Part shown: piece by piece, positions 1 to 52,298 of the stretch
Position numbering within the stretch: the first letter of the stretch is position 1
How the letters are laid out: every line of letters starts with the position of its first letter
IMG/VR virus record: IMGVR_UViG_2721755498_000006
Location: 1-52,298 of that record
Length of the DNA stretch: 52,298 nucleotides
Direction: 5' to 3' (one strand)
Source of the DNA: a virus
Lineage: Duplodnaviria > Heunggongvirae > Uroviricota > Caudoviricetes
Notes under the pieces: model-generated
Databases searched by the model: none
What the model was told of the DNA's origin: nothing
Seen by the model: only the letters and a program-made list of their open reading frames with translations
Position numbers and translations under genes: made by a program

Positions 1-3000
1 ATGCTGAAACGTCTGTTAAGTAAACTGACGGGAAACCGTCAGCAGATAGAACATCACCTAAAAAATCAGTACCAGGTTGAGGAAAACGGACTTAGCTTTC
101 CGCTATCGCTGGTTGATGATTCGCAGCTTTGGGCACTGGCATCCTGGCTAGAACAACTGGCTGAAGAAGACTATCTGATATCACTTACAGACCGGTGGTT
201 GTTGAGTTGGGACGCACTGTATCGCCTGCTGGAGGATGAGGAACATGCCAGCAGCCTGCCTCTTATCGGTGTACCTGACGTACTGCCTTTACGCGCAAGC
301 CTGAGTTCACGAGGAGCATTAAGCGATAGCGATTTTCGCGTCTGGATTGCTGAATGGGCTACGCTTCCAGCCCGCAAGCCGATCCGTTTCAGTCGTACCG
401 GTGCCATTTTAACCCATGAAAATCAGCAATACCTGTTATCGCGTGAAAACTGGGCACTCTTACAGGCAACAGAACAACTCAGTGCACAGAAAAATCAGAC
501 TCCTGGTGAAACCACTAACCAGTTGGGATGGGCCGCTATCCGCAAATGTGCGAAGCAAGCAGCCGCAAAATTTGATGATTATTTAGAAAAAACGCATGTC
601 GTCAAACCAACTTCATTGTCATTACGTCTGCGTAAAGCAACGGTTGCCGATACTGCTGTTATCGAAATTGAGCCCCATTTCGAGGACCAGCCTGCTAACT
701 GGCTAGGCAGTTTTGACAAAAACTCGCAGGTTCACGATAGCTACCGCATCCCTGGAGAGAATGGCGAACTCAGCCATGTCATTATCCCTCCCGAAGTGAA
801 AGAAGTCCTGAATTCAATACACTCGATTCCAGGCCGTCGAGTGGCCGGAAGCGAAGCGCTTTCCTTTGTTCGCAATCCTTATACCTTCCTGGGTGAAGAT
901 GCCGCCAGTGTTATTGCCCCTGAAGAACATGAACAGGCACTGTTTGATGCCAGGATTTTCTTTCATCATTTCAGGTTGATACCGCAACTGAATGCGGAAA
1001 ATAAGATCGCAGAAGTTACGCTGGTACTTGAGCCTGTTTCACCTGTTCCCCAGCCAGAAATCACTTTTGGGTTCTCAGCCCCCCGGGAGCTGGATAAATT
1101 CATACAGCAACTCGGTATTAGCGTCGCTGCACAGATGCCTGCCGGTTCATGGCAAGGTTACGAGCTGGAATTAAGTCAGTTCACTGAACAGCAGTGGCAC
1201 GATTGCCAGGCACTTCTAACTCGCTGGCAGCAAGAAATAGAAGGAAAAGAATTTAGCGATGTGCTGGATATTGCGAAGTATGGCGATCGCGTGATTGGCA
1301 TTGGTGAATTTGAAAAAATCTCCTCTCCCTGGCTGACCAAAGCGCAGAGTGAAAACTGGCTTCCAGATGACATCGATTTCTCCGCGTTTTCAGTCGAAAC
1401 ACTGTCTGGCTGGCAACCTGAAAACCTTCACCATTTCGATGAACTGCAGGAGAGAATTACTCAGGCAGAAGCTGTAGGTGAAACGCATATCACCGCACCA
1501 TGGAATGACAGCCAATTACCGTTGGATGCTGCTAAAACCTTCAGTAAGAACTGGGAAAAACAGCAAAGCACTGCAAATGAATCTCAAGGCAACGTTGCAG
1601 ATAAAACGGCCCGAGCCGTACTCAAAATTGAGCAGAATATTGAAGAAACGGCCTACATCAAACAGCGCCGCAATTCACTCCTCAATGCGCGTCATGCCGA
1701 GCCTGAAATTCCTCTGAGCCTTAAAGAGCATATCCGACTCAAAGACCATCAACGTGAAGGCGTAGCCTGGCTCCAGCAACTCTTCCTTCGTTCACCTGAG
1801 GAAACCGCAGGTTGCCTGCTGGCGGATGATATGGGGCTTGGGAAAACGCTGCAAATTCTGAGCTTCCTGGTATGGTTCATTGAAAAATTCCCGCAAGAAC
1901 CGCCCAGTCTCATTGTTGCTCCTGTCTCTCTTTTAGATAACTGGGAACGTGAACTGGACAATTTCTTCTATACCGCAGGAATACCGGTATTGAAATTGTA
2001 TGGCGAGACCATTAAAGCGGTGAAATATCCCAAACAGGCTATCCCTGCTCATCTGCAATCTCAGGGGATCAAAAACCTGCTTAAACCTGGCTGGCAGGGT
2101 GAGGCGAAAATCATCCTGACAACCTACGAAACGCTTCGCGACCAGGAGTTTTCTCTGGCACGCCAGCCGTGGTCCATTATGGTGTGCGACGAGGCACAAA
2201 AAATAAAAAACCCAGCTGCGTTAATCACACATGCGGCCAACGCGGTACAAGCCAGGTTTAAAGTGGCATGTACAGGAACACCTGTCGAAAACACACTTGT
2301 CGACCTGTGGAGCTTATTTGATTTTGCCCAGCCAGGATTGTTAGGGGCACTAAATGAATTTGGTAAACACTATGTTCGCCCCATCGAGAACGAAGATGGC
2401 CGCGATACGGAACGGTTGGAAAGCCTGCGAGCGCTGATAGAACCTCAGACTTTACGCCGAACCAAAGAAGAGGTTGCGCGTGATTTACCTCAGAAAATTG
2501 AAGTGGAAAGCTGCAAGCAATTGACGTTGTCTGGCGTGCAAAAACAGCTCTACCTTTCGTCCGTTGCAAATTGGCAACAACAGCAAGCACTGAGCGAAGG
2601 GATGCAGCAGGCCGGAACCGGTATGTTAGGTTTGTTACACCGACTGAAACTCATCTGTGCACACCCTGCAGTAGTTAATCCAGAACCACGTTTTCGTGAT
2701 AACTCACCCAAGCTTAACTGGCTGCTGAAAATACTCGCAGAACTAAAACACACCACGAAAGATAAGGTCATTATTTTTACGGAGCTTCGAGATTTACAGC
2801 GCGAACTTCAACATGCGATCCACCAAAAGTTTGGTTTCCGCCCTGTCATTATCAATGGTGATACCAGCACTAAAAGTCAAAGTCAAAACAGCCGCCAGCG
2901 CCTGATTGATGATTTTCAGGCTCAGCCTGGGTTTGGGGTGATTATTCTCTCTACGGTTGCCGTCGGATTCGGCGTTAACGTCCAGAAAGCCAATCATGTT

Positions 3001-3243
3001 ATTCATTTCACTCGCTGCTGGAACCCAGCCAAAGAAGATCAGGCAACAGACCGGGCGTACCGAATTGGGCAAACTAAAGATGTGTATGTCTATTACCCGA
3101 CGGTGAAGGACACTGAAATCACCACATTTGAAGAAACACTGGATGACCTTCTGCAGCGTCGACGTGCATTGGCCAGAGATATGCTCTGCGCTACTCCCGA
3201 TTTGAGTGGTGCGGATTTTGAGGCCATTTTGAAGGGGGCTTAA
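1..3243 (+). CDS. SNF2/Swi2-family helicase-ATPase with ~580-aa N-terminal domain of unknown function; ORF begins at the first base of the window
   Basis: 1080-aa ORF; motifs LLADDMGLGKT (motif I), VCDEAQKIKN (DEAQ box) and QATDRAYRIGQ (motif VI) in the C-terminal half; no motif recognised in the N-terminal half; not RapA-like at the N-terminus. Confidence 0.85.
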   Translation: MLKRLLSKLTGNRQQIEHHLKNQYQVEENGLSFPLSLVDDSQLWALASWLEQLAEEDYLISLTDRWLLSWDALYRLLEDEEHASSLPLIGVPDVLPLRASLSSRGALSDSDFRVWIAEWATLPARKPIRFSRTGAILTHENQQYLLSRENWALLQATEQLSAQKNQTPGETTNQLGWAAIRKCAKQAAAKFDDYLEKTHVVKPTSLSLRLRKATVADTAVIEIEPHFEDQPANWLGSFDKNSQVHDSYRIPGENGELSHVIIPPEVKEVLNSIHSIPGRRVAGSEALSFVRNPYTFLGEDAASVIAPEEHEQALFDARIFFHHFRLIPQLNAENKIAEVTLVLEPVSPVPQPEITFGFSAPRELDKFIQQLGISVAAQMPAGSWQGYELELSQFTEQQWHDCQALLTRWQQEIEGKEFSDVLDIAKYGDRVIGIGEFEKISSPWLTKAQSENWLPDDIDFSAFSVETLSGWQPENLHHFDELQERITQAEAVGETHITAPWNDSQLPLDAAKTFSKNWEKQQSTANESQGNVADKTARAVLKIEQNIEETAYIKQRRNSLLNARHAEPEIPLSLKEHIRLKDHQREGVAWLQQLFLRSPEETAGCLLADDMGLGKTLQILSFLVWFIEKFPQEPPSLIVAPVSLLDNWERELDNFFYTAGIPVLKLYGETIKAVKYPKQAIPAHLQSQGIKNLLKPGWQGEAKIILTTYETLRDQEFSLARQPWSIMVCDEAQKIKNPAALITHAANAVQARFKVACTGTPVENTLVDLWSLFDFAQPGLLGALNEFGKHYVRPIENEDGRDTERLESLRALIEPQTLRRTKEEVARDLPQKIEVESCKQLTLSGVQKQLYLSSVANWQQQQALSEGMQQAGTGMLGLLHRLKLICAHPAVVNPEPRFRDNSPKLNWLLKILAELKHTTKDKVIIFTELRDLQRELQHAIHQKFGFRPVIINGDTSTKSQSQNSRQRLIDDFQAQPGFGVIILSTVAVGFGVNVQKANHVIHFTRCWNPAKEDQATDRAYRIGQTKDVYVYYPTVKDTEITTFEETLDDLLQRRRALARDMLCATPDLSGADFEAILKGA

Positions 3244-3764
3244 CCGATACGAGTGGCAATACCACCAGCAGTCGAACCGATTCATTTGAAACGACACGTA
3301 GCCGCGATGGATCTGTATCACCTACCGACAGCTTGGGAAAGTCCCGAATTACAAATGTTCAGGGGAATACCATAACCTGCCGGACTTATTCGTTTGGAAC
3401 GACGTGTTACGACTTAGTCCGAGGGAAACATGCCAGGTAAAAACCGAATATCCATCCTCAGCTTTAGCAAATACCTCCCCATACTCGCTACTTCATATTG
3501 AGAAGATATTGTGTTGCTCATATTGCTTTGAGCATGCTCTTCAGCGTTTACATGTGGATCGTACTACCCTGATGATCCGATGCGTTGTTTACTGCTTTTA
3601 ACCTCTATATACAAAACCCCCACTAAATATTTTTCTGAGACTAACGGTAAATCATTATCTATCATGTAGTTACGATAGAATTGCATGTATCTGGCACAAA
3701 ATAAGGTTTCATTACGTTCTATCTTGTTAAATATAAAGGGATCATTTCCTCCCAAAGTCACAAT

Positions 3765-4478
3765 CTACAGGAACGGTTTCAATAACATCGGATCAATGAT
3801 CCCCTCTGGAAAATCGTAAAGATGCTGACGCGCTGTCGTCTCCTTCAGTCCCGCTGCTTTAGCAAAATCGCTGACGGAGTAGCCTTCAGGCCACCAGCTC
3901 TGATAGTAAATATCAAAATACTGCCCCCACTCTGCGCTCATCGGGCGTCGTGATAGCTGTCGGGCAGCAGATTTCTGAGTCAGTTGATATTTCACAATAT
4001 ATTCACCAACGCTAAGACCATTCTCGACTTTTTCGCGCTGAAACTGGCGACGATGGTAAACCCAGAACAGCGCCCTAAGCGATGCGCCACCAGCTTTATG
4101 CAGCGCATTCCAGGCTCTGCGGTGCGGTATCCTGTAGCGTTGCGCGTATTCGGTTTGTGTAATGCCATGCAGAATCGCTTCACGACGATAATTTTGCTTG
4201 TGCCAGGCCCAGTCAATCTTCCAGCGGTCGCATCGCTCGCTGTAGTCCTGAGCTCTTTTCTGGCGGGCAACAGGCAACTTCAGAAAGTTTTCAAAGAGTG
4301 TATCCAGCGAGCACGCAACCGGATGGATATGCTGCGTTTGCAGACGTATCTCATTGGGCGTAAGTGGGCGATATTCGAGCCCCGTTAGACGTTCCAGCCG
4401 CCATTCATGATAGTTTTTTCGACGACGTCTATTCCCGGCATACTTCAAACGATACAGTGCCTGTTCAGCGTATGACAT
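3765..4478 (-). CDS. hypothetical protein; C-terminal ~55 aa paralogous to the C-terminus of the upstream 360-aa protein
   Basis: 237-aa ORF; 14-nt overlap with upstream gene (translational coupling); shared C-terminal block (W..YFD.YY..WP.G.SV...A...L...TAR..L.D.P). Confidence 0.5.
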   Translation of the reverse strand: MSYAEQALYRLKYAGNRRRRKNYHEWRLERLTGLEYRPLTPNEIRLQTQHIHPVACSLDTLFENFLKLPVARQKRAQDYSERCDRWKIDWAWHKQNYRREAILHGITQTEYAQRYRIPHRRAWNALHKAGGASLRALFWVYHRRQFQREKVENGLSVGEYIVKYQLTQKSAARQLSRRPMSAEWGQYFDIYYQSWWPEGYSVSDFAKAAGLKETTARQHLYDFPEGIIDPMLLKPFL

Positions 4479-5547
4479 ATTGAATCTCCTTTTGAAGCCA
4501 ACCCCTCAGGATGCCAGGTGAGATAACTGCTGGTGGATAATCGCAGAGATAACGCCGGGCTGTTGAAGGATTTAAATCGTGCCAATTACAGTACTGAGCG
4601 ACGCTGACTCCGCAGGGCCAGTAATTGTCGTAATAGCGATCGAAATGCCGTAGCCAGTGAGGAGATAGTTGAGGTTTTTCAGCTGCTTTTCCGCGCTGAT
4701 ACAGCTTCAGTAAACGCTGAATGCTGCGAATCTGGCTATTTGTTTCATAATCCAGAGAGTCAATCTCTGCGGGTTCATTATCACCGAGAAATAACGGGTC
4801 AAGCTTACCTGGCAGCGGACAGTAACGTTCGGCAGGTGGCTGGCATTGCTTGAGTTTGGCTGGAGTCCTGGGTTTAGGCTTTTGTTGCTTCAGTACTTTG
4901 TAGTGCTTGCGTCCGTACAACGGAATATGTTTTGCGATTCCGGTCTTAGTGGCGTATTTAGCGAAATAGCTCAACCTTAACAGAAGCTCCCCCAGGGTCT
5001 GCGAATCGCGCTTATGGACCATGTAGTATCCGTTTTTGGGAAACCAAACTTTCCCGTTAGTTGCCGAACTCCAGGTCTTCTCCACCAGCCCATTCAATAC
5101 CTTTGGTGTACGTATGTGGTTCCCGTCCACCATGAGCACACAGTGATAGTGCTGCGCTGTCGCTTTGTCATGCTCACGAACCCAGAATATATCGAAAAAA
5201 GACTTTGGATAACGAGCACGTAATACCTGGGCTAATTGCTGGCAGAAGTCCGAAATAACCTGATTGTCATCTGTATAGCTCTTGAGATGTAAATCATAGC
5301 GAACAGCCAGAAAACGCGAAGTCCGCAGATAGGTTTGATTCACCGTATCAAAAAGGGCTTCCATGATCCTGGAATCATACTCTCCCTCTGCATGAAGTAT
5401 CGGCCAGAACACTTCGTCATACAGAAAGTATCCTTGAGCATTAATCCACTGAGCTGCTTGCGAGGCCGGTATATTATTAATTACCGATGGTTTCTCGAAC
5501 TGATGATCTCTATATTTTTCTAATTTATTCATTGAGTTACACAACAC
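4465..5547 (-). CDS. HUH-motif rolling-circle Rep-like protein (inovirus gpII / YfjJ-YagK-like as I recall the family)
   Basis: 360-aa ORF with HYHCVLMV (HUH) and downstream YFAKYATK (YxxK) motifs; directly downstream of alpA as in CP4-type islands; family name from memory, not searched. Confidence 0.5.
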   Translation of the reverse strand: MLCNSMNKLEKYRDHQFEKPSVINNIPASQAAQWINAQGYFLYDEVFWPILHAEGEYDSRIMEALFDTVNQTYLRTSRFLAVRYDLHLKSYTDDNQVISDFCQQLAQVLRARYPKSFFDIFWVREHDKATAQHYHCVLMVDGNHIRTPKVLNGLVEKTWSSATNGKVWFPKNGYYMVHKRDSQTLGELLLRLSYFAKYATKTGIAKHIPLYGRKHYKVLKQQKPKPRTPAKLKQCQPPAERYCPLPGKLDPLFLGDNEPAEIDSLDYETNSQIRSIQRLLKLYQRGKAAEKPQLSPHWLRHFDRYYDNYWPCGVSVAQYCNWHDLNPSTARRYLCDYPPAVISPGILRGWLQKEIQYVIR

Positions 5548-5599
5548 TTCATTCAGTGCTAATACAGCGTTTTAATCTGTAATTGTATTTCACGTTGTT

Positions 5600-5872
5600 T
5601 CACTGGATAAAAAAAAGCCGGACAAACCGGCTTAGGATGCAAAATGAATCTAATAAGTGTGATTTACTCAACCACTCCTCATACTGGCTGGCAGTCCAGC
5701 CGAGTGTTCTCCCTTGAATTTTACGGGGCTCAGGAAAAACCCCCTCATTCACCCAACGCCAGAGAGTAGTACGGCTGACTGCCAGCAGCTCAATCATGTG
5801 GTTGATTCGAATCAATCGCTGGGGCTCATGGAAGAAACGGATATTGCTTGAAAAGGTGTTTTCTTGTTCCAT
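5600..5872 (-). CDS. alpA: AlpA-family HTH regulator (prophage/island excision regulator type)
   Basis: 90-aa ORF; core RLIRINHMIELLAVSRTTLWRWVNEGVFPEPRKIQGRTLGWTASQYEEWL matches the AlpA pattern. Confidence 0.65.
   Translation of the reverse strand: MEQENTFSSNIRFFHEPQRLIRINHMIELLAVSRTTLWRWVNEGVFPEPRKIQGRTLGWTASQYEEWLSKSHLLDSFCILSRFVRLFFIQ
5609..5632 (-). terminator. intrinsic terminator (AGCCGG-N5-CCGGCU followed by U8) lying inside the last codons of the alpA ORF
   Basis: hairpin plus U-run read on minus strand; ORF stop codon is ~7 nt beyond the U-run. Confidence 0.5.
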
Positions 5873-5993
5873 AAAGATTCCTTAAATCAGGAGTAACGAT
5901 ATGAAACAAGAGTAATTTTCTGATCGCGTGAGGTCGTGCATACCTTAGCAATGGAATCCGAATACCTTTACTATTTAGCTGATAAATATAACT

Positions 5994-6851
5994 TTATTTT
6001 TTACTCTTTTTCCGTTTTTCGTGTCCGGCAGTACGTAATGATTCGAATCCTTGAAAGGTTTCATCCTGAAGGATATTTCTTGTCTCGCGTAAATTTCGTT
6101 TGATAACCTCTGCGCTATGCGGAGGCTCCTTAATGGTAGGCCAGAAAAATGCCGCATACTTATAGAGCAGTTTTTCGAGATTACTGGCATTTGGCAGGCA
6201 ATGACCATAGCTATCAGGCTTGAGCTTACCCTCTGCATCCAGCTTGTAGAGTATAGCGATGACTGCCCGATAGACTTCTTCACGCATTGCAGCATAGGAC
6301 TCTCCTCGTGCTGCAGGTTCACGGGCAGCGGCTAGCAGCTTATCCCTCTCAACTTTCAGGCTCTCAATCTCCTCCTCAAGTTTTCTCACATAATCGCTGA
6401 CAGCAGGAGCTGGGGATTTTTCAATATCAATGCCCAGTACCCGGATAATATCGGCACGGCGCAGTGCGAACTGCTCCAGATCGGCTTCACCAAGGGGGTA
6501 TTTTTGTACTGAAGTGATCATCTCTTCGGGGCTGTCATAACGCCCGTTAGTCACCCTAAGCAATGCAGGAGTTAACTCTGGTCGTCCACTGGAATAATCA
6601 TACTTTGGTATAAATCCAAACTCTCGCCATGAGTCCTGAAGAGATTCACGTTTGTAAAGAGGAGGCTTATGTTCATTCAGGCATTTGAGTAGCTGAAGGC
6701 TGAGCACATTAAGCGATTGATCCGGGAATCGTTTTTGCAGTGCTATGTAAAGCTCGTAAATAGAAATAAACCCAGTATCCGCTTCTGCTACCTGGCGCTG
6801 CTTTTGTCTTTGCTGCTCAATAATCTCATCAAAACTCATTTTCAAACCCAT
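5994..6851 (-). CDS. hypothetical protein (predicted coiled-coil, Lys-rich C-terminus)
   Basis: ORF track 5994..6896; start moved to MGLKM preceded by GGAGAAG; no recognised motif. Confidence 0.4.
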   Translation of the reverse strand: MGLKMSFDEIIEQQRQKQRQVAEADTGFISIYELYIALQKRFPDQSLNVLSLQLLKCLNEHKPPLYKRESLQDSWREFGFIPKYDYSSGRPELTPALLRVTNGRYDSPEEMITSVQKYPLGEADLEQFALRRADIIRVLGIDIEKSPAPAVSDYVRKLEEEIESLKVERDKLLAAAREPAARGESYAAMREEVYRAVIAILYKLDAEGKLKPDSYGHCLPNASNLEKLLYKYAAFFWPTIKEPPHSAEVIKRNLRETRNILQDETFQGFESLRTAGHEKRKKSKK

Positions 6852-7077
6852 CAAACACTTCTCCGATACGGCGGCACATTCTGCAACACCATGCATTATA
6901 TAGGGATTTTATTCACGCGTTCGGGAATGAAACTACGATACTACCCAACTGATTGTCAGATGATTAGCGGAAAATGGTGGTTGGCTATGCCGTGTTAAAC
7001 AAGTACGCCAGTAAGTACGCGAAAAGAAATTCAGTAGATTTTATTGAAAGAGACTTGAGCTAACTTATTGATTTTAA

Positions 7078-7126
7078 TGGTGCCGATAATAGGAGTCGAA
7101 CCTACGACCTTCGCATTACGAATGCG
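7078..7126 (-). repeat. att copy: 49-nt direct repeat of the thrW 3' end (plus ~17 nt of matching flank at 7061-7077)
   Basis: tggtgccgataataggagtcgaacctacgaccttcgcattacgaatgcg identical to 50855-50903. Confidence 0.9.
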
Positions 7127-7184
7127 TAAATTGATCTTGTAAAATCAATACCTATCGAATTTAAATGGATTTTTTGCCACAATA

Positions 7185-8288
7185 TTGCCACAGTTCGTTA
7201 GGAATCAGACAGAAATGGCGACTATACGCAAACGTGGTAACTACCAATGGGAAGCTCAAATCCGTAAACGTGGTTTTCCCTCTCAAACCAAAACCTTTAA
7301 CACCAAAGTAGAAGCAGAAGCTTGGGCCAAAATGATCGAGTCAGAAATGGCGAGAGGAGTTTGGCTTAGCCGCAGCGAAGCGGAATCTACGACATTGTAT
7401 GAAGCCCTAACGCGATATGAAAAAGAGATTGTTCCCGACAAAAAAGGGGCAGTGCAAGACCGATCATTGGTGCGGATACTAAAAGCCACTCAGCTGGCGA
7501 AAAACTATATGGCCAGCATCAGGAGTGCCGATGTCGCCAAGCTGAGAGATGAATGGTTGAAAATCTATGCTCCTGCAACCGTTTTAAGGCGTTTGGCCTT
7601 ACTTTCTCATGTATTCAATGTTTCGCGGAAAGAATGGGGCATGGAGAGCCTGCTGAACCCCGTAGAGGCCATTCGCAAACCCCAACCCAAGAACTCCAGG
7701 ACCAGACGCCTGGAAGCGCTGCCTGTAGTTTCTGAGAAAACCGGTGTTACGTCAGGAAAGCAAATAGCCAACGAGATCGAACATATCATCGCCGCAACAC
7801 ATTCATTAGTATTGCCAGCAATCATTCTTCTGGCGTTAGAGACAGCCATGCGCCGTAGCGAAATCGCAGAGCTTCGATGGCGCTTTATCGATCTTGATCG
7901 GCGAGTTGCACATCTGCCGGATACTAAGAATGGTAATGCCCGCGATGTCCCTTTATCAACGAAAGCCATTACGATACTGTCCAGTCTCAAGGAACATTCT
8001 AAGCCAGCTGCTGATAAGGTTTTTGATATGCGTGCAGACGCGATTACCCGAGCTTTTGACCGAGCTGTAAAACGAGCCAGAGAACGATACGAGAAAACAA
8101 ACTCATTATGTGATGAATCTTTCCTTAAAGATTTAAGATTTCATGACCTTCGACATGAAGCAACTTCTCGACTTGCTGAAATTTTCCCTATGCATGAACT
8201 AACCAAAATTACAGGACATAAAGATCCAAGAATGCTAATGCGGTATTATCATCCAAAAGCTGAAGATTTGGCGTTAAAGTTGAAATAA
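7185..8288 (+). CDS. int: tyrosine recombinase / integrase of the middle integrative element
   Basis: R..HxxR..Y catalytic signature (ETAMRRSE, HDLRHEATS, MRYYH); starts ~60 nt from att copy; likely true start at MATIRKRG (~7215); TGCCACAAT-A-TTGCCACA arm-type repeat just upstream. Confidence 0.85.
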   Translation: MPQFVRNQTEMATIRKRGNYQWEAQIRKRGFPSQTKTFNTKVEAEAWAKMIESEMARGVWLSRSEAESTTLYEALTRYEKEIVPDKKGAVQDRSLVRILKATQLAKNYMASIRSADVAKLRDEWLKIYAPATVLRRLALLSHVFNVSRKEWGMESLLNPVEAIRKPQPKNSRTRRLEALPVVSEKTGVTSGKQIANEIEHIIAATHSLVLPAIILLALETAMRRSEIAELRWRFIDLDRRVAHLPDTKNGNARDVPLSTKAITILSSLKEHSKPAADKVFDMRADAITRAFDRAVKRARERYEKTNSLCDESFLKDLRFHDLRHEATSRLAEIFPMHELTKITGHKDPRMLMRYYHPKAEDLALKLK

Positions 8289-8297
8289 GGACGTTGT

Positions 8298-8987
8298 ATG
8301 GATTATAAAAATAAGTTAGTTGATGCATCACCAAAATTAAACAACCCTCAACTATTGGCTATAATATACTTAATACCTTTTGGATACTTGATTGTAGAAA
8401 ACCCATTATGGCTAGAAAATATATACATTGCCGCTCCAATTTTCCTATCATCTATAGCTTTATTAACCAGTGTATACATAGGATATCGTGATTTATTAAA
8501 TAAAGTATTTAATAATGCAGTAGTTAAATGGGGCGTAACTGGCTTTACATATTCCGTATGCTTATGGATCGCAAAGTTTAAGCTTGACATAGCTTATGGT
8601 ATAGTCCCAGAAAACCTTAATTACTCGACATTAGCTTATGCTTTCATGCTCTCATTTCCAATAGGGGCAATGATTTGTGCAATTACAGTCTATATATACA
8701 TATTTTTGCGAGATGTATCCCCAGCAAAAATAGTAATATCCTCTATGATTTCAGTATATATTGGAAGCTTGGCTCAACATCATATACAGGTGAACAATCT
8801 TCCTGAAAAAATAATATTAATAGGACTTATAATTATGGTCCCCTATAACATGGTCAATTTAGCTAGTTCATTAGTTATTAAAAGGAAATTTAATTTTAAT
8901 CGTTTAGTATCAGGCTTATCCCTTTTTGCTGTGTCAGTTGCTCTTTTTATTATTAGCATGACAGCGGTAATGACTCCAACTTATTGA
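8298..8987 (+). CDS. AT-rich polytopic membrane protein, 3' end interrupted by IS1
   Basis: 229-aa hydrophobic ORF; reading frame runs into IS1 left end at 8966 so the last residues are IS1-encoded. Confidence 0.5.
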
Positions 8988-9484
8988 TAGTGTTTTATGT
9001 TCAGATAATGCCCGATGACTTTGTCATGCAGCTCCACCGATTTTGAGAACGACAGCGACTTCCGTCCCAGCCGTGCCAGGTGCTGCCTCAGATTCAGGTT
9101 ATGCCGCTCAATTCGCTGCGTATATCGCTTGCTGATTACGTGCAGCTTTCCCTTCAGGCGGGATTCATACAGCGGCCAGCCATCCGTCATCCATATCACC
9201 ACGTCAAAGGGTGACAGCAGGCTCATAAGACGCCCCAGCGTCGCCATAGTGCGTTCACCGAATACGTGCGCAACAACCGTCTTCCGGAGCCTGTCATACG
9301 CGTAAAACAGCCAGCGCTGGCGCGATTTAGCCCCGACGTATCCCCACTGTTCGTCCATTTCCGCGCAGACGATGACGTCACTGCCCGGCTGTATGCGCGA
9401 GGTTACCGACTGCGGCCTGAGTTTTTTAAGTGACGTAAAATCGTGTTGAGGCCAACGCCCATAATGCGGGCTGTTGCCCGGCAT
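8981..9484 (-). CDS. insB: IS1 InsB (transposase made as InsAB' by -1 frameshift)
   Basis: 167-aa [29 protein letters not shown]...; overlaps insA. Confidence 0.95.
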
Positions 9485-9678
9485 CCAACGCCATTCATGG
9501 CCATATCAATGATTTTCTGGTGCGTACCGGGTTGAGAAGCGGTGTAAGTGAACTGCAGTTGCCATGTTTTACGGCAGTGAGAGCAGAGATAGCGCTGATG
9601 TCCGGCGGTGCTTTTGCCGTTACGCACCACCCCGTCAGTAGCTGAACAGGAGGGACAGCTGATAGAAACAGAAGCCAC
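9403..9678 (-). CDS. insA: IS1 InsA
   Basis: 91-aa [43 protein letters not shown]... Confidence 0.95.
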
Positions 9679-9809
9679 TGGAGCACCTCAAAAACACCAT
9701 CATACACTAAATCAGTAAGTTGGCAGCATCACCTCAATCCGCATGACTTTAAAAAAGACAATTTTTAGAAATAAGCCGGATAAAAAAATAGCTTTATCCG
9801 GCACTCATA

Positions 9810-10760
9810 TTACAACCAGTTCTTCCGCTTAAAGTACAGATACGGTGCCAGGCCCGCGAGGATCATAAAGATAATCGCGGCAGGGTAGCCGAAGCTCCAC
9901 TTCAGTTCTGGCATAAACTCAAAGTTCATGCCATAGCTGGAAGCAACGAGCGTCGGCGGCAGGAATACCACGGATACCACCGAGAAGATTTTGATGATGC
10001 GGTTCTGCTCGATGTTGATAAAACCCATTGCCGCCTGCATCAGGAAGTTCACCTTCTGGAACAGGGATTCGTTATGCGGCAGCAGGGATTCGATATCTCG
10101 CAGGATTTCACGCGCCTGCTCCAGTTGCCCACCCGGTAAACGCGCTTTACGCACCAGGAAGTTGAGCGCGCGCTGGGTATCCATCAGACACAGGCGAACT
10201 TTCCAGCCGATATCTTCCAGTTCCGCCAGAGTGGAGAGCGCCTCGTCGTACTCATCGCCCTGATGCCCTTCCATAATCACCCGGCTCAACTGCTCCAGGT
10301 CGCTATAGATATTTTCAATTTCATCTGCCAACTGTTCGATTTTGGTTTCGAACAGATCCAGCAGCAACTCGTAGGCGTTACCGTCTACCATCGACTGGCT
10401 ACGGGCACGCATACGATACAGACGAAAAGCGGGCAGTTCACGCTCACGCAGAGTAAACAGACGACCATCACGGATGGTAAATGCCACAGTGGAGTTACCG
10501 GCGTGATCTTCCGCATCTTCAAAGAAGAAGAAGGAGTGAATATGCAGGCCGTCGTCGTCTTCAAAGAAACGTGCCGATGCTTCGATGTCTTCCAGTTCCG
10601 GGCGGGTTGCCAGGCTCTGGCCAAGTTCAGATTGTAAGCGCAGTCGCTCGTCGTCGTCCGGTTCGACAAGATCAATCCATACTGCATTTACAAGGGGTTG
10701 TGACTCTTCGACTTCCAGCCGGGTCAGTCGGTTATTTTCCAGTTGAAATGCGCTCAGCAT
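9810..10760 (-). CDS. corA: magnesium/cobalt transporter CorA
   Basis: [34 protein letters not shown] ... [11 protein letters not shown] ... matches E. coli CorA as I recall it; GMN motif present. Confidence 0.95.
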
Positions 10761-11129
10761 GACCGGGACTCCCAATGCTTAAAATATCGGACAGTTCGGT
10801 GGGCACACAGAAACAAATTGGGTTTCAGACCATTAAACAGCCTGACTCAGCGCGACGGGAAAAATTGAGGTCGCTGACAACCGCTAAGGCTATCAGCAAA
10901 AAGGGATAGCCTTAGGAGTTGATCCTGGATGACAGGATAGTGAGCCAGTATCTACTGGGTGTGTCCAAGGCGAATGTCCTCTTAGAGTGATCGTGCGCGC
11001 ATGTTACGCCAGCAAAATTTTGCCGTCAACACGCAACAGAACACCACAGAACAATAGTTGAACTTCGCGCTTTTTGGTACTCGTCAAGGTCGCTAACAGG
11101 ATAAAAAAATCCCACATCCAGGACCTATA

Positions 11130-11417
11130 ATGGCGCATCAGCTACTCATTGGTAAAGGAATGATCACCTTGAATCTCAAACGGATTTTTCTCGCCCTCAC
11201 CTTACTTCCCTTGTTTGCTGTTGCCGCTGATGATTGCGCACTCTCAGATCCGACGCTGACCGTACAGGCGTATACCGTTAATCCTCAAACAGAGCGGGTG
11301 AAAATGTACTGGCAAAAAGCCAATGGCGAAGCGTGGGGAACGTTACATGCTCTGCTGGCGGATATTAATAGTCAGGGTCAGGTGCAGATGGCGATGAACG
11401 GCGGCATCTATGATGAA
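11130..11417 (+). pseudogene. 5' fragment of a signal-peptide protein gene (yigE-like by position upstream of corA) truncated by IS1
   Basis: ORF with signal-peptide-like N-terminus runs into IS1 copy 2; identification as yigE is inference from K-12 gene order. Confidence 0.45.
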
Positions 11418-11471
11418 GGGATGCTGCCAACTTACTGATTTAGTGTATGATGGTGTTTTTGAGGTGCTCCA

Positions 11472-11747
11472 GTGGCTTCTGTTTCTATCAGCTGTCCCTC
11501 CTGTTCAGCTACTGACGGGGTGGTGCGTAACGGCAAAAGCACCGCCGGACATCAGCGCTATCTCTGCTCTCACTGCCGTAAAACATGGCAACTGCAGTTC
11601 ACTTACACCGCTTCTCAACCCGGTACGCACCAGAAAATCATTGATATGGCCATGAATGGCGTTGGATGCCGGGCAACAGCCCGCATTATGGGCGTTGGCC
11701 TCAACACGATTTTACGTCACTTAAAAAACTCAGGCCGCAGTCGGTAA
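11472..11747 (+). CDS. insA: IS1 InsA
   Basis: identical translation to 9403..9678. Confidence 0.95.
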
Positions 11748-12169
11748 CCTCGCGCATACAGCCGGGCAGTGACGTCATCGTCTGCGCGGAAATGGACGAA
11801 CAGTGGGGATACGTCGGGGCTAAATCGCGCCAGCGCTGGCTGTTTTACGCGTATGACAGGCTCCGGAAGACGGTTGTTGCGCACGTATTCGGTGAACGCA
11901 CTATGGCGACGCTGGGGCGTCTTATGAGCCTGCTGTCACCCTTTGACGTGGTGATATGGATGACGGATGGCTGGCCGCTGTATGAATCCCGCCTGAAGGG
12001 AAAGCTGCACGTAATCAGCAAGCGATATACGCAGCGAATTGAGCGGCATAACCTGAATCTGAGGCAGCACCTGGCACGGCTGGGACGGAAGTCGCTGTCG
12101 TTCTCAAAATCGGTGGAGCTGCATGACAAAGTCATCGGGCATTATCTGAACATAAAACACTATCAATAA
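11666..12169 (+). CDS. insB: IS1 InsB
   Basis: identical translation to 8981..9484. Confidence 0.95.
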
Positions 12170-12302
12170 GTTGGAGTCATTACCCTCATTCCAAAAAGAA
12201 ACCTGCCACAATTTTGCCACACTCACAACGCGCAAAAATGCACATTTGTGTTAAGAAAAGCAAAACAACGCAACAGTAACCAGATGATTTTATTAGAAAA
12301 AA

Positions 12303-12348
12303 TGGTGCCGATAATAGGAGTCGAACCTACGACCTTCGCATTACGAAT
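12303..12348 (-). repeat. att copy: 46-nt direct repeat of the thrW 3' end
   Basis: tggtgccgataataggagtcgaacctacgaccttcgcattacgaat identical to 50855-50900; preceded at ~12200-12222 by TGCCACAATTTTGCCACA arm-type repeat. Confidence 0.9.
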
Positions 12349-12436
12349 CTGTAGCACCAATCATAACTATCTGTTTTAGCAAGCATTAACCGCATTCACC
12401 AAGCAATAGTTGATGGCACAAACAGAAAGTTGATGC

Positions 12437-12769
12437 ATGATGTTGTCATGTGTATGTCACAAATACGGCACAACGATCTTCAAACATGTAGCCACCCAGC
12501 ATAGAAGAGCACAAAGCCTTGCAATCAAGTGCAAAACTTTGTGTACCATAGTTTTTCCTTATCAACTACCGCAAGTATCGATCGATGGAGGCTTGGATGT
12601 TAAATTTCATGACTTTGATCACTTGGTGCATCACGAAACTATCGAAGTGCAACTCGCTCATGCCAACGGCGGATCTGTGCGTGGAATATACAACCATGCT
12701 CAGTATCTAGATAAGCGCAGAGAAATGATGCAGTGGTGGGCTGACTGGCTTGATGGAGAGAAAACATAG
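12437..12769 (+). pseudogene. integrase remnant: only the last ~55 codons resemble a P4-family tyrosine integrase C-terminus
   Basis: ...VQLAHANGGSVRGIYNHAQYLDKRREMMQWWADWLD typical integrase tail including catalytic Tyr; upstream part of ORF has no integrase features. Confidence 0.6.
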
Positions 12770-12964
12770 GACAGGTTTTCAGCCAGTGTCAGTGAAATGG
12801 ATCTCCTGTGCATGAGCAAATTAGAATAACATTGCATAGTCACAGTATCGATCATGATTCACAGCAATGATAGAATACAAATAATTTTAACATGTTTCTA
12901 CCGAAACAATCGCACCTGTAGCATTCGTCTTTTCTGATGTAATTAACATTAAATGGTATAGCAT

Positions 12965-14752
12965 ATGGAACTGAAATATAGACCCGAAATTGATGGGTTG
13001 AGAACATTAGCTGTTTTACCTGTTATCTTTTTTCATGCAGGCGTTCAATGGATTCCTGGAGGTTTTCTTGGAGTAGATGTTTTTTTTGTTATTAGTGGTT
13101 TTTTGATTACCAGCATTTTGCTAAAAGAATGCAGCAATGGAACATTTACATTCTCTGGATTTTATGAGAGAAGGGTTCGCAGAATTGCACCAGCATTAAT
13201 TTTAATGACATCAGTAACATTCATTATATCATTATTTGTGATGGTCCCATATGACCTAAAAAATCTTGGTCAATCAGTAGTTGCAACTATTTTTTCAGCA
13301 AACAATATATTGTTGTACCTAACATCAGGATACTGGTCTACAGCATCTGAATTTAAACCATTATATCACACATGGAGTCTGGCTGTAGAAGAACAGTATT
13401 ATCTTGTGGCACCTATAATAATATATATTATTTATTCAATTAATCATAATAAATTAATAAAAAATAGTTTTATATTCATGCTGTTAGTATCAATTGCCAG
13501 TTTTTTATTTGCAGCAATTGAGACAACACATAATAGAGAGTTTTCATTCCTCATGCTACCCTCTAGAGCCTGGGAGATCGCACTCGGCGGGATTGCTGCT
13601 ATTGCTCATTCGAAAATAAAAAGAAAAAGCAATGCATTATCATTCATTGGTTTTTTGTTAATAATATTTAGTTATTTTCTTGTTAGAGGAAAAATATCAC
13701 ACCCAGGACTCGAAACATTGATGCCAGTGATTGGCACATGTTTATTTTTGATGCATGCCAACTCACATAAAGGCGTAGGAAAGATAATGTCAATAAAACC
13801 AATGGTATTATGTGGTATGATAAGTTACTCATTATACCTTTGGCATCAGCCAGTTTTTGCATTTATAAGACTAAACTCTCAGTTCGAGCCATCAACAATA
13901 TATTTTATTGTTTCTATACCTTTTATTTTTATTATATCTTTTGCATCATATTTCTTTGTTGAGAAACCATTTAGAAACAAGAAAAAAACTTCTACAAAAA
14001 AGATTGTATCATACGCAATAGCATCGTCGTTAGTGTTATCAATATCTGGTTGGTTGATGCACAAGACATATGGATTGCAGAATATCAGGCCAGAGCTTGC
14101 CTATGGCGGCAATCCTCAGGAGTATGTGGACAGCCCTAAACGATTAAAGAATATTGACTTTTCAGATAATGGAAAGAAAATATTAATCATGGGTAATTCA
14201 TATGCGCGAGATATCATTAATGTAATATCTACTAAATTAAACCTTGATGATCTTAATATTGTTTATTTTGAAGGAAATTGCTACGAATCAATAAATAACT
14301 CTCACAAATTAGATTATTACTTGAAAGACGCAAACATTATTATTTACTCTGACAACTGGGGTGGGGAGGAGTATAATAACAGCGTAGAGAAATTAAAATA
14401 CTGCTACGATAACGTAAAGTTAGCATCCAACGCTAAGGTATACATGGTAGGGACAAAAAACTTTGGGTATAACAATAACTTTGCCACTAACTTATCTAAA
14501 AATGATCGAATCTTAGCGAAAACATACCCACTATCAAAGTATTTACAGTTCAATAATGATGCAAAATTAGAGTTAGGAAATGATTATATAGATGTATTTA
14601 GTCTTATTCAAGATGAGAATGGGATGGTTAATGTTTTTGATGGTGATGGTAAGTTTTTATCATATGATACCAATCACTTAACTAAATATGGGGCAAGTTA
14701 CTTAGGTGATATTTTATCAAAAAAAACAGATTTGTTTCATAGTTTAAAATAA
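12965..14752 (+). CDS. O-antigen acyltransferase (acyltransferase-3 membrane domain plus C-terminal SGNH-like domain; OafA/Oac type), lysogenic conversion gene
   Basis: 595-aa AT-rich ORF; N-terminus ...LRTLAVLPVIFFHAGVQ...GVDVFFVISGFLIT..., multiple TM segments, long C-terminal soluble domain; located between tailspike and att as P22 gtr / Sf6 oac. Confidence 0.8.
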   Translation: MELKYRPEIDGLRTLAVLPVIFFHAGVQWIPGGFLGVDVFFVISGFLITSILLKECSNGTFTFSGFYERRVRRIAPALILMTSVTFIISLFVMVPYDLKNLGQSVVATIFSANNILLYLTSGYWSTASEFKPLYHTWSLAVEEQYYLVAPIIIYIIYSINHNKLIKNSFIFMLLVSIASFLFAAIETTHNREFSFLMLPSRAWEIALGGIAAIAHSKIKRKSNALSFIGFLLIIFSYFLVRGKISHPGLETLMPVIGTCLFLMHANSHKGVGKIMSIKPMVLCGMISYSLYLWHQPVFAFIRLNSQFEPSTIYFIVSIPFIFIISFASYFFVEKPFRNKKKTSTKKIVSYAIASSLVLSISGWLMHKTYGLQNIRPELAYGGNPQEYVDSPKRLKNIDFSDNGKKILIMGNSYARDIINVISTKLNLDDLNIVYFEGNCYESINNSHKLDYYLKDANIIIYSDNWGGEEYNNSVEKLKYCYDNVKLASNAKVYMVGTKNFGYNNNFATNLSKNDRILAKTYPLSKYLQFNNDAKLELGNDYIDVFSLIQDENGMVNVFDGDGKFLSYDTNHLTKYGASYLGDILSKKTDLFHSLK

Positions 14753-14800
14753 CCACCCCCATTGGAGGTGGCGCTGAGGTATAATTATAATAATAGAATC

Positions 14801-16693
14801 CTAAGCCACCTCACCCCTCCATGAGCAATCAACAATACCTCCGCGCACCATCTTCCACCGCATGTTGTACGATGCCGAAGGAACAAGCTTTATACCAACA
14901 CCAAGATTGGGAACTGTTTCAACTGATTTAATCCAAGCGTTATTTGAATTACTGTACGTGAATGTTAATTGCTCTGTATTAGTGTAGAAGTCATCAGTGC
15001 ATGTTGTTATTGCCGCTGAAGTATTTGCGTTATCCGCCCCGTTATAATAATACAGCTCAAAGGCTATGTAGCCGTGGTTCTTCATCCTCGTAGCAAACAC
15101 GCCGCCCGTGTTTCTTGCCGCGATACCACCCTGTTTGAATGTGGTGTTACGCTCACCTTGCACGCTTCCCGCATTGATAGTCTGGAACGGAGTAACATCA
15201 GCAGAACTGTACTTGTCATTGTACAACTGCATAGCCCCGCCCATTTTATCTGTGTAAAACACATAAGATTCAAGGTGGTAAGGGGATTGGTTTTTAATGG
15301 TATTATACGATTTTATCTCGTTATAGAAATCGGTGTCATTTGTAATATCCTTAAAGGAACTTATGATTAGGTTACTTTCCCACGCAAAGGCTACATAGCT
15401 TCCATCACCCATACCAAAAAACTCCTTAGCAAAATTTATTTGCTTTGTTTTATCAGAGAAGCTTGTTGGTTCAGTGAACATTCCGAGACAAGGCACTATC
15501 TTTGAATTTGGGGATTTATATTGCATTTCAGCCCAGCACAGTACAGCGGTCCTCTTGTTTTCGGCAGAATCCCTAGAAGAGTATGCATATGCATCCACAA
15601 AAATCAAATCGTACCCAACACCGTTATACCCAGAAGGGACTGTTTGGTTATCAAACGAAAAAATCCCGTTGTCAGCTATACATAAAGCTTTACTGGTAAA
15701 TGCCTTGAATGCATTTATACGAGTGGCTTGAGCAGTTGCAGATACCGAATGGTTTTGCGGTTCATCAAACAAGTAATAGCCGATAACGCAATCTCTGCCG
15801 TCAAGGTCTGTAGCCGGGGTGTTTGTCTGCCCGTACACAGTACCACCAAGTATAAGTTTCAATCCAACAGCTTCCGCGGCGTTACAAGCTTTTTCCATAT
15901 TCCCGCCGTTTGTCCACGCTTGACCGTAGTGGATTAGTGTATTAAACCCCGCGGTTTTTAGTTGTAACATGTCACAAATATCAAACACGCGATGAACGTA
16001 TACAGCCTTCATTAGTGAATGGTCTACAGGTATTTCACTATCAAGTTCACATGGAACGTTTGGTAGTCTTGTGTATGTAATCGTTGCTTTTCCGGTAATC
16101 CTTGCACCTTGTGGCCAGTCAAAACTAGATAATGTCGTGGCACCGCTGATATGCGCAACCCCTGTTTTACCTATGGCTGCAAGAACATAAGGCTTAGCGT
16201 CCTCTCCACTACCATATATATATCCATACAAAGAAATATCAGACCAATTATAGCTAGAATTATACTTTATTGAGTCTATTTCTTCTTGTACTGTTTTACC
16301 AGTTGCGGTCCCTACAAGAGATGCCCCGTTATCTGAAGAGATAGTCTGCCTAAACTGATCCGGGTCATACTTAAGCACATTAGGAAAATAGAACTGCTGC
16401 GCCCCATACGCATCATAAACAGCCATAGAATGGCCTTGCACAGTTACGAACTTGGCAATCTGTCCGTTATATACCGGATATCCAGCGGCGTTAATGATGA
16501 TTGGTTGCGGAACAGGAACGTGAGAACCGTCTTCATTCTCTACATAAATCTGAATCTGGTTTTCAGGATTTACCGGGTCAGTGTCAATTTTTCCGATATA
16601 AATTTTGCCATTGGCTACGGCTTTAAAAGAACGCGCCATAGTGAAGAGTTGCGAAGGCATGCTTACCACAATATTTGCGGTGATATCTGACAT
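14801..16693 (-). CDS. tailspike protein: P22 gp9-like N-terminal head-binding domain fused to a different receptor-binding/enzymatic domain
   Basis: [59 protein letters not shown]... matches P22 tailspike N-terminus; remainder unlike P22 endorhamnosidase as I recall it; start set at internal Met with GGAG SD. Confidence 0.9.
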
Positions 16694-16814
16694 TTCATTG
16701 CTCCAGACGAATGATATGATGCAACCATGATGTGATTGCATACCGAAATGGTACTATTGAGTATTTATCCAGTAGGTTACGATGCCATTCCACCCAACTG
16801 GTGAGGCATCAAGG

Positions 16815-17075
16815 ATGTACAGCAAATACGACGAGGCGCAGTTTCACTTGAGACTTCCGCATGAACTCCACGCGAAAATTAAACAGCGCGCGAAGATGAA
16901 TAACAGGTCGCTGAACTCAGAGATAATTGCAGCGATTGAAGAATCATTGGCTAAACAAAGCTCTGCATCAGTTTACATTGACGATGCAGAGCGTATGGCA
17001 GAACAACAATCTGATATGGTTAAGAAAATTGTCTTTGATACGCTCAAGGAGCTATATAAAAAAGACAGCAGCTAA
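16815..17075 (+). CDS. mnt: Mnt-like ribbon-helix-helix repressor
   Basis: C-terminus NDAERMAEQQSDMVKKIVFDTLKELYKK resembles P22 Mnt; N-terminal RHH region. Confidence 0.75.
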   Translation: MYSKYDEAQFHLRLPHELHAKIKQRAKMNNRSLNSEIIAAIEESLAKQSSASVYIDDAERMAEQQSDMVKKIVFDTLKELYKKDSS

Positions 17076-17095
17076 CCATCAGTTACGGAGGATTT

Positions 17096-17173
17096 ATGCA
17101 AAGAGATATGCTGAATATCGCGTTCTACATATTTGGTTTTTGCACGTTCCTGGTGTTTGCGAAGCTATTCTGA
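17096..17173 (+). CDS. 25-aa hydrophobic peptide ORF (MQRDMLNIAFYIFGFCTFLVFAKLF)
   Basis: GGAGG 6 nt upstream of ATG, immediately after mnt; below ORF-track size cutoff. Confidence 0.3.
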   Translation: MQRDMLNIAFYIFGFCTFLVFAKLF

Positions 17174-19162
17174 CAACGCATCAGACTTGGCACCCTGAGT
17201 CAGGGCGTTAATGGCCTTTTGTGCCTGCTGCATGGCTTTCTCAAACGCTGTTGATCCGCGTGGGGTATTTGCCATTCGGAGCATTGCATTTCTGAATGGC
17301 TCGCTCTCATAGGCGCGAGTAAGAAGTCCGTAGCTTACCGCTGCGCCAGTTGTCGCCGGGTTCATTGCCGTCCCATATCCGATAATGAACGGGATGGTTT
17401 GCTGCCCTGTTGGTGTTGTTACTGCTGCTTTTGCAGCCTGCTGCGTGGATTGCAGGTAGTTTTTCAATCCTTTCAGATAAGCGGCTTCCTGACCTTTAAA
17501 TGTGATGCCAGTCTGGTTTTGCAGGATATTAAGCTGCCGAAGGAACTGGTCAGGGGATCCGCCAGATTTCTCCATCGCCTTTCCAATGATGCCATTGCGC
17601 ATTTGCGCCCTGCCAACACGACCAACTGAGTTATACAGCGTCTTAATTTCCGATTTGTTCTTGCTGAATAGCATGTTGTTGACAACTTCCGGCGTCAGGT
17701 CGCCTTTCATGAGAACATTCTTCAGCCTGGTATTCTTTAGTTTCGCCGCTTCGTCAGCGTATACGGCATTGGCCTGCTGATATTTACGGAGAGTATCGTT
17801 GCCAAGATTCTGACCAATGGCACCATTGATATCGTCCGTCATCGACTTGTAAACGCGCTGAATGGCAGCATCGGAACGGTTTGGTAACACTGGTCGTTCA
17901 CCCTTCACGTCCATTCTGAACTGGCTGCGCAGATCGCTTAATTGCTTCAAATCCAGATTTACCGGACCATCAGGGCCAGCATTGCGAACAAGCTCATCAC
18001 GATATGACTGAAGTTTTGAAATGGTCTCGTTATCAGCAACCTTACCAAGCTTCTGCAGGTTAGATATTTCTGTATCAATCTGCTGAATTGCTCGCACAGG
18101 CTGAATGTTTACTCCAGCCATAGCATTCTGAACCTGCTCCAGTCGATTACCGGCGGCACGACGAATTCCTGATGTTTTCGCTTTAAGGCTGTCAATAACA
18201 ACCGCTGGATCATACTCACCGAATTTATCAGCAAATCTCTGCACCAACTGGCTTCTCGCTTCCTGTTGCGTTGCTCTCATTCCGCTTGTGCCAGCCAGGG
18301 GGATATTTTCTGCTGTAGTCTGCGCCATTTTCCCGACGCGGGAAGTAGGCTGTAACAGGTCTGTGGTGTGCAGAGGAACTCCTTCACGCTCTGCAAATCT
18401 GATAGCCTGCTGCGCTTCTGGCGCAATAGCACCACGAACGCCACGATAAGCAGCACCTAATCCACGTCCGGCAGCGTTAATAGCACCGCCAGCCAGCACA
18501 CCAACGCCTAAATCGGTGGCGAGTGCTTCCGCATCATCTTTCGCACTATTTGCAGCAAGTGATCCAACTGCGTTTTCTGCGAGAAGTCGTGTTGCCCCCT
18601 GAGCAATTCGACCAGCAAGTGTTGGTGCCTGTGTTGCTGCTCTCTCAACGCCAGCAGGAGTGAGGTAAGGCAATGCTTCAGCAAATACCATTCCCTCTGT
18701 CGTTTGTGGAGTCAGCGCGCCTTGCTGAAGGCCAAAGTCCTGCTCTAATCCATGCGTTGTTACTCGTGGCGCGGGTTGATATGTTCCATCGCCAATGCCG
18801 AGTTTACCGCCAGCCCATGCAGCCGCGCTTGTTACAGCATCGGCAACTGATGCAGGTATGTTTGCCACGTTCACGCCAGCCTGCACCAGTCCGCGACCAG
18901 TCTCTTTCACTGCTTCACCAAGATCAGACATAAATCCACTTTGCTGTGGTTGTTGCTGTGCTACTGGTTGCTGTGTCTCCACTGGCTGCACAGATGGCAA
19001 TGGATAGGCTGCATAGAAAGCTTGCTTAGCCTGCTCTGCATTTCCTCCGGCTTGCGGGGCCACGACTTCATTGAAGTATTGCTCCTGAGCCTGCGCTTTT
19101 TGTTCTGGTGCTAACGCCTGATACTGTGGAGAGGCGATAACATCTTTCCATGCTTTAGCCAT
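17165..19162 (-). CDS. ejection/internal protein gp16-like
   Basis: 665 aa, P22 gene order 7-20-16 and size. Confidence 0.8.
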   Translation of the reverse strand: MAKAWKDVIASPQYQALAPEQKAQAQEQYFNEVVAPQAGGNAEQAKQAFYAAYPLPSVQPVETQQPVAQQQPQQSGFMSDLGEAVKETGRGLVQAGVNVANIPASVADAVTSAAAWAGGKLGIGDGTYQPAPRVTTHGLEQDFGLQQGALTPQTTEGMVFAEALPYLTPAGVERAATQAPTLAGRIAQGATRLLAENAVGSLAANSAKDDAEALATDLGVGVLAGGAINAAGRGLGAAYRGVRGAIAPEAQQAIRFAEREGVPLHTTDLLQPTSRVGKMAQTTAENIPLAGTSGMRATQQEARSQLVQRFADKFGEYDPAVVIDSLKAKTSGIRRAAGNRLEQVQNAMAGVNIQPVRAIQQIDTEISNLQKLGKVADNETISKLQSYRDELVRNAGPDGPVNLDLKQLSDLRSQFRMDVKGERPVLPNRSDAAIQRVYKSMTDDINGAIGQNLGNDTLRKYQQANAVYADEAAKLKNTRLKNVLMKGDLTPEVVNNMLFSKNKSEIKTLYNSVGRVGRAQMRNGIIGKAMEKSGGSPDQFLRQLNILQNQTGITFKGQEAAYLKGLKNYLQSTQQAAKAAVTTPTGQQTIPFIIGYGTAMNPATTGAAVSYGLLTRAYESEPFRNAMLRMANTPRGSTAFEKAMQQAQKAINALTQGAKSDALSE

Positions 19163-20457
19163 TAATCACCCCATAGTGAAGAAAAGTTACTGCCAGTAGT
19201 AGATTGTTGCCCTGGCATATTCTGTACTGGCTCCTGATAATCAAACTGTTTTTTAACAGTGCTCAATTTGCTTTCAAGCTGATTTCTAATCTTTCCGATA
19301 GAGTCACGAAAAGCCTTTTCACTCATTTTGGGGCTTAGGGCACCAACCGCATCGGATAATTTTTTACCCTCAGCATCTGAAAGAGCGCCCATACCCTTCA
19401 GGGACTGCACCATAGGAAGGAATGTTTGAGCTTTAAAGGTGTCGAGCCTTGCTTCAAAGTTAGCCGCATCAGAGCCAGGAACTGTCGGAAACGCTGAGCG
19501 AATTCCTACTGCTTTTGAAAGGCCTGGGCTTTGCTCTATCTCGTTGAGAGAATCAAGCGCGGTGCTGAACGTATCAACTGCACCCTGAGCGGCGGCCTGC
19601 CTGTCAGCGCGGGCTATGTCAGCCTTTTGCCGAACATCTGCCTGTTTCTGTTTTAGCTCTTCAAGCTTTAACTGATTGCTTTCTCTGGCTATCTGTCTGT
19701 CCAGAGCCTTTTCTTGTAATTCTGCTCTTTGTATTTCTCGGGAAAGAGCAGCATTCTGTGCGCTGATGTTCTGTCCACGTATCTGGATGTCCTGACCTCG
19801 AGCTGTTAGTGCTTCTCCAGCCTGATTGCTGCGGATTGTCTCTGCAAGTTTGCCTCGGTCAATTTCACGACCAGCCATCTTGTCCTGAACATTGAAGTAA
19901 TCAATCGGACCAAGAGCAGCCATTCCGAGGTGATCAACAAACTCGCCAAATCCTGAAGGATTCTGCTGATACATCTGAGCAACGTTGTTAGGGTCAACGC
20001 CGACGCGCGCCAGTTCCTTGGCGTTGTTTTGCAGCCATGATTGCATTGCTTCTGGAGACGATGACGCAAGGCGTGCGCCAGCCGCTAAGGTGCCGATAGA
20101 ATTACGCTGGTCTTCATCAATGAATCCCATGCCTTTACGAACGGATTCAATCTGGTCTGGATATTGAGTAGCCAAATGACGCAAAGCACCGCGATCACCA
20201 GAAGCATAAGCATTAGCGTATGCCTGCTGAAATTCTTTCTGCCGCTGAGCCTGCTTTTCCTGCTGAAGCACCCCTGCAATACCTGAAAGGCCTTGCAAAG
20301 CAGTCAGCCCAACATTGTTAGCGCCTGAACGCTCAATATCATTGTTCTGCCTGATAAGCTGAAGCGTATTGCCGATGTCATTTACGCTCGGAGCGTTTGA
20401 GTTGACGCCGCCGATACCAGCCAACAATCCGCCGTTTGTTCCTTGCCAAGTAGCCAT
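19162..20457 (-). CDS. ejection protein gp20-like
   Basis: 431 aa; synteny. Confidence 0.8.
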   Translation of the reverse strand: MATWQGTNGGLLAGIGGVNSNAPSVNDIGNTLQLIRQNNDIERSGANNVGLTALQGLSGIAGVLQQEKQAQRQKEFQQAYANAYASGDRGALRHLATQYPDQIESVRKGMGFIDEDQRNSIGTLAAGARLASSSPEAMQSWLQNNAKELARVGVDPNNVAQMYQQNPSGFGEFVDHLGMAALGPIDYFNVQDKMAGREIDRGKLAETIRSNQAGEALTARGQDIQIRGQNISAQNAALSREIQRAELQEKALDRQIARESNQLKLEELKQKQADVRQKADIARADRQAAAQGAVDTFSTALDSLNEIEQSPGLSKAVGIRSAFPTVPGSDAANFEARLDTFKAQTFLPMVQSLKGMGALSDAEGKKLSDAVGALSPKMSEKAFRDSIGKIRNQLESKLSTVKKQFDYQEPVQNMPGQQSTTGSNFSSLWGD

Positions 20458-20466
20458 GATTACCCC

Positions 20467-21159
20467 TTAAAACAACGAGCCAAGCAATCCGATACCAGCA
20501 CCAATGCCAGCGCCCCAAGGCGTTGATGTTCCCAAAAGGCTGGCAAGACCTGCACCGGCAATCGCACCAGACGTGCCACCGCTAATTGCAGTCTGAAGAC
20601 TTGATGGTTTATTGGCATTAGCAGCGGCAAGTGCTGCACTTTGCTGTGCAATGCTGCTCATGTTGTTGGCGTACGTCTGCCCGGCGTTTGCCTGACCTTG
20701 CAGCGCACCAAGCCCAACGTTTGCCAGATTGTTGTAATTGCTCATCTGGTTTGATAACCACGACTGACCGAGAGTCGGAGCAATCGTAGCCAGTTGATTG
20801 CTTGTGGCTGTCGAACCAAGTCCTCCCGTAGCCTCCGCAGCAGCAAGACTCTGGTAACGAGCCTGACCTGCAAGGTCTTTATACTGCTGAGAGTTGTAAT
20901 ACTGATTAAGTGCCTGACCCTGTCCTTCTAAACTGGAAAGGTTCTGAAGCTGGTTAACATACTGCTCCGCAAGCGGCGTGAACGGAGCAAGGTTTTTCAT
21001 GATCGTCTGCCACTGCTGATTTTGCAGGTCTGCGGCATACTTCTGAGCTTCTGCTGCATACTTTGCGCTTTTATCAGAGCTACCACCTTTCCCGCCTTTT
21101 TCATGGCACCAAGGTTCCTCGCCGCGCAGTTTTCTGCCCAGCTTAAATGCATATAACAT
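20467..21159 (-). CDS. ejection protein gp7-like
   Basis: MLYAF.LGRKLRGEEP...KGGKGGSS N-terminus as P22 gp7. Confidence 0.8.
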   Translation of the reverse strand: MLYAFKLGRKLRGEEPWCHEKGGKGGSSDKSAKYAAEAQKYAADLQNQQWQTIMKNLAPFTPLAEQYVNQLQNLSSLEGQGQALNQYYNSQQYKDLAGQARYQSLAAAEATGGLGSTATSNQLATIAPTLGQSWLSNQMSNYNNLANVGLGALQGQANAGQTYANNMSSIAQQSAALAAANANKPSSLQTAISGGTSGAIAGAGLASLLGTSTPWGAGIGAGIGLLGSLF

Positions 21160-21161
21160 GG

Positions 21162-21617
21162 CTATCTCCTGTGATTCAGGAAGTCGATTAGTTCTTCGCG
21201 TGTGGCGCTGTAAAATGTCACGTCATCCACGCCTTTGAAGTATTTCTTGATGGTTCCGACACGCTTAAGGCCAATCATTGCGCAGTACATCTGACCGTGG
21301 CGGAATTTGCGTGCGGCGAACGATGTGACGCACTGAACGGTGGTGTTAGTCAGAATGTATCGCCAGAACGCCAGCCCGATTTCCTTGCTGAATCCACGAA
21401 CCTCTGGCAGGTACATGGCGTGGCAATCAAAGGTCAAAGGCTGAATCTCCTGATAGTAAACAATTCCGCCGAACTGCCCGTGCACGTTCACCTCAAAGTA
21501 ACGGCAATCAGGTTTGTAGTCGTATCCATCACCGTTGTTGCTCCCGGCGATAATGTCAGGGTGATTTCCGACTGCTTCGATCAGGTCAATGTTTCGCGTT
21601 GGTTTGAATGTAATCAT
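21162..21617 (-). CDS. gp14-position protein (head/tail hub accessory), assigned by synteny only
   Basis: 151-aa ORF between gp26 and gp7. Confidence 0.5.
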   Translation of the reverse strand: MITFKPTRNIDLIEAVGNHPDIIAGSNNGDGYDYKPDCRYFEVNVHGQFGGIVYYQEIQPLTFDCHAMYLPEVRGFSKEIGLAFWRYILTNTTVQCVTSFAARKFRHGQMYCAMIGLKRVGTIKKYFKGVDDVTFYSATREELIDFLNHRR

Positions 21618-22318
21618 CAGTCAATCAGCCCATGTAATCTAAGTGCCGTTTCAAGCGCCAGAATACGCTGCCGCGCCTGCTGCAAACCTGTAGCGAGAGC
21701 TGCGACTTCGGATTGTGTGTACGTAGTGCCGACAGTGTATGACTGGTTAGCGTTGAATGAGCCGCGAAGAGCCGTACCTGTAGCCGCTGTCCACCCTGTC
21801 TGACGAGCACCAATAACCTTGGTGCCGCCGACCGAATAGGATGTTGTTACATTGAGGGGGGATGCCAGCGATTGTGTTGCAGTGGCTGTTTTCGATACAT
21901 AGTCGTCCTGTAATGCAGAAATGTTGCTCTCAGCAGTCGTAACCCGGCCATCAAGAGCGCTGACGTCAGCCTGTAAAGTGACTATTTCTCCTTCAGCCGT
22001 GGTTAGTCTGACATCCAGCGCTGCAATTGCCGCAGTATTCGCAGCAATACGGATTTCATGGTCGTCTACGTCGATGCGGAGCTGACGAATTCTTTCTTCG
22101 TGATCGACCAGAATCACATCCTGCTCATCGTTCCTGACCTGTGCATCATAAGCGCCCTGTCCGGCCTCGTTGGCCTTATTCGCCACGTTACCAACATCAG
22201 TACCCTGTGCGATAACGTAAAGCAAATACGACTGCGAGAAGATATTGCGTGGAAGGATTGATGTATCGAGCCGCGTCGCCTGCACAATAACAGGGGTGTT
22301 GAGATTCGAATCAGCCAT
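21617..22318 (-). CDS. tail needle protein gp26-like
   Basis: 233 aa; coiled-coil heptads; synteny. Confidence 0.85.
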
Positions 22319-23736
22319 TACTCAATCCTTATCTGGCAGCCTGACAGAGTGACAGGTGACTTCGTGATAACGCGCAATTTGAAGCCAACATTTTTCCTGA
22401 TGCGCCCTACTCGCTTCCACAAAACACGTTTGTCGTAAACGAACGGTTCATTCTGCTCAATCATCTGCTCACGACCGTAATTGATGCCGTCAGTGGTTGC
22501 AGAGAGGAACAGGCGGTCGGCGTACTGCGCAACGCCAGTTGACGATTCAACCTCAAGGTCGAACACTCTGGCGTTATCCGCTTTGAACAACGGAGTAAAC
22601 AGCAGGTGTTCCTGCTGCTTGTCGTACTGGCTGCTGATATCGAACTGCAATTTCCCGGTCACGGACTCCAGCTTATCGCCGCACGTTATCTGATTGCCTT
22701 CGTAAATGAAGTCGATAGCGCGGTACACATCGTCATACAGTCCTGTTTTCAGTACGCACCATTGCGGACCATTAGCGCTTGAAGATGCGTCGTACACGAG
22801 AACATGGCGCGGAAGGTGGATAATCAGCAACTCATGAGCATCAAATCGCAGCGATTCCATCACACCATCAGCCAGTTCATCAGCAGTGTAGGAGCGTAGT
22901 ATTTTCTCAATGCTCGCGCTGGCGATTGGTGACACCTGACCGGAGCCGATGATATATACAGACGGTGCACCTGTTGCCGGATTGCTGATGAAAGCATAGG
23001 AATCAGCAAACGGCGTTTTGCAGTAAGTCCCGGCGATGCCTTTTTGCACCATCAGTGATGGCTGCGCGACATACAAAGCAGCACCAACGGTGGTTGCGCC
23101 AGTAAGGGAGAAATATTCAATAGTCGATGAACCAAAGCAGACGATGAAGTCTCGCCATGTTCCGATTCCGATGATGCCGTCAGGTTGCGATTCTGCACGA
23201 TATTGTGCGCTGTATCGGTCAGGATGTGATTCGTCTTCAAGGTCAGTGATGAACCATGAATCAGTACCGTCTTTTGACCACGCATAACGCCCACGTAAGC
23301 GCGTAATATCACGAACCGAACCTAACTCATACTGCGTAAACCCGCTGTCTGCAGGCCAGTTTGAGACGGTTTTAACCGTGCCATCATAGCGGTATTCGAC
23401 CAGTTGCCCGTTAACGCCTACCGCCTGTGATGTTCGACCATGCGCCATTGATACGCGACCACTTCCGGCAACATCACCGACTTCACTTTCTCCTTTGTAC
23501 AGCTTGCCACCACACACGCGATAAACAGCACCCTGCGCCATGTTGTACTCGACGCCGCGAGATACACCGTTCACATCAGAACGTTTGGCAATGCCCGGGA
23601 ATGAGCGAAGATATCCGCTGCTGTTGAGTATTTCTTTGGGTGTAGCCAGCATATTCACTGGCAGATAGTCGATATAGTCGGCGTTTCGAAAGTCTTTGCC
23701 GACACCTTTCATAAGCGGAAGTTGCTGAATCGGCAT
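22318..23736 (-). CDS. gp10-like head completion / tail hub protein
   Basis: 472 aa; synteny. Confidence 0.85.
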
Positions 23737-24214
23737 TTATTCGCTCCCGTTATCGCAAGGTTCCTTTCGGTGGAAGTAATTCCAACCGTTCCACTTCGCC
23801 AACTGGTTACCGCTACCAACAGGCATACGGTTTGGATAACCGGACTTACATTTAGCGGCTTTTGCTCTGTCCATTGCAGACAGTTTGACGAGTCGCTCTT
23901 TCCCGTATCTGGCAGTGGTTATAAGTTTTGCAGACGCTTCCAGCGCATAATCTGGAGCAATGCGGCAGGCAAGGTTGAAAATGACGGCATTTATAGCGTT
24001 ATTTGATAATCCGTGCTCATCTCCCGGATCTGGAGCGACATCTGCATCAGCAAAAATGTAGCCAACGTTGATACCAGGTGACACATCACCGCCAAGCCAT
24101 TCAGCCATCATCATTTCAAGGTCGTTGACGCCATCTTCCATGGACTGCGGTTCGACATCGGTTAACGTGGCATTTGATGCCACACCGAGCTTACGTAATG
24201 CCGCAAGAACTAAA

Positions 24215-24237
<23 letters not shown>
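23737..24237 (-). CDS. gp4-like head completion protein
   Basis: [33 protein letters not shown]... like P22 gp4; ORF-track N-terminal extension through the repeat rejected. Confidence 0.85.
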
Positions 24238-24475
<238 letters not shown>

Positions 24476-24488
24476 GCTTGTCTCCAGA

Positions 24489-24512
24489 TAAAAAAGGGAG
24501 CCGAAGCTCCCT
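24489..24512 (-). terminator. intrinsic terminator after coat gene (GGGAGC-UUCG-GCUCCC + U6)
   Basis: perfect 6-bp stem with UUCG tetraloop and T-run on minus strand just 3' of coat stop. Confidence 0.7.
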
Positions 24513-24519
24513 CTGGTTA

Positions 24520-25815
24520 TCACGCGGTCTGGTTAGGCAGACCAACACCAATTGCCTCTGGTCGTACAGCACATGCTGAATACCACACAGCAATACGGCA
24601 CTTGCCAGACAGAGTGTTGATATCCCCCTGCGTTGCGAAGATGCCGTTAACACCAATACCTGGAATGCTGAAGGAAGAAGTTTTCATGCCAGCAAACAGT
24701 TCATGGGTTACCGGAATCGGCTGAGACAGCAGGCGGATTGAGTCATCAGCCCAGAACACGTTAGCGGTGGTTGTTGCCACGTTCAGAACGTTTACCGGAG
24801 TGGTATCAGCAAGAGAGGTGTTTACGTTAGCGTAAGCCTTCTCTTCTTTTGTCAGTGACGCGTCATCCAGCGCAATCGGCTTCGGCGTGATTTCGATGTG
24901 AGTACCATCGATCACACGGGTGATTGAGAAAGTCGCATCATCAGTCAGCACGTTCTTCGCCATCTGAGACAGGAATTTCACACCAGTGAAGCTGATTTTG
25001 TCGCCGCGCTTAAATCCGGCGGTGGAGGATACGGTCACCTTTGCAACACGGTTATCGACGTTCTCTTTGTTACCATCGGTATCAATGGTGTATGCCTGCG
25101 GCTTAAACTTCTGCGCACCAGAAACAGTTACACCAGTAGCGGTTGACTTAGTAACTGCCGGAAGTTTCGGTGAGCGAAGAATTTCATCAAAGCCAGCAAT
25201 CTGACGCTGAATAGTACCGTTGCGATACGCGTCTTCAGGAACGCGCCCAAAGATGTCACCATCTACCAGGTTGCGGCCTGCTTTGCGGTAATCGTCAGGG
25301 TTCAGGAAGTAACTGATGCCCATATCGCGGTTTAGCTCACGGGAGAACATCAGGCGCTCTGCATCAGACACAAAATCCCAGCCAGACAGGCCAGTAGATG
25401 GACCAATTGCGCGGGTATCGTGAACAACAAGTGAGCCCATTTCAGTTGCCTGTTTGGCAATTGCTGACTCAATGTTATTCGCCAGTTTTTTGGCGGATGC
25501 CTGGATGCGGCGACGGTAAGAACGCTCATCACGCAGATCATCTGCACGAAGCTCGAAGAAATCGTTATCCGGATCGCCCATGTTGCATTTCACGGAGAGT
25601 TCCAGAATCCCGGTTGCGTTGCCAGTTAAATCCCAGCCAGTCTGGGTTGGAGCTTCCTGCTCAACAGGCATCCACACGGTGTTGCTTGAACGCTGCATGG
25701 ATTCTGCCGGAGGGGTGTATTTTGTCACTTTGGACGCCATTGGCGTCAGGTTCTGGACGGTTTCGATGATTTCATCCAGAGCATATGTGACCAGTTGACC
25801 TTCATTTAATGCCAT
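24520..25815 (-). CDS. major coat protein gp5 (P22-like)
   Basis: 431 aa; long collinear match to P22 coat as recalled. Confidence 0.95.
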
Positions 25816-26726
25816 TATCGAATTCCTTTATTCAGTTGCGCCTTAAGCTTGCGGTACGTCTCTACATCCCCTTTGTTTGCTGCCACCTCAATCTGCTTTT
25901 CAATCGCAGAGATATTTGCAGCAACAGCATGTCCCTGAATGGGTTCATCAGGTAACGGGGCTTCTGAAACAGGCTTGGCTCGAGGCTTGAGAGTTAAACG
26001 TTCTGACAGTCGAGTGAGTTCAATCAGCGCGGATTGCCCGTCCATCGCCAGCAACTGGCGTGTTTTCTCAGGATTAGCACCAAGGTGATACATGAGAGCG
26101 GCGGATTTCTCCGGGAAGAGGCGCATGATGTCGGCACCGACTGCTGGCGGCACCAGTTGCATGAATGCATCCTCTTTCTCCTGATAGTCAGGGATATTGA
26201 GCTTTTCCGCTGCGTCGTAGTGCTTACGGGCTGCCTCGACGTATTGCGCTGATTGCTGGGTGAACTCCTGAGTTTTGCGACCCTGCTCGGCGACAGCCTG
26301 GCTTCGTGCGTCCATAGCCTTGATCTGCCATTCACTGTTTGCCTGCTGGAAGGCAGCCAGTGCGCGGCTCTGGTCATAGTCGTACTTAGCCAGCGCATCT
26401 TCGGAAAGATAATCGTTAGGGTCTGGTTGTTTTGGTAACTCAGGGTTCACCCGCAGGTGCTCCGGCAACTCTCCACGCTTAACCGCTTCCATCTGCTGCT
26501 CAAGCTCACGCTGGCGTTTGCGTTCGATGCGGCGACGGGCAAATTCAGCATTAGTTGCCGGGTCTTGTTTTGGTTTCTCATCGTCTTTCAGGACAATCTC
26601 GAAGCCTTCTTCCTGACCTGCGATGTCGTTGGCATTATCGACAACTAAGCCATCAGCAGATGCCGCTGCATGATTGCCGGGCAGGGTTAATTCTTCAGAA
26701 GCCTGAATGTCGGTGGTTTGGTCCAT
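25815..26726 (-). CDS. scaffolding protein gp8 (P22-like)
   Basis: 303 aa; collinear with P22 scaffold as recalled. Confidence 0.95.
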
Positions 26727-26739
26727 GATTAACTCTCTC

Positions 26740-28908
26740 TTATTGAGGTGTCTCGGCTACTCCGCCGGAGGGGATTTGAACTTGACGCATAAGATTCGCG
26801 AAATCCATGCGTTGTGAATGAGTCTGGTCTGCATCTTTAAGAAGCAGCTCAGCGTTAGCACGAGCATCTTTGCTGCGCTGTTGCTGGAATTGACCTACGA
26901 GCTTGAGGTACTCACGCAGTTCTGCCTGCTTGTCGAGGTCCATATTGTTGAATATTTCTGCAATCTTCGCGGCGTTGAGTTGGTTTTGGGCTTCAACCTT
27001 GGCAGCTTCAACCTGAATCTGCGCCTGTTGGTTCTCTGCCTTGAGCAATTCAGCCTGACCTTGCAGAAGGATACCCTGCGCCTGAATTTGCTCTGCTGAT
27101 GGCTGCTGCGGCTGTTGTTGTGCCTGCTGTACCATCTCCATCTCTTCAGGTGTTTCTGGTTTCTTCAGCCCCATCATCACCAGTTGCTTGTTCGCGTACT
27201 CTCGCATCATCTCAACGCCTTTACCGTCAAGCAGCGTGAAGTATTGCAGCATCAGCATCTGGAACTCTGGAGTACCTTGCGGAACCTTGGTGAGTAACTC
27301 CTGAATCTCTGCGCGGTTCTGTTCCTTCATGCTCTGGAAGGATGGTCCGACGTCTGTATAGCACTCATAGCGACCGCGAATGTCGTTGAGTGTGACCACA
27401 TTGCCGGACTGGTAATCGACAACTTGCGCGTAGAGTTGAACGTCTTTCTCGCTTCCATCTTCAAGTGTCAGCGTTACATGACGAGGAACGTCATAAATAT
27501 CGTTGACCATTGAGGCATAAATCTCGCCATCACGTCGCATTGCGGTAGCCAGGTTATCCTGAAACACGTATGTCTCAAGGTCTGCCCGCATGTTCAGTTG
27601 ATTGACGGTATCGAAAGCGACCTGACCATTTGCCGCCTGCGCATCCACGCCAAGACTAGCCACCTCTTTCACTGCGTTGGTGGCAGCCTCAAGCATGTAA
27701 GCGTTGGCTTGCGGCACTTCAGGGTTTTCCATGTAGGAGATTGGACCAATCGGCAGGTCGTTACCGTTTTCATCGGTCTTGTTCTGCAGATAGTACGGAT
27801 AGTCATCATTTCCACCGTACATGTATTCGTAGCCTTCGATTTGCTCAGGGAAGAAGGTCGGTTTCTTCTTCGGTGAACGAGCAACAATATCGGCGTTGAA
27901 TGACATGATCATGTTACGAAGGCGTTGACCGTCTTTCGTCAGCCTTACCACTCCTTCGTAGCACTCCTTGTCACCAGCGAATGACCATTCGCCGTACACA
28001 GGAACTATTGGGATATGCTCTCCGGCTATCTTCTCGCGGTCTTTCAGTATCTGCGTGCAGGTGATGATCGACTTATACACACGCCGACGCTTCACCTTGC
28101 GCTCTGCCACCTTAATGAATCCACGATTAGCCAGGTCGTCGATGACGTCTTTGATATCCTGTTGGTAATAGCTGACCGGCTCACCTGTCAGCGGGTCGCG
28201 GTAGATGAAGACTTTCTCCTTCTTCTCTTCGACCTCGTAATACTCAGCGACGTAGACGACATCATTCGATACCCACGGAAACAGCCATGTATCGTTCGGA
28301 TTCTGGAAAGATGGCAGGGTGTCAGGATCAATACCGTAATCCTCTGCGAACTCTTTCCAGCCATTGCGCGACAAGGCGTTAATCACCGTGCAGTGCTTAG
28401 CGTCGCTCTTATCCATCTGCTTGCTGTTGGCGTCCCATATGACGTGTGAGCAGGCTTCATGAATTGGCAGGCGTCGAATTACCTGATTGTTGCTTGTTGG
28501 ATCGTTGTCTTCGTACTGCGTGACCAGACGCCATGCGCCAACGCCGGACTCTATCTGCTCACGAACGCCAACGTTAACGGCAATCTTTGCCGTGTTATGG
28601 CGCATATCAGTACGATACATACCCATCAATACATCGGCTGCATCAGGATTAGCACCGTCTTTTGGTCGGAAGAGAACGTCGATAGGGTTCCGGCGCATCT
28701 CTGCGACCAGCTTCCTGACCACCGGGCGGACAACATCGAATTGTCCGCGATATTGCAGGGTGGTGTAGTTTGATAGCCAGTCATCCCATTGCGACACTCG
28801 GCTAAAATACAGGTCATTTGTCGCCTCGGTTCTGGCCTCATCGCTTGCTGCCCAATCCCTGTCAAACCGAAGGAGAATGGTTCGCAATTTGTCGTCTTGG
28901 TCGGCCAT
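26740..28908 (-). CDS. portal protein gp1 (P22-like, with C-terminal barrel)
   Basis: 722 aa; ...[33 protein letters not shown]... matches P22 portal as recalled. Confidence 0.95.
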
Positions 28909-30368
28909 TATCTACCTCTGGAAATTGGACGAATTGGAGCCGGTAATGGCTTAGTTGGTTTGTTTTTGACTACCGGGAATGCAAACGTCAGGGCTAACGC
29001 ATCAGCGCGGTTTGGTGAAGGAACCCCACGGCGCTTCATGTCATCTTTGGCCTCAAGGACGATGCGCCCATCGAGCTTAACCCTGTACTCAGGAGCAACG
29101 ATTTCGTCAGCTGTTTGCTGATCATCGATACTTCCCCCTTCTTTGAGCCATGACTTCATTGAGTTCCACATCTCACCGCGCTTGTTCAGCATGCCGGGGT
29201 CTTTGGATTCACCCCCAAAGTTAACCAGCTGCCACTTCCTTCCCCACGACCTACCTATTGAGTGAATTCCGGTGCCATACCCGAAGTCTATGAACACTGC
29301 ATCTGCCTTATGCTCATCCTCAAATCCTGCGACGATTTGCGCGAACTTAACGTCGTCATCTGTTTTCGGGTAGGTGCCAAGCAGGCGCGCATGAAGACCC
29401 TGGCGAAGGTAAATTGATGCCTCATCACTACCTGTGTAAGCAGGGTCAACGCCGATTATTTTGGATGCGAATGTGTAAGAGCCGGGTTCAAGCGTGCGAG
29501 ACATGGCCTCATCCACATATGCCTGAGGTATGAACTGGACTTCTGATGTCGATGGGAATAGACCGCGAACACGTACTTTAAAGAAGTCGCTGTCTTCACC
29601 GTAATCCTTGCGCCACTCTTCGATGAGCTCTTTGTTGGTCATCTTTGCCAGGCGGCTATCAATTTGACGTCGACGCCATCGGTGTTTGAACTTGCGGAAG
29701 CACTCTCGGAATCGACCGGTGTTACGCGTCGGGTTCCCAAATGCAAACCAGAAAGGCTCGCCGTCAGTAAGGCCGCCCTCTGCTACTTCCCAAATTTTGT
29801 CAGGAACCGCTGAGGCTTCATCGAAGATGTAGAACGGGCTTGAGTTAGCTGCATGCAGGCCAGCAAATGACTCGCTGTTCTCTTCCCGACACGTCTGGCC
29901 GTCACAGCGCCATGATTCCATGTGATCCACATGGTAGATGTTCATGTTGCCTTTGCCGTTGTTGTACTCAAACCAGTGACCAGTGATGCACCGCTTCTTC
30001 CACTTGCCCAGCTCGCCCCATGTTTTGGTGCGAAGCTGTTCAGAGGTATTGGCTGTCACGACGCCCTTGCAGAAAGGACGAGTGCTGAGGATGTACAGAA
30101 TAACCCAGGCAGTTAGAGCACTTTTACCGATACCGTGACCAGAGCTGGTAGCGCAACGATAGGCTTCAACAGGTTTAACACCGTCGAAGTTATTAGTCCT
30201 GATTGCGTCTCCCCAATCTGTCAGAAACTCTTTCTGCCATTCATCGGGTCCGTCAAAGCCCTCAAGCTCACCAGTTCCCCAATCAAACGCATACATAACG
30301 AAGCCAAGCGGATCGTAAAAGAATCGCCCCATATCATCGGCAAGCATTGCCTCGAATTCTGACGACAT
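28908..30368 (-). CDS. terminase large subunit
   Basis: 486 aa; Walker A-like SSGHGIGKS; position upstream of portal. Confidence 0.85.
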
Positions 30369-30805
30369 TACTCACCTCTCGCGCGTTTTCTGGCCTCCTG
30401 AATGCGCTGAATCAGGTTAACCTCTCCGGTGTGTTCAACTTCTTGCTTATCGCGCCATTTATCCTTTTGTCGGTTCTTAAGCCAGAAGATGGCGGCGGTT
30501 GTATCAGGCGGGTAATACTTCTCAAGCGGAGTTTCGACAATTCTGTTTTCAATAACACGAATATCGATGTCTGGAGCCACGAAGCCCATAGCGCGTTGAT
30601 AAAGACGATCACTAACTTCTGCATCAGCGACGGCCTTACCCTTTTTTATGGACTCCGAAAACTTAGGATAATCAAGCTTCCACTTGTTAATAGTTGACTC
30701 ACTGACTTCGAAGAAATCAGCAAGCTCTGCATCGGTGTAGCCCAGCAAGCACAGTTTGCGTGCCTGTTCGGCGTACGCCTCTTGATACTTTGTTGGGCGC
30801 GCCAT
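30368..30805 (-). CDS. terminase small subunit
   Basis: 145 aa; position; HTH-like segment TDAELADFFEVSESTINKW. Confidence 0.7.
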   Translation of the reverse strand: MARPTKYQEAYAEQARKLCLLGYTDAELADFFEVSESTINKWKLDYPKFSESIKKGKAVADAEVSDRLYQRAMGFVAPDIDIRVIENRIVETPLEKYYPPDTTAAIFWLKNRQKDKWRDKQEVEHTGEVNLIQRIQEARKRARGE

Positions 30806-30807
30806 GT

Positions 30808-31050
30808 TTATGCTCCGGTAGTGAACAGGTCTAACGCTTCCTTCGATTTACGCACCGCTTCGAATGTGCGGATCGTGATATCTGAATTAGCGCCGCCTGA
30901 CTGGAAGTGAATTTTGAATAGCTCAAGCTTCAGCTCGTCAGTACCAATGAACTGAAATGCTTCCTCTGCAGCTGCGTTTTGGTTCATGACCAGTTTGTAA
31001 ATCTCTAACTGGAATTTCTGTTCTTCAGTCATGGGAATAATCTCTGCCAT
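30808..31050 (-). CDS. hypothetical protein
   Basis: 80-aa ORF immediately upstream of small terminase. Confidence 0.4.
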   Translation of the reverse strand: MAEIIPMTEEQKFQLEIYKLVMNQNAAAEEAFQFIGTDELKLELFKIHFQSGGANSDITIRTFEAVRKSKEALDLFTTGA

Positions 31051-31603
31051 TGTTGGCTCCGTTTATCCGTTAAATGGGATATCAGTTAAGTTATCCCGTG
31101 TAGGGTATAAGCCATTATCAAAGCCACTCTGTAGGGAATGGCTTTTGTGATGGCATCACTTACTCTTTACGCTGCTATCCCACTCATCCCGGAATTTTGA
31201 TGGGTTATTGAAACCTTCTGCTGACATAACAACTCCTTCAATGTTTGGCTGAAATTAGGATGTCTTTCCATCAGTCCGCCACCACAAAGAATCTTTTTTG
31301 CCATAAGGCAGGAGGTTCATCTTTCAGTGGCTGCCAGTGTTATTTCCCCACTTACTGGCTTGGGTTGTTTCGCTGTACTGCCGTAACTGGTTACCCAGAA
31401 TAAATTCCGGTTTCATTATCAAGCCCACCAGTAGATAGGCTTTGTAATGAACTGGCTCTTATCTCAACGCAGCCCCTTACCGCGCGCCAGATGCTCAATA
31501 TCAAGCATCAGCAATGAGATGTTTAATCTGGATTCACTCCAGAAGTGACCACCACCCTGTCTACAGAGCCAGATGTGAAGGATGATGAGTAAAATTATCG
31601 CTA

Positions 31604-32041
31604 TCATCGAAGGCATTGCGTCCTGATGTATTCCTGCAGGTAGTTAACCTGCGCGGTTATCCTGTCGATTCCACTTCGGAGACGGTAATAATTGAGTTCA
31701 GCATCTGCTGTAAGTCTTGGGCTTTCTCCATCGCCCATGCCGCTGGCTCCGGTCGTTGACTTTGCACAGGTGGCGGCGACCTGCAGGCGCTTACGCCCAG
31801 CAGAAACATCAGCGCGGAGACTTTCGATAGTCGCGTTAGCATCAGCAAGCTCCTTTGTGTATCTGGCATCGAGTTCAGCTACATCACGTTGACGCTTCTG
31901 CATATCAGCGATGATGGATGTGGCTTTATCGCGCTGCTCTTTGTAGGTCATGGCGTTATCACGGTAATGATTAACAGCCCATGACAGGCAGACGATGATG
32001 CAGATAACCAGAGCGGAGATAATCGCGGTTACTCTGCTCAT
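31604..32041 (-). CDS. Rz: i-spanin Rz
   Basis: N-terminal TM, lambda Rz-like; overlaps R end. Confidence 0.9.
31657..31842 (-). CDS. Rz1: o-spanin Rz1 lipoprotein embedded in Rz (+1 frame)
   Basis: lipobox-like LGVSAC followed by Pro-rich [13 protein letters not shown]. Confidence 0.75.
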
Positions 32042-32514
32042 ACCTCAATCTCTCTGACCGTTCCGCCTGCCTCTTTGAATTTTGCAATCAGGTTGTCAGC
32101 CTTATGCTCGAACTGACCATAACCAGCGCCCGGCAGTGAAGCCCATATATTGCTGCAACGGTCGATAGCCTGACGGATATCACCGCGATCAATCATCGGC
32201 AAAGCGCCACGCTCCTTAATCTGCTGCAATGCAACAGCATCCTGGCTTTTAGGAGAGAAGTCTTTCAGGCCAAGCTGCTTACGATAGGCATCCCACCAAC
32301 GGGAAAGAAGCTGGTAACGTCCGGCTGCTGTTGATTTGAGTTTTGGGTTTAGCGTGACAAGTTTGCGAGGGTGATCGGAGTAATCAGTGAATAGCTCTCC
32401 TCCTACAATGACGTCATAACCATGATTTCTGGTTTTCTGACGTCCGTTATCAGTTCCCTCTGACCACGCCAGCATATCGAGGAACGCCTTACGTTGATTA
32501 TTGATTTCCACCAT
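32038..32514 (-). CDS. R: endolysin R (lambda-type lytic transglycosylase)
   Basis: [49 protein letters not shown]... as lambda R. Confidence 0.95.
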
Positions 32515-32821
32515 CTTCTACTCCGGCTTTTTTAGCAGCGAAGCGTTTGATAAGCGAACCAATCGAGTCAGTACCGATGTAGCCGATGAACACGCTCGTT
32601 ATATAAGCGAGGTTGCTACTTAGTCCGGCGAAGTCGAGAAGGTCACGAATGAACCAGGCGATAATGGCGCACATCGTTGCGTCGATTACTGTTTTTGTAA
32701 ACGCACCGCCATTATATCTGCCGCGAAGGTACGCCATTGCAAACGCAAGGATTGCCCCGATGCCTTGTTCCTTTGCCGCGAGAATGGCGGCTAACAGGTC
32801 ATGTTTTTCTGGCATCTTCAT
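32498..32821 (-). CDS. S: holin S (dual-start MKM motif)
   Basis: [43 protein letters not shown]... as lambda S. Confidence 0.95.
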
Positions 32822-33063
32822 GTCTTACCCCCAATAAGGGGATTTGCTCTATTTAATTAGGAATAAGGTCGATTACTGATAGAACAAATCCAGGCTACTG
32901 TGTTTAGTAATCAGATTTGTTCGTGACCGATATGCACGGGCAAAACGGCAGGAGGTTGTTAGCGCGACCTCCTGCCACCAGCTTTCACGAAGATCATGTG
33001 TAGAAGGCCGCAGCGTAACTATCACTGATGAATTCAGGATAGCCAGTGGCTACGGCTCAGTTA

Positions 33064-33139
33064 TGGTGCTGGTTAACGGACTTGAACCGCTACCCATTCG
33101 CTTACAAGGCGACTGCTCTACCATTGGAGCTAAACCAGC
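33064..33139 (-). tRNA. tRNA-Thr (anticodon UGU) in the Q-S interval
   Basis: hand-folded cloverleaf: 7-bp acceptor GCUGGUU/AACCAGC, D-stem GCUC/GAGC, T-loop UUCAAGU, anticodon loop CUUGUAA, 3' CCA encoded. Confidence 0.75.
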
Positions 33140-33144
33140 ATATT

Positions 33145-33219
33145 TGGCGGGACAGCGTGGACTCGAACCACGATAAGAAGGTTAACAGCCTTCCGTAATG
33201 ACCTTTATACGACTGACCC
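33145..33219 (-). tRNA. tRNA-Asn (anticodon GUU)-like, slightly imperfect acceptor and D stems
   Basis: anticodon stem GAAGG/CCUUC, loop CUGUUAA, T-arm CGUGG-UUCGAGU-CCACG, CCA encoded; one U-U mismatch in acceptor stem. Confidence 0.55.
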
Positions 33220-33282
33220 AAATAAAAAAAGCCACCGTTGCAACTTAAGAGTCACTAACGGCAGCTTACCCTCTAATTATGG

Positions 33283-33801
33283 CTAAATGGCTAATTGCAT
33301 GTCAAGGTTTTTAACAGCAACATGCTTAACTTTCTCAACACGTTTACGCATTTTGAAAGCATTTTGCATTGGTTGGTACAAAACAAATAATGACGCTTTC
33401 AGGATGTCGTCAATTTCGTTTCTACAGGTTGCCAGTGAAGGTTTTCTCCATCCCTCGCCACCACGTCCACACATCTTGCGTGGCTTTGCAGTCGCGTGAT
33501 AGTAGGATGCAATTGCTCGCTTAGATGAACCATGAGCGTAGTAGCTGAGGAGGATGCCAAAGGCTTTTTTGTCAATGTACATGACGGAATCGACGACCTG
33601 AGAAATCAACATTCCATCATCATCATTGCACATTGGCCTTGTCATAACTCTTCCCGGCTCTACGCTCTCCATGAACTTCGCTATTACGCTGCTCATGCGC
33701 TTTTCCAGACGACCTGAATAAACCCATGCGCCCCACAGTTCAAGCCAGCCATTCAGCCACTCGTGCTGCTCTTTGGTGAGGTTTAGTTCTCTTATGCCCA
33801 C
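33283..33801 (-). CDS. late antiterminator Q-like protein
   Basis: position between nin phosphatase and lysis cassette; WLELWGAW-type N-terminal motif as I recall for a Q family. Confidence 0.6.
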
Positions 33802-34463
33802 GCGCCTTCTCCCTGTACCTGAATCAATGTGAGGTTTCCGCAGAACACTGCGCCGGTATCGATATACATCTGGTTGGCAAATTTGAGTGGTTTCACTGCT
33901 GGCGTATGACCAAAGATGAGCGTGTCCGCGCCTTTGATTTCTTTCACGATCCCGTCTTGTGAGTTGCTGATTCGTTCGCGGTTCCAGATTACCTGCTGAT
34001 GATCAACTGGCTTTCCAAACTCGTATTCGTCACAGGGATAATCGGCGTGGCAGATGACATATTTTTTACCTTCGCTCACCAGTTCGATGATTAACGGAAG
34101 TTCATCTGCTTTATGGGCAAGAGCTTTAGCCAGAATTTCTTTGTCGTAATCGAGATTAAAGAACCAGCCACCGCCATTAAACAGCCAGTGATTGACGTTT
34201 CCACGCTCTGATAAGCCATCAATCATCATTTGCTCATGGTTTCCACGTACAGCTCGGAACCAGGGGAATGTGATTAATTCCAGACATTCGACGTTCTCTG
34301 TACCGCGATCAACCAAATCGCCCACCGAGATAAGCAGGTCTTTTTTGGTGTCGAATCCTATCGTCTCCAGTTTTTTCATCAGGTTCGTGTAGCATCCGTG
34401 CAGATCGCCAACTACCCAAACATTTCGGTATTTGCTGCCATCAATTCTTTCGTAATAGCGCAT
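33792..34463 (-). CDS. Ser/Thr protein phosphatase (lambda PPase / NinI-like)
   Basis: GDLHGC and GNHE metallophosphatase motifs; start moved to MRYYERIDG. Confidence 0.9.
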
Positions 34464-34647
34464 CTCTTTCACTCCATCCGCGATGAACCATGAGAACGTC
34501 GTTGACGATGGCGTGCATTTTCCAGTCTTTATCATCAACGTATTTTCTGACCGTACCGCGACTACATTTCAGTCTGCGTGCCACTTCTGTCTGGTTTCCG
34601 TATGCTTCAACAAGCATGTCTGGAATGGTTTTTACTGAGAACGTCAT
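34441..34647 (-). CDS. ninH: NinH
   Basis: [41 protein letters not shown]... as lambda NinH. Confidence 0.9.
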
Positions 34648-35255
34648 GCGGCCTCACTTCTGCTATTTCGCAGGTCTTTGAGTTTCTGTTGGTACTCTGC
34701 CTTGATCGCCTTGCACTCTTCGATAGTCCAGCGATGGCGGTTATGGTTTGATTCGATTTCGTCTACTGCTTCCTGCCCGATGCGGCTAATCAGTTCGACG
34801 CGATACGGAACGAGATTTCCGCTTTTGTGCTGGTTGCACACCACGCATTGCTTGTGAATATTGCGTTCATCAAATCGGAGTTGAGGCGCCGCAGCAGTTG
34901 TCCGGTAATGCCCGGCATCCCACTGAGCAGACGTGAGCGTTCCGCACGAGATACATGGTAAGTCGCGGTCTCTTTCTCTGATGAAGGCGTTTACGGCTTG
35001 TTGTGCTTGTTTAATCCAGTAACTGCGGGGTTTTAAGGCGAGTTTTCGAATCTTAAGTTTATCTTTCTGTTTCTGCTCCTCTCGTCGTCGTTTCTTCTCT
35101 GCTGCTTTTTCCGCTTTTTCGCGTTCTTTGCCTCGTCGTTCGAGTGCTATCTTTGTTCCACACTCTGGAGAGCACCACCACTGATTAGCGAATGCAGGGT
35201 GAAACCATTCCCGACATTCATCGTTTTTACATCGTCTTCGCGCTGGTTTAGCCAT
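34644..35255 (-). CDS. ninG: NinG / Rap recombination endonuclease
   Basis: 203 aa; Cys-rich zinc-binding pattern; lambda NinG-like. Confidence 0.85.
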
Positions 35256-35424
35256 CGTCTTCTTCCTCGTACATTGAGCTACTCGGATCGCTCATCAGTT
35301 CTGCGCAGCAATCGGAGCACACGTGAACTTCCAGCACATGCAGCTTCTGACCGCAGTTAGCGCACGTTAAAGCCCGCTCGACGCTTTCTTTCTGGTATTG
35401 AAGGGATTGGGATGGGCTAAGCAT
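35248..35424 (-). CDS. ninF: NinF
   Basis: hand-translated 58 aa [36 protein letters not shown]...; stop overlaps ninG start. Confidence 0.8.
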
Positions 35425-35830
35425 TATTGGCGTCCTTCATCATGAGAAAGACAATCATGGCGGCGCGGAGTGGATTAGACTGATACTGAATTCCGAACTT
35501 TTGACAAGATGAAATCGCATCACACCACTCGTGATATTCGCCTTCATATCTCGTATCGGTACTATCAAACATTATGCTGATTTTGTTTTCAGTGATAATT
35601 GGCCACGCATATTCAGGATTATTGCAAGGATTGAAGCAATTTCCGTTTGAAGAACGGAAGCCATTAATATCCCTTTTTTGCGTCTGCCAAATAGGACCTC
35701 TTTCGTCAGTGGGGATCTCAGAATCGAAATCTGCTTCGTCATCAAGTATGAAGAAATGCTCCTCCATATCTAAAGCCTCACATACTCGCTTGTTAATTTC
35801 AAAATCACTTAACTGTGAATAATCCATTGT
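35417..35830 (-). CDS. hypothetical nin-region protein
   Basis: ORF; no recognised motif. Confidence 0.45.
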   Translation of the reverse strand, partial: TMDYSQLSDFEINKRVCEALDMEEHFFILDDEADFDSEIPTDERGPIWQTQKRDINGFRSSNGNCFNPCNNPEYAWPIITENKISIMFDSTDTRYEGEYHEWCDAISSCQKFGIQYQSNPLRAAMIVFLMMKDANNA

Positions 35831-36006
35831 CATTTCCTCGCACGATGCCTTAGCCACCGGATATCCCACAGGTGAGCCGTATAGTTGAAGGTTTTTACGT
35901 CAGATTCTTTTGGGATTGGCTTGCGTTTATTTCTGGAGCGTTTCGTTGGAAGGTATTTGCAGTTTTCGCAGATGATGTCGGTGATACTTCGTCGCTGTCG
36001 CCTCAT
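35830..36006 (-). CDS. ninE: NinE-like small basic protein
   Basis: [52 protein letters not shown]... Confidence 0.7.
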
Positions 36007-36566
36007 GCCGCCCTCCTGACGCCCTGCCCGATCGCCATCAATACCGCTTTTGATACGGTAGTAAACATCCGTCGAGGACTGATGAACGGTCGCCAAATCA
36101 GCAGCATGGAACCTTTGCTGTTTCCCTTCTTCTCCAGCCCTGTCGATGGTTCGATAAAATTAATCCGTCCATCAGTGATAATGCGAACTTCGTCGACACT
36201 CTCCAGAGCCTTGCTGAACCATCCGACTGACATATCCTCTGGCACAAGCATAACTACCGTCTGTCGCTGTTGTATGCACTGCTCAGCGGCTTTTTCCACC
36301 CACGGCCTGATATTGCTGTACGGTGGGTTATTCCAGATTGCACCGTGGCTTACCCACTCAGAATTTAGCGCGTCGTCGGCCTCAGTTAGCCAGTGAGCGC
36401 ACAGAGCATTTTTGTCGCTCGCTGCCGAATCCAGCCAGAATCCAAACTCAATATCCAGTGCATCAAAAAGCCAAAGCGGCGTTCGCCAGCAGTCCTTGTC
36501 GTGTGCTGGCGTATTTGATTTGATAGTCACTCTACTTGCCTCTCCTTTAGATCCCGGTACTCGCAA
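36003..36566 (-). CDS. phage Dam-type DNA N6-adenine methyltransferase (orphan)
   Basis: NPPY motif ([10 protein letters not shown]); typical nin-region location; no adjacent restriction gene. Confidence 0.8.
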
Positions 36567-36952
36567 TTATCAGGAATGGTTAGTCGTAATCCCTTCTGAT
36601 GCGCCCACTGGTCAATATCGGTCAGATATTTGTGCATATCTCCAATATCAAGCTGACGTGTTGATTTAACGCATCGTGTAATATTAAAAATCGTCACCCT
36701 TTTAGCCGGACAAAATATATCTTTCAGCCACTCATGAACCTCTTCAGGCGTGAAGTTTTCAGCAGAAGCAGCAGATAACTGTGCGGCTATTTCTGCATTC
36801 CACATCCACAGCAGATTGTTTTGTGACAATGTACGCTTCTCACGGTACTCAGATATTTTGATTCGCCAGCGTTTGCCGGTAGAGAGGATTTGTTTCAGAA
36901 CTAACCAGAATTGTGATTTATTGGTTTCGTGCAGAATGAAATCATTCATCAT
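36527..36952 (-). CDS. NinB-like recombination protein
   Basis: SQNNLLWMWN motif resembling NinB SxDQNxKLW; position. Confidence 0.55.
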   Translation of the reverse strand: MMNDFILHETNKSQFWLVLKQILSTGKRWRIKISEYREKRTLSQNNLLWMWNAEIAAQLSAASAENFTPEEVHEWLKDIFCPAKRVTIFNITRCVKSTRQLDIGDMHKYLTDIDQWAHQKGLRLTIPDNCEYRDLKERQVE

Positions 36953-37169
36953 CAGTCATCAAATCTAATTGCTGGATAATTCTGTCACACTGAAAATCAT
37001 TATCGATTTTAACCAACCGGCGAAGAACGCGGTCACGCGGATAGATACGTGGCTTAGGGGCGTTTTTCTGTCTCTCGCCAGTCGGAAGTCTGGAAGCAGA
37101 CCAGTACCGCTTTGCATGACCAATGTTCTCCTGAAAGTCGGCGCGGACAAGCTCAGTCATCGAACTCAT
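36942..37169 (-). CDS. hypothetical protein
   Basis: 75-aa ORF at start of nin region. Confidence 0.4.
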   Translation of the reverse strand: MSSMTELVRADFQENIGHAKRYWSASRLPTGERQKNAPKPRIYPRDRVLRRLVKIDNDFQCDRIIQQLDLMTDDE

Positions 37170-37195
37170 TTCTTAAAGCCTCCAATTACCCTCTC

Positions 37196-37231
37196 CCCCA
37201 AATAAAAAGGCCTGCGATTACCAGCAGGCCT
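37196..37231 (-). terminator. tR2-like intrinsic terminator between replication genes and nin region
   Basis: AGGCCUGC-loop-GCAGGCCU followed by UUUUUAUUU on minus strand, just 3' of helicase gene. Confidence 0.65.
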
Positions 37232-37259
37232 GTTATTAGCTCAGTGATGTAGGTGGTCA

Positions 37260-38711
37260 TCAGAATCCTCCTTTCTTCTTGGACTGCGGTTCCTCGCGTT
37301 CACGTCGGCGCATTTCAGCAGACTGTTGGTCTGTGTCATAAATAGCGCCATTTGCCTGAATGCAATACACCGTGCCGGTATTGCCATGACGATTGAGACG
37401 AAGGATTAGTTCGGTTTCACCAGGTGGAACACTGTCATCAAAAGCGCCTTCACGATGGATCCCAACCCAATAATCGCAATCCTGTTCAATCTGCCCTGTA
37501 TCTCGTGAGTCACTTGGTAATGGGCGTTTATTGGTTCGGCTTTCCAGTGCGCGGTTAAGCTGCGTCAGAAGCACAACAACGCAATCAAGCTCTTTGGCAA
37601 GGTTCTTCAGTCCTTTGGTGATCATGCCGTAAGCAAGGTCGTTGCGATCGGCCTTCTCAGCGGTCATTAGTGTCAGGTAATCGACCAGAATCATGCCAAC
37701 ACATCCTTTTTCTCGCTTGATTCGACGGCTTTCGCTGACGATTTGAGCCAGAGATAATCCCGGCGTGTCGTCGATGTAAAGCATGTCGATTTCACTCAAG
37801 CGATTAGCTGTTTCGATCGCCCTGTTGAAGTCACCATCGTAATCACCCTGATAGCCGTCATCAGCGTCATTTGTCGCCGGAAGGTAAAAAATATTCGGGT
37901 TAACACCTGACTTCTGTCCTACCAGCTTTTCCAGTATCTGGTCACCTGGCATTTCAAGGCTGAACATCAGAGCGGGCTTTTTCTCATGCACTGCGCAGTT
38001 GATTGCCATCTGGCTGTATAGCGTCGTTTTCCCCATCTTAGGGCGAGCGCCAATGACGAACAGAGAGCCTTTCACCAGACCTTTCGGTGAAAGCATCCTG
38101 TCCAGAGATGGGATCCCTGTGCTCATTCCTCGTTGTTCGCCTGACGGGTCAAATCGCTTCTCAAGGTCGCTAACCCAGTCTTCCATGACCTCACCAAATG
38201 AGCGAAGGCCGCGACGCGATCCGGTTTTTGCATGGTCTGTCAGTTGCGTGAAAATCGACTGAATAGCTTCGTACTTCTGTGTTGCAGTCATTCCGTTGCG
38301 GGAATAGAGCAATTCCGTCGCTTCAGTCATGCGGTTGATGGCGTAGCGTTCCATTGCGGTTTCACGAACCTGCATTGCATAGGCAACGATGTTTGCTGCG
38401 CTTGGCGTGTTCTTTGCGATCTCAGCGATATAAGCAAAACCGCCAACAGACGCCGTTAACGATTTACGCTCCAGCTCATCGAAAAGCGTCAGGCCATCTA
38501 CTGGCTTTTGCTCCCGGTGCATTCTGGTTATTTCTTCGAAAAGGATTTTGTGTGGCCGGCTGTAAAATGAGTCAGGCTTCAGCATCGCCAGAACTTTCTG
38601 GACGCGCTCACTGCTGTCATCATCCAGAAGCAATCCACCAATCACCGCCTGCTCTGCCTCGATGCTATGGGGCGGCGCATAAAAATTATCGGTCATCGTG
38701 TTCACCCTCAC
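37260..38711 (-). CDS. DnaB-family replicative helicase (P22 gene 12 / lambda P position)
   Basis: 483 aa; Walker A GARPKMGKTT; DnaB C-terminal domain motifs. Confidence 0.9.
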   Translation of the reverse strand: MRVNTMTDNFYAPPHSIEAEQAVIGGLLLDDDSSERVQKVLAMLKPDSFYSRPHKILFEEITRMHREQKPVDGLTLFDELERKSLTASVGGFAYIAEIAKNTPSAANIVAYAMQVRETAMERYAINRMTEATELLYSRNGMTATQKYEAIQSIFTQLTDHAKTGSRRGLRSFGEVMEDWVSDLEKRFDPSGEQRGMSTGIPSLDRMLSPKGLVKGSLFVIGARPKMGKTTLYSQMAINCAVHEKKPALMFSLEMPGDQILEKLVGQKSGVNPNIFYLPATNDADDGYQGDYDGDFNRAIETANRLSEIDMLYIDDTPGLSLAQIVSESRRIKREKGCVGMILVDYLTLMTAEKADRNDLAYGMITKGLKNLAKELDCVVVLLTQLNRALESRTNKRPLPSDSRDTGQIEQDCDYWVGIHREGAFDDSVPPGETELILRLNRHGNTGTVYCIQANGAIYDTDQQSAEMRRREREEPQSKKKGGF

Positions 38712-39576
38712 GAACTTTCAGGTAGGTATTGTCGTTAAGCAGGAAATCAAATCCCTTTTTGTGCCAGACGGTTCCGCGTTGATGGTTTGGACGCTCTTCG
38801 AACATCCATCGGCAATTTTCGCCTACGTAGCTCAAATAATTTCTCCAGTCCTGCATCGTGAACCCATGCCCGTCAAGCTGGCGGGTTATCACTCCGGCTT
38901 TGCGCCAGAACGTTCGGATCTGGTTTTTACGCTTGTCATTCAGTGCGCGGATTCTTGGCGCTTCAGGAAGGATTTCGTGGTAAGCATCGACAACATCCTG
39001 ACAGCTGACGGAAGGTTTTTTCTTGTCAGACTTTTTGTCTGCTGCGGTACTCTCTAATACGTCAGTATTAGAGATATTATTTATATTATTGTTTATGGAC
39101 AACCGTTGGACAACCGTTGGACAATCTCCGCTGAGAGCCGCGCCATTACTGGTGTTTGCGTTGGACAACCGTTGGACAACAGTTGGACAATTTTTTGCCT
39201 GAAAATCGTCATATTTAACGATTGTAAACAGGCTAAATTTCTTCCCCATCGCGCAAATATTAAGCATCCCTTTCGACTCAAAAGTCCGTAATAAGCTCCG
39301 AACTTTGTTGTCGGGGATGAATGTTTCTCTGACCAGCGACGGGCGTCCAGTTATCATCTGACCGCGATCAACAGTTATCGGACCGATATCCGTATTGACG
39401 ACAGTAGATTCGTGATTAGCCTTGAGGATTAAGTGAAGCCAAAGATGTACTGCCTGAGAGTCCTTATAGAGCCTGCTGTCCATAAACTGGCGGTGTATAG
39501 AGACATACCCCATACTGGATGCCTCCTGATGTTGTACAGGGTTATGCCTGTAATCAGCTAACTTAACGACGCCCAT
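38686..39576 (-). CDS. replication initiator (lambda O / P22 gene 18-like) containing the origin iterons
   Basis: 296 aa; internal repeated peptide CPTVVQRLSNANTSNG...CPTVVQRLS encoded by iterons; overlaps helicase gene. Confidence 0.85.
   Translation of the reverse strand: MGVVKLADYRHNPVQHQEASSMGYVSIHRQFMDSRLYKDSQAVHLWLHLILKANHESTVVNTDIGPITVDRGQMITGRPSLVRETFIPDNKVRSLLRTFESKGMLNICAMGKKFSLFTIVKYDDFQAKNCPTVVQRLSNANTSNGAALSGDCPTVVQRLSINNNINNISNTDVLESTAADKKSDKKKPSVSCQDVVDAYHEILPEAPRIRALNDKRKNQIRTFWRKAGVITRQLDGHGFTMQDWRNYLSYVGENCRWMFEERPNHQRGTVWHKKGFDFLLNDNTYLKVREGEHDDR
39097..39193. repeat. replication origin iterons: five copies of ~11-bp TTGGACAAC(C/A)G in two clusters, flanked by an AT-rich tract (39066-39095)
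   Basis: directly visible inside the initiator gene. Confidence 0.8.
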
Positions 39577-39724
39577 GTTTCACTCCTGCTTTGGCTAGTC
39601 TGTAAACACCAACAAGGCGCTCTGCGAACGCCCTGTTATTTGCTGCGGCTACCACTAATCCCTCAGGTGAATCAGGGTGTCGAATCTCTTCTTTTTCCTG
39701 GTATTTCTTACGACGTTTTGTCAT
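39563..39724 (-). CDS. 53-aa basic ORF between cII and replication initiator
   Basis: hand-translated MTKRRKKYQEKEEIRHPDSPEG...; GGAG SD 8 nt upstream. Confidence 0.3.
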   Translation of the reverse strand: MTKRRKKYQEKEEIRHPDSPEGLVVAAANNRAFAERLVGVYRLAKAGVKHGRR

Positions 39725-39758
39725 AATTACTCCTGTGGATTGATCCAGTCTTTCTACA

Positions 39759-40037
39759 TCAGGCCTCGAAGAATTCGCCGTTCTTCGGGGCTTTTTCTTT
39801 TGTCAGCATTCTGGCTACTTTCTTAGCCAGTTCCGCCAACTCCTCGTCTTCAACACCCCACTCCAGCACAGCCAGAAGCATGGCCATCTTTGGGATAAAG
39901 CTGTCTTTCCATCGCGAAATTTGCGATTCATTGATCCCTAATGCATCAGCAACCTTTCGCTGACCACGTACAGCAATTCGATTTAGGATGTTGCTTGTAA
40001 TTGCATTCGCTTTCTTGCGAGTACTTGTAAGTTGCAT
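39759..40037 (-). CDS. cII: CII-like lysogeny activator
   Basis: ...INESQISRWKDSFIPKMAMLLAVLEWGV... matches lambda CII core; start set at MQLTSTRKK. Confidence 0.85.
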   Translation of the reverse strand: MQLTSTRKKANAITSNILNRIAVRGQRKVADALGINESQISRWKDSFIPKMAMLLAVLEWGVEDEELAELAKKVARMLTKEKAPKNGEFFEA

Positions 40038-40093
40038 ATGTAAGTATTTCCTTAACAAATAAGAAGTTATGCGCACCAACTGATGCGCGTTGT

Positions 40094-40139
40094 ATTCCCG
40101 CATTTCGGCGGGAATGAGGACCATGACTGTTAAAGAGCG
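40094..40139 (-). promoter_or_regulatory. nutR: boxA-like CGCTCTTTAA followed by boxB hairpin UUCCCGC-CGAAAU-GCGGGAA
   Basis: read on minus strand between cro stop and cII start; same boxB hairpin recurs at nutL. Confidence 0.6.
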
Positions 40140-40146
40140 GTGTTAC

Positions 40147-40377
40147 TTATGCTGCCTGATTCGGTTTTGGAAACAGGTGTGGCAAATCGGGGCGAATTTC
40201 GTAAGCCTTGATCTGCCCTCCAGTGGCGTTAACGATGGCGGTAACTTTCTCTGGAGAGACCAACCCGCCTTTCAGCCATTTGTGTACTGCTGGCTGCGTT
40301 ACACCACACTTGTCGGCAAGGCGCTTTTGGCTACCGACAATTTTCAAGGCTCGTTGAATTACTAAATTCATGAGCAT
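40147..40377 (-). CDS. cro: Cro-like HTH repressor (start uncertain)
   Basis: small HTH protein ...QKRLADKCGVTQPAVHKWLKGG... divergent from cI across operators. Confidence 0.7.
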   Translation of the reverse strand: MLMNLVIQRALKIVGSQKRLADKCGVTQPAVHKWLKGGLVSPEKVTAIVNATGGQIKAYEIRPDLPHLFPKPNQAA

Positions 40378-40407
40378 ACCTCTTGTGGTCATTACTTATA
40401 ACCAAAG

Positions 40408-40470
40408 ATAACTCAAGTTATAAAAAATAGCAATAACCTTTGTTATTTTACTTTGGATAACCGTAGTTAT
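40408..40470. promoter_or_regulatory. OR operator region: three 14-bp palindromes ATAAC-N4-GTTAT (40408-40421, 40433-40446, 40457-40470) with divergent pR/pRM
   Basis: three evenly spaced inverted repeats between cro and cI starts. Confidence 0.65.
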
Positions 40471-40482
40471 AGATTTGTGAGT

Positions 40483-41190
40483 ATGAAAACATTCGCAGAA
40501 AGACTAAATGCAGCCATGAGCTCAGCAGGGGTATCACAATCACAGCTTGCTGACATGGTTGGAATATCTCAGCCAGCCATACAGAAGATGTCGTCCGGTA
40601 AAACAAACGGATCTCGCAAGATGGTTGAATTAGCCAATGCTTTAAAAGTGCGTCCTGAATGGCTTAGTTCTGGTATTGGTGAAATGAGGGATGGTGCACA
40701 TGAAGAACCATCCAATGTCCGTGAGTCATCTTTAAAAGCTGTTGTATGGGAAGACATTAAAAGAAACGATGACGAGTTTGTTGCGTTGCCTCTTCTTAAC
40801 GTTTCGCTTTCAGCTGGAAGCGGTAGCTGCGAGCTAGAGGAATCATCGGAGTTCTCTTTGGTTTTCAGAAAGCACTATCTGAAAAAGATGGGAGTATCTG
40901 AAAGATCAGCCAAGCTAGTTAGGGTTGTAGGGCAAAGCATGGAACCAACGCTTCACGATGGCGATGTTGTTGGTGTTAACACGCAAGATACCACCATCAG
41001 AGATGGTAAAACCTACGCTATTTGCCAGTCTGATTTGTTACGAGTAAAAACATTAATCGCCACCCCTACATCGGTGATAATCAGATCAATAAATCGCGAA
41101 GAGTACCCGGATGAAGTAATGGATAGAGATGAATTTCATGAAACCGTAAGGATTATTGGCAGAGTATTCTGGTCGTCTCATAGTTGGTAA
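40483..41190 (+). CDS. CI-type repressor (N-terminal HTH, C-terminal S24 LexA-like autopeptidase)
   Basis: HTH QSQLADMVGISQPAIQKM; GQSMEPT Ser motif and downstream RVK; start set at MKTFAER. Confidence 0.9.
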   Translation: MKTFAERLNAAMSSAGVSQSQLADMVGISQPAIQKMSSGKTNGSRKMVELANALKVRPEWLSSGIGEMRDGAHEEPSNVRESSLKAVVWEDIKRNDDEFVALPLLNVSLSAGSGSCELEESSEFSLVFRKHYLKKMGVSERSAKLVRVVGQSMEPTLHDGDVVGVNTQDTTIRDGKTYAICQSDLLRVKTLIATPTSVIIRSINREEYPDEVMDRDEFHETVRIIGRVFWSSHSW

Positions 41191-41230
41191 CCGATAATCA
41201 GAAGAAGACTTACGGAAGTGCGGAGGGATA

Positions 41231-41527
41231 ATGGAATTTCTGATAGTTTTTGTTGTTGTTTTGGTCATCATTCTTTTTGTTTTGCTAAGCATTAGTAAAA
41301 AGCTATCTCAAGTGATTGAACATAGCTCTAATCGCGCAAAAGAAGAAGAGCATCTAATTGATATAAAAGAGATTCTCTCTGATATAAAAATCACATTAGA
41401 TGAAATAAAGTACACAACAGATCTAATTGAACAGTATAAAATACCAACCCCAAACGAGAGAAAAGCAATAGATCAATATCGTATTGACTTAGAAATCGAC
41501 GAAATGCTAAGCAAAAGAAAAGACTAA
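41231..41527 (+). CDS. small membrane protein (one N-terminal TM helix + acidic coiled-coil) in the cI-adjacent rex/superinfection-exclusion slot
   Basis: 98-aa AT-rich ORF; GGAGGG SD; co-oriented with cI and followed by terminator. Confidence 0.6.
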   Translation: MEFLIVFVVVLVIILFVLLSISKKLSQVIEHSSNRAKEEEHLIDIKEILSDIKITLDEIKYTTDLIEQYKIPTPNERKAIDQYRIDLEIDEMLSKRKD

Positions 41528-41532
41528 AAACA

Positions 41533-41560
41533 CCCGGCCTCAGCGCCGGGTTTTCTTTTC
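41533..41560 (+). terminator. intrinsic terminator ending the cI-immunity transcript (tIMM-like)
   Basis: CCCGGC-loop-GCCGGG then TTTTCTTTTC. Confidence 0.75.
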
Positions 41561-41687
41561 CTGCCGTTCACCACCCAATCACCCATCATCATCATAGACA
41601 AGCATCAAGCCAAAGGTAACACCTTCACCCCGCACGCAAGCCCTCAAACACCAATCAATCAGCAACATTTACAAAAATAAAATACCT

Positions 41688-41766
41688 TTGTTATCCATCA
41701 CTTATAACTTATTTACCACAAAATATAAATTAGGTTATTGACCACACCTATAACCTAAGTTATCTT
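41688..41766 (+). promoter_or_regulatory. OL/pL: operator ATAACCTAAGTTAT (41750-41763) plus degenerate site; candidate -35 TTGACC (41738-41743) and -10 TATCTT (41761-41766)
   Basis: same operator family as OR; 17-bp spacing. Confidence 0.55.
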
Positions 41767-41811
41767 TAAGCCATCAGCAGGAAGCTGGAAGCCAAACGGA
41801 ACAGATTGGCA

Positions 41812-41853
41812 GGCTCTTTAACATTGATGGGATTGTCCCGCCGAAATGCGGGA
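41812..41853 (+). promoter_or_regulatory. nutL: boxA-like GCTCTTTAA and boxB hairpin UCCCGCCGAAAUGCGGGA
   Basis: boxB identical to the nutR hairpin; in the N leader. Confidence 0.6.
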
Positions 41854-42047
41854 ACCAAAGAGTAGTTGGCTTTGGGATTGGATGAATGAGCAGGCTGATG
41901 CTCGACCAATGTATAAACAGCGCTCATGGCAAGCAGTAACCAATCTGCGCCTCAAGACAGCGTCACTGGTAGTGCGGGCGCTCTAACCAGTAAGCCGGAG
42001 TTCAGCACCGGCCATCCAATCGCCAAAGTCAATCATCGGAGGTCAAC

Positions 42048-42320
42048 ATGACAGTAGTCATTACATATCTGGCTGACGATAACGCCAGAAATCGCCGCAG
42101 AGCACGCAGACAGGCTCAACGTGAACAGGCAATGCAAGAGCAGCGACTGGCACGAAAAATTGCGCTAAAGCTATCTGGTTGCGTCAGAGCAGATAAAGCA
42201 GCATCACTCGGAAGCCTTCGCTGCAAGAAGGCAGATGAATGCAGTGGAAGTATTTGTCTTCCAAACGTAGCCATTTACGCGGCAGGCTACCGGAAATCAA
42301 AACAACTGACAGCGAGGTAA
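42048..42320 (+). CDS. N-type antiterminator (P22 gp24-like)
   Basis: Arg-rich motif NARNRRRARRQAQREQ; C-terminus LPNVAIYAAGYRKSKQLTAR like P22 gp24 as recalled. Confidence 0.85.
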   Translation: MTVVITYLADDNARNRRRARRQAQREQAMQEQRLARKIALKLSGCVRADKAASLGSLRCKKADECSGSICLPNVAIYAAGYRKSKQLTAR

Positions 42321-42323
42321 GTG

Positions 42324-42548
42324 ATGAATCAGACATACATTCCATCATGCTTGAGAAATCTGCCAAAGCAGAAAGCAAAGCCCCGCAAGCAAGCCATAAA
42401 GGACGCTAAGGCAGAGGTTATTGATCAAGCAATACAATTGCTCAGGGAGGAGTTAAGAAGTGGCAAGCTCGAAGGAATGATGATGCCCTATCAGCGCGGA
42501 TATCTATCGGCGATTAGTAAGTTGGAAGTATTGAAGAGTGAATTATGA
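42324..42548 (+). CDS. hypothetical pL-operon protein
   Basis: ORF. Confidence 0.4.
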   Translation: MNQTYIPSCLRNLPKQKAKPRKQAIKDAKAEVIDQAIQLLREELRSGKLEGMMMPYQRGYLSAISKLEVLKSEL

Positions 42549-42612
42549 ACTATCTGGAATTTCCGGATGGTTCATTGTTTTGGCAGCAAACCACTTATTT
42601 GAGAGCTGATAC

Positions 42613-42855
42613 ATGAGAGTAAAAACTATTGGCGCAAGCCCATTAAGCGGTCGTATTTTTCAAGGAACATTAAACACTGAAAAAGGAATGTGGGTAGGAA
42701 AGAGAGAAGATGTCACCGATCAGGCAGTTAGGGCAGTAGCCGAACACATGATGATAAAAGACCAGAAATATGCATACGAAACGAAGGATGGCAAATGGCT
42801 GATAATAAGTCATCAACTGGTTGATAAATTACCAGAAGAGTTTGTTGATGGTTAA
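42613..42855 (+). CDS. hypothetical pL-operon protein
   Basis: ORF. Confidence 0.4.
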   Translation: MRVKTIGASPLSGRIFQGTLNTEKGMWVGKREDVTDQAVRAVAEHMMIKDQKYAYETKDGKWLIISHQLVDKLPEEFVDG

Positions 42856-42880
42856 ATTTGCTTTGGCATAAACAACAGAG

Positions 42881-43165
42881 GTGGATATGAAAGAGTTTAA
42901 GGGTACGCCTGGTAAATGGAAGTACACGGTTAGAAACGTCAACGAGATGATGACTACGTTCCATGGTGTGACGATTGGTGACACATACATTGAAGCAGCA
43001 ACAAGAAATGAAAGGGATGATGCGCTACTGATAGCAGCAGCTCCTGATTTGCTTGAAGCACTGCAAGAGCTTGTCTTCCTTTACGAGCATGACGAAGGGT
43101 GCAGAGAGTTAACCGAATACAAACGAGCCAAGGCAGCAATCAGCAAGGCTCTGGGAGGTGAATGA
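42881..43165 (+). CDS. hypothetical pL-operon protein
   Basis: ORF. Confidence 0.4.
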   Translation: MDMKEFKGTPGKWKYTVRNVNEMMTTFHGVTIGDTYIEAATRNERDDALLIAAAPDLLEALQELVFLYEHDEGCRELTEYKRAKAAISKALGGE

Positions 43166-43365
43166 TGTGCGAGTTTTATGAAGAAGATATCAAACGCCCA
43201 GAAATGGCAAGTGATGCGACATTACGTGATTACTTCGCGGCAAAGGCTATGCAAGCAATGATTAGCAATCCATCGATTATCGATAATGATTCTGATGGAG
43301 CTGTTAATTATGCAGCAAGCGCTGCATATAAGTTTGCAGACGCAATGCTCAAAGCTCGCGAATAA
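43162..43365 (+). CDS. hypothetical pL-operon protein
   Basis: ORF overlapping upstream stop. Confidence 0.4.
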   Translation: MMCEFYEEDIKRPEMASDATLRDYFAAKAMQAMISNPSIIDNDSDGAVNYAASAAYKFADAMLKARE

Positions 43366-43499
43366 GCACTGTGTATTCATTCCAACGAGTGAATACACGG
43401 AGCAATGTCGCTCGTAACTAAACAGGAGCCGACTTGTTCTGATTATTGGAAATCTTCTTTGCCCTCTAATGTGAGGGCAATTTTTTTGATGGAGGATAT

Positions 43500-44468
43500 A
43501 TGAGTGAAGTAACAGATTTAGTTGTTATTGAAAAAGCAAATGCAATGACTGTATTTCAGTCTGCCGACCAGATTGAAGAAATCCTTCAAAAGGTTGAACG
43601 TGAAGTTATGTCCTTTGTGCCTGATATCACAACGGCAAAGGGCAGAAAGGAGATCGCTTCTCTGGCGTATAAAGTTGCGCAGACGAAAACATATCTCGAT
43701 GGTCTTGGCAAAGACCTTGTTGCTGAACTTAAGGAAATTCCAAAGCTAATTGATGCCAACCGCAAGACAGTGCGTGATCGCCTTGATGAACTGAAAGCCA
43801 AGGCGCGCCAGCCTCTTACTGATTATGAGGAGGAGCAGGCGCGGATTAAAGCCGAAGAAGAAGCTAAGGCAGCAGCTGAAGCTCTCGCAAAGCAAATTGA
43901 GTCTGACCATGAAATAGCGATTTTGATGGATCGCGAATTTGACCGCCAAAGAGAAGAGGCAAGACTCAAAGCGGAGCAGGAAAAGCGAGAGCATGAAGAA
44001 CGCTTAAAAAGAGAAGCTGAAGAGAAAGCCAGATCTGAAGCCGAAGCAAAGGCAAAAGCCGAAATTGAAGCAGCAGCAAGGCGAGAAGCAGAAGCTAAGG
44101 CCGCAGCGGAACGTGCAGAGCGTGAACGCATTGAAGCCGAGCAACGAGCACAGCGCGAAGCAAAAGAGGCAGCAGAACGAGCTGAAAGAGAAAAGCAGGC
44201 GGCAATTGAAGCAGAACGCCGAAAAGCACAGGAGGAGGCTGAACGAATCCGGCGCGAAGCTGAAGCAAAAGAGCAAGCCAGAATAGCAGAAGAAAAAAGA
44301 ATCAAGGACGAAGAAGAGCGTAGAGCAAAGGATAAAGCTCACCGGAAAGAAGTAAATAACAAAATACTTGCTGACCTTATCAAGGTTGGTGCATCAGAAG
44401 ATGTTGCTAAAAATATCATAACACCCATCGTAAAAGGCGAAGTATTCGCAACAAAAATAACCTACTAA
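43500..44468 (+). CDS. protein with ~100-aa N-terminal domain and long E/R/K/A-rich charged helical region
   Basis: 322-aa ORF; ~200 residues of EAKAKAEIEAAARREAEAKAAAERAERERIEAEQRAQREAKE... low complexity. Confidence 0.55.
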   Translation: MSEVTDLVVIEKANAMTVFQSADQIEEILQKVEREVMSFVPDITTAKGRKEIASLAYKVAQTKTYLDGLGKDLVAELKEIPKLIDANRKTVRDRLDELKAKARQPLTDYEEEQARIKAEEEAKAAAEALAKQIESDHEIAILMDREFDRQREEARLKAEQEKREHEERLKREAEEKARSEAEAKAKAEIEAAARREAEAKAAAERAERERIEAEQRAQREAKEAAERAEREKQAAIEAERRKAQEEAERIRREAEAKEQARIAEEKRIKDEEERRAKDKAHRKEVNNKILADLIKVGASEDVAKNIITPIVKGEVFATKITY

Positions 44469-44492
44469 TAAAACCAACATAAGGAACCACCC

Positions 44493-44624
44493 ATGATTTA
44501 CGCAATCGCGGGAGGCGCTCGCATGGGTGCCTTCCAACTAAATGAATCTTTACTTGAACGAATCACCCGTAAATTACGTGACGGATGGAAAAGAGTTGAG
44601 GTCTTATTATGCGCAATGAAATAG
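44493..44624 (+). CDS. cIII: CIII-like protein
   Basis: hand-translated 43 aa; ESLLERITRKLRDGWKR matches lambda CIII core. Confidence 0.75.
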   Translation: MIYAIAGGARMGAFQLNESLLERITRKLRDGWKRVEVLLCAMK

Positions 44625-44761
44625 CCATCAATCACCAGATGCTTCGTGCTGCACAAAACAAAGCAGTAATAGCCAGATTTATTGGTGATTCAAAAATGTG
44701 GCTTGAAGCAAATAAAGCGATGAAATCAGCTATCAACCTTCCGTGGTATCGCAGGAAATGA
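44609..44761 (+). CDS. Kil-like small protein
   Basis: hand-translated 50 aa; ARFIGDSKMW resembles lambda Kil ATFIGDEKMF; follows cIII as in lambda. Confidence 0.5.
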   Translation: MRNEIAINHQMLRAAQNKAVIARFIGDSKMWLEANKAMKSAINLPWYRRK

Positions 44762-44916
44762 GTTTTACAGATAACTGGTCAGACGAAGAATTCATTCGTC
44801 AGATGAAAGAATTAATCGGTAACGAAGGAGATATTCATGTCACTTGCAACCACAGTGAAGGAGAGCAAGTTACAGAGACGCATGTACACGCAGAAAGCTC
44901 TCTGGTATCGCCATAA
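44758..44916 (+). CDS. small ORF (52 aa) at the arf position
   Basis: ATGA start/stop overlap with upstream ORF. Confidence 0.35.
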   Translation: MSFTDNWSDEEFIRQMKELIGNEGDIHVTCNHSEGEQVTETHVHAESSLVSP

Positions 44917-45017
44917 TGGCGACCGCGAAGGAATGCGGGTATGCCTTAATTTGTCCCGAGTCGAAGTATTAAATCAGCGTTATTTCCTTGGGCCATGTCC
45001 ATTCTGAGAACAATCAT

Positions 45018-45623
45018 ATGAGCAAAGAATTTTACGCAAGACTGGCAGCCATTCAGGAGAATCTGAACGCGCCAAAAAATCAGTACAACTCATTCGGTAA
45101 ATATAAATACAGAAGCTGCGAAGATATTCTTGAAGGCGTTAAGCCGTTACTGAATGGCCTGTTTTTATCAATCAGCGATGAAGTTGTGTTGATTGGTGAT
45201 CGGTATTACGTGAAAGCCACGGCAACTATTACCGATGGCGAAAACAGTCATACGGCAACCGCTCTCGCAAGAGAGGAAGAAAGCAAGAAAGGAATGGATT
45301 CTGCACAAGTTACTGGAGCTACAAGCTCTTATGCGCGCAAGTATTGCCTTAATGGTTTGTTCGGCATTGATGATGCGAAAGATGCAGATACAGACGAGCA
45401 TAAACATCAGCAGAACGCAGCAGCAAAGCAATCAAAGCCATCACCTACACCTGAACAGGTTCTAAAAGCATTCACTGACGCAGCATTGCAGAAAAACACC
45501 GTGGAAGAGCTTAAACAGGCGTTCGCCAAAGCGTGGAAGATGCTCGAAGGCACACCGGAGCAGCACAAAGCGCAGGACGTTTACAACATCAGACGAGACG
45601 AATTAGAAGGGGCAACTGCTTAA
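45018..45623 (+). CDS. erf: Erf single-strand annealing recombinase
   Basis: MSKEFYARLAAIQENLNAPKNQYNSFGKYKYRSCEDILEGVKPLLNGLFLSISDE... as P22 Erf. Confidence 0.9.
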   Translation: MSKEFYARLAAIQENLNAPKNQYNSFGKYKYRSCEDILEGVKPLLNGLFLSISDEVVLIGDRYYVKATATITDGENSHTATALAREEESKKGMDSAQVTGATSSYARKYCLNGLFGIDDAKDADTDEHKHQQNAAAKQSKPSPTPEQVLKAFTDAALQKNTVEELKQAFAKAWKMLEGTPEQHKAQDVYNIRRDELEGATA

Positions 45624-46006
45624 TGGCACATTCGATTACAGTAAGACTAAACAAGCCCGCAAGAGAGTTTCAGGCCGGGGAAAATATCGGATTCAACATC
45701 CGTGCTGGCGTTCAGTATTACGATCGCCAGACAAAAAAGAAAGAATGGACAAACTACAGCGCCGTTGTATTTGCCAAGCCGGGAGCGCAAGCGGATTACT
45801 ACCGTAGTGTTCTTGTTGAAGGTGGCATTGTGGAAATTACCGGAGAAAACATCAGGGTAGATGTTTATCAGGGGCAAAATGGTCAATCAATCACTCTTGA
45901 ATTACTGAATGCAAAGATTGGATTTGCAACTTCAGGAAACAGCCAACAGCAGCAAAGTAGCAATCATCAAAATCATCCTGAATACGACGATTCAATCCCC
46001 TTCTAG
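45623..46006 (+). CDS. SSB-like single-stranded DNA-binding protein
   Basis: OB-fold-like N-terminus, Gln-rich linker and acidic tail DDSIPF like SSB DDDIPF. Confidence 0.75.
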   Translation: MAHSITVRLNKPAREFQAGENIGFNIRAGVQYYDRQTKKKEWTNYSAVVFAKPGAQADYYRSVLVEGGIVEITGENIRVDVYQGQNGQSITLELLNAKIGFATSGNSQQQQSSNHQNHPEYDDSIPF

Positions 46007-46029
46007 ATTAGCAAAATAAGGATTCCATT

Positions 46030-46323
46030 ATGCCAGCGCCTCTGTATGGTGCGGATGACCCGCGCCGCTGTTCCGGCAATTCCGTATCGGAGGTGCTGGA
46101 TAAATTCAGAAAAAACTACGATCGGATAATGTCGCTACCGCAGGAAACGAAAGAGGAAAAGGAATTTCGCCATTGTATATGGCTTGCAGAGAAAGAAGAA
46201 CGCGAGCGAATTTACCAGACATCAATCCGACCATTCCGCAAAGCCACATATACCCACTTCCCTGAAATTGACCCGCGCCTGCGTAATTACCGCTCACGCT
46301 ATGGCGCTATCAGTAATGACTGA
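46030..46323 (+). CDS. abc2: Abc2-like anti-RecBCD protein
   Basis: 97 aa; recalled similarity to P22 Abc2 and position after erf. Confidence 0.6.
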
Positions 46324-46333
46324 GGAATTTACC

Positions 46334-46510
46334 ATGAGAGGACTTGCATACAATCCCGGCATTCTTCCGGCAGAAATGATTATTCGCCAGCGCGTAAAGC
46401 CAATGCCATCGAGAGAGGAATTGCTTAAGAGAAATAGTTTCGGTTCTGTTAACGACAACAGATATCTTGAAATGATTTTGAGGAGTAAGAAGGATTATGT
46501 CAAAAAATGA
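46334..46510 (+). CDS. small hypothetical ORF
   Basis: 58 aa. Confidence 0.3.
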
Positions 46511-47075
46511 CATTTCATATGAATACCTCATTAGCAACATTCACTACGATAAAGAAACTGGGGTTTTCAAGAAGATAATTAAATCAAATAATGGGGATAT
46601 AATTGGTTTCAAACCAACTGGCTGTACGCACTCGATGGGATACATAAGGATATATATTAATAAAAAATGGTATTTAGCGCACAGACTAGCTTGGTTATAT
46701 GTTACCGGGAAATGGCCAGTAAATGTAATTGATCACATCAACAGAAATAAAGCTGACAACAGGTTTATTAACCTACGAGATGTCTCCAGTAGGGAAAACA
46801 ATAGCAACACAAGTAGAAATAAAGGAACTGAAATAGGCACAGAAAGGTGTGCTTATGGATGGAGAGCATACATAGGTGTTAATGGAAAACTACATCACCT
46901 TGGCTCATATGCAACATGTGATGGTGCAAAATATGCGTATGCTCTAGCAAAATATCAAGTAGAAATATATGGTTACCTGCGCCCCACACCAATCGATTGC
47001 AGAAAATTAAATTACGGAAACAGGGGGAATCGTAATGGAAATCCTAAATCAAACCGTCGCAAGTTCCTTCAGTGA
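46497..47075 (+). CDS. HNH homing-type endonuclease
   Basis: HNH motif region [32 protein letters not shown]. Confidence 0.8.
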
Positions 47076-47883
47076 ATCAAAACAAATATCTGAATGCGAT
47101 GTGGCGGAGTGGGAAGAAATGAAACAAATGTCACTAATTGAGATGGATGGATTTCTGAAAGGTAAATGCATCCCATGTGATTTAAAGGTTAACGAAACAA
47201 ATGCTGAATATCTTGTCCGTAAGTTCGGTGAACTTGAATCAAAACTAGAAACGGCGTTGCGTGAGTGTCGTTCTGCTGGAATCACGATTGATAACCTTGA
47301 GGCCAAGTGCGCGGCGCTGGCTGACTTATTTGGCGATGTGAAAGAGATTTTTGGTTTTAAGTATCGCTATTTCATCACCTCAAAGGGGCTCATTTTCTCA
47401 TTGGCCTCTGGCGAACTAAAGCAATTAAACCCAACCATGCGCGGCAAGAACAGAAATCAGTATTTATTCGTTAGGCTGGAGTTTGAAGGAAAACTAAAAG
47501 GCGTGAACATCCACCGATTAGTTGCTGAAAACTTTCTCGGCCCTAAGCCTTCTGATGAGCACGTAATTAACCATATAGACGGGAATAAACAAAACAATGA
47601 TGTTTCAAACCTGGAGTGGACGACGGTAGCGGGCAACACTCAGCACGCATATAGAACAGGTCTGGCCGGGGGAAGAAAACACGGATCGTATAAAGGTCCA
47701 GTCTGCGCTGAGAACGAGGAAGGTTTTGGGTATGTGTTCTTTGACAGCAAACAGGCCATCGAGGCTGGATTTAACCCAAACTCAATCAGGGACGCTGTTG
47801 TTAAGCCATGGAAGAAAGTATTCGGATTCTATTTTAGTCGCATCAATACCGATGCCCAGCTTCGCAAAGGGGGCAACCAGTGA
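47035..47883 (+). CDS. HNH endonuclease (NUMOD4-like N-terminal region)
   Basis: HRLVAENFLGPKPSDEHVINHIDGNKQNNDVSNLEW. Confidence 0.8.
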   Translation: MEILNQTVASSFSESKQISECDVAEWEEMKQMSLIEMDGFLKGKCIPCDLKVNETNAEYLVRKFGELESKLETALRECRSAGITIDNLEAKCAALADLFGDVKEIFGFKYRYFITSKGLIFSLASGELKQLNPTMRGKNRNQYLFVRLEFEGKLKGVNIHRLVAENFLGPKPSDEHVINHIDGNKQNNDVSNLEWTTVAGNTQHAYRTGLAGGRKHGSYKGPVCAENEEGFGYVFFDSKQAIEAGFNPNSIRDAVVKPWKKVFGFYFSRINTDAQLRKGGNQ

Positions 47884-48452
47884 GCAATATTGACTATCAG
47901 GCACTGCGTGAAAAGGCAGAGAAAGCAACGAGTGGTGTGTGGTCGCTCGAATATGGAGAGGAGAGATTTGATGCTGGTGATGCGCTAATTCATCGTGAAG
48001 TTGTTGGATATCTTCCCATTTGCAGAATTGAAGGAGCGCATCCTGAAAGCGGTTTCGATGAAGATTTCCAAATGGAACAGCAGGCCAATGCTGAATTCAT
48101 CGCCGCAGCCAATCCGGCTACCGTCTTGGCGCTGCTGGATGAGCTGGAAACAGCAAAAAAGCGCATAGCAGAACTGAAAGCCGAACCTGTAAGCCAAACT
48201 TACAAGTTGAACCAGCTATCGGGCAACTCTCCGGTAACTCCGGATGGTTGGATAAGCTGTAGTGAGCGAATGCCAGATGATGGTCAGCACGTAATTATTT
48301 TATGTGATGGCGCATTCGTTCTTTATGCGCAATATCGAGACGGTGAGTTTTTTGATGTCGTCCGTGATGGTGATGAATTTTTCGAAACGCAGAGCCGCAA
48401 TGTAACCGACTGGATGCCGCTACCAGAACCGCCTCGATTAAAGGAGCTATAA
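47880..48452 (+). CDS. Ea22/DUF551-like early protein
   Basis: C-terminal DGWISCSERMPDDGQHVII...WMPLPEPP pattern recalled for DUF551. Confidence 0.55.
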   Translation: MSNIDYQALREKAEKATSGVWSLEYGEERFDAGDALIHREVVGYLPICRIEGAHPESGFDEDFQMEQQANAEFIAAANPATVLALLDELETAKKRIAELKAEPVSQTYKLNQLSGNSPVTPDGWISCSERMPDDGQHVIILCDGAFVLYAQYRDGEFFDVVRDGDEFFETQSRNVTDWMPLPEPPRLKEL

Positions 48453-48566
48453 TAGTGAACTATTATATCTATTTGTATTAAAAGAGTTTTTATAAAATAA
48501 ATCTTCCAAAGCATGTAAAAACACTGTTAATCTTAACGTGTGTGAAACGTGAAGAGAGGTGTTGAA

Positions 48567-48848
48567 ATGAGCATTCATGATTTGTGTGAAGATCAAGAGC
48601 AATGGGCTATGCAGACCCTTATGGGATCAGGAGTTCTTGCAAGGTGCAGAATCCATAACGATGTAATTTTAGACAGCGGAAATGATGCTTCTTCTGCTTA
48701 TAAATTAGGAACTTACTTATATCAAAAAGATAATAGCTGCAACTTATTCAATACTCTTACTGAAGCCCGCGACGTAATAAAGGATGCATATGAATCGTAT
48801 TGTGGGATTGATGATTGCCCACAATGCTCAAAATACATTGACGATTAA
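48567..48848 (+). CDS. Cys-rich small protein, AT-rich moron
   Basis: start MSIHDLCEDQ with GAGAGG SD; C...C ... CGIDDCPQC cysteines; AT-rich upstream tract with TATAAAAT. Confidence 0.45.
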   Translation: MSIHDLCEDQEQWAMQTLMGSGVLARCRIHNDVILDSGNDASSAYKLGTYLYQKDNSCNLFNTLTEARDVIKDAYESYCGIDDCPQCSKYIDD

Positions 48849-48936
48849 TAATATGAACAAGTAACTATCCTCGCACTCGCGGGGATTTCTTTTATCTGAA
48901 CTCGCTACGGCGAGTTTTGTTTTATGGAGATGATAA

Positions 48937-49104
48937 ATGCACTTCCGAGTCACAGGTGAATGGAATGGAGAACCATTCAACAGAGTTATCGAAGCAGAGA
49001 ACATCAACGACTGCTATGACCACTGGATGCTGTGGGCGCAGATAGCACATGCAGACGTAACCAATATTCGAATTGAAGAACTGAAAGAACACCAAGCCGC
49101 CTGA
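48937..49104 (+). CDS. small ORF (55 aa)
   Basis: hand-translated MHFRVTGEWNGEPFNRVIEAENINDCYDHWMLWAQIAHADVTNIRIEELKEHQAA; followed by terminator. Confidence 0.35.
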   Translation: MHFRVTGEWNGEPFNRVIEAENINDCYDHWMLWAQIAHADVTNIRIEELKEHQAA

Positions 49105-49115
49105 TGGCGGTTTTT
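49094..49115 (+). terminator. intrinsic terminator (GCCGCC-UGAU-GGCGG + U7)
   Basis: hairpin overlapping stop codon followed by TTTTTTATTT. Confidence 0.7.
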
Positions 49116-49130
49116 TATTTGGGGTAGTAG

Positions 49131-49346
49131 ATGGCTGCAATCCACATTGTATCAATAATATGCAATGCAATTCAGATAGTTGCTTGTATTATCTTTGTTT
49201 TCTCAATCCTTCGCTCCCGACGATATTCTCCAGCAATTAACCGACATCCTGCACAAGTTGAAGCCGTCAGGATGGCTATAGAGTTACGAAATGAGATGAA
49301 TAAGGCATTAATGGAGATGGAGAAACCATTCACTGACAAACATTAA
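49131..49346 (+). CDS. small membrane protein
   Basis: 71 aa, hydrophobic N-terminus. Confidence 0.4.
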   Translation: MAAIHIVSIICNAIQIVACIIFVFSILRSRRYSPAINRHPAQVEAVRMAIELRNEMNKALMEMEKPFTDKH

Positions 49347-49455
49347 GAGTGGAAATAAAGAAATCACACCGCCTCACACTCGATGAGGCCTGTTCATTGC
49401 TCAATGATATCCAGACCTACCGCAATAATACCAACTCAATAAATGGAGATTCCAA

Positions 49456-49803
49456 GTGGAAGAAGAAATCTTCACTCGTGAAGAGGCAGCATCGTATCTG
49501 AAGGTAGACAAAGGCACTATCACGCAGTGGATACGAAGTGGACGACTTCAGGCCGCAAAGATAAATCCAGATAAACCTAAAAGCCCATATCGTATTTGCA
49601 AGTCAGACTGCATTGCGGCGCTTAAGTCTGTGAGACACAATAGCGCGGTGAATGCGGTTGATGTGCAGGAGGTTAAAGCATGTCAATCAAACTACGCGGT
49701 GGCACGTGGCACTGCGATTTCGTCGCGCCAGATGGATCAAGAGTTAGACGCTCTCTTGAAACATCGGACAAAAGGCAAGCGCAAGAACTTCACGATCGTC
49801 TGA
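49456..49803 (+). CDS. xis: excisionase (P22 Xis-like, HTH)
   Basis: 115 aa; MEEEIFTREEAASYLKVDKGTITQWIRSGRL HTH; overlaps int start by ~124 nt. Confidence 0.7.
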   Translation: MEEEIFTREEAASYLKVDKGTITQWIRSGRLQAAKINPDKPKSPYRICKSDCIAALKSVRHNSAVNAVDVQEVKACQSNYAVARGTAISSRQMDQELDALLKHRTKGKRKNFTIV

Positions 49804-50840
49804 AAGCAGAAGCGTGGAGAGTAAAAAATCTCGGGGAATCACCGAAAAAGCTATTCAAGGAAGCCTGCATACGGTGGCTTCGTGAGAAATCGGATAAGAA
49901 GTCCATTGATGATGACAAGAGCATTATATCGTTCTGGATGTTGCACTTCAGAGAAACCATTCTCTCAGACATAACAACAGAAAAAATAATGGAGGCGGTA
50001 GACGGGATGGAAAACCGCCGCCATCGCCTGAACTGGGAAATGAGCCGGGACAGGTGTTTGCGGCTTGGCAAGCCAGTGCCGGAGTATAAACCAAAGCTGG
50101 CAAGCAAAGGAACGAAGACGCGGCATCTGGCAATACTTCGCGCTATTCTCAATATGGCTGTTGAATGGGGATGGCTTGACAGGGCGCCCAAAATATCAAC
50201 ACCACGCGTTAAGAATGGACGAATCAGATGGCTTACAGAGGAGGAATCGAAGCGCCTGTTTGCAGAAATTGCTCCTCATTTCTTCCCTGTGGTCATGTTT
50301 GCAATCACGACAGGCCTTCGCCGTTCCAACGTTACAGACCTTGAGTGGTCACAGGTCGATCTGGATAAGAAAATGGCATGGATGCACCCTGATGAAACAA
50401 AAGCTGGCAATGCGATCGGAGTTCCTCTTAACGAAACCGCATGCCAGATATTAAGAAAACAGCAGGGGCTCCATAAGAGATGGGTATTTGTCCACACCAA
50501 ACCTGCCTACCGAAGCGACGGAACAAAAACAGCAGCGGTAAGGAAGATGAGAACCGACAGCAACAAGGCATGGAAGGGAGCGTTAAAGCGGGCAGGCATT
50601 AGCAACTTCCGCTTCCATGACCTGAGGCATACCTGGGCAAGCTGGCTGGTTCAGTCCGGTGTCTCTCTTCTTGCGCTTAAAGAGATGGGAGGATGGGAAA
50701 CTCTCGAAATGGTTCAAAGATACGCCCACCTTTCAGCCGGGCATCTCACCGAGCACGCGAGCAAAATCGATGCGATTATAAGTCGCAATGGCACAAATAC
50801 GGCACAAGAGGAGAACGTAGTTTACTTAAATGCGAGGTAA
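49680..50840 (+). CDS. int: tyrosine integrase (P22 Int-like), thrW-specific
   Basis: 386 aa; N-terminus like P22 Int; R..HxxR..Y (RRSNV, HDLRHTWAS, QRYAH); stop 14 nt from tRNA 3' end. Confidence 0.95.
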   Translation: MSIKLRGGTWHCDFVAPDGSRVRRSLETSDKRQAQELHDRLKAEAWRVKNLGESPKKLFKEACIRWLREKSDKKSIDDDKSIISFWMLHFRETILSDITTEKIMEAVDGMENRRHRLNWEMSRDRCLRLGKPVPEYKPKLASKGTKTRHLAILRAILNMAVEWGWLDRAPKISTPRVKNGRIRWLTEEESKRLFAEIAPHFFPVVMFAITTGLRRSNVTDLEWSQVDLDKKMAWMHPDETKAGNAIGVPLNETACQILRKQQGLHKRWVFVHTKPAYRSDGTKTAAVRKMRTDSNKAWKGALKRAGISNFRFHDLRHTWASWLVQSGVSLLALKEMGGWETLEMVQRYAHLSAGHLTEHASKIDAIISRNGTNTAQEENVVYLNAR

Positions 50841-50854
50841 CTTATTGATTTAAA

Positions 50855-50930
50855 TGGTGCCGATAATAGGAGTCGAACCTACGACCTTCGCATTACGAAT
50901 GCGCTGCTCTACCAACTGAGCTATATCGGC
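50855..50930 (-). tRNA. thrW: tRNA-Thr (anticodon CGU), intact; attR-side att site
   Basis: GCCGATATAGCTCAGTTGGTAGAGCAGCGCATTCGTAATGCGAAGGTCGTAGGTTCGACTCCTATTATCGGCACCA on minus strand. Confidence 0.95.
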
Positions 50931-51044
50931 CCTGAAAGGACATGTTCACGAACGTGAATCACGGTGGACAAGGTTAAAACTAACCGGGCGATGCGTCAAT
51001 GGCCTTGTGAATCAAATGGCTACTTTTGCATCACCCGGTTTTAT

Positions 51045-52298
51045 TTACGCACGAATGGTGTAATCACCAATGCCGATCCACTTGTAAGTGGTCAGTGCTT
51101 CCAGCCCCATTGGGCCACGCGCGTGGAGTTTTTGTGTGCTTACCGCCACTTCCGCACCCAGACCAAACTGGCCGCCGTCGGTAAAACGCGTAGAGGCGTT
51201 AACGTAAACAGCGGACGAATCCACTTCGTTAACAAAACGCTGGGCGTTGCGCATATCGCGGGTCAGGATCGCATCGGAGTGTTGTGTGCCGTGTTCACGA
51301 ATATGGGCGATGGCATCGTCAATATCGCTGACGATTTTGACGTTCAAATCTAATGACAGAAACTCATCGTCATACTCTTCGGCTTTAACAGCAACCACCT
51401 TCGCAGGGCCTGCCTGCAACTGCGCCAGTGCAGCTGCATCTGCGTGTAATGTCACGCCGCTTTCCGCCATTTGTTTGCTTAATGCGGGCAGGAAGCTATC
51501 GGCGATGTTTTTATTCACCAGCAACGTTTCAACCGTATTACATGTGCTCGGACGCTGAGTTTTCGCGTTGACGATCACTTTTAATGCTTCAGCGATCTCT
51601 ACACTTTCATCAACGTAAATATGGCATACGCCTATACCACCTGTGATCACCGGGATTGTCGACTGTTCACGGCACAGTTTATGCAAACCAGCGCCACCAC
51701 GCGGGATCAGCATGTCGATGTATTTATCCATACGCAGCATTTCACTGACCAGCGCACGGTCAGGATTATCAATCGCCTGCACGGCACCCGCCGGTAAGCC
51801 GCAGGATTTCAGGGCGTCCTGAATCACCGCCACCGTTGCAGCGTTAGTGCGACACGTTTCTTTGCCACCGCGCAGGATCACCGCATTACCGGTTTTCAGG
51901 CACAGCGAAGCGACATCAACCGTCACGTTCGGGCGCGCTTCATAAATCACGCCAATAACCCCCAGCGGTACGCGACGACGCTCAAGACGCAGGCCGCTGT
52001 CCAGTACGCCGCCATCGATTACCTGCCCCACCGGATCGGCGAGGTTGCACACCTGACGTACATCGTCGGCAATGCCTTTCAGCCGTGCGGGCGTCAGTGC
52101 CAGACGGTCAAGCATCGCTTCGCTAAGGCCATTGGCTCGCGCGTCAGCAACATCCTGGGCGTTAGCGTTGAGGATGATTTCGCTTTGTGCTTCCAGTTCA
52201 TCGGCGATTTTTTCCAGCACGCGATTTTTTTCGCGGCTGGAGAGTTGCGCTAATTTATACGAGGCTTGCTTCGCGGCAATGCCCATTTGTTTCAGCAT
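51045..52298 (-). CDS. proA: gamma-glutamyl phosphate reductase
   Basis: 417 aa beginning [38 protein letters not shown]; start codon is the last 3 nt of the window. Confidence 0.95.

What the first reader, a model, noticed from the sequence alone, without database searches (positions are those of the whole stretch)
1..3243. Large SNF2-family helicase with an uncharacterised 580-aa N-terminal domain, abutting the window edge in island cargo
The ORF starts at base 1 and has a complete SNF2 ATPase core (GKT motif I, DEAQ box, QxxDRxxRxGQ motif VI) fused to an N-terminal half in which I recognise nothing. It is convergent with the alpA / HUH-Rep module of an island next to a tRNA integration hotspot, a context where helicase-based anti-phage systems (DISARM DrmD, Druantia, AbpAB-type) are common. 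The N-terminal domain does not resemble RapA as I recall it. Because it is the last gene reading in from beyond the window, the rest of a multi-gene system may lie upstream. This is my best candidate for an undescribed system, and most of it is probably outside this window.
Basis: partly seen in the sequence, partly recalled or inferred. Interest (0 to 1): 0.7.

Follow-up and report, generated by a model that had tools for sequence, protein, structure and literature searches.

The report
Known Zorya ZorD, orphaned by IS26
The large helicase-like gene at the window's left edge is ZorD, the well-studied DNA-degrading effector of the type I Zorya anti-phage system, and in this E. coli strain an IS26 insertion has removed its essential partner genes, so it is an ordinary, probably inactive remnant.

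Summary
The ORF is real: window 1..3243 (+), 1080 aa, with an SNF2 ATPase core at residues 583-1023 and no Pfam family in residues 1-580. It is not undescribed. It passes NCBIfam's equivalog cutoff for type I Zorya ZorD (1822.7 vs 1500 bits). It is 100% identical to RefSeq-annotated zorD in E. coli genomes carrying intact zorA1-zorB1-zorC-zorD. It is 96.4% identical to the EcZorD whose full-length cryo-EM structures are PDB 8qy7/8qyc.

Hu et al. (Nature 2024, PMC11946911) characterised the N-terminal half (residues 1-502). It packs on the Snf2 C-terminal domain in a toroid, and full-length ZorD is autoinhibited. The isolated C-terminal domain is an ATP-dependent nuclease. ZorC/ZorD give no defence without ZorAB.

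The window is E. coli strain H1. There IS26 abuts zorC at nucleotide 610, and zorA, zorB and the first 203 zorC codons are gone from the locus. This copy is therefore an intact effector gene in a broken system. Novelty: already known. Interest: low.

The parts
1..3243 (+). zorD, complete CDS (1080 aa), the type I Zorya effector; RefSeq protein WP_000919795.1
   Evidence: ORF confirmed. NCBIfam NF041790 ZorD equivalog scores 1822.7 bits against a 1500 cutoff. 100% DNA identity to annotated zorD in E. coli. 1080/1080 aa identical to zorD of an intact operon. PDB 8qy7 aligns 1-1080.
1..1506 (+). ZorD N-terminal domain (residues 1-502 as defined for EcZorD). It packs against the C-terminal domain, and full-length ZorD is autoinhibited.
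   Evidence: No Pfam family. 95.6% identical to the solved EcZorD over this domain. Domain boundaries, toroid structure and autoinhibition come from PMC11946911.
1507..3240 (+). ZorD C-terminal Snf2-related domain (residues 503-1080), with ATP-dependent nuclease activity in vitro for EcZorD
   Evidence: Pfam SNF2-rel_dom 583-890 and Helicase_C 904-1023. K615, E651, D730, E731 and Q733 are conserved. D730A/E731A and E651A abolish nuclease activity in EcZorD.
3765..6896 (-). Island backbone genes convergent with zorD: hypothetical (3765-4478), YagK/YfjJ Rep-G2P-like (4465-5547), AlpA HTH (5600-5872), hypothetical (5994-6896)
   Evidence: Pfam PF11726, PF23343 and PF05930. The same four genes follow zorD in strains with intact Zorya.
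7078..7126 (-). 49-nt copy of the 3' half of thrW (tRNA-Thr), the att-site remnant marking the island end
   Evidence: Identical to thrW for 49 nt, then diverges. ARAGORN finds no tRNA here. Rfam tRNA scores 22.3 bits, below the gathering score of 29.
50855..50930 (-). Complete thrW tRNA-Thr(CGT), the integration hotspot, next to proA (51045-52298)
   Evidence: ARAGORN; RefSeq annotation.

Best explanation
Window 1..3243 encodes ZorD, the Snf2-family effector of a type I Zorya anti-phage system (zorA1-zorB1-zorC-zorD) carried on a defence island at the thrW tRNA-Thr site of E. coli. The mechanism below was established for a 96.4%-identical orthologue and is inferred here by near-identity. ZorA5B2 is a proton-driven inner-membrane rotary motor with a cytoplasmic tail of about 70 nm that senses phage perturbation of the envelope. 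It recruits ZorC, which binds DNA, and ZorD. ZorD is a toroid in which the N-terminal domain (1-502) packs on the Snf2 C-terminal domain (503-1080), and the full-length protein is autoinhibited. Once released, the C-terminal domain degrades phage DNA in an ATP-dependent manner that needs the DEAQ box (D730/E731) and E651. In this genome (E. coli strain H1) the system is broken. An IS26 copy abuts zorC at nucleotide 610, and zorA, zorB and the first 203 codons of zorC are absent from the locus. ZorC/ZorD give no protection without ZorAB, so this zorD is most likely a recently orphaned effector gene with an intact sequence but no defence function.
For: Family assignment: the NCBIfam ZorD equivalog scores 1822.7 bits against a 1500 cutoff and covers residues 1-1033. 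PADLOC ZorD model PDLC00632 scores 1574 bits end to end. Identity: 100% nucleotide identity to RefSeq-annotated zorD in many E. coli genomes; 1080/1080 aa identical to zorD of strain 2018-11-3CC, which has zorA1, zorB1 and zorC directly upstream; 1079/1080 identical to E24377A zorD in the same operon. Structure: PDB 8qy7/8qyc align 1-1080, with 96.4% identity over the 957 residues compared and K615, E651, D730, E731 and Q733 conserved. Mechanism: PMC11946911, echoed in PMC12904381 and PMC11890865. Decay in this genome: window 1-12000 matches only strain H1 at 100% over its full length. The H1 annotation shows IS26, then zorC 'missing N-terminus', then zorD. The alignment places the IS26 terminal repeat (TTTGCAACAGTGCC) at L001 10927 and the zorC remnant from 10928, which is zorC nucleotide 610. 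H1 is absent from the 60 best genomes for zorA-zorB-5'zorC, a list that includes every full-length copy at 99.8% identity or more. 85 genomes hold that segment at 80% coverage or more, against 86 for zorD. No sigma-70 consensus promoter lies between IS26 and zorD.
Against: No experiment was done on this allele or strain. Function is transferred from a 96.4%-identical protein. The consensus promoter scan is crude and cannot exclude read-through or hybrid-promoter transcription from IS26, so zorD may still be expressed. I could not list all 89 genomes that match zorABC', so a fragment of zorA or zorB elsewhere in H1 is not strictly excluded; a complete near-identical copy is. Nuclease activity from an Snf2 domain that lacks a canonical nuclease motif rests on one laboratory's in vitro assays with a truncated protein. 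No Mrr_cat domain was found here, although older annotations describe one for ZorD.
Confidence: 0.95

Rival explanations
1. The gene is part of an undescribed helicase-based defence system, with novel partners upstream of the window.
For: Residues 1-580 have no Pfam family. The gene sits on an island at a tRNA hotspot.
Against: The whole protein, N-terminal half included, matches the curated ZorD equivalog model above its cutoff and a solved full-length structure. The upstream genes in 85 E. coli genomes are zorA1, zorB1 and zorC. In the source genome the upstream neighbours are a zorC pseudogene and IS26.
Confidence: 0.01
2. It is DpdE, the SNF2-like helicase of the Dpd 7-deazaguanine DNA-modification and restriction system. 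The best-scoring PADLOC model carries that name.
For: PADLOC model PDLC02854, named 'DpdE', matches residues 1-1079 at 2484.9 bits. That is higher than any model named ZorD.
Against: NCBIfam's DpdE equivalog scores 29.3 bits against a cutoff of 500. No dpdA, dpdB or dpdC-like genes flank the gene in any genome examined; the neighbours are zorA1, zorB1 and zorC. The 96.4%-identical protein was shown experimentally to function in Zorya. The PADLOC label is best read as a naming overlap in that library.
Confidence: 0.01
3. The orphaned zorC'-zorD remnant in strain H1 keeps a biological activity without ZorAB, for example low-level DNA nicking, or defence together with another membrane sensor.
For: zorD is still 100% intact. 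Mariano et al. report that over-expressing ZorCD alone alters the migration of genomic DNA in alkaline gels, which suggests single-strand breaks.
Against: ZorC and ZorD alone give no phage protection. Full-length ZorD is autoinhibited in vitro. ZorC here lacks its first 203 residues. No consensus promoter was found upstream. The 100% identity fits a very recent IS26 event rather than selection.
Confidence: 0.04

Closest known systems
EcZorD of the E. coli NCTC9026 type I Zorya system (PDB 8qy7 apo, 8qyc with ATP-gamma-S; Hu et al., Nature 2024, PMC11946911)
   Same: Same length (1080 aa) and an end-to-end alignment. 96.4% identity over the 957 residues compared: 95.6% in the N-terminal domain and 97.4% in the C-terminal domain. 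The Walker A lysine, E651 and the DEAQ box D730-Q733 are identical. The operon position, last gene after zorC, is the same in sibling strains.
   Different: There are 34 substitutions in the 957 residues compared, none at the residues mutated in the paper. In this genome the partner genes zorA and zorB are missing and zorC is truncated.
ZorD of E. coli E24377A (WP_000919796.1). By my recollection this is the type I Zorya system first tested by Doron et al. 2018; I could not verify that here because the paper is not held.
   Same: 1079/1080 aa identical. The downstream island genes are the same, and a type I RM with DUF4268 lies upstream.
   Different: One substitution, G278S. E24377A has the complete operon.
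Eukaryotic and archaeal Snf2/Rad54-type remodeller ATPases (e.g. Sulfolobus Rad54-like 1z63, ISW1 7x3t, INO80)
   Different: They have no counterpart of the N-terminal domain (1-502), do not depend on a membrane motor, and are not reported to degrade DNA.
   Same: SNF2 or helicase C-terminal homology, and an anti-phage island context.
   Different: Only local matches far below the family cutoffs: DrmD 57-76 bits against 610-950. The partner genes differ.

Membership tests
ZorD (type I Zorya effector) | The full-length sequence matches the curated ZorD equivalog model above its trusted cutoff | tested here: met
   NF041790 scores 1822.7 bits against a cutoff of 1500, covering protein 1-1033 and profile 1-1035/1035.
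ZorD (type I Zorya effector) | A C-terminal Snf2-related ATPase with a DEAQ box and the residues needed for activity (D730, E731, E651) | tested here: met
   Pfam SNF2-rel_dom and Helicase_C. D730, E731, Q733, E651 and K615 are all present.
ZorD (type I Zorya effector) | A ZorD-specific N-terminal domain (about 500 aa) homologous to that of the solved EcZorD | tested here: met
   Aligned from residue 1 to PDB 8qy7; 95.6% identity over residues 1-502.
ZorD (type I Zorya effector) | ATP-dependent nuclease activity, autoinhibited in the full-length protein | not testable with these tools
   Shown for the 96.4%-identical EcZorD; inferred here.
Complete type I Zorya system (zorA, zorB, zorC, zorD) in this genome | zorA and zorB (the MotAB-like 5:2 motor) encoded with zorC and zorD in one operon | tested here: not met
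   In strain H1 the locus reads IS26, truncated zorC, zorD, with no zorA or zorB in the 12 kb upstream. H1 is not among the genomes with a full zorA-zorB-5'zorC copy. Sibling strains with an identical ZorD do have all four genes.
Complete type I Zorya system (zorA, zorB, zorC, zorD) in this genome | An intact zorC | tested here: not met
   The IS26 end abuts zorC nucleotide 610, so the first 203 of 560 codons are lost.
Dpd system DpdE | A match to the curated DpdE equivalog, plus dpdA/dpdB/dpdC neighbours | tested here: not met
   NF041062 scores 29.3 bits against a cutoff of 500. The neighbours are zor genes. The 2484.9-bit hit to a PADLOC model named DpdE is a labelling overlap.
DISARM DrmD | A match to the DrmD equivalog above its cutoff | tested here: not met
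   NF038318 scores 75.6 against 950; NF038317 scores 57.3 against 610.
RapA (RNA polymerase-associated SNF2 protein) | A match to the RapA equivalog above its cutoff | tested here: not met
NF003426 scores 29.4 against 576.

The most novel reading that the evidence does not exclude
The intact zorD, left behind with a 5'-truncated zorC after IS26 removed zorAB, might be retained because it has a ZorAB-independent activity. That could be basal DNA nicking, or co-option by another envelope sensor in strain H1. In that case it would not simply be a very recent remnant awaiting decay.
Probability: 0.04. Interest if true: 0.35.

Novelty: already known. Interest (0 to 1): 0.07.

Why it matters
It matters little as a discovery, because the gene, its system, its structure and its mechanism are published. 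The useful outcomes are practical.

- A protein that looks 'half unknown' to Pfam is fully covered by NCBIfam, PADLOC and the PDB. Defence-specific libraries should therefore be consulted before calling novelty.
- This copy is an example of IS26-mediated inactivation of a defence system. Defence-system finders that count single marker genes could miscall strain H1 as Zorya-positive.
- The best PADLOC hit carries the name DpdE, a labelling trap for automated annotation.

Tried and rejected
- **DISARM DrmD, BREX BrxH, RapA and DpdE:** all score far below the curated cutoffs, so I rejected them.
- **The PADLOC 'DpdE' top hit:** I rejected it as the identity of the gene, because of its gene neighbours, the NCBIfam score and the experimental literature.
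- **A tRNA gene at the island end (window about 7078-7189), where RefSeq annotates a 112-nt 'tRNA-Ser':** ARAGORN finds nothing. Rfam scores it below threshold. The alignment shows only 49 nt of thrW. I treat it as an att remnant, not a gene.
- **A promoter that could drive the orphaned zorC'-zorD from IS26:** no consensus site was found. This is weak negative evidence.
- **Doron et al. 2018, to verify that E24377A was the originally tested system:** the paper is not held, and a full-text search for Zorya plus E24377A found nothing. That point stays marked as recollection.
- **An exact-match walk between L001 and L002 in Python:** L002 was not exported to the sandbox, so I used DNA alignment instead.
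- **Searches not run:** structure prediction, fold search and the large protein-database searches were not run, because a solved structure of a 96.4%-identical protein makes them redundant.

Full report
**Observation.** Frame 1 of the + strand is open from an ATG at base 1 to a stop codon ending at 3243, giving 1080 aa. Pfam places an SNF2-related domain at residues 583-890 (E 4e-59) and Helicase_C at 904-1023 (E 4e-17). Residues 1-580 scanned alone match no Pfam family. Base 1 is the gene's genuine start codon and overlaps the stop of the upstream gene by one base in the source genome, so the ORF is complete.

**Identity.** NCBIfam's equivalog model for 'type I Zorya anti-phage system protein ZorD' (NF041790) matches residues 1-1033 at 1822.7 bits, above its curated cutoff of 1500. 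DrmD, DpdE and RapA equivalogs score 29-76 bits against cutoffs of 500-950. PADLOC's ZorD model PDLC00632 matches end to end at 1574 bits. Oddly, a PADLOC model named 'DpdE' (PDLC02854) scores higher still, at 2484.9 bits. Given everything below, I read that as a labelling overlap in the library.

Megablast against 5,426 complete E. coli genomes finds the 3243 bases at 100% identity in many chromosomes, all annotated zorD. In total 142 genomes hold a match, 86 of them covering at least 80% of the gene.

**Source genome and what lies beyond the window edge.** Window 1-12000 matches one genome at 100% over its full length: E. coli strain H1, NZ_CP010160.1. The window is the reverse complement of 3,347,767-3,400,064.

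In sibling strains whose ZorD is 1080/1080 identical (strain 2018-11-3CC) or 1079/1080 identical (E24377A), the upstream genes are zorA1, zorB1 and zorC. Beyond them lie a type I restriction-modification system with a DUF4268 gene, a UvrD-helicase gene pair and an integrase.

In strain H1 itself the upstream neighbours are a zorC pseudogene 'missing N-terminus' and an IS26 transposase. Aligning H1 with the intact strain places the IS26 terminal inverted repeat (…TTTGCAACAGTGCC) at locus position 10927. Homology to zorC resumes at 10928, which is zorC nucleotide 610. The first 203 of 560 ZorC codons, and all of zorA and zorB, are thus gone from the locus.

Further upstream in H1 is unrelated DNA: a truncated GGDEF gene and a guaD/NCS1/hpxA/puuE cluster. 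That DNA is absent from the 42 kb upstream of the island in the intact strain.

A search with zorA-zorB-5'zorC lists every full-length copy at 99.8% identity or more, and H1 is not among them. 85 genomes hold that segment at 80% coverage or more, against 86 for zorD, which fits H1 being the one genome with zorD only. I could not list all 89 matching records, so a fragment elsewhere in H1 is not strictly excluded.

**What is known about the protein.** The PDB holds two full-length entries (8qy7, 8qyc; 1080 aa) that align 1-1080 with the window protein. Over the 957 residues printed, identity is 96.4%: 95.6% in residues 1-502 and 97.4% in 503-957. K615, E651, D730, E731 and Q733 are unchanged.

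These structures are EcZorD from E. coli NCTC9026 (Hu et al., Nature 2024, PMC11946911). The paper reports the following:

- **Fold.** The N-terminal domain (Met1-Asn502) contacts the C-terminal Snf2-related domain (Asp503-Ala1080) to form a toroid. ATP-gamma-S binds beside the DEAQ box.
- **Activity.** Full-length ZorD does not degrade DNA. The isolated C-terminal domain degrades plasmid and phage DNA, and D730A/E731A or E651A abolish this.
- **Role of ZorC.** ZorC does not relieve the autoinhibition.
- **Dependence on ZorAB.** ZorC and ZorD without ZorAB give no protection.
- **Sensing and recruitment.** ZorA5B2 is a proton-driven 5:2 rotary motor with a cytoplasmic tail of about 70 nm. It senses phage invasion and recruits ZorC and ZorD, which then degrade incoming phage DNA locally.

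Later literature repeats this model (PMC12904381; PMC11890865). The latter adds that over-expressed ZorCD alters genomic DNA migration in alkaline gels. The older description of a 'Mrr-like nuclease' in ZorD (quoted and in the PADLOC descriptions) is not borne out here, since Pfam finds no Mrr_cat domain.

**Mechanism for this copy.**
- Shown: the sequence is a ZorD with all characterised catalytic residues intact, and in its genome zorAB are absent from the locus and zorC is truncated.
- Inferred from the near-identical orthologue: the protein would be an autoinhibited, ATP-dependent DNA-degrading effector that needs ZorAB for recruitment and activation.
- Inferred from both: in strain H1 the gene is a recently orphaned, probably non-functional remnant. 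The 100% identity to alleles in intact operons points to a very recent IS26 event rather than long-term retention.

No sigma-70 consensus promoter lies between IS26 and zorD. That is only weak evidence against expression.

**Context within the window.** The genes convergent with zorD are a hypothetical (3765-4478), a YagK/YfjJ / Rep-G2P-like protein (4465-5547), an AlpA HTH protein (5600-5872) and a second hypothetical (5994-6896). The same four genes follow zorD in intact strains.

In intact strains the island ends at thrW, next to proA. In H1 only 49 nt of the thrW 3' half remain there (about 7078-7126). ARAGORN finds no tRNA at that site, and Rfam's tRNA model scores 22.3 bits, below the gathering score of 29. 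Between this remnant and the true thrW (50855-50930) lie a second integrase element (7185-8987), an IS1-corA-IS1 segment (8981-12169) and a P22-like prophage (12965-50840). The 'tRNA integration hotspot' reading is correct.

**Verdict.** The finding is a correct observation of a gene that is already known in detail. It is a member, and essentially an allele, of the experimentally and structurally characterised E. coli type I Zorya ZorD. The only specific feature of this instance is that the system is broken by IS26. Novelty: already known. Interest: low.

Noticed in passing
window 8981-12169: The core genes corA and ysgD sit between two inverted IS1A copies inside the pile of mobile elements at thrW. 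This is far from their usual chromosomal neighbourhood and suggests an IS1-mediated rearrangement, or a transposed second copy.
   Followed up: no
window 12965-50840: A complete-looking P22-like prophage is integrated at thrW. It has an integrase next to the tRNA, portal, P22-type capsid, gp4/gp10, ejection proteins and a head-binding tailspike-like protein. It also carries an O-antigen acyltransferase, an anti-RecBCD gene, an N6-adenine methyltransferase and two phage tRNAs (Thr-TGT 33064-33139, Asn-GTT 33145-33219).
   Followed up: partly
window 7078-7189: RefSeq annotates a 112-nt 'tRNA-Ser' here. It is really a 49-nt thrW 3'-half att remnant fused to foreign sequence. ARAGORN finds no tRNA, and Rfam scores it 22.3 bits against a gathering score of 29.
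   Followed up: yes
window 1-3243 (library issue): The PADLOC-DB v2 model PDLC02854, named 'DpdE', matches this ZorD end to end at 2484.9 bits. That is above every model named ZorD, while NCBIfam's DpdE equivalog scores only 29.3 bits. This is a likely mislabelled or overlapping model that could mis-annotate Zorya as Dpd.
   Followed up: partly
L001 1-10927 (upstream of the window in strain H1): IS26 joins the zorC remnant to a truncated GGDEF gene and a guaD / NCS1 transporter / GntR / hpxA / puuE purine-allantoin cluster, flanked further out by IS1 and IS150. That DNA is not found within 42 kb upstream of the island in an intact strain, which suggests IS26-mediated replacement rather than a simple deletion.
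   Followed up: partly
L005 33308-42001 and L002 1-7281 (intact sibling strain): The intact thrW defence island also carries a tyrosine recombinase, a gene pair of a hypothetical protein and a 1010-aa UvrD-helicase-domain protein, and a type I RM system with an embedded DUF4268 gene. The UvrD pair may be another defence module; I did not examine it.
   Followed up: no
window 3765-4478, 5994-6896, 8298-8987: Three island ORFs of 237, 300 and 229 aa have no Pfam family at E <= 0.01. The first two are conserved next to zorD in all the Zorya islands examined.
   Followed up: no

Follow-up and report, generated by a model that had tools for sequence, protein, structure and literature searches.

A candidate HUH replication initiator and a downstream paralog of its C-terminal region in an Escherichia coli thrW defence island

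At the thrW-proximal end of an integrase-bearing defence island of Escherichia coli, two coupled genes, rep and orf237, encode a predicted HUH nickase and a paralog of its C-terminal region. We propose that the pair is an initiator unit, that is, a rolling-circle-type replication or DNA-processing module of the island in which ORF237 would provide targeting in trans, and we put the chances of this reading at about even.

The rep-orf237 pair and the HUH domain of Rep

The following features of the pair were located in the window, the whole 52,298-nt stretch of DNA that was analysed.

4465 to 5547, minus strand: rep, a 360-aa ORF read from GTG 5547 (RefSeq start ATG 5532, 355 aa)
3765 to 4478, minus strand: orf237, 237 aa, the C-terminal half of Rep as a separate gene
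4465 to 4491, minus strand: gene junction, with a 14-nt overlap (4465-4478) and an AAGGAG Shine-Dalgarno sequence (4486-4491) in the 3' end of rep
5143 to 5151, minus strand: HUH motif codons, H133-Y134-H135, on predicted β-strand 132-141
4945 to 4968, minus strand: YxxK motif 3 codons, Y194-F-A-K197-Y-A-T-K201, placed by alignment
4789 to 4803, minus strand: LDxLF motif of Rep, L249-D-P-L-F253, placed by alignment
4495 to 4665, minus strand: M3 of Rep (residues 295-338) and tail to W350-L351, the block in common with ORF237

A sequence-only reading of this DNA had placed two translationally coupled ORFs here; they are on the minus strand, and both the 14-nt overlap and the coupling are borne out, the Shine-Dalgarno sequence lying inside rep, 7 nt 5' of the ORF237 ATG. 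At orthologous loci the rep/orf junctions range from -14 to about +22 nt. In RefSeq, identical E. coli genomes carry rep as WP_001037132.1, a 355-aa protein labelled YagK/YfjJ or inovirus-type Gp2, and orf237 as WP_000119302.1, a hypothetical protein of 237 aa.

Rep360 consists of an HUH core (about residues 39-216), a linker, LDPLF, a single HTH-like module (M3) and a C-terminal tail. The HYHCVLMV and YFAKYATK stretches that had been read as HUH and YxxK motifs withstand comparison: across 17 aligned sequences, with identities as low as 35%, H133, Y134, H135, Y194, K197 and K201 do not vary. In the LDxLF region of the same alignment F253 is invariant and G247, L249 and D250 are nearly so; Y198 is confined to the E. 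coli sub-lineage and, since it is not conserved in the family, Rep360 appears to be of the one-tyrosine type. Profile searches covering the YfjJ/YagK and gpII-type families place Rep360 above the Pfam gathering thresholds of both PF11726 (59.7 bits against 25.8) and PF23343, REP_ORF2-G2P (29.9 bits against 27.8). The AF2 model has a confident core (pLDDT >85, and >90 for the strand 132-141 that carries HUH), with Y194 at the end of a predicted helix (182-196) that follows the HUH strand. Foldseek searches with this model returned an 'Inovirus Gp2' protein as the top viral match and microvirus and CRESS initiators among the top matches, most of the matches being unnamed. On the basis of the conserved residues and the family matches, we propose that Rep360 is a single-tyrosine HUH nickase (H133/H135, Y194).

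The wording of the tyrosine motif is nearly the same in Rep360 (SYFAKYATK) and in phiX174 gpA (FYVAKYVNK), and both proteins have an HUH motif, although no homology is detectable beyond the motifs. The two also differ in that the Rep family is one-tyrosine and its element is a chromosomal island without virion genes.

ORF237 and the M1-M3 modules

In longer relatives of Rep (434-501 aa), the C-terminal half comprises LDxLF, three tandem HTH-like repeats of about 45 aa (M1-M3) and a tail. ORF237 corresponds to this entire region, its residues 56-237 matching the C-terminal 180 aa of 438-aa and 447-aa relatives with E-values of 4e-44 and 2e-38. Its layout is a lineage-specific N-terminus (residues 1-55), LDTLF (58-62), M1-M3 and the tail.

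4293 to 4307, minus strand: LDxLF motif of ORF237, L58-D-T-L-F62, placed by alignment to the long relatives
4080 to 4217, minus strand: M1 of ORF237 (residues 88-133), by hhalign and HMM
3942 to 4079, minus strand: M2 of ORF237 (residues 134-179), by hhalign and HMM
3768 to 3941, minus strand: M3 of ORF237 (180-224) and tail (225-237, ..IDPMLLKPFL), by BLASTP, hhalign and HMM

The internal repeats of ORF237 are recognized with 95-97.5% hhalign probability overall (M1 against M2 97.5%, M1 against M3 96.8%). Rep360 retains LDxLF, M3 and the tail of the long relatives' C-terminal half and has lost M1-M2; among HMMs of the modules it is matched by the M3 model only, and the module HMM matches its residues 295-338 at 3e-24. 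Aligned directly, the C-termini of Rep and ORF237 have 22/58 identities (38%, E 2e-12, BLASTP), a similarity far above chance, and the smaller protein is, as first suggested, a paralog of the Rep C-terminus. The narrower suggestion, that the two share only a C-terminal block of about 55 aa, is right about the block and wrong about its being all, as LDxLF is also common to both and ORF237 has three copies of the module.

The HTH-like character of M1-M3 suggests that they bind DNA. This triple-repeat putative DNA-binding region, fused to a nuclease or as a protein of its own, is previously undescribed. Scans of ORF237 against Pfam, NCBIfam and PADLOC gave no family at E <= 0.01, a relaxed Pfam scan gave sub-threshold hints only, and PDB sequence searches with profiles of both protein families returned nothing meaningful. 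A word-indexed homolog search found 5 relatives of ORF237 and an exhaustive HMMER search 21 clusters, and by these searches the family is apparently narrow.

Related loci distribute these parts in several ways. Rep is fused, with no extra ORF, in Salmonella, Buttiauxella, Silvania, Erwinia and Chimaeribacter; seven species combine an M3-only Rep with ORF234-240; and at locus L039 a full-length Rep501, itself containing M1-M3, is accompanied by a second protein, ORF211, that also has M1-M3. An HUH-only Rep191 accompanied by a stand-alone triple-module ORF167 occurs in two independent genomes (L040 and L041). In Enterobacter the M3-only Rep is followed, in the ORF237 slot, by an unrelated 185-aa protein with a weak, sub-threshold MarR_2 match (E 0.052), and L037 and L038 have a truncated Rep343 without any partner. 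Since Enterobacter, L037 and L038 lack the paralog, ORF237 is not universally required. L032 (Rep219 and ORF205) was considered as evidence of fission and set aside, as its two ORFs, in different frames and separated by a 13-nt gap, are maybe a frameshifted fused gene.

The enterobacterial ORF clade has 100/100 bootstrap; one origin for all stand-alone ORFs is not supported (21% bootstrap). The M3 tree of Rep and the M3 tree of the ORF mirror one another, so that the two genes are co-inherited. We propose that the whole C-terminal region was duplicated to a downstream gene in the E. coli / Klebsiella sp. / Pantoea / Erwinia lineage, and that the Rep copy then lost M1-M2. If the region was thus duplicated out of an ancestral long Rep, ORF237 would be a free-standing version of Rep's predicted DNA-binding half. 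By the same logic, the HUH-only Reps of L040 and L041 suggest that the stand-alone protein supplies the missing region in trans. Together, the completeness of the predicted DNA-binding half in ORF237 and the L040/L041 pairs favour a positive trans-acting partner.

A pairing of this kind, an initiator with a shorter protein that matches its C-terminal part and lacks its N-terminal part, is also found in Ff phages, where the gene X protein is the C-terminal third of the gene II protein; the role of gene X was reportedly addressed by Fulford and Model in 1984 and 1988. The Rep family, moreover, is annotated 'inovirus Gp2-like'. ORF237 might accordingly resemble gpX as a negative regulator or decoy that limits initiation by competing for origin sites, for a host docking partner or for both, a reading that we consider unlikely. 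It would parallel Ff gene X with the difference that the shorter protein was born by gene duplication and not from an internal start: gene X has an in-frame internal start and is identical to the gene II C-terminus, whereas ORF237 is in another frame, is a 38% identical paralog and holds two modules gone from the window Rep. The island also differs from Ff in having no coat, assembly or ssDNA-binding genes and no phage match. The phiX174 A* protein is different again, since it keeps the nuclease and arises from an internal start, whereas ORF237 is nuclease-less and encoded by a separate gene. M3, LDxLF and the tail, being common to ORF237 and Rep, would allow such competition, and the close coupling of the genes would favour co-expression. 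The complete Rep501 of L039 with its paralog is hard to read as complementation and fits a gpX-like competitor equally well. However, the Reps of L040 and L041, without any M module, leave nothing to compete with, and the loss of M1-M2 specifically in ORF-bearing lineages suggests that the ORF assumed a needed function.

Values of dN/dS are 0.08-0.33 for rep and orf237 alike, pointing to purifying selection on both genes, and the two reading frames are unbroken in seven species and in 48 genomes of E. coli. Across these 48 genomes the pair is at least 99.8% identical; because it is nearly invariant in E. coli, within-species data are uninformative on function. It could be argued that the module is a decaying relic and ORF237 the remnant of a partial tandem duplication, as related loci show truncation (Rep343 of L037 and L038) and partner loss, and K-12 YagK and YfjJ reside in cryptic prophages. 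This interpretation is already disfavoured by the selection and the intact ORFs, as well as by cis elements conserved with exact spacing, and we give it hardly any credence.

Conserved DNA elements around rep

Three DNA elements are of interest in the region from alpA to the 5' end of rep.

5471 to 5486, minus strand: CGGTAATTAATAATAT, consensus GG(T/A)(A/T)ATTnATAATAT, candidate nick site/origin core
5583 to 5603, minus strand: tandem repeat GTGAAACAAC-GTGAAATACAA, consensus TGnAACAA twice, 10-11 bp apart
5605 to 5633, minus strand: intrinsic terminator-like hairpin and T-run, between alpA and rep

The 15-nt motif is present as a single copy, at a fixed relative position, in 29 loci and in 8 loci of a viral-contig collection, with a range from E. 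coli to Shewanella, Colwellia and Cellvibrio. Among 24 non-redundant loci the information content is limited to the 15 nt, the flanks having about 0 bits. In the window the motif falls within rep codons 21-26 (S-V-I-N-N-I). It is coding in enterics and elsewhere non-coding, upstream of rep; L015 has an in-frame stop. The phiX174 origin, CAACTTG^ATATTAATAAC, lies inside gene A as the window motif lies inside rep, and an AT-rich core and the residues -I-N-N- are found in both phiX CTTGATATTAATAAC (L-D-I-N-N) and window TCGGTAATTAATAATATA (S-V-I-N-N-I). At the starts of K-12 yagK and yfjJ the motif is degenerate (AGGATACTATATG, AGGTATATATTATG). Hairpins centred on the motif do not surpass shuffled sequences in stability (z -0.2 to -1.9), and we therefore claim no stem-loop there. 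Its conservation and position suggest that the motif may be the island origin and the Rep nick site. It includes a -10-like hexamer, and where it lies upstream of rep it could be a promoter or operator instead.

In the window the TGnAACAA repeats precede the motif at 5471-5486 by 116 and 105 nt, and the corresponding spacings are 113-116 and 104-105 nt in every M-module lineage checked except L032; none of the 11 HUH-only marine loci has the repeats. Phylogeny confounds the association of M modules with TGnAACAA, from which L032 departs. The spacing stays constant within 1 nt also at loci with a shifted start codon, which points to one composite element and not a simple promoter. Across the whole window the count of ATGAAACAA is not above chance, and its significance derives from its conserved position across loci and not from that count. 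A generic repeat search for iterons in 3244-7184 found short repeats at chance level only; the candidate cis elements emerged only from locus-to-locus comparison. All related loci keep the hairpin at 5605-5633, and the changes in its stem are compensatory. The 520 bp that separate zorD from orf237 (3244-3764) were rejected as an origin, as they have a counterpart in no related locus, and for this reason were assigned to the cargo side.

The repeats coincide in part with what is plausibly the -35 region of an activator-dependent promoter 5' of rep, with an inverted copy at 5901-5909, about 30 nt upstream of alpA, and they could be AlpA sites. Alternatively, ORF237 might be mainly a transcription factor of the island, recruited from the Rep DNA-binding domain and acting through TGnAACAA as repressor or activator at P(rep) or P(alpA), with no direct part in initiation. 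The placement of the repeats over the expected -35 of a weak promoter and near alpA would suit such a factor, as would the occupation of the slot in Enterobacter by the protein with the weak MarR_2 match. The fixed distance from repeats to motif despite the moved start codon is harder to reconcile with this role, and, as the fused forms show, modules and nuclease normally act within one polypeptide; we regard a mainly transcriptional function as distinctly improbable.

In the mechanism that we prefer for the initiator unit, AlpA-promoted, integrase-mediated excision would come first. ORF237, and Rep via M3, would bind the TGnAACAA tandem that directly follows the alpA terminator, the role of ORF237 being positive and not inhibitory, and would thereby set the HUH domain on the phiX174-like motif GGTAATTAATAATAT, about 105 nt further, within the 5' end of rep. 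Rep would nick at GGTAATTAATAATAT and prime rolling-circle synthesis, and the resulting multicopy or concatemeric island DNA would favour maintenance and phage-mediated transfer.

Island context and related systems

The window has the thrW-proximal end of the island only, and the complete island was read in STK77-E. The neighbours of the pair in the window are as follows.

1 to 3243, plus strand: zorD (type I Zorya), first cargo gene, convergent with orf237
5600 to 5872, minus strand: alpA (PF05930), a 90-aa ORF in the window
5994 to 6896, minus strand: first gene of the module, hypothetical, conserved, 285 aa in RefSeq, no family match
7061 to 7126, minus strand: thrW copy, 66 nt with 1 mismatch, comprising the 3' half of thrW and downstream bases

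The island reads thrW, hyp, alpA, rep, orf237, ZorDCBA, type I R-M, UvrD-like gene, integrase, with the conserved module hyp-alpA-rep-orf at the thrW-proximal end. Elsewhere alpA encodes 72 aa (5654-5872); in the window the stop TGA reads TTA (change at 5655), which lengthens the ORF to 90 aa. Direct repeats derived from thrW bound about 25 kb in STK77-E, with the integrase at the far end, and about 10 kb in L037. The thrW copy at 7061-7126 is the att junction that the island originally had on its tRNA-proximal side; a prophage that inserted later has displaced it.

The module had been taken for the replication core of a satellite-like island downstream of alpA. Its position relative to alpA is correct, and the satellite-like character is not upheld by gene content or by phage matches: the STK77-E island annotation contains no capsid, packaging, primase or helper-interference genes, and no satellite-type genes came up when the genes of the module were scanned against Pfam, PHROG and PADLOC. 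With no tblastn match in 50,697 phage records and no plasmid blastn match, a satellite, plasmid or phage origin was rejected. PICI and P4-like satellites do resemble the island in having an integrase, an AlpA-family regulator with a replication gene after it, and a location at a tRNA or other conserved site. They differ from it in their replication gene, a primase-helicase against the HUH nickase of the island, in which no pri-rep or alpha primase-helicase, terS, capsid-redirecting or helper-interference genes, no cos or pac features and no protein match in phage records were seen.

The absence of a replication helicase or primase of its own beside rep would also be compatible with a relaxase- or recombinase-like HUH protein serving conjugative mobilisation or ssDNA processing, with ORF237 as an accessory DNA-binding factor. 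Yet the nearest structural and family matches of Rep are viral replication initiators, the 15-nt motif resembles a microvirus origin, and the STK77-E annotation includes no mobilisation, coupling-protein or type IV secretion genes, nor are there plasmid matches; such a role seems very unlikely.

The island of STK77-E follows the integrase-AlpA-Gp2-like pattern, with the integrase opposite the AlpA/Gp2-like end, cargo between and thrW repeats. In Pseudomonas, the tmRNA-integrated islands I23, I44 and I55 carry a tyrosine integrase at one end, Gp2-like and AlpA genes at the other and defence-rich cargo, are flanked by short direct repeats, and excise to a circle or 'linear concatenated polymer' that is transduced by phage (a jumbo phage) (PMC12595487). 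A split initiator or C-terminal paralog is not described for these islands (PMC12595487), and the E. coli island differs from them in genus and attachment site. By analogy, we propose that the E. coli island may excise to a circle or concatemer and be transferred by phages. Closer relatives of Rep by family are K-12 YagK (CP4-6) and YfjJ (CP4-57), which belong to PF11726 and have HYH and Y-x-T-K motifs; unlike Rep360 they are 208-aa, HUH-only proteins that lack both M modules and a paralogous partner. In CP4-57, yfjJ is downstream of alpA in an integrase island, with the defence genes abpBA directly after; in CP4-6, yagK lies in an intF-bearing element at thrW, with no alpA or adjacent defence gene annotated.

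These 'Gp2-like' YagK/YfjJ island genes are annotated but unstudied, and the searchable literature yielded no experiment on any YagK/YfjJ protein. Many tRNA-associated defence islands have an integrase and AlpA and no obvious transfer or replication machinery, and their persistence and spread are poorly understood. The present analysis points to the 15-nt motif, whose DNA sequence is kept in E. coli and marine bacteria alike, as a candidate origin, and to the repeats at a constant distance from it as candidate sites for protein binding. The architecture series is also a clean natural example of a multidomain initiator being divided into subunits. A bolder interpretation, possible although we think it doubtful, is that rep, its paralog, the TGnAACAA repeats and the 15-mer constitute a previously unrecognised self-contained replicon of cargo-swapping defence islands across Gammaproteobacteria, which would amplify the excised island to concatemers by rolling circle. 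If such a replicon exists, the fused, duplicated and split forms would be snapshots of an enzyme dividing into catalytic and targeting subunits, and the concatemers would be a substrate through which islands without transfer genes are moved by unrelated phages with headful packaging. The gene pair and its motif thus provide a testable idea for how defence islands may copy themselves.

The putative initiator and its separate C-terminal half

Two overlapping genes had been proposed from the sequence alone, and both open reading frames are present, with an overlap of 14 nt:

4465-5547, minus strand: rep, 360-aa ORF with a GTG start (Rep)
3765-4478, minus strand: orf237, 237 aa (ORF237; WP_000119302.1, 'hypothetical' in RefSeq)

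RefSeq starts rep at the ATG at 5532, which gives a 355-aa protein (WP_001037132.1) labelled 'YagK/YfjJ domain-containing' or 'inovirus-type Gp2', and an AAGGAG sits 7 nt upstream of the orf237 ATG. Of 5,426 complete E. coli genomes, 48 have the pair, always chromosomal, single-copy and at least 99.8% identical, and searches of phage and plasmid collections returned no matches to it. Both genes are under purifying selection (dN/dS 0.08-0.33 for each) and diverge in parallel; that they represent a decaying relic is very improbable.

The HUH/YxxK Rep-like identity first read from motifs is borne out by family membership, as Rep scores above the Pfam gathering thresholds of PF11726 and PF23343, and 17 aligned relatives, down to 35% identity, all share Q132-H133-Y134-H135, Y194, K197 and K201. 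The predicted structure agrees: the AlphaFold model (core pLDDT >85) has HYH in a strand, and Y194 where a helix ends. Among predicted viral structures, the top match of Rep is an 'Inovirus Gp2' protein, with microvirus and CRESS-virus initiators also among the top matches, most of which are unnamed. In profile score and motifs, Rep shows the features of the HUH superfamily and of PF11726. Since Y198, the source of the YFAKYATK reading in the E. coli sequence, is not conserved among relatives, the family is of the one-tyrosine type. An HUH enzyme of the relaxase or recombinase type is a distinctly less probable reading of these features than a rolling-circle-type initiator.

Direct comparison of Rep and ORF237 by BLASTP aligns their extreme C-termini with 22/58 identities (E 2e-12), a significant similarity, as had been supposed. 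Longer relatives of Rep are more informative: residues 56-237 of ORF237 align with the last ~180 residues of a 438-aa Salmonella protein (E 4e-44) and of a 447-aa Rep relative (E 2e-38), so that ORF237 corresponds to the whole C-terminal half of an ancestral long Rep. The shared region opens with a short motif, LDxLF (G247, L249, D250 and F253 are invariant or nearly so in Reps, as are L58 and F62 in stand-alone ORFs), continues with three tandem ~45-aa, putatively HTH-like repeats, M1-M3, linked at 95-97.5% probability in profile-profile comparison, and ends in a conserved tail, ..DPxLLKPWL. The window's Rep keeps LDPLF, the tail and, of the M modules, only M3. The earlier description of a paralog sharing only a C-terminal module is therefore right about the common C-terminal block and too narrow otherwise, as LDxLF is in both proteins too. 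No entry in Pfam, NCBIfam, PADLOC or the PDB covers the region, and an exhaustive HMMER scan across 1.84 billion representatives yielded no more than 21 clusters; the domain family is narrow and undescribed. That ORF237 acts purely in transcription is improbable in our estimation.

4789-4803 (Rep) and 4293-4307 (ORF237), minus strand: LDxLF motif
4495-4533 (Rep) and 3768-3806 (ORF237), minus strand: conserved extreme C-terminal peptide of the ..DPxLLKPWL type

These two elements look like docking motifs for a shared partner; neither was assignable to a known motif class.

Fused and split architectures among relatives

A comparison of 50 loci yielded a series of forms.

Architectures of the rep unit in the compared loci
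(a) HUH and M1-M3 fused, nothing related downstream: Salmonella, Buttiauxella, Silvania, an Erwinia; variant with M2-M3 only: Chimaeribacter
(b) complete 501-aa Rep with M1-M3, plus a separate 211-aa M1-M3 protein: locus L039
(c) Rep with M3 only, plus a 234-240-aa M1-M3 protein: the window (E. coli), Klebsiella sp. BIGb0407, four Pantoea, an Erwinia MAG, several IMG/VR contigs
(d) HUH-only Rep (191 aa), a 3-nt gap, then a 167-aa M1-M3 protein: loci L040/L041, two independent genomes
(e) Rep with M3, then an unrelated 185-aa protein: Enterobacter
(f) truncated Rep, no partner: loci L037/L038

A further locus, L032 (219-aa Rep and 205-aa M1-M3 protein), may represent form (d) or else a fusion broken by a frameshift. 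The Enterobacter 185-aa protein (L033-L036, 9144-9701 / 9202-9759), which has a weak, sub-threshold MarR_2 match (E 0.052), is possibly a functional analogue of the M1-M3 paralog or the first cargo gene. In orthologous form (c) loci the junction between the two genes ranges from -14 nt to about +22 nt; the overlap itself is E. coli-specific, and the tight linkage of both genes is general.

The simplest history is that the C-terminal region was duplicated into a gene of its own, after which the nuclease gene lost modules step by step. Enterobacterial stand-alone proteins form one clade (100/100 bootstrap), and all stand-alone forms may or may not go back to a single duplication. The main competing explanation, already raised in the sequence-only reading, is that ORF237 is a decoy, a competitor of Rep like the gene X product of Ff phages. 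Form (b), with a complete Rep beside a separate M1-M3 protein, fits such a role, but two observations favour a positive partner: the HUH-only plus stand-alone pairs of form (d), and the disappearance of M1-M2 from Rep. We consider the decoy unlikely. The pair differs from Ff gene II/X in its defining features, orf237 being a separate gene of diverged sequence and phage genes being absent.

Conserved DNA elements

5605-5633: terminator-like hairpin and T-run
5583-5603: tandem repeat GTGAAACAAC-GTGAAATACAA, consensus TGnAACAA
5471-5486: conserved 15-mer, CGGTAATTAATAATAT, inside rep codons 21-26

Directly 3' of alpA, every locus compared has a terminator-like hairpin and T-run with compensatory stem changes. 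The tandem TGnAACAA repeat begins about 10-20 nt past the terminator, and its copies are 10-11 bp apart. The 15-mer, GG(T/A)(A/T)ATTnATAATAT, occurs once per locus at a constant position relative to the HUH domain, in 29 loci that span E. coli, Shewanella, Colwellia, Thalassotalea, Pseudoalteromonas and Cellvibrio, and in the 8 IMG/VR loci as well. In 24 non-redundant loci its 15 positions have an information content of 1-2 bits, which drops to near zero on either side. In Rep it is read with 'INNI', which is invariant although the N-terminus is disordered (pLDDT <50), because the 15-mer encodes these codons. The motif is conserved at the DNA level, since it lies upstream of the rep start codon in Chimaeribacter, Erwinia MMLR14, L032, L040/41 and marine loci, and in Chimaeribacter holds a stop codon in the rep frame.

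In every lineage with M modules, L032 excepted, the TGnAACAA repeats precede the 15-mer by 104-105 and 113-116 nt, a distance fixed despite fully diverged intervening sequence and a shifted start codon; the 11 HUH-only marine loci examined do not have these repeats. This pattern fits an HUH domain that reads the 15-mer and M modules that read the repeats, a correspondence confounded by phylogeny; AlpA is an alternative reader of the repeats. The phiX174 origin, CAACTTG^ATATTAATAAC, likewise lies inside its initiator gene (phiX174 record), where it is read as L-D-I-N-N, and phiX174 gpA has FYVAKYVNK and LHFHAVHF, where Rep has YFAKYATK. On this likeness in cis sequence, placement and catalytic motif, we propose the 15-mer as a candidate nick site or origin core. 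Predicted hairpins at the 15-mer were no better than shuffled controls.

Upstream of alpA, two AAGGTA repeats lie 22 nt apart at 5941-5968 (Pantoea has three), and ATGAAACAA recurs in inverted orientation at 5901-5909, about 30 nt ahead of the alpA start. Both elements are conserved in position across related loci (alignment A4) and are probably alpA operator or promoter elements. Base-by-base comparison of the window with two other E. coli genomes, HZ13 and STK77-E, shows that it has TTA in place of their alpA stop TGA (position 5655, minus-strand codon 5656-5654). Its AlpA thus grows from 72 to 90 aa, the frame running on across the terminator hairpin until it meets a TGA within the first TGnAACAA repeat; this is the sole difference from HZ13 across 3.8 kb.

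Island setting and proposed mechanism

In a conserved module, rep and its paralog come third and fourth, after a hypothetical gene (about 270-300 aa) and alpA; the paralog is present in some loci only. In STK77-E the module adjoins thrW and is followed by ZorDCBA, type I restriction-modification, a UvrD-like gene and a 440-aa integrase; a repeat of the thrW 3' end closes this island of about 25 kb. A smaller one at the same site has GmrSD instead, other relatives continue with BREX, type I restriction-modification or other cargo, and K-12 CP4-57 has abpBA after yfjJ. Exchange of cargo thus takes place right behind the initiator unit, whose 3' boundary looks like a hotspot for it. Defence genes directly follow Rep, or Rep and its paralog, in unrelated islands (CP4-57, L032, L037, L039 and the window), namely abpBA, BREX, DUF7834-GmrSD, type I restriction-modification and, in the window, Zorya; in L037 the cargo junction has cut off the rep 3' end. 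Between zorD and orf237 lies a 520-bp non-coding gap that is placed on the cargo side because related loci have no counterpart of it; it holds a 41-nt direct repeat (3255-3295 and 3363-3403, 73% identical, 108 nt apart).

7061-7126: 66-nt thrW copy, the surviving original island junction
7185-8288, plus strand: second tyrosine integrase, starting 55 nt from the thrW copy and reading away
8981-9678, minus strand, and 11472-12169, plus strand: inverted IS1 copies (insAB)
9810-10775: corA-like Mg2+ transporter gene
12965-14752: acyltransferase-3/SGNH fusion protein
14801-16741: tailspike with head-binding domain
26740-28908: P22-type portal
33064-33219: tRNA-Thr/Asn
49680-50840: prophage integrase, adjoining the live thrW
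50855-50930: live thrW

A P22-like prophage inserted in thrW (~7130-50855), which also has a DnaB-like helicase and a CI-like repressor, has displaced the defence island by about 44 kb; it and other material (about 7.1-50.9 kb) lie between the 66-nt copy and thrW. The second integrase is followed, within 7185-8987, by a low-GC (34%) 229-aa membrane protein matching phrog_26661. The IS1 copies enclose corA and a 102-aa ORF, making 8981-12169 a composite-transposon-like unit in the prophage/island junction region. The acyltransferase fusion adjoins the tailspike gene, as is typical where a prophage encodes O-antigen acetylation (serotype conversion). Close to the thrW-proximal island end, a ~30-nt sequence (6993-7022) is found again beside the integrase-end att copy in other genomes (L006 19214-19242, L037 16175-16204, L038 9112-9141); after excision the circle would have it on either side of the core, the arrangement of integrase arm-type sites.

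The satellite-like island of the sequence-only reading did not hold up: there are no packaging or primase-helicase genes, and the element differs in this from PICI and P4 satellites. Its layout of integrase, defence cargo, Gp2-like gene and AlpA is that of Pseudomonas islands which excise to 'a circle or linear concatenated polymer' and are transduced by a jumbo phage, the role of the Gp2-like gene not having been tested there (PMC12595487).

We give about an even chance to a rolling-circle-type initiator with a trans-acting partner that arose as a duplicate of its DNA-targeting half. The TGnAACAA repeats would be bound by ORF237 and, via M3, by Rep; the excised, supercoiled circle would be nicked by the HUH domain at the 15-mer within rep; host enzymes would extend from the nick; and the multicopy or concatemeric product could help maintenance and phage-mediated transfer. 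We infer each of these biochemical steps from sequence, and the searchable literature yielded no experimental paper on any YagK/YfjJ protein. Within that literature, the triple-repeat C-terminal region, which also exists as a separate gene, the series from fused to split forms, and the phiX174-like conserved 15-mer with its fixed-distance repeats appear to be new.

Follow-up and report, generated by a model that had tools for sequence, protein, structure and literature searches.

The 52,298-nt stretch of DNA analysed here (hereafter the window; IMG/VR record IMGVR_UViG_2721755498_000006) is in all likelihood best explained as a tandem array of three elements, each integrated by a tyrosine recombinase at the threonine tRNA gene thrW on a chromosome of E. 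coli type. The original prediction had proposed two stacked elements made by site-specific integration at this gene; our analysis supported the integration mechanism and revised the count, since the window holds parts of three elements, with positions 1–7077 belonging to a Zorya type I / restriction-modification island and not to the chromosome. In the proposed mechanism, each attP would bring in a substitute for the part of the tRNA that extends from the anticodon stem-loop to its 3′ end, and integration would rebuild the tRNA and shift the earlier 3′ segment distally, thereby leaving one tRNA fragment per element. Strand exchange probably takes place in or near the anticodon loop.

Three att copies at thrW

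The 46-mer TGGTGCCGATAATAGGAGTCGAACCTACGACCTTCGCATTACGAAT occurs exactly three times on the plus strand, at 7078–7123 (copy A), 12303–12348 (copy B) and 50855–50900 (copy C), with none expected in shuffled sequences and with start-to-start distances of 5,225 and 38,552 bp. Copies A and C are 3 nt longer (GCG), ending at 7126 and 50903, in full agreement with the earlier claim that the 3′ 46–49 nt of thrW are present three times in direct orientation (7078–7126, 12303–12348 and 50855–50903). Because copy C lies within an intact tRNA-Thr(CGT) on the minus strand (thrW, 50855–50930), the 46-nt block (copy B, minus strand in tRNA orientation) corresponds to tRNA positions 31–76, and the 49-nt block (copy A, likewise minus) to positions 28–76, including the entire anticodon loop. 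On the 5′ side of thrW lies its conserved chromosomal neighbour proA (51045–52298, minus strand, 417-aa ORF), annotated likewise in loci L005, L006 and L007.

Alignment of the three att regions, which had been proposed as a check, returned three exact 46-nt cores, each with its own distinct unique flanks, and a left-hand trailer, TAACTTATTGATTT(T/A)AA, common to A (7061–7077) and C (50838–50854) only; the left flank of copy B bears no relation to it, just as had been noted for the ~17 extra bp of the leftmost copy. The "66-bp identity" ascribed to A and C proved to be a real extension, but it amounts to 65 of 66 positions (68 of 70 for 7057–7126 against 50834–50903) and there is nothing special about the distal copy: the extended identity arises because the annotated 63-bp attP of the free phage HK446 includes the 17-bp trailer. 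Similar trailers are present on the Zorya island, on CP4-6-like islands and at the empty E. coli site, and the middle element's own P′ arm is without the 17-bp trailer.

Copies A and B are hybrid sites. Copy A, the attR of the middle element, joins the P′ side of the Zorya island, on its left, to the middle element's P arm, on its right; copy B has the P′ arm of the middle element on its left and the P arm of the prophage on its right. In both, the P arm of one element faces the P′ arm of the next, and a direct repeat of the tRNA 3′ segment, in tRNA orientation, stands at each element boundary. The half-junctions were also seen independently. In L005, the sequence to the left of A lies directly against intact thrW; in N9, a 13.7-kb island has as its two ends the sequences found to the right of A and to the left of B; and the sequences to the right of B and to the left of C, once joined, reconstitute the attP of free HK446.

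These observations bear on whether the repeats might be assembly duplications, or the contig a chimeric join at a repeated tRNA fragment. Short-read assemblers can be misled both by 46–49 bp repeats and by nearby IS1 copies, and junction A and the junction between IS1 and the P′ arm are both unique to the window. Such an artefact is nonetheless scarcely credible, given that the unique flanks pair as site-specific recombination predicts, that the half-junctions recur in finished genomes and in a free phage, and that the order of the array fits the orientation rules (int and trailer to the left of the core, P arm to the right).

The proximal prophage

The P22-like prophage (12349–50854, 38.5 kb) is bounded by copies B and C, the latter (50855–50903) being its attL. 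Its int gene (49680–50840) encodes a protein that matches HK446 Int at every aligned position (387 of 387, counting the stop) and ends 14 bp from copy C, with xis (49456–49803; phrog_2907 at 1.5e-52) upstream and the 17-bp trailer at 50838–50854. At the opposite end, the P arm (12349 to ~12560) matches the free phages SfX, HK446 and mEpX2. Joining the sequence to the right of B with that to the left of C reconstructs an attP that is nearly identical to that of HK446 over ~400 bp and matches its annotated 63 bp (17-bp trailer plus 46 bp). The prophage thereby combines an Int orthologue, an upstream Xis and an attP with the thrW 3′ segment downstream, as in thrW integration modules of the HK446/SfX type; it would have occupied the interval from C to B by means of this Int and Xis and a 63-bp common core, and is probably still able to excise by recombination of B with C.

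An AT3-SGNH acyltransferase gene (12965–14752) lies beside att. The prophage body is 97–98% identical to IME10, Sf6 and Sf101 over the 37–55% of the query that aligned. HK446 is a siphovirus, whereas the virion and early genes of the prophage are of the Sf6/IME10/Sf101 (P22-like) type, so the integration module is a mosaic swap.

The distal Zorya island

The third, distal element is a Zorya type I defence island, cut by the left edge of the window so that only its tRNA-proximal end (1–7077) is included; in our model, the island would begin at copy A and run past that edge. SNF2/helicase and YagK_YfjJ_C domains were detected in this stretch by Pfam, and its features are zorD (1–3243, plus strand), two hypothetical genes (3765–4478 and 5994–6896, both minus), a YagK/YfjJ gene (4465–5547, minus), a small HTH/AlpA-like gene (~5654–5872, minus; coordinates transferred from L004 14654–14872) and the 17-bp trailer TAACTTATTGATTTTAA (7061–7077, plus), which forms the P′ end of the island and resembles the phage trailer. 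In 46 genomes, loci annotated as zorC/zorD, YagK/YfjJ and HTH match the left stretch of the window over 7,100 bp at 100% identity. The trailer is identical in L005 (27061–27077), where it abuts intact thrW, and the island there ends ~26 kb from thrW with a P4-type integrase (1338–2660) placed 164 bp from its att, a fourth att copy. In strain 2018-11-3CC, the Zorya type I / restriction-modification island of ~26 kb lies directly against intact thrW, and its far end encodes a P4-type integrase of 440 aa. Judging from these other genomes with 100% identical proximal ends, the island in the window presumably has a P4-type integrase and a distal att beyond the window.

The three integrases are mutually distant. 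Each of the two units lying wholly in the window has its own integrase beside an att site, and these two share 29% identity in the catalytic domain only, bearing out the expectation of different integrases acting on the same tRNA.

The middle element

The middle unit carries an intact tyrosine integrase gene (7215–8288, plus strand; 357 aa; Pfam Phage_integrase 1.8e-26; phrog_1), located 88 bp from copy A, with DNA 100% identical to the N9 gene and present in 93 of 5,426 genomes. The P arm and int upstream region (7127–7214, plus) contain the arm-type pair TGCCACAATATTGCCACA at 7175–7192, and the surviving 118-bp P′ arm (12185–12302, plus; 100% identical to L003:8813–8930 in N9) contains the pair TGCCACAATTTTGCCACA at 12204–12221. 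The motif TGCCACA-N4-TGCCACA is found on the plus strand inside both ends of the 5.2-kb unit (2 matches against 0.01 expected by chance), and the predicted arm-type repeat is real, at coordinates slightly off those implied. Upstream of int the motif is kept in relatives from Enterobacter, Pantoea, Yersinia and Thiobacillus; its position is fixed in relatives with Int proteins 58–69% identical and upstream flanks devoid of a thrW fragment (Thiobacillus has a different tRNA fragment). In P′ arms it lies ~99 bp from the core; the segment from motif to core is kept in Pantoea and Enterobacter, and conservation ends at the motif. Since they are conserved beside related integrases in other genera, even with another tRNA fragment or none, the TGCCACA repeats behave as arm-type sites and are predicted to be such.

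Of the unit, 62% is a 3.2-kb IS1–corA–IS1 composite transposon. A left IS1 copy (8966–9736, minus strand; 771-nt inverted repeat I1, annotated IS1A in N9) and a right copy (11414–12184, plus) enclose a captured chromosomal segment (9737–11413) with intact corA (9810–10775, minus), ysgD and the first 284 bp of a phosphodiester-glycosidase gene (11130–11413, plus). The transposon interrupts a 296-aa membrane-protein ORF, of which the 5′ part (8298–8965, plus) matches residues 1–224 of 296 in profile phrog_26661 and the full length could be reconstructed in N9. Two IS1 copies thus flank a unique segment with a target duplication at more than one site (CATGACAGC in N9, GTTTTTTG in YZB902 and TTGAGCGTC on the CH468 plasmid), and the IS1/corA junction is found in 150 genomes.

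The window and the 13.7-kb N9 island are 99.98% identical over 5,119 bp of the middle element. In N9 the 9-bp duplication CATGACAGC stands on both sides of the transposon, in the window on the left only, and the base following the window's right IS1 finds its counterpart in the N9 element only after a further 8,439 bp. The right-hand duplication was lost to this deletion, which has its left endpoint at the outer end of the right IS1 and spared the last 19 bp before the P′ arm-type site. The 5.2-kb unit, the middle element of the original prediction, is not intact but a stub left by this 8,439-bp IS1-adjacent deletion. It would derive from a thrW-specific island of 10–14 kb with Int, a Xis/AlpA-like protein, TraJ, TrbJ, a TrbK-like protein and TrbL, which would have received the IS1–corA–IS1 insertion first and then suffered the 8.4-kb loss, with int and the arm-type and att sites kept.

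The intact relatives L006, L007 and L012 share a backbone of trbL, a small lipoprotein-like ORF, trbJ, traJ, a 92-aa Xis-like ORF and an HTH gene, with their TrbJ scoring 378 bits (cut-off 286) and TraJ 159 (cut-off 134) against NCBIfam and Pfam models. Their 92-aa ORF, matching phrog_66 "excisionase" at 2.8e-5 and having no Pfam or NCBIfam match, may be regarded as a tentative candidate excisionase. This excisionase-like gene, traJ, trbJ and trbL are present in the 10–14 kb relatives and were removed by the deletion: the three transfer genes are absent from the window's copy, and no alpA-type regulator or excisionase was found in 7127–12302. Neither was a replicase gene (repA/repC) found in the window, and for the conserved backbone of L006, L007 and N9 both the annotation and a Pfam search gave none. 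With its excisionase-like gene gone, the stub is probably unable to excise alone.

An intact integrase gene, both att copies and both arm-type sites would also be expected of a small integrative element that is complete and autonomous, for instance a minimal island or a phage satellite, with corA as cargo, and a 2.7-kb version consisting of int and one ORF does exist at thrW in a Pantoea genome. Yet the missing right transposon duplication and the flank resuming 8,439 bp on in N9 contradict autonomy, the ORF after int is cut at residue 224 of 296, and all intact-ended relatives carry the trb/traJ/Xis-like backbone that is absent here; nor does the unit have capsid, packaging or replication genes. 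We consider this explanation very improbable and retain that of a deleted island.

It may be added that int and every conserved att component are intact in the stub, and that the Pantoea int-only version is independent of it. That the stub is a persistent, recombination-competent docking unit rather than dead wreckage is an improbable suggestion: if true, a related island or IncP helper providing excisionase and transfer functions in trans could allow the stub to be excised or cis-mobilised together with whatever had transposed into it (here a second corA), and its Int could reshuffle neighbouring islands in the array.

Empty sites and the history of the array

Strains with an unoccupied thrW, the comparison originally suggested, do exist: of 5,426 complete E. 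coli genomes, 948 have an uninterrupted empty site, in which a truncated LysR pseudogene, trailer, thrW and proA follow one another. The number of places per genome matching the empty-site probe had a median of 2 and did not exceed 6, and with up to six matches in a genome, thrW tandem arrays are probably routine in E. coli. Junction A, between the Zorya island and the middle element, occurs in 0 of the 5,426 complete genomes, as does the junction between IS1 and the 118-bp P′ arm, and the exact array is therefore without an independent replicate. In N9, the same transposon-bearing middle element lies beside a different distal island (CP4-6-like) and a different prophage, so that the history of the array may include homologous exchange and not only stepwise integration.

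A tandem array at one tRNA is present, as the original prediction held, but the order of insertion is not readable from the structure alone. We infer that the distal element was inserted first and the proximal one last. The same parts could have come together otherwise, with the middle element entering the distal hybrid att of a resident prophage, with neighbouring islands swapped by homologous recombination, or with a pre-assembled array being imported. Either insertion order yields an identical final structure, either of the restored cores can receive a second element according to PMC7192596, and both the uniqueness of junction A and the 99.98% identical N9 element with other neighbours are in keeping with such a history. 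On the other hand, in every comparison locus the phage (or the middle family if there is no phage) lies next to the intact tRNA and P4-int islands are always distal; moreover, the phage P arm reads CTG against GCG in the tRNA, three nucleotides that fall within the identity block of the middle element, and this substitution would make the hybrid site at the phage P arm a poorer target for that element. We hence regard a different history as possible but rather unlikely, and favour stepwise insertion from distal to proximal.

Discussion

The arrangement is real but ordinary and well understood, a new combination of a known kind of array, and it leaves the understanding of site-specific recombination unchanged. 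Its value lies in annotation: each tRNA fragment marks a hybrid att site, a flank that looks "chromosomal" may prove to be one more island, and what passes for a small "element" may be what IS truncation has left of a larger one. The locus delimits a serotype-modifying, probably inducible P22-like prophage, shows that a Zorya defence island shares the array with the stub and the prophage, and points to a thrW-specific family of IncP-type mobilizable islands with defence and resistance cargo, of which a limited literature search returned no description.

Tandem arrays and accretion at tRNA genes have been described (Mageeney et al. 2020, PMC7192596; Guedon et al. 2017, PMC5704250), and thrW is among the most frequently targeted E. 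coli tDNAs (PMC7545054). The window shares with known arrays the direct tRNA 3′ repeats at junctions, the hybrid att between neighbours, the distantly related integrases on one target and a decayed element beside apparently functional ones. There is no difference in principle, although the combination of Zorya island, IS1-truncated stub and P22-like phage was not found in 5,426 genomes. Among the thrW phages with SfX/HK446-type Int (HK446, mEpX2, HK542, SfX), the prophage has an Int identical to that of HK446 and a near base-for-base match in attP; like serotype-converting phages, it carries an O-antigen-modifying acyltransferase beside att. The thrW phages SfI, SfIV and SfV have a 46-bp att (PMC3851460).

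The transposon resembles IS1 composite transposons in having two inverted IS1 copies around 1.7 kb and 8–9 bp target duplications at three independent sites (one of them on a plasmid), and differs in that its cargo is corA, a housekeeping Mg2+/Co2+ channel gene, and not a resistance gene; no description of an IS1–corA–IS1 transposon was found in our literature search. The one-sided deletion begins exactly at an IS1 end, as is typical of IS1-mediated adjacent deletions.

Finally, by gene content the intact relatives of the middle element resemble IncP-hijacking mobilizable islands. In common with GIsul2, the IncP island (PMC5704250) and PIMEs (bioRxiv 10.64898/2026.01.12.698999), they have Int, a Xis/AlpA-like protein, TraJ and the TrbJ/TrbK-like/TrbL trio, and like those elements they have large variable cargo regions with defence genes; their backbone is opposite in orientation to int, as in PIME4. 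The integrase, one of the features of PIME/GIsul2-like elements, is present in the window's element as well. Unlike PIMEs, which target guaA, the middle family uses thrW in E. coli, Enterobacter and Pantoea, and the window's copy further differs from IncP-hijacking elements in having lost all of those genes except int.

Three elements stacked at thrW

A single tRNA-Thr(CGT) gene was called at thrW by ARAGORN (50855–50930, minus strand), and its 3′ 46 nt recur as exact repeats at 7078–7123 and 12303–12348, where shuffled sequences are expected to yield none, so the three direct thrW repeats of the original prediction are borne out. We refer to these as copies A (7078–7126), B (12303–12348) and C (50855–50903, within the intact gene); A and C are 3 nt longer, ending at 7126 and 50903, respectively, and in copy A the source of the additional 3 nt is the middle element's longer identity block. 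The 46-nt block corresponds to tRNA positions 31–76 and the 49-nt block to 28–76, both including the whole anticodon loop. On their left-hand side, copies A and C have in common the trailer TAACTTATTGATTT(T/A)AA, with identity at 68/70 positions over 70 nt, whereas the left flank of copy B is unrelated to it, as had been noted. The 66-bp extended identity claimed for A and C holds in that the trailer is truly common to both, with one mismatch inside the 66 bp. The feature at thrW is real and no assembly artefact, an option the original prediction had raised; its reading as a tandem array stands, and the array is an unremarkable case of a phenomenon already well described.

Two elements had been proposed, but the window shows three, a Zorya island being the distal one. 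Positions 1–7077 are 100% identical to loci in 46 genomes annotated with zorC/zorD, YagK/YfjJ and an HTH regulator. In E. coli 2018-11-3CC this island adjoins an intact thrW with the same trailer as in the window and extends over ~26 kb, comprising zorABCD, a type I RM system and then a 440-aa P4-type integrase; at its far end, a fourth att copy is bordered by a truncated LysR pseudogene and by paoD. The left flank of copy A is thus not native chromosome with a native attB trailer. Nor is the 17-bp trailer native: the true empty-site trailer is TAACTCTTTGATTTTAA, itself within a fossil phage P′ arm. The proposal that different integrases used the same tRNA is upheld, with three mutually distant enzymes, the third of which would be the P4-type integrase of the Zorya island, located outside the window and inferred by us from the identical islands. 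The hypothetical genes of the island gave no Pfam or NCBIfam match, and the Zorya|middle junction at copy A was absent from the 5,426 complete E. coli genomes searched. The window begins exactly at the ATG of zorD (1–3243) of this type I Zorya system, and in the identical islands zorA, zorB, zorC and the type I RM system lie farther left.

The middle unit is a deletion derivative

The A-to-B unit (5,225 bp) encodes a 357-aa tyrosine integrase (7215–8288), followed by an ORF that reads into an IS1. This left IS1 (8966–9736) is inverted relative to a right IS1 (11414–12184), from which it differs by 2 mismatches in 771 nt, and between the two lies a chromosomal segment of 1,677 bp that carries corA, which is intact, together with ysgD and the 5′-terminal part of a glycosidase gene; a terminal 118-bp segment directly precedes copy B. 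Of the A-to-B unit, 62% is transposon. In E. coli N9, the integrase, ORF and transposon match the window at 99.98% over 5,119 bp, the transposon is flanked by a perfect 9-bp duplication, CATGACAGC, within a gene for a 296-aa membrane protein, and the island continues for 8,439 bp beyond it before reaching sequence identical to the last 118 bp and att of the window's unit. The window retains the left copy alone of this duplication; the one-sided duplication and the comparison with N9 therefore identify the middle unit as a deletion derivative. Insertion of the transposon came first, and a later deletion from the exact outer end of the right IS1 took out 8.4 kb. We reject an intact mini-element or satellite of 5.2 kb, since one target duplication is gone and 8.4 kb are lacking in comparison with N9. 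The truncated ORF had no Pfam or NCBIfam match, and the IS1|P′ junction was absent from the 5,426 genomes searched.

Two further loci bear on such reduction. In E. coli TST3, an IS1B lies near the P′ arm of the middle element with ordinary chromosome (ykgL) beyond; IS1-mediated deletions are therefore recurrent in this array. Candidatus Pantoea haifensis has at thrW a 2.7-kb version of the middle element (L011:9860–12674) consisting only of int, a membrane-ORF homologue and the conserved P′ arm, an "int-only" derivative of independent origin.

IS1-corA-IS1 (8966–12184) is an active composite transposon carrying a housekeeping Mg2+/Co2+ channel gene. The IS1|corA junction occurs in 150/5,426 E. 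coli genomes, and target duplications of 8–9 bp flank IS1-corA-IS1 in three unrelated locations, namely the thrW island, a lipocalin gene of a prophage and a plasmid of 236 kb. A literature search for this transposon found no relevant paper or description.

Arm-type motifs of the middle element

The predicted arm-type repeat inside both ends of the middle unit is present, at slightly shifted coordinates: TGCCACAAT(A/T)TTGCCACA occurs at 7175–7192 and 12204–12221 and nowhere else in the window (0.01 expected). From the core to TGCCACAATTTTGCCACA inclusive, the P′ arm is alike in E. coli, Pantoea and Enterobacter, and conservation ends there. Relatives with an Int of just 58–69% identity and no thrW fragment in the upstream flank have a matching motif pair ahead of int, at a constant distance from its start codon; such relatives include Yersinia species and a Thiobacillus, which uses another tRNA. 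Such tracking of the integrase family across targets is as expected for arm-type sites, and Int would presumably bind the motif.

In many RefSeq genomes, PGAP places a 112-nt 'tRNA-Ser' over copy A and the P arm of the middle element (window 7078–7189, minus strand). This is rejected as a real gene: the Rfam tRNA score is 22.3 bits (7085–7152) against a threshold of 29, ARAGORN makes no call, and the region folds no better than shuffles (z = −1.0). It is probably a false gene call from a vestigial tRNA-like 5′ half in the attP P arm.

The P22-like prophage and its attP class

The B-to-C unit spans 38,552 bp and carries Xis (phrog_2907) and a 386-aa Int; its body is 97–98% identical to the P22-like phages IME10, Sf6 and Sf101 over the aligned 37–55% of the query. 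The left flank of C joined to the right flank of B matches the attP region of HK446, a free phage, nearly base for base across ~400 bp, and the HK446 Int is identical to that of the prophage. The attP of 63 bp in the HK446 record, described there as 'similar to thrW and ptwF', coincides exactly with the 17-bp trailer and the 46-nt block together, and 46-bp att sites at thrW have been reported for SfI, SfIV and SfV (PMC3851460). The extended identity, originally noted at the distal copy, is therefore a known property of this HK446-type attP class.

On the inner side of both prophage ends lies ATG(T/G)CACAAATACGGCACAA (12454–12473 and 50788–50807), the second copy inside the 3′ end of the phage int. 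The same sequence is found in the HK446 attP and in a fossil at the empty thrW site, so it is a candidate, and probably an actual, arm-type site of the phage Int.

Just inside the prophage P arm is a 110-aa ORF (12437–12769), and PGAP annotates 'integrase, incomplete' at the matching place in TST3. Its reading as a P4-type integrase fragment of a fourth decayed unit was rejected: BLASTP against the P4-type Int of 2018-11-3CC gave nothing, and free phage attP arms share the stretch of ~200 bp that follows copy B (12349 to ~12550); the 3′ half of the ORF lies outside this match. A gene for a 595-aa AT3 acyltransferase with a fused SGNH domain (12965–14752) adjoins the distal att, a position where serotype-converting phages have O-antigen modification genes. 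Within the prophage, tRNA-Thr(TGT) and tRNA-Asn(GTT) genes (33064–33219) form the same pair as that reported at the start of the Sf6 late operon (PMC8022706), and two clusters of 11-bp direct repeats (TGGACAACCGT, 39096–39202) in ORF 38686–39576 (minus strand) form an iteron-like pattern that suggests an origin of replication.

Empty sites and order of integration

The proposed comparison with strains having an unoccupied thrW could be made: a probe of the LysR-side flank, thrW and proA is contiguous in 948/5,426 genomes, with a median of 2 and a maximum of 6 empty-site probe matches per genome. Arrays at thrW are probably routine, in keeping with published work on tandem arrays and accretion. 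The empty site is itself a scar (L005:1059–1127 in 2018-11-3CC and the equivalent in the 948 genomes; compare window 50786–50854): over the 69 bp that follow the tRNA, identity to the final ~50 bp of an HK446/SfX-type int plus trailer is ~84%, and this fossil ends abruptly beside a truncated LysR pseudogene.

At each integration, strand exchange takes place inside the shared block, presumably in or near the anticodon loop, the incoming P′ side completing the tRNA and the old 3′ segment being displaced to the far side. The trailers are consistent with a distal-to-proximal history, in which the Zorya island was followed by the middle element and then the phage. Integration of the middle element into the distal hybrid site of the phage would give an identical final structure; in N9, the transposon-bearing middle element has neighbours unlike those in the window. 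The phage is predicted to be still able to excise by B × C recombination using Int and Xis, and the stub to be unable to excise unaided, because its sole excisionase candidate lay in the deleted segment.

A probable thrW-specific family of mobilizable islands

The middle integrase was found in 93/5,426 complete E. coli genomes, one per genome and always chromosomal. IS-free relatives of 10.9–13.9 kb lie directly at thrW in loci L006 and L007 and in one Enterobacter locus, L012. Their common backbone, running in the transcription sense opposite to int, comprises a 70-aa ORF, TrbL/VirB6, a small lipoprotein-like ORF in the position of TrbK, TrbJ (378 bits; NCBIfam cut-off 286), TraJ/NikA (159 bits; cut-off 134), a 92-aa ORF (L006:26187–26465) that weakly matches an excisionase profile (phrog_66, 2.8e-5) and a HigA-like HTH gene. 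Two variable cargo regions border the backbone, with examples such as an ABC-three-component defence system, a helicase with a restriction endonuclease, and Tn3-family elements with strAB. In E. coli S1-CAM-01-C, a member of this family bears Tn3-family transposons together with aph(3'')-Ib/aph(6)-Id; a P22-like prophage comes next, and its P arm is the same as the one in the window. The window's copy retains nothing beyond int and the att arms and therefore does not qualify as a functional IME. What the analysis adds is the corrected anatomy, with three elements stacked at thrW, the middle one an IME stub truncated by IS1 and carrying the corA composite transposon.

The combination of Int, Xis/AlpA-like, TraJ and Trb genes in these relatives has been put forward as the hallmark of GIsul2 and the IncP island (PMC5704250), and experiments have demonstrated it for PIMEs, elements that IncP plasmids mobilise (bioRxiv 10.64898/2026.01.12.698999). 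The array points to a thrW-specific family of such IncP-type mobilizable islands, which differs from PIMEs in targeting thrW rather than guaA, and from GIsul2, the IncP island and PIMEs in having no recognisable replicase.

Follow-up and report, generated by a model that had tools for sequence, protein, structure and literature searches.

An IS1-flanked corA segment in a thrW-integrated island is very probably a composite transposon that lost its target-site duplication to a later adjacent deletion

The stretch of DNA analysed here (52,298 bp, hereafter the window) contains three exact copies of a 48-bp att sequence of thrW, at 7076, 12301 and 50853, where none is expected by chance. The third lies inside thrW itself (50855-50930), and the first two delimit a small thrW-integrated island that hosts the segment studied here, in agreement with the original prediction, which had placed the segment within a thrW array. 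One boundary of the island is the distal att copy (7076-7123, minus strand), a 3' fragment of the tRNA-Thr gene thrW. It is followed on the plus strand by a gene for a tyrosine integrase (7185-8288; Pfam Phage_integrase, E=1.9e-26), annotated as a site-specific integrase in the genomes N9 and EC01; for the identical gene in N9, RefSeq sets the start at the equivalent of 7215. Next comes a gene for an island membrane protein (8298-8965, plus strand), which encodes 296 aa when intact and is cut here at about codon 223. Its reading frame continues into the adjoining IS1 and stops at 8987, and the protein collection has the chimeric product in 964 blocks. The final 9 bp of the truncated gene, CATGACAGC (8957-8965), are the target site of the insertion. 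On the other side of the IS1-flanked segment are the last 116 bp of the island (12185-12300, plus strand) and the proximal att copy (12301-12348, minus strand), another thrW 3' fragment, which closes the island. A neighbouring acyltransferase gene always occurs, in other contigs, in a prophage context beside yfdC/intS and never in a thrW context.

Two inverted IS1 copies (8966-9733 and 11418-12184) enclose 1,684 bp of chromosomal DNA from E. coli. The positions of the terminal repeats bear out the predicted orientation of the copies and fix the exact outer ends of the unit at 8966 and 12184. The left copy (minus strand, 768 bp, IS1A type) has its outward-facing IRR at 8966-8988 and its inward-facing IRL at 9711-9733, with insA at 9403-9678 and insB' at 8981-9484. 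The right copy (plus strand, 767 bp) has an intact outer IRR at 12162-12184, insA at 11472-11747 and insB' at 11666-12169. The terminal inverted repeats of about 23 bp (GGTGATGCTGCCAACTTACTGAT / GGTAATGACTCCAACTTATTGAT) are both exact in the left copy; in the right one the IRR is exact and the IRL lacks the T at position 3 (GGTGATG to GG-GATG; GG-GATGCTGCC), which is the sole difference between the two copies. Both have an insA reading frame of 91 aa and an insB' reading frame of 167 aa, the A-run motif TTAAAAAAC is visible, and the identical copies in N9 are annotated as 'IS1A family transposase, programmed frameshift'. Their length, their terminal repeats and their insA/insB' frames with a -1 frameshift motif identify both as members of the IS1 family. 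No IS1 ends were found elsewhere in the window (chance expectation 0). Inverted IS1 copies with two intact IRR ends facing outward fit the definition of a composite transposon.

The passenger (9734-11417) comprises a complete corA, ysgD, the entire corA-yigE intergenic region and codons 1-96 of yigE. Its identity to K-12 is 99.88% over 1,608 bp, and that to the corA of Salmonella is about 90%. A complete corA and a shortened yigE had been reported between the IS1 copies, and this is what we found. The corA gene (9810-10760, minus strand) encodes 316 aa, of which residues 27-312 match the CorA Pfam family (PF01544, E=5.4e-58), and has the GMN motif (YGMNF); its product is a predicted full-length CorA Mg2+/Co2+ channel. 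The allele, with L42 and A294, differs from the CorA of K-12 and from the native CorA of N9. The intergenic region (10761-11129, minus strand) is complete and holds the corA leader, ysgD (a small open reading frame at about 10912-10968, annotated in N9) and a promoter-like site at 11029-11001, revealed by a promoter/terminator scan. Downstream of corA are 76 bp (9734-9809, minus strand) with a terminator-like hairpin at 9775-9802. This 3' flank is colinear with the native DUF943-type locus of N9 and not with K-12. It represents a short variant of the inner junction, from which 22 bp (GAAAATAAAATAGAGAGAGTTT) of the ancestral long variant are gone; the long-variant passenger is colinear with the native N9 locus over 1,706 bp, with 2 mismatches. 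At the other end, yigE' (11130-11417, plus strand) retains the first 96 of 254 codons and ends with ...CATCTATGATGAA at the IS1 junction, which is common to all transposon copies examined (identical in the roughly 20 copies read). The native E. coli uvrD-yigE-ysgD-corA locus is colinear with the passenger, but there yigE is full-length and IS1 is absent.

A search of the window for target-site duplications of 5-14 bp around the unit returned none, as the original prediction had reported. The outer flanks are indeed unequal, but the left 9-mer had been misread as atgacagcg: the IS1 starts at GGTAATGAC, and the true 9-mer is CATGACAGC. The correction matters because this is precisely the duplication found in related genomes. 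In N9 and in three further assemblies (L017, L019 and L024), whose left junction is that of the window, a perfect 9-bp duplication of it brackets the whole unit. The intact open reading frame of the membrane protein can be rebuilt from the N9 flanks, and the reconstructed empty site of 240 bp is uninterrupted in 54 genomes, which have no corA there. A second insertion site is found in YZB902, where the unit lies in a lipocalin gene between the copies of an 8-bp duplication (GTTTTTTG), and where the rejoined halves give an intact open reading frame of 174 aa. The duplications at both sites are thus of the IS1 type, i.e., 8-9 bp. The earlier argument against a simple composite-transposon insertion finds no support, given the 9-bp duplication in four assemblies and the empty sites. 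It had also invoked the mismatch of the inner flanks, which carries no weight since the inner flanks of a composite transposon need no match. Elsewhere, too, most copies are without a duplication, so the direct evidence for transposition of the unit comes from these two insertion sites. Together, the independent sites, the duplications and the empty sites indicate that IS1-corA-ysgD-yigE'-IS1 moves as a composite-transposon unit.

The absence of the duplication in the window can be traced to the right end of the unit. The joint 12184|12185 is a deletion junction, at which 8,439 bp of the N9 arrangement, directly abutting the end of the right IS1, are gone; beyond it, window positions 12185-12349 are 100% identical to positions 8513-8677 of the N9 sequence (L003). 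The N9 genes missing from the window are those for a VbhA-family antitoxin, a HigA-family antitoxin and a DUF2326 protein, together with trbL, trbJ, traJ and the genes of an ABC-three-component system. A nested series of deletions starts from this one intact IS1 terminus (0, 463, 563, 693, 1,892 and 8,439 bp); that of the window is the longest, and those of 463, 563, 693 and 1,892 bp are seen in other assemblies. Nested deletions with one fixed IS terminus are the classic pattern of IS-promoted adjacent deletion. The details at the junction also fit such an event: the IRR is complete down to its final base (12184), and of the two duplicated 9-mers the left survives while the right is gone. The window thus lacks a duplication because the later deletion of 8,439 bp took its second copy. 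Intramolecular replicative transposition of IS1 (adjacent deletion) is the most likely cause of this loss, judging from the arrangement of the sequences. We consider it very probable that the segment represents one copy of a composite transposon built on IS1 and that the absence of the duplication is due to a secondary adjacent deletion.

The same end product would be expected if an extra IS1 had landed 116 bp from the att end of the island and if RecA-dependent recombination with the right IS1 had then removed the 8.4 kb. Many of the host genomes have about 40 or more IS1 copies. Insertion of IS1 at this end of the thrW array is a recurrent event, as strains TST3 and C1 carry an IS1B in the same island end. 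Yet the search brought up no genome with an IS1 at the very endpoint of the deletion, and five endpoints on one fixed terminus would need five extra insertions, each followed by recombination, which makes this scenario rather unlikely. The IS1B of TST3 and C1 was considered as the recombination partner and rejected, because it lies 57 bp further inside and represents unrelated events.

It is much less probable that an artefact of assembly, produced by collapsed or mis-joined identical IS1 copies, accounts for the right junction or for the arrangement as a whole. The 768-bp repeats are near-identical, a sequencing error might explain the one-base gap in the right IRL, and the junction IS1|CTCATTCCA is without independent support: exact-pattern scans of genome_contigs and metagenome_contigs gave no match to it, and a megablast search with 12100-14800 as the query found no complete E. 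coli genome record with a coverage of at least 80%. This joint was seen in one assembly and in none of the others searched. However, many independent complete assemblies contain the same passenger, with the same two inner junctions and the same left junction. Furthermore, the right flank is the terminus of the correct island, in the correct orientation and followed by the att copy, which would be unexpected from a random mis-join, and the window has no further IS1 copy that could have served as partner.

The unit is widespread. Of the 5,426 complete E. coli genomes, 171 (~3%) have the yigE'-IS1 junction, and we found the corA segment in at least 57 plasmids of PLSDB, whose hosts are E. coli, Salmonella and Enterobacter. 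There are at least eight distinct flanking contexts, plasmids included, and one strain has the unit on a plasmid as well as a chromosomal copy near fimA. The yigE'-IS1 junction had no match among species-representative genomes, and the transposon was not found in the phage collection, where the only matches were fragments of native corA from Salmonella or E. coli. Between unrelated strains, copies of the 1,684-bp passenger are only 0-1 SNP apart, and this near-identity, together with the identical yigE'-IS1 junction, points to a single origin.

These data also bear on the two alternatives offered by the original prediction: an additional, mobile corA generated by IS1, or a breakpoint of relocation or inversion of the native locus. 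The first is supported by the many chromosomal and plasmid sites and by N9, the strain whose structure is closest to that of the window, where the native yigF-...-corA-ysgD-yigE-uvrD locus is intact, free of IS1 and endowed with a different CorA allele; judging from this genome, the transposon corA is an extra copy. The second, under which an IS1-mediated inversion or translocation would have moved what is now the only corA of the genome, is highly improbable. IS1-rich genomes do undergo such rearrangements, but the ends of the passenger are the two IS1 junctions of every other copy, those on plasmids included, and N9 has the identical structure beside its native locus. Surplus corA places number about 172 across 5,433 records, which matches the number of junction-bearing records. 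Finally, both outer flanks are island sequence and not the neighbourhood of corA, the right one being simply the island 8,439 bp further on. Still less credible are two independent IS1 insertions around a corA already resident in the island, which is refuted by the empty-site islands (without any corA and with the 240-bp site unbroken), by the duplication that brackets the whole unit and by the presence of the unit at unrelated sites.

Under the composite-transposon reading, the history of the segment can be reconstructed step by step. The transposon would have originated in a single event, when two IS1 insertions, one in codon 96 of yigE and a second 98 bp beyond the 3' end of corA, enclosed 1,706 bp of a DUF943-type corA locus. 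It then moved as a whole to plasmids and to many sites on chromosomes, as its present distribution shows. In the case studied here, the N9-type arrangement and the empty sites indicate that it inserted into the membrane-protein gene with duplication of 9 bp (CATGACAGC), at a time when the host was a small thrW-integrated island with conjugative-transfer genes. Two deletions followed: one of 22 bp beside the inner end of the left IS1, evident from the comparison of variants, and one of 8,439 bp that begins exactly where the right IS1 ends on its outer side, evident from its product and probably due to adjacent deletion, which took the second copy of the duplication and nearly all the remaining island. 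As corA retains its own leader, promoter-like region and terminator, the transposon should supply its host with a second, normally regulated CorA. Likewise, the intact insA/insB' frames in both IS1 copies and the intact outer ends suggest that the unit should still be mobile.

Several known systems resemble this one. Tn2901, the IS1-flanked argF segment of E. coli K-12, has direct IS1 repeats and is about 11 kb long. It is alike in that a housekeeping chromosomal gene was caught between two IS1 copies and became an extra transposable copy, whereas the corA unit has inverted IS1 copies, spans 3.2 kb and is widespread on plasmids and chromosomes. Inverted IS1 copies are also found around the heat-stable enterotoxin gene of Tn1681, and direct ones around cat in Tn9; both transposons show target duplications of the IS1 type (8-9 bp) and IS1-promoted adjacent deletions. 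The arrangement of Tn1681 is that of the corA unit. The passengers of Tn1681 and Tn9 are toxin or resistance genes of obvious selective value, in contrast to the copy of a core-genome ion channel gene carried here.

A further relative is on plasmid R27, where an IS1-corA-yigE' segment has been annotated since 2000. It shares with the unit the left IS1, the long-variant junction downstream of corA and the passenger (1 mismatch in 1,677 bp). It differs in having a single IS1, in that yigE' ends 7-8 bp earlier, directly on the plasmid backbone, and in that the 8-bp repeat AAATTTAA flanks the unit. With only one IS1, and with yigE' abutting the plasmid backbone, the R27 form is therefore not the two-IS1 transposon of the window. 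It may have inserted via a surrogate IS1-like end in yigE, rather than by loss of the right IS1; the candidate for such an end is GATGCCGCC (compare GATGCTGCC in the IRL), in the yigE sequence ...GGCGGCATCT. In the IncHI1 plasmids R27 and pHCM1, the segment R0094-R0097 corresponds to insB, insA, corA and yigE, and the presence or absence of corA varies among IncHI1 plasmids (PMC7366339; bioRxiv 10.1101/334409). We found no named IS1-corA transposon in the literature, for which coverage of subscription journals was thin, just such IncHI1 gene listings and the R27 annotation.

Is the extra corA under selection? Both differences from the CorA of K-12 are non-synonymous, and the transposon corA is intact in all but one of the copies examined. 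A294 is a natural allele (497 records, native loci included), and L42 (V42L) occurs in 120 records, every inspected row of which is a copy on the transposon or on a plasmid. Positive selection on corA was considered on this basis and rejected: the natural occurrence of A294 leaves one substitution (V42L), insufficient as evidence. The 1.7-kb core-genome fragment is nearly unchanged from R27, a plasmid reportedly isolated in 1961, to about 3% of the complete E. coli genomes. We regard it as doubtful that the extra corA is anything but neutral, i.e., that a second or slightly altered subunit of the CorA pentamer is selected. If it were, possible routes would be an altered supply of Mg2+ or the handling of Co2+/Ni2+ in plasmid-bearing hosts, and corA would then stand as a rare example of a core gene for an ion channel that is disseminated as the cargo of a transposon.

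The locus is an ordinary instance of textbook IS1 behaviour, the product of two IS1 events, and the unit was already partly known through the annotation of R27. What seemed an anomaly, a housekeeping gene between IS1 copies in an island and without a target duplication, is explained, and its ancestral and intermediate states can be recovered from public genomes. For annotation, when a second corA or a yigE pseudogene is met beside IS1 in E. coli, Shigella or Salmonella plasmids, this transposon is the reading to adopt, in preference to a rearranged native locus. For the evolution of islands, it provides a clean natural series of nested IS1 deletions eroding a small island with conjugative-transfer genes.

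The corA segment of the window lies between two inverted copies of IS1. We set the IS1 boundaries by reading the sequence and searching for the IS1 terminal repeats, which places the left copy at 8966-9733 (768 bp, minus strand) and the right copy at 11418-12184 (767 bp, plus strand), both with the right terminal repeat (IRR) outward. The repeat finder reported a single large inverted repeat in the window, with arms at 8966-9736 and 11414-12184; being gapless, it overran the true IS1 ends by 3 bp because one base, the T at position 3 of the inner left terminal repeat (IRL), is missing from the right copy, where 11418-11420 reads GGGATGCTGCC, not GGTGATGCTGCC. This is the single difference between the two copies. 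The T is present in all other copies examined; its loss may be a real mutation disabling the inner end or a sequencing error. Each copy has insA (91 aa) and insB' (167 aa) frames, and the terminal-repeat search of the whole window found no IS1 ends beyond these two copies.

The 1,684 bp between them comprise a 76-bp stretch from downstream of corA with a terminator-like hairpin, a complete corA (316 aa; Pfam CorA match, E=5e-58; GMN motif in the translation), the whole corA-yigE intergenic region, ysgD included, and codons 1-96 of yigE (yigE'). The unit interrupts a membrane-protein gene, encoding 296 aa in its uninterrupted form, of a small island that carries a tyrosine integrase (7185-8288) and has an exact 48-bp copy of the thrW 3' end at each border (7076 and 12301); the sequence occurs once more at 50853, within thrW itself. 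The rest of the thrW array (12349-50852) is a P22-like prophage with an integrase remnant (12437-12769), a full integrase (49680-50840), two adjacent and presumably phage-borne tRNA genes, Thr(tgt) and Asn(gtt) (33064-33219), and an AT3-SGNH acyltransferase (12965-14752) adjoining a tailspike with a head-binding domain (14801-16741); in other genomes, the identical acyltransferase is part of a prophage located beside yfdC/intS instead. Upstream of the first att copy is a different island (1-6896). Its SNF2-family helicase ORF is large and continues beyond the window start (1-3243); the island also encodes a YagK/YfjJ-domain protein (4465-5547), and two further ORFs have no Pfam match. N9 and EC01 carry CP4-6-like genes (ykfI, yafW) at the position of this island.

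In the window, the sequences on either side of the unit share no direct repeat of 5-14 bp, which confirms the original prediction of a corA segment between inverted IS1 copies without flanking duplication. The outer flanks also mismatch as predicted, but the left 9-mer had been misread: since IS1 begins at GGTAATGAC, it is CATGACAGC. In E. coli N9, the unit occupies the window's exact left junction with CATGACAGC on both sides, and the same duplication surrounds it in three fetched loci (L017, L019, L024). The empty site, queried as 240 bp rebuilt from both flanks with a single CATGACAGC, is present in 54 complete genomes at a coverage of at least 80%, the matches listed being 100% identical. 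In YZB902, the insertion lies in a lipocalin gene and is flanked by an 8-bp duplication, GTTTTTTG; once the unit and one copy of the repeat are taken out, the gene reads as an intact ORF of 174 aa. These two sites with duplication (N9-type and YZB902) argue strongly that the unit moves as a whole, and the 9-bp duplication in N9, with empty sites elsewhere, leaves the earlier view that this is not a simple composite transposon unsupported. Duplications are missing around most other copies of the unit, which is unsurprising because the host genomes hold dozens of IS1 copies.

The native corA locus of N9 is intact and IS1-free, with the order yigF, corA 3' fragment, YPO3983-family gene, DUF943 gene, corA, ysgD, yigE, uvrD. 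Judging from its sequence, the transposon corA of this strain is an extra gene and not the native one moved elsewhere; together with the many sites at which the unit occurs, this supports the second, mobile corA originally proposed. The long variant of the passenger is colinear with the N9 native locus over 1,706 bp with two mismatches, so the donor would be an E. coli with a DUF943-type locus; the last 76 bp of the passenger differ from K-12, and identity to Salmonella corA reaches only ~90%. Both mismatches are non-synonymous, giving V42L (codon at 10635-10637) and G294A (9879-9881) in CorA, and they are also the only nucleotide differences from K-12 corA. A294 is a native allele too, its surrounding 61-mer occurring in 497 records that include single-copy genomes. 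The L42 61-mer occurs in 120 records, and all those listed are second copies or plasmid copies; the PKF8 copy carries V42. Downstream of the native corA of N9 (L036, 281-1945) is a two-gene islet, i.e., the DUF943 gene and the frameshifted YPO3983-family gene, and on its far side 137 bp of the corA 3' end are repeated. The islet looks as if it inserted into the end of corA, duplicating that end, a 61-mer of which is found at 6,988 places in 5,433 records.

When 8000-13200 was searched by megablast in 5,426 complete E. coli genomes, many records proved to have the unit, at varied chromosomal positions and with varied neighbours. Of these genomes, 171 have a full-length match to an 87-bp probe spanning the yigE'-IS1 junction, and 15 have the window's exact junction between IS1 and the corA-downstream stretch. 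A 61-bp corA probe hits 5,605 places in 5,433 records, i.e., ~172 more than there are records, with 19 of the extra copies on plasmids. The segment is present on at least 57 PLSDB plasmids, from E. coli, Salmonella and Enterobacter, and one strain has two copies, one plasmid-borne and the other chromosomal, near fimA. All loci read in detail (twelve fetched and ten more found via the chimeric island protein) have the same yigE'-IS1 junction, and their passengers are 0-1 SNP apart. With the many sites occupied, this indicates a single origin of the unit and its later spread.

The junction beside the left IS1 is more variable. The long variant, with 22 more bp downstream of corA (R27, EC01, L017, L019, L024 and others), is ancestral. 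The short variant (IS1|TCAATCC, window 9733|9734) is found in the window, N9 and their relatives. As both share the island site, the short variant would result from a small 22-bp deletion next to the left IS1, on its inner side, after insertion into the island. A medium variant, with 1 extra bp (IS1|TTCAATCC; comparison of L005-L010 and the window), ends 1 bp from the short one, and the carriers examined sit at different outer sites, which suggests that two small deletions arose independently with endpoints at a hotspot, or that copies exchanged sequence.

The missing duplication in the window would be explained by an IS-promoted adjacent deletion of 8,439 bp from the right IS1 end. In N9, the sequence that matches window 12185-12349, at 100% identity, lies 8,439 bp past the unit. 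The missing stretch, which stops 116 bp short of the island's att copy, holds genes for a VbhA-family antitoxin, trbL, trbJ, traJ, a HigA-family antitoxin, a DUF2326 protein and an ABC-three-component system. Among assemblies sharing the window's left junction, and counting from the last base of the right IS1, 0 bp are lost in N9, L017, L019 and L024 (9-bp duplication intact), 463 bp in EC01, 563 bp in YJ6, 693 bp in L016, L018 and L022, 1,892 bp in L021 and 8,439 bp in the window. Nested deletions that all start from one intact IS terminus are the hallmark of IS-promoted adjacent deletion. Less probably, the same product could have come from recombination with a second IS1 that was later lost; no IS1 was found at the exact deletion endpoint, only an IS1B at a distance of 57 bp in two strains, which is unrelated. 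The relocation or inversion breakpoint first envisaged finds no support, given the undisturbed native locus of N9 and a right flank made of N9 island sequence. The mechanism behind the window's arrangement is ordinary; the main residual uncertainty is the right junction (12184|12185), supported by one assembly, the window's own.

In strains TST3 and C1 (L037 and L038, 5318-6142), the IS1B joins ykgL directly to a point 57 bp inside the island end, the same end that forms the window's deletion joint; taken with the window deletion, this would mean that the distal thrW array was trimmed by IS1 more than once. CTC starts 5/12 different sequences abutting the right IS1 end (window at 12185, L002, L023, L009 and L010; CTCATTCCA, CTCACTAGT, CTCTTCGAT, CTCATGGAA and CTCATGCGT), a raw count that may point to preferred targets in IS1 deletion or transposition.

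Unlike the window unit with its two IS1 copies, R27-type plasmids have only the left IS1 and the passenger (R27, L013, NC_002305.1, 3367-5841; also pHCM1 and ~30 other IncHI1 plasmids). Their yigE' ends 7-8 bp before the transposon's junction (...GGCGGCATCT), directly adjoining the backbone, and an 8-bp direct repeat, AAATTTAA, flanks the whole; the site rebuilt with a single AAATTTAA is matched by 152 plasmids at a coverage of at least 80% (100% identical in the matches listed). Nearly precise excision may have removed the right IS1, or an IS1-like surrogate end in yigE (GATGCCGCC vs GATGCTGCC in the IRL) may have served for insertion of the unit. For R0094-R0097 of R27 (IncHI1), the listed genes are insB, insA and yigE, and corA lies between the latter two (PMC7366339); R27-like plasmids are noted as having or lacking corA (bioRxiv 10.1101/334409). 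In a literature search of incomplete coverage, we found no paper describing or naming the two-IS1 corA unit as a transposon. Tn9 and Tn1681 are classical IS1 composite transposons, and Tn2901 is a classical IS1-flanked argF segment. The two-IS1 corA unit is thus of a well-known kind, the IS1 composite transposon, and is itself new, or at least under-described.

Follow-up and report, generated by a model that had tools for sequence, protein, structure and literature searches.

An integrase stub and an acyltransferase cassette at the left end of a P22-like prophage in thrW

Layout of the prophage left end

The DNA analysed here, hereafter the window, is the 52,298-nucleotide IMG/VR record IMGVR_UViG_2721755498_000006, and it contains a P22-like prophage of about 38.5 kb inserted in thrW (Table 1). 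The prophage's working integrase abuts the intact thrW gene, adjoining proA. At the opposite end, the left att copy combines the last 46 nt of thrW with 3 further nt; it is the bacterial half-site remaining after integration and marks the prophage left end. This layout puts the integrase stub and the acyltransferase that are our subject at the prophage end distal to the working integrase. Further left of the att copy lie IS1 (ORFs at 11472-12169) and truncated yigE plus corA; this DNA outside the prophage is island-like and interrupted by IS1.

Table 1. Features of the prophage ends in the window
Feature	Position	Strand	Basis or remark
Left att copy	12300-12348	minus	49 bp, exact repeat of 50852-50900
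Far arm of thrW-type attP, side away from int	12349-12640		
Dead 3' stub of an IntS-type (argW-targeting, P4-like) integrase gene	12641-12769	plus	42 codons + stop
AT-rich acyltransferase leader	12770-12964	plus	
AT3 + SGNH membrane-bound acyltransferase, intact	12965-14752	plus	595 aa; Pfam
GC-rich hairpin between convergent genes	14752-14772	minus	Terminator scan: 9-bp stem + T-run on minus strand
Tailspike	14801-16693	minus	P22 head-binding domain, E 7.8e-67; convergent with acyltransferase
xis-like ORF beside working integrase	49456-49803		ORF list
Working integrase, P22-type	49680-50840	plus	Pfam PF00589, E 9e-35
Intact thrW, tRNA-Thr(cgt)	50855-50930	minus	tRNA scan
proA, right end of window	51045-52298	minus	

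The DNA next to the left att copy is that of a thrW-type attachment site. Positions 12300-12555 are 93-95% identical to the attP regions of the lambdoid phages HK446, mEpX2, HK542, mEp213 and HK75, which are annotated as thrW/CP4-6-type, and of SfX, where the matching attP region comes after xis-int. A 16-mer, CACAAATACGGCACAA, occurs exactly twice in the 52 kb, at 12458-12473 and, on the other side of the core, at 50792-50807; by sequence the two copies are candidate arm-type Int sites.

Apart from the acyltransferase and a 110-aa ORF that ends in the stub, the other ORFs listed for 12349-14800 encode 30-59 aa. An Rfam search of 12000-15200 found no RNA family. The tailspike, which faces the acyltransferase, has a receptor-binding part predicted to comprise a clan GH-A TIM-barrel glycosidase and a beta-sandwich. 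The hairpin between the two genes is terminator-like on the minus strand, at the end of the tailspike/late transcript, and in plus-strand reading it comes after the stop codon of the acyltransferase gene.

The integrase stub and its junction

The mechanical ORF at 12437-12769 is integrase-like at its end only. BLASTP against full-length IntS aligns 58 positions with 46 identities (E 1e-31); over its final 42 residues the ORF matches IntS residues 344-385 without a difference (42/42). DNA homology to intS starts at 12639-12641, tblastn upstream of 12641 found no significant further integrase-like sequence, and the remnant comprises coding positions 12641-12766 and a stop codon at 12767-12769. 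An 'HDFDH' box just upstream was considered as part of the remnant and rejected; it aligns only with a 5-residue gap, and tblastn was negative there. The original prediction had described the last ~55 codons of an integrase, with the catalytic tyrosine context and no N-terminus; the remnant, the tyrosine context and the missing N-terminus all stand, and the length is corrected by alignment to 42 codons. Its assignment to the P4-like integrases also holds, as full-length IntS carries the P4-like domain set of PF13356, PF22022 and PF00589.

What is left amounts to ~11% of the IntS protein. In the stub, LAH preserves the second conserved histidine and 'GIYNHA' the surroundings of the tyrosine nucleophile, while the parts of the protein N-terminal to these are absent. 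Y-x-H is an established motif of tyrosine recombinases, and the tyrosine of the stub is assigned on that ground. The arm-binding domain, the core-binding domain and most of the catalytic domain are gone, and with them the complete R-K-H-R-H-Y set that a functional tyrosine integrase needs; a Pfam search of the 110-aa ORF found no domain. The IntS protein used for comparison has a central domain identical to the solved CPS-53 integrase fragment 2kj8. In the E. coli genomes HS, AZ147, TST3 and ZF8-1, PGAP calls the same stretch an integrase pseudogene missing its N-terminus. The stub is a pseudogene and is non-functional as an integrase.

It had been proposed that this footprint came from the P4-like integrase of another thrW-targeting element, such as a CP4-6-like island, and that the acyltransferase module was acquired from it or recombined with it. 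The site does host tandem elements: in HS and ZF8-1 a complete P4-like integrase of 402 aa is encoded immediately outside the left att copy, where the window has its island-like, IS1-cut DNA. However, the P4-like integrase of the E. coli HS thrW island is 47% identical to the stub, against 100% for IntS. Relative to the att copy, the stub is located towards the phage and is directed away from the copy, and every full-length close relative of the stub adjoins argW, as do the full-length IntS copies in every context retrieved. We regard a thrW-targeting source as very improbable. Because of the unbroken match to IntS and the far weaker one to the thrW-island integrase, the stub is, as judged from sequence comparison, the footprint of an argW-targeting integrase and not of a thrW-targeting one.

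The wider family agrees with an argW-targeting source. The stub DNA is 92-94% identical to the int 3' end in Sf6, CUS-3 and other phages (92.6% for Sf6), and the stub portion of our junction query matches 1614 complete E. coli genomes, the listed ones within annotated intS. IntS of K-12 (CPS-53/KplE1) and the integrases of Sf6, HK620, CUS-3 and Kapi1 are all argW-specific, whereas the window joins its stub to a thrW-type att arm. In the Sf6 record attP lies upstream of int, and it is because of this placement in Sf6-type phages that Sf6, HK620, KplE1 and Kapi1 take the order argW-int-cargo-tailspike as prophages (Kapi1 preprint).

The fusion of the thrW arm to the stub is found well beyond the window. 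A 241-nt probe across the thrW arm/stub junction detected it in 38 of 5426 complete E. coli genomes. Positions 12300-12755, stub junction included, are ~97% identical to the prophage ends of E. coli HS, AZ147 and others, and the left junction of HS and AZ147 is identical to the window's. Positions 12556-12640 are common to scar-bearing prophages only, with the SfX record reaching as far as 12585. The cargo behind the stub varies from genome to genome: three small hypothetical genes and then the tailspike in HS, the tailspike with nothing between in ZF8-1, an AT3-only acyltransferase in TST3, and myovirus-type tail genes in AZ147 and 2018-05-5CC. Because the junction recurs in 38 genomes with varied cargo behind it, it is an old module-swap scar, older than the cargo; that the stub simply arrived with the acyltransferase is contradicted by the same junction standing before other cargo or none. 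Read from these sequences, the junction arose once, long ago, and is now carried along by the thrW integration module; different cargo is repeatedly placed in the slot that follows, a hot-spot.

The acyltransferase and its leader

The prediction of an AT-rich AT3 plus SGNH gene between the remnant and the tailspike is confirmed, and the gene is intact. HMM searches with Pfam identify both domains, PF01757 (AT3) at E 1.5e-27 and the AT3-fused SGNH domain PF19040 at E 1.5e-9, and the GC content of the gene is 0.28-0.36 against ~0.43-0.55 in the flanks. The AT3 domain has ten to eleven helices. Its motifs R13-x10-H24, G32GFLGVD38, FFVISG, R70xxR73, E333, G410-N-S412 and D568xxH571 (DTNH) do not vary across an alignment of 26 homologues at 38-82% identity, in which the invariant residues include R13, H24, G32/G33/G36/V37/D38, S44/G45, R70/R72/R73, E142, E333, S412, D568 and H571. 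Mutating R/K-x10-H, GG-F/Y-xGV-D, FFxISG, RxxR, the post-TMH10 Glu or Ser/Asp/His in OafA abolishes or reduces activity (PMC7448272). The AT3 residues essential in OafA are present in our acyltransferase, their equivalence being read from the motifs and not from a direct OafA alignment. The SGNH triad, S412 in the GNS block with D568 and H571 in DTNH, aligns with the GDS and DWGH blocks of BTP1 GtrC. Together, PF01757, PF19040 with an SGNH fold, the AT3 residues and the triad define an AT3-SGNH fused O-acyltransferase of the OafA/OafB type.

Within that type the protein stands apart. The characterised phage O-antigen acetylases are 30-37% identical to it, which sets the enzyme in a separate, uncharacterised clade. 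Sequence search found no relative with a solved structure, and the only NCBIfam match was to SucT, far below cutoff. In the literature we found no description of the stub or of the acyltransferase, nor of the receptor of phage PE3-1.

The leader upstream of the gene has promoter-like sites in a consensus scan, TTCACA-16-AATAAT at 12858-12885 and an overlapping TGaTAGAAT at 12868-12876; such matches are no more frequent in the region than in shuffled sequence. The last ~150 bp of the leader are 97-100% conserved between cassette variants, compared with 83% for the coding DNA. Looking for a gtr-like Dam/OxyR phase-variation signature, we found a single GATC in the conserved leader. In the Sf6 record, an oac promoter and a terminator are annotated at the equivalent places.

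One of the closest arrangements is that of Sf6, in which an int 3' end, a promoter-bearing leader, an AT3 acyltransferase, a terminator and a convergent tailspike follow one another in the same order and orientation (attP, int as gene 16, oac as gene 15, tailspike as gene 14), among P22-like virion genes of the same type as the window's. The parts themselves differ. Sf6 Oac, encoded by a 1002-bp gene, is AT3-only and, unlike the window enzyme, has no SGNH domain; the Sf6 leader is not homologous to the window's; the Sf6 tailspike is a solved endorhamnosidase that, beyond the head-binding domain, has no detectable sequence similarity to the window's tailspike; and a thrW-type integration module stands in the window where Sf6 has its argW attP and the body of int. 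The Salmonella enzymes OafB (BTP1 GtrC, family II GtrC) and OafA share with the window enzyme its two-domain architecture and its R-x10-H, GG-F-xGV-D, RxxR, post-TMH10 Glu and Ser/Asp/His, and in structural comparison the best match is to the SGNH domain of OafB. BTP1 also shares the vegetative order xis-int-attP-...-gtrC-tailspike, at thrW. Yet BTP1 GtrC is only 31% identical over 632 aligned columns (BLASTP, E 9e-81), the window enzyme has GNS and not GDS in block I and is 45 residues shorter, and upstream BTP1 has a gtrA remnant where the window has an integrase stub.

The order in the window, att arm, int stub, acyltransferase on the plus strand and tailspike on the minus strand, places the putative conversion gene after the integration module and facing the tailspike. 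This is the position of Sf6 oac and BTP1 gtrC in their annotated records, and on this point the original prediction of a serotype-conversion slot is supported. The module is not a gtrABC glucosylation cluster, which would hold a GtrA flippase and a GtrB bactoprenol glucosyltransferase; only the AT3 and SGNH domains were found. A conversion-module reading is thus supported by architecture, residues, fold and synteny.

By analogy with these systems, the enzyme is likely to be an O-antigen O-acetyltransferase. In both Sf6 and BTP1 the phage's own tailspike is blocked by the acetylation that Oac or OafB, respectively, carries out (PMC9558356), and it is a reasonable inference from these two phages that the window enzyme may act on the O-antigen to which the neighbouring tailspike binds. 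We give a small chance to an activity on some other polymer, such as capsule/K antigen, enterobacterial common antigen, colanic acid or peptidoglycan, or with a non-acetyl acyl group. Smaller still is the chance that the cassette is a decaying passenger, its gene not expressed or not useful in the host and without phenotype. Of 5426 complete E. coli genomes a single one has the gene, and there a CGA-to-TGA nonsense codon at 515 removes the Asp/His (DxxH) block, so the gene is dispensable in at least one host; the rarity of the gene and a promoter known as a consensus match point in the same direction. Against decay, the window allele is full length and keeps every catalytic residue, an identical protein is encoded on 21 public contigs, an 82% identical variant is a full-length 595-aa ORF wherever retrieved, and conservation is higher in the leader than in the coding DNA.

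Probable recombination of the cassette among integration contexts

The acyltransferase gene is usually found somewhere other than thrW. In the one complete E. coli genome that has it, it stands directly after a full intS beside argW. Among the 21 contigs with the identical protein, all eight that were listed read yfdC-(argW)-intS-acyltransferase-tailspike, and the same order is seen on eight of eight contigs listed for the 82% variant. The tailspike next to this variant is a different one, made up of a head-binding domain and Peptidase_S74. Records with the cassette include GCA_018290195.1, GCA_030711395.1, GCA_904799835.1 and NZ_CP148423.1. The nearest relatives beyond E. coli prophages are metagenomic proteins at 61-63% identity and an Acinetobacter prophage gene at 49%; a scan of species-representative genomes returned a single 49% relative, in Acinetobacter sp. 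Ver3, and in IMG/VR the matches were the 82% variant and the Acinetobacter prophage gene only. No other record was found with the window's thrW arrangement and the acyltransferase cassette.

A third context is provided by GCA_904799835.1, in which tailspike P0121 (99% identical) and the same acyltransferase (one amino acid difference) are followed by ybhB-bioA-bioB. There, intS homology begins at ~12687, leaving a stub of ~27 codons, and the DNA before the stub matches lambda-type phage att regions and the attR of a bio-transducing phage. The cassette thus occurs behind full intS, behind a 42-codon stub with a thrW arm, and behind a ~27-codon stub with a lambda-type arm. These three contexts support, at the level of sequence, a position downstream of intS as ancestral for the cassette, with two independent replacements of the integration module.

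The alleles along the window suggest where the cassette was joined to the scar. Between 12612 and 12708 the window is the same as the HS scar allele, and 5-6 sites set it apart from the argW alleles; from ~12715 on it departs from HS and agrees with the cassette-bearing loci, and as far as 12830 it mismatches the argW loci at 2-3 positions. The cassette DNA is ~100% identical to the argW copies from ~12715 to ~14813. Identity then falls to 61-79% in the receptor-binding DNA of the tailspike and returns to 95-99% in the head-binding domain, and the tailspike proteins of the window and the argW copies are 83% identical. The window copy looks recombinant within the stub, on few informative sites and against scar alleles that vary, the TST3 stub itself carrying argW-like bases.

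We propose a model that begins with a Sf6-like ancestor of the order attP(argW)-intS-cargo-tailspike. An xis-int-attP module of thrW/P22 specificity would have replaced the argW attP together with ~89% of intS, joining a thrW-type attP arm to the 42 codons that survive at the intS 3' end. This stub and the tailspike 3' end would then form a homology patch shared with intS-carrying phages. The cassette, 2.1 kb comprising the leader/promoter, the AT3-SGNH acyltransferase and the terminator hairpin, would have its usual home directly downstream of full-length intS in argW-integrated P22-like prophages, and it most likely entered the scar-bearing thrW phage by homologous recombination with a cassette donor. 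The left crossover may have fallen inside the stub (~12689-12750), and the right boundary within the final tailspike codons (~14813-14834).

Once in the prophage, the acyltransferase would be expressed through its own leader. Following OafA and OafB, the AT3 domain may carry acetyl from cytoplasmic acetyl-CoA across the inner membrane, and the periplasmic SGNH domain, through Ser412, Asp568 and His571, may transfer it to an O-antigen sugar. Such acetylation would change the serotype and would probably block cleavage and adsorption by the phage's own glycosidase tailspike, thereby excluding superinfection.

Taking the evidence together, we consider it likely that the region combines an old module-swap scar with a separate lysogenic-conversion cassette that probably acetylates O-antigen. 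It is tempting to speculate further, as a tentative idea that we would hold with less than even confidence, that the intS stub and the conserved tailspike 3' end act as a standing recombination linker. Such a linker could move the acyltransferase cassette and a matched TIM-barrel glycosidase tailspike among P22-like phages of at least three integration specificities (argW, thrW and lambda-type att), the pair acting as an uncharacterised receptor/anti-receptor system on an E. coli O-antigen for which no genetic basis of acetylation is known.

The cassette is ordinary lysogenic conversion of the Sf6/BTP1 pattern, moved between phages with different chromosomal integration sites, and its history of module exchange is neat and unsurprising. 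In a broader context, the three integration contexts are a clean, datable example of how conversion cassettes pass between temperate phages via short shared boundary sequences. Prophage-borne O-antigen acetylases alter serotype, vaccine epitopes and phage susceptibility. No studied phage enzyme exceeds 37% identity to the acyltransferase described here, which is uncommon in E. coli and has as its neighbour a tailspike of unusual kind, a predicted TIM-barrel glycosidase.

Contexts of the acyltransferase cassette and its cargo site

The prophage at ybhB-bioA, a lambda-type att locus, in GCA_904799835.1 carries the same acyltransferase together with a tailspike 99% identical to that of the window (locus L032 in this genome, positions 9730-10330). 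Its intS stub is shorter than the window's and is joined to a lambda-type att arm. This prophage is a third integration context of the acyltransferase cassette. In E. coli TST3, another thrW prophage has the same scar, the thrW-type att arm fused to the end of intS, followed by a different, AT3-only acyltransferase of 364 aa and then a tailspike (locus L027 in TST3, 5783-6877).

Immediately 5' of the acyltransferase start codon, some 150 bp of the leader (12815-12964) are 97-100% identical between cassette variants, compared with ~83% for coding DNA. Since the leader is better kept than the coding DNA, sequence comparison suggests that it is a constrained promoter or 5'-UTR, or else a recombination linker.

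Att arms and other prophage genes

A 16-mer, CACAAATACGGCACAA, has only two exact copies in the whole window, one in the left att arm and one ahead of the right att core, and shorter GGCACAA copies lie close by, at 12415 and 12467. Together these repeats are candidate arm-type Int-binding sites of the window's thrW-type attP. The Arc/Mnt-type repressor adjoins the tailspike in the window as it does in P22.

Repeats and additional genes of the prophage
Feature	Position	Strand or orientation	Setting
16-mer CACAAATACGGCACAA, copy 1	12458-12473	same as copy 2	~110 nt into left att arm
16-mer CACAAATACGGCACAA, copy 2	50792-50807	same as copy 1	45-60 nt ahead of right att core, inside int 3' end
tRNA-Thr(tgt) and tRNA-Asn(gtt), two genes	33064-33219	minus	within prophage
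Arc/Mnt-type repressor ORF, 97 aa	16782-17075		adjoins tailspike, immI-like region

IS1 at the left prophage end

Between 10900 and 12300, yigE, which adjoins corA, is broken by IS1, and the side of the element away from yigE abuts DNA normally found beyond the thrW att copy. IS1 also forms the left flank of the TST3 thrW prophage, and the yigE::IS1 junction is common to ~174 complete E. coli genomes. Because IS1 is joined to yigE on one side and to thrW-att-flanking DNA on the other, the arrangement implies that an IS1-mediated rearrangement brought the corA/yigE region next to the thrW/proA region.

Follow-up and report, generated by a model that had tools for sequence, protein, structure and literature searches.

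The 52,298-nt stretch of viral DNA analysed here (the window) carries two bona fide phage tRNA genes, a tRNA-Asn (GUU) and a tRNA-Thr (UGU), which by their sequence are the already described Asn-Thr pair of the phage 21, Sf6 and HK446 late operons. We favor, with moderate confidence, the reading that both are functional phage tRNAs of this known cassette, that the tRNA-Thr is a nuclease-resistant stand-in for the host tRNA-Thr(UGU), ThrU, and that the tRNA-Asn acts likewise for its host counterpart while adding to codon supply. As an annotation the pair is nothing new, since it has stood in GenBank records from 1999–2003 onward and is called by the NCBI pipeline in hundreds of E. coli genomes. 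Work from 2025–2026 on an identical tRNA-Thr and the P2 Old nuclease, however, makes the cassette a marker of a phage-versus-prophage arms race, and one found in roughly 6% of complete E. coli genomes.

A sequence-only reading of the window had proposed two tRNA genes here, a Thr-UGU and an Asn-GUU-like gene folded by hand into canonical cloverleafs with encoded CCA, and had suggested running tRNA predictors on them. ARAGORN, applied to the whole window, called both genes on the minus strand within the identical limits (33064–33219; anticodons tgt and gtt) and found three tRNA genes in total, the third being the host gene thrW. Against the Rfam model RF00005, which has a gathering score of 29 bits, the tRNA-Thr reached 61.5 bits (E = 5.7e-11) and the tRNA-Asn 55.3 bits (E = 2.8e-09). 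Neither score is sub-threshold, both matches run the full length of the model (1–71), and both 3' ends are CCA. Because each gene matches the whole Rfam model, the two are not fragments of a single degraded tRNA, the outcome that the earlier reading had named as fatal to its proposal. Chance cloverleaves are likewise excluded by the E-values, the covariation and the conservation described below.

The finer structural points also held. One acceptor-stem mismatch and a weak D stem had been predicted for the tRNA-Asn, and the Rfam alignment places a non-standard U4.U69 pair in the acceptor stem and gives a D stem of three pairs plus U13.U22. The Thr gene had been listed before the Asn gene, which is correct for position along the window but reversed with respect to transcription; the order along the transcript is tRNA-Asn, a 5-nt gap, and tRNA-Thr. 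Synthetase identity rules for tRNA-Asn and tRNA-Thr are well established. Read from the sequence, the tRNA-Asn has the Asn identity elements G34, U35, U36 and G73, and the tRNA-Thr has the Thr elements G1-C72, C2-G71, G35 and U36. The anticodon arm of the tRNA-Asn is GAAGG[CUGUUAA]CCUUC and that of the tRNA-Thr is GUCGC[CUUGUAA]GCGAA, the latter with a G27.A43 mismatch.

We compared natural variants of the two genes in 80 viral contigs, which were fetched by the distinctive D arm of the tRNA-Asn and contained 17 distinct tRNA-Thr and 13 distinct tRNA-Asn sequences; these variants are closely related, and the invariance of the Asn D arm, the search bait, is uninformative. Compensatory double changes were found at acceptor pairs 3-70, 5-68 and 6-67 of the tRNA-Thr and at pairs 6-67, 7-66 and 28-42 of the tRNA-Asn. 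A control with slid partners gave 0–1 compensatory pairs, compared with three in each tRNA. Additionally, G27.A43 of the tRNA-Thr is kept in all 17 distinct variants, and U4.U69 of the tRNA-Asn in 12 of 13. This pattern of substitutions indicates that both genes are under selection as tRNAs.

Most of these contigs (66 of 80) have the plain Asn-Thr pair, and the rest have sets expanded with Phe, Arg(UCU) or Gly(UCC). ARAGORN called a Thr(UGU) gene adjoining Asn in 72 of the 80, and a further 4 have a chimeric Thr of the JLK-2012 type that the program does not call. In JLK-2012 itself, the annotated tRNA-Thr (687–762 of the compared fragment) has a 5' third of phage type and a remainder near-identical to host thrU; its anticodon stem is down to 3 bp (A27.C43, C28.U42), and it passes Rfam at 49 bits with no ARAGORN call. 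The phage L gene annotated as tRNA-Leu(UAA) (687–758 of the compared fragment) aligns to the cassette Thr gene, has an abnormal anticodon region, scores 42 bits with Rfam and also receives no ARAGORN call. It probably derives from the cassette tRNA-Thr by decay.

Table 1. Features of the tRNA cassette, its late-operon surroundings and the prophage loci discussed in the text (window coordinates).
Feature	Position	Strand	Description and basis
tRNA-Thr (UGU)	33064..33139	-	76 nt, CCA encoded; ARAGORN and Rfam
tRNA-Asn (GUU)	33145..33219	-	75 nt, CCA encoded, discriminator G73; ARAGORN and Rfam
Q-type late antiterminator	33283..33801	-	172 aa, phage 21 / Sf6 gene 59 type; ORF, Q annotation in matching phage and E. 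coli records
Late promoter P_R'	33276..33305	-	TTGACA, 18-nt spacer, CATAAT; 11/12 matches, aligns with annotated Sf6 P_R'
Leader terminator t_R', in qut region	33224..33265	-	G+C-rich hairpin, then seven U's; Sf6 annotation
Leader containing the 10-bp hairpin	33063-32822	-	about 240 nt; fold
10-bp perfect hairpin between tRNAs and S	32947..32976	-	arms 32976-32967 / 32956-32947, then GUUUUG
Holin/antiholin S	32498..32821	-	107 aa, starts MKM, lambda-type dual start; ORF, phage annotations
R	32038-32514	-	ORF
Rz	31604-32041	-	ORF
thrW, host tRNA-Thr (CGU)	50855..50930	-	regenerated intact at prophage end (attR); ARAGORN, Rfam 71.8 bits
gp33 homolog (HK446/HK75)	44743..44916	+	88% over 52 aa; tblastn
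Abc2, anti-RecBCD, P22 type	46030..46323	+	early-left operon; Pfam PF11043, 212.7 bits; 98% identical to HK446 gp30

The two tRNA genes lie between Q and the holin gene, as the earlier reading had placed them, and its assignment of the pair to the late operon agrees with the signals directly upstream (Table 1). P_R' overlaps the 3' end of the Q gene. The t_R' hairpin folds at -24 kcal/mol (z = -4.2), a value equalled by none of 200 shuffled sequences, and ends 4 nt upstream of the tRNA-Asn; it is identical in Sf6, BTP1, 21, L and JLK-2012, with a U-run of 6 or 7. The hand-curated Sf6 record is 97.9% identical to the window over the 701 nt that begin in the 3' part of Q and reach the start of S; it annotates P_R', qut and t_R' upstream of tRNA-Asn and tRNA-Thr and describes them as "similar to phage 21". 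With the promoter and t_R' directly upstream, as annotated in Sf6, the tRNAs would be the first genes of the late transcript, and the first protein gene is S, 99% identical to HK446 gp55. The same upstream elements dispose of an early location of the tRNAs between Q and P_R'. Thus, position supports the assignment of both tRNAs to the Q-dependent late transcript. The authors of the phage L study describe it as not known whether the late mRNA is cut to free such tRNAs (PMC8022706).

Given this arrangement, polymerase starting from P_R' and modified by Q would read through t_R' and transcribe the two tRNAs ahead of the lysis and virion genes. Both molecules would then be freed by host RNase P and by trimming of their 3' ends, and no CCA addition would be needed because CCA is encoded. 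Once released, the tRNAs would supply decoding of ACA and AAC/AAU during phage protein synthesis. The tRNA-Thr would replace host ThrU destroyed by P2 Old, which is the best-supported of the proposed roles and draws on plasmid-expressed phage 21 and HK446 molecules, while ordinary codon supply would be a contributing benefit of the tRNA-Asn.

Comparison with known phages leaves little room for novelty in the cassette itself. Its 171 nt match HK446 and Bas106 at every position (171/171, 100%); identity is 99.4% with phage 21, Sf6 and SfI and 98–99% with many Salmonella P22-like phages. Individually, the tRNA-Thr is identical to tRNA-Thr21 of phage 21 (76/76) and to the HK446 Thr tRNA, and the tRNA-Asn is identical to those of phages 21, L and JLK-2012 (75/75). 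The records of phage 21, Sf6 and HK446 (AJ237660, AF547987 and NC_019714) have the same order (Asn, 5 nt, Thr), the same place after Q/P_R'/t_R' and before the holin, and the same downstream leader, with no difference of substance from the window; further carriers are BTP1, SPN9CC, SfI and Bas106. In Sf6 the promoter, qut, t_R' and both tRNAs have been annotated since 2003. When a genome was included if at least 80% of the cassette was present, 352 of 5,426 complete E. coli genomes had it, almost always annotated as tRNA-Thr and tRNA-Asn.

The flanks, in contrast, differ by carrier. The upstream Q/promoter module is lambda-type in HK446, 21-type in phages 21 and JLK-2012 and Sf6-type in the window, and the downstream holin is lambda S in the window and another type in the Salmonella phages. 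In HK446, with its lambda-type Q and P_R', homology to the window begins only 10 nt before the tRNA-Asn. This start point and the varying Q indicate that the tRNAs and the downstream leader move as a unit, independent of Q type. Positions 35097–35252 of HK446 (NC_019714) hold the identical Asn-Thr cassette, which is not annotated in the RefSeq record although ARAGORN finds both genes there. HK446 has been described as having a "single" tRNA, Thr (bioRxiv 10.64898/2026.07.10.737580), and its tRNA-Asn gene seems to have been overlooked in that 2026 preprint.

The combination of Asn(GUU) and Thr(UGU) recurs in small tRNA sets of the unrelated coliphages P1, N4 and Mulock. The sets of P1 and N4 have these anticodons in the same order as the window, adjacent and separated by a 2-nt spacer in P1 (1425–1578 of the compared fragment) and as Asn, Ser, Thr, Pro in N4 (1337–1586 of the compared fragment). 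Their Thr tRNAs are 80–86% identical to the window Thr and share G39 with it, whereas their Asn tRNAs are of another lineage and their context is not a Q-dependent late operon. More broadly, the Thr(UGU) tRNAs of the 21 type, N4, P1, T5 and Mulock all have G39, compared with U39 in host thrU. We take the ileZ-argN-argO cassette of Stx phages (933W, H-19B type) to occupy the matching map place, from Q/P_R' to the first late genes, and presume its transcription to be Q-dependent, as for the window cassette; the sequence-only reading had already drawn this parallel. The Stx set (Ile, Arg, Arg) decodes the rare codons AUA and AGA/AGG, which fits codon supplementation. The window cassette differs in that its anticodons are GUU and UGU, with none for AUA or AGA/AGG.

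The case for a defensive role is most direct for the tRNA-Thr. Old of prophage P2, the effector of classic P2-lambda interference, is a Toprim tRNase that kills by cutting ThrU, the sole UGU tRNA of E. coli, at paired CNG motifs of the anticodon stem, and phage Thr(UGU) tRNAs rescue cells from it (Govande et al. 2025, PMC12445682). In that study the phage 21 tRNA-Thr, tested by name, protected cells against P2 Old and was resistant to cleavage in vitro, owing to C28U/G42A together with a shorter anticodon stem (PMC12445682). The window tRNA-Thr is this same tested molecule. Like the rescue tRNAs tRNA-Thr21 and Thr6 (PMC12445682), it combines the anticodon of the host target, UGU as in ThrU, with changes in the CNG motif and an anticodon stem of reduced length: U28-A42 gives UCG/CGA in place of host CUG/CAG, and G27.A43 interrupts what is a 5-bp stem in the host. 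Additionally, Old-sensitive phages regain plating when HK446 Thr(UGU) is expressed from a plasmid (bioRxiv 10.64898/2026.07.10.737580).

A second tRNase, PARIS AriB, also cuts ThrU, with Lys(UUU) as its main target. The AriB site is U36-A-A-U39-C40-A41, cut between C40 and A41, and a change of U39 in tRNA-Lys abolishes cleavage (PMC12409363). In the window tRNA-Thr this site is substituted, reading UAAGCG (G39, G41) instead of host UAAUCA, and both window tRNAs are without U39, like the T5 Lys, Thr and Asn variants directed against AriB (PMC12409363, PMC11464382). Unlike the T5 set, however, the cassette has no Lys(UUU), which ARAGORN did not find among the three tRNAs of the window, so it could not neutralize PARIS alone; the window tRNA-Asn also differs in its full 5-bp anticodon stem. 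Both window tRNAs further depart from the known rescue tRNAs in that they belong to a temperate phage and follow a late terminator instead of forming part of an early tRNA array.

The prophage itself is exposed to Old, since its early-left operon has Abc2 and a homolog of gp33 (Table 1), the HK446/HK75 protein reported to trigger P2 Old (bioRxiv 10.64898/2026.07.10.737580). The recombination locus of which they are part (44609–46323, plus strand) is near-identical to that of HK446 (kil 100%, gp33 homolog 88%, Erf 99%, gp31 99%, Abc2 98%). HK446 escapes Old mainly via a protein inhibitor, Oad2, and the authors of that study consider that its tRNA may serve another purpose; moreover, viral Thr(UGU) alone gave no rescue of lambda, or of recB cells, from Old (bioRxiv 10.64898/2026.07.10.737580). 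Only the first 68 residues of Oad2 occur in the window prophage, fused to an HNH nuclease. In this 282-aa ORF (47035–47883, plus strand), residues 29–96 align at 93% identity with the N-terminal 68 aa of HK446 gp27 (Oad2) and the remainder is an HNH endonuclease, with a second HNH ORF upstream (46497–47075). Timing is awkward for counter-defence as well: Old is triggered by early genes, but the tRNAs stand downstream of t_R' and would be made with the late operon.

The useful lead is the adjoining tRNA-Asn, which differs at the AriB determinant from its host counterpart, a tRNA that both Old and PARIS attack as a secondary target. For AriB, host tRNA-Asn(GUU) is a secondary target but one that matters biologically, and rescue from PARIS is complete only when the Asn variant of T5 accompanies its Lys and Thr variants. 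Asn(GUU) was also among three comparison tRNAs assayed with Old, where ThrU was cut fastest and Asn more slowly. The window tRNA-Asn has C39 and U41 where the host has U39 and C41, giving an AriB site of UAACCU compared with UAAUCC. Its AAG/CUU replaces host CGG/CCG, so that the CNG pair is lost, but the anticodon stem keeps its full 5 bp; of the two alterations that mark the Thr rescue tRNAs, it has one.

From these differences we propose, tentatively, that the tRNA-Asn could be a second nuclease-resistant stand-in, for host tRNA-Asn(GUU). We are equally hesitant about the wider idea that the cassette might be a matched two-part kit against Toprim tRNases, with Thr and Asn jointly needed for full escape of temperate lambdoid and P22-like phages. 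A possible corollary is that t_R' and the downstream hairpin bracket the tRNAs, and that leaky transcription would yield tRNAs without lysis proteins. Several natural sequences speak against counter-defence by Asn: a Mulock-type Asn variant restores the paired CNG motif, P1 Asn keeps the AriB site UAAUCA (P1 Thr also keeps the CNG pair), and the Gly(UCC) of JLK-2012 is host-like. Our literature search found no direct tests of the cassette tRNA-Asn, or of P22-like phages against PARIS or Old. The role of the tRNA-Asn bears on whether small temperate-phage tRNA sets are tuned to the target lists of defence nucleases. The data do not support a rule by which all tRNAs gained by such cassettes would bear anti-Old changes, as the extra Gly(UCC) of JLK-2012 is a near-match to host glyT (A38G) and retains the CNG pair, and the Mulock-type Asn regains it.

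We consider it rather unlikely that the tRNAs only raise the supply of decoders for late-gene codons and have no defence role. The sequence-only reading had suggested comparing ACA and AAC use in late genes with that of the host, and we made this comparison against 44 K-12 genes. ACA is about 2-fold enriched in the late genes (17.7 vs 8.5 per 1000 codons, p = 9e-8), where it makes up 30% of Thr codons as against 16% in the K-12 sample (p = 1e-7), and ThrU is a single-copy, low-abundance host tRNA. AAC is 1.5-fold enriched (31.5 vs 21.4 per 1000) and accounts for 22 of the 24 Asn codons in the coat gene; the phage L authors argue likewise from 24/25 (PMC8022706). However, the most over-used codons are others, namely AGG (7.6x in late genes, 10x phage-wide), AGA (4–7x), and CGA and AUA (2–3x), and the phage carries no tRNA for any of these four. 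AAC is in fact a preferred host codon (18/19 Asn codons in ompA) that is read by the ordinary host tRNA. Similarly, the coat gene avoids ACA (4/40 Thr codons), and ACA is equally enriched in the early-left genes (37%), which are translated ahead of the late operon.

Nor would supplementation explain why the anticodon stems differ from those of the host exactly at nuclease determinants, or why G27.A43 is conserved. Over-expressed host ThrU does not rescue cells from Old, whereas the phage tRNA does (PMC12445682; bioRxiv 10.64898/2026.07.10.737580). Thus, codon usage accounts in part for ACA and poorly for AAC, a favored host codon. Codon supply probably contributes in the case of ACA, but it accounts neither for Asn as the partner nor for the specific differences from host tRNAs. 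High ACA use would also make the phage more vulnerable to loss of ThrU.

Another explanation, which we regard as improbable, is that the tRNAs are mainly RNA-processing punctuation, providing RNase P/RNase E entry sites at which the leader is cut off the late mRNA, with decoding secondary. Processing of mRNA linked to tRNAs is known in other phages, such as T4, and would favor this explanation. The layout is also compatible with it, as the tRNAs abut t_R' (4 nt), are followed by the roughly 240-nt leader with its stable hairpin, and in unrelated cassettes a hairpin or terminator is retained just downstream. However, the anticodons, identity elements and encoded CCA are conserved, and processing alone would not need them. 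In vivo, the identical Thr tRNA reads ACA codons, and its rescue depends on the UGU anticodon (PMC12445682), and P22 and lambda do without tRNAs at the corresponding site (PMC8022706). Nuclease-resistant replacement of host tRNAs, with some codon supply, remains the reading that we favor.

The downstream hairpin had been noted by the earlier reading as a 10-bp perfect inverted repeat following the tRNAs and preceding S, and folding confirmed it (z = -2.2; 6 of 200 shuffles as good). A simple terminator scan did not call it. The stem is perfect in the window, but in Sf6 and BTP1 one of its positions is changed without compensation, which leaves the hairpin unsupported as a conserved covarying structure. 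Canonical terminators stand at the corresponding place in the unrelated leaders of L, JLK-2012 and Mulock. The hairpin is possibly a weak second terminator bracketing the tRNAs, or else a processing or stability element.

The host element of the cassette is a P22-like prophage integrated at thrW, and phage IME10 matches it at 96% identity over the aligned 64% of a 24.9-kb query, virion genes included. Sf6 itself presumably integrates at argW. We give almost no credence to the idea, taken from the HK446 preprint (bioRxiv 10.64898/2026.07.10.737580), that the cassette makes up for damage done to a host tRNA gene when the prophage integrates: the integration target is indeed a tRNA-Thr gene and the prophage does carry a tRNA-Thr, but thrW is intact at attR and its anticodon, CGU, differs from the phage UGU, which rules the idea out, and in addition the cassette occurs in phages that integrate elsewhere (argW for the Sf6 relative Kapi1, according to the abstracts of the Kapi1 preprint), a tRNA behind a late terminator would be expected to be poorly expressed in a lysogen, and the tRNA-Asn would be left unexplained.

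The thrW/P22 att core, ATGCGAAGGTCGTAGGTTCGACT, is present in three direct copies (7094–7116, 12319–12341 and 50871–50893), from which the prophage spans about 12.3–50.9 kb. None of the complete E. coli genomes covers the window, and its genes were therefore called directly from the sequence. These cores delimit three tandem elements at thrW: a left island, a small element at 7.1–12.3 kb and the P22-like prophage. The small element contains an integrase gene (7185–8288), a CorA-like gene (9810–10775) and an IS1 transposase gene (11666–12169). A Type I Zorya anti-phage system adjoins the prophage, occupying window positions 1–3243 and the left flank to about 7 kb; ZorD, an SNF2 helicase, is at 1–3243, and E. 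coli genomes with 99.8% identity have zorA/C/D among their named genes. The left flank also has a YagK/YfjJ-domain gene (4465–5547). Lastly, an acyltransferase gene of low GC content (12965–14752, plus strand; 37–39% GC) with AT3 and SGNH domains adjoins the tailspike gene (14801–16741), and it resembles the O-antigen acetylase gene of Sf6 (oac) and is probably serotype-converting.
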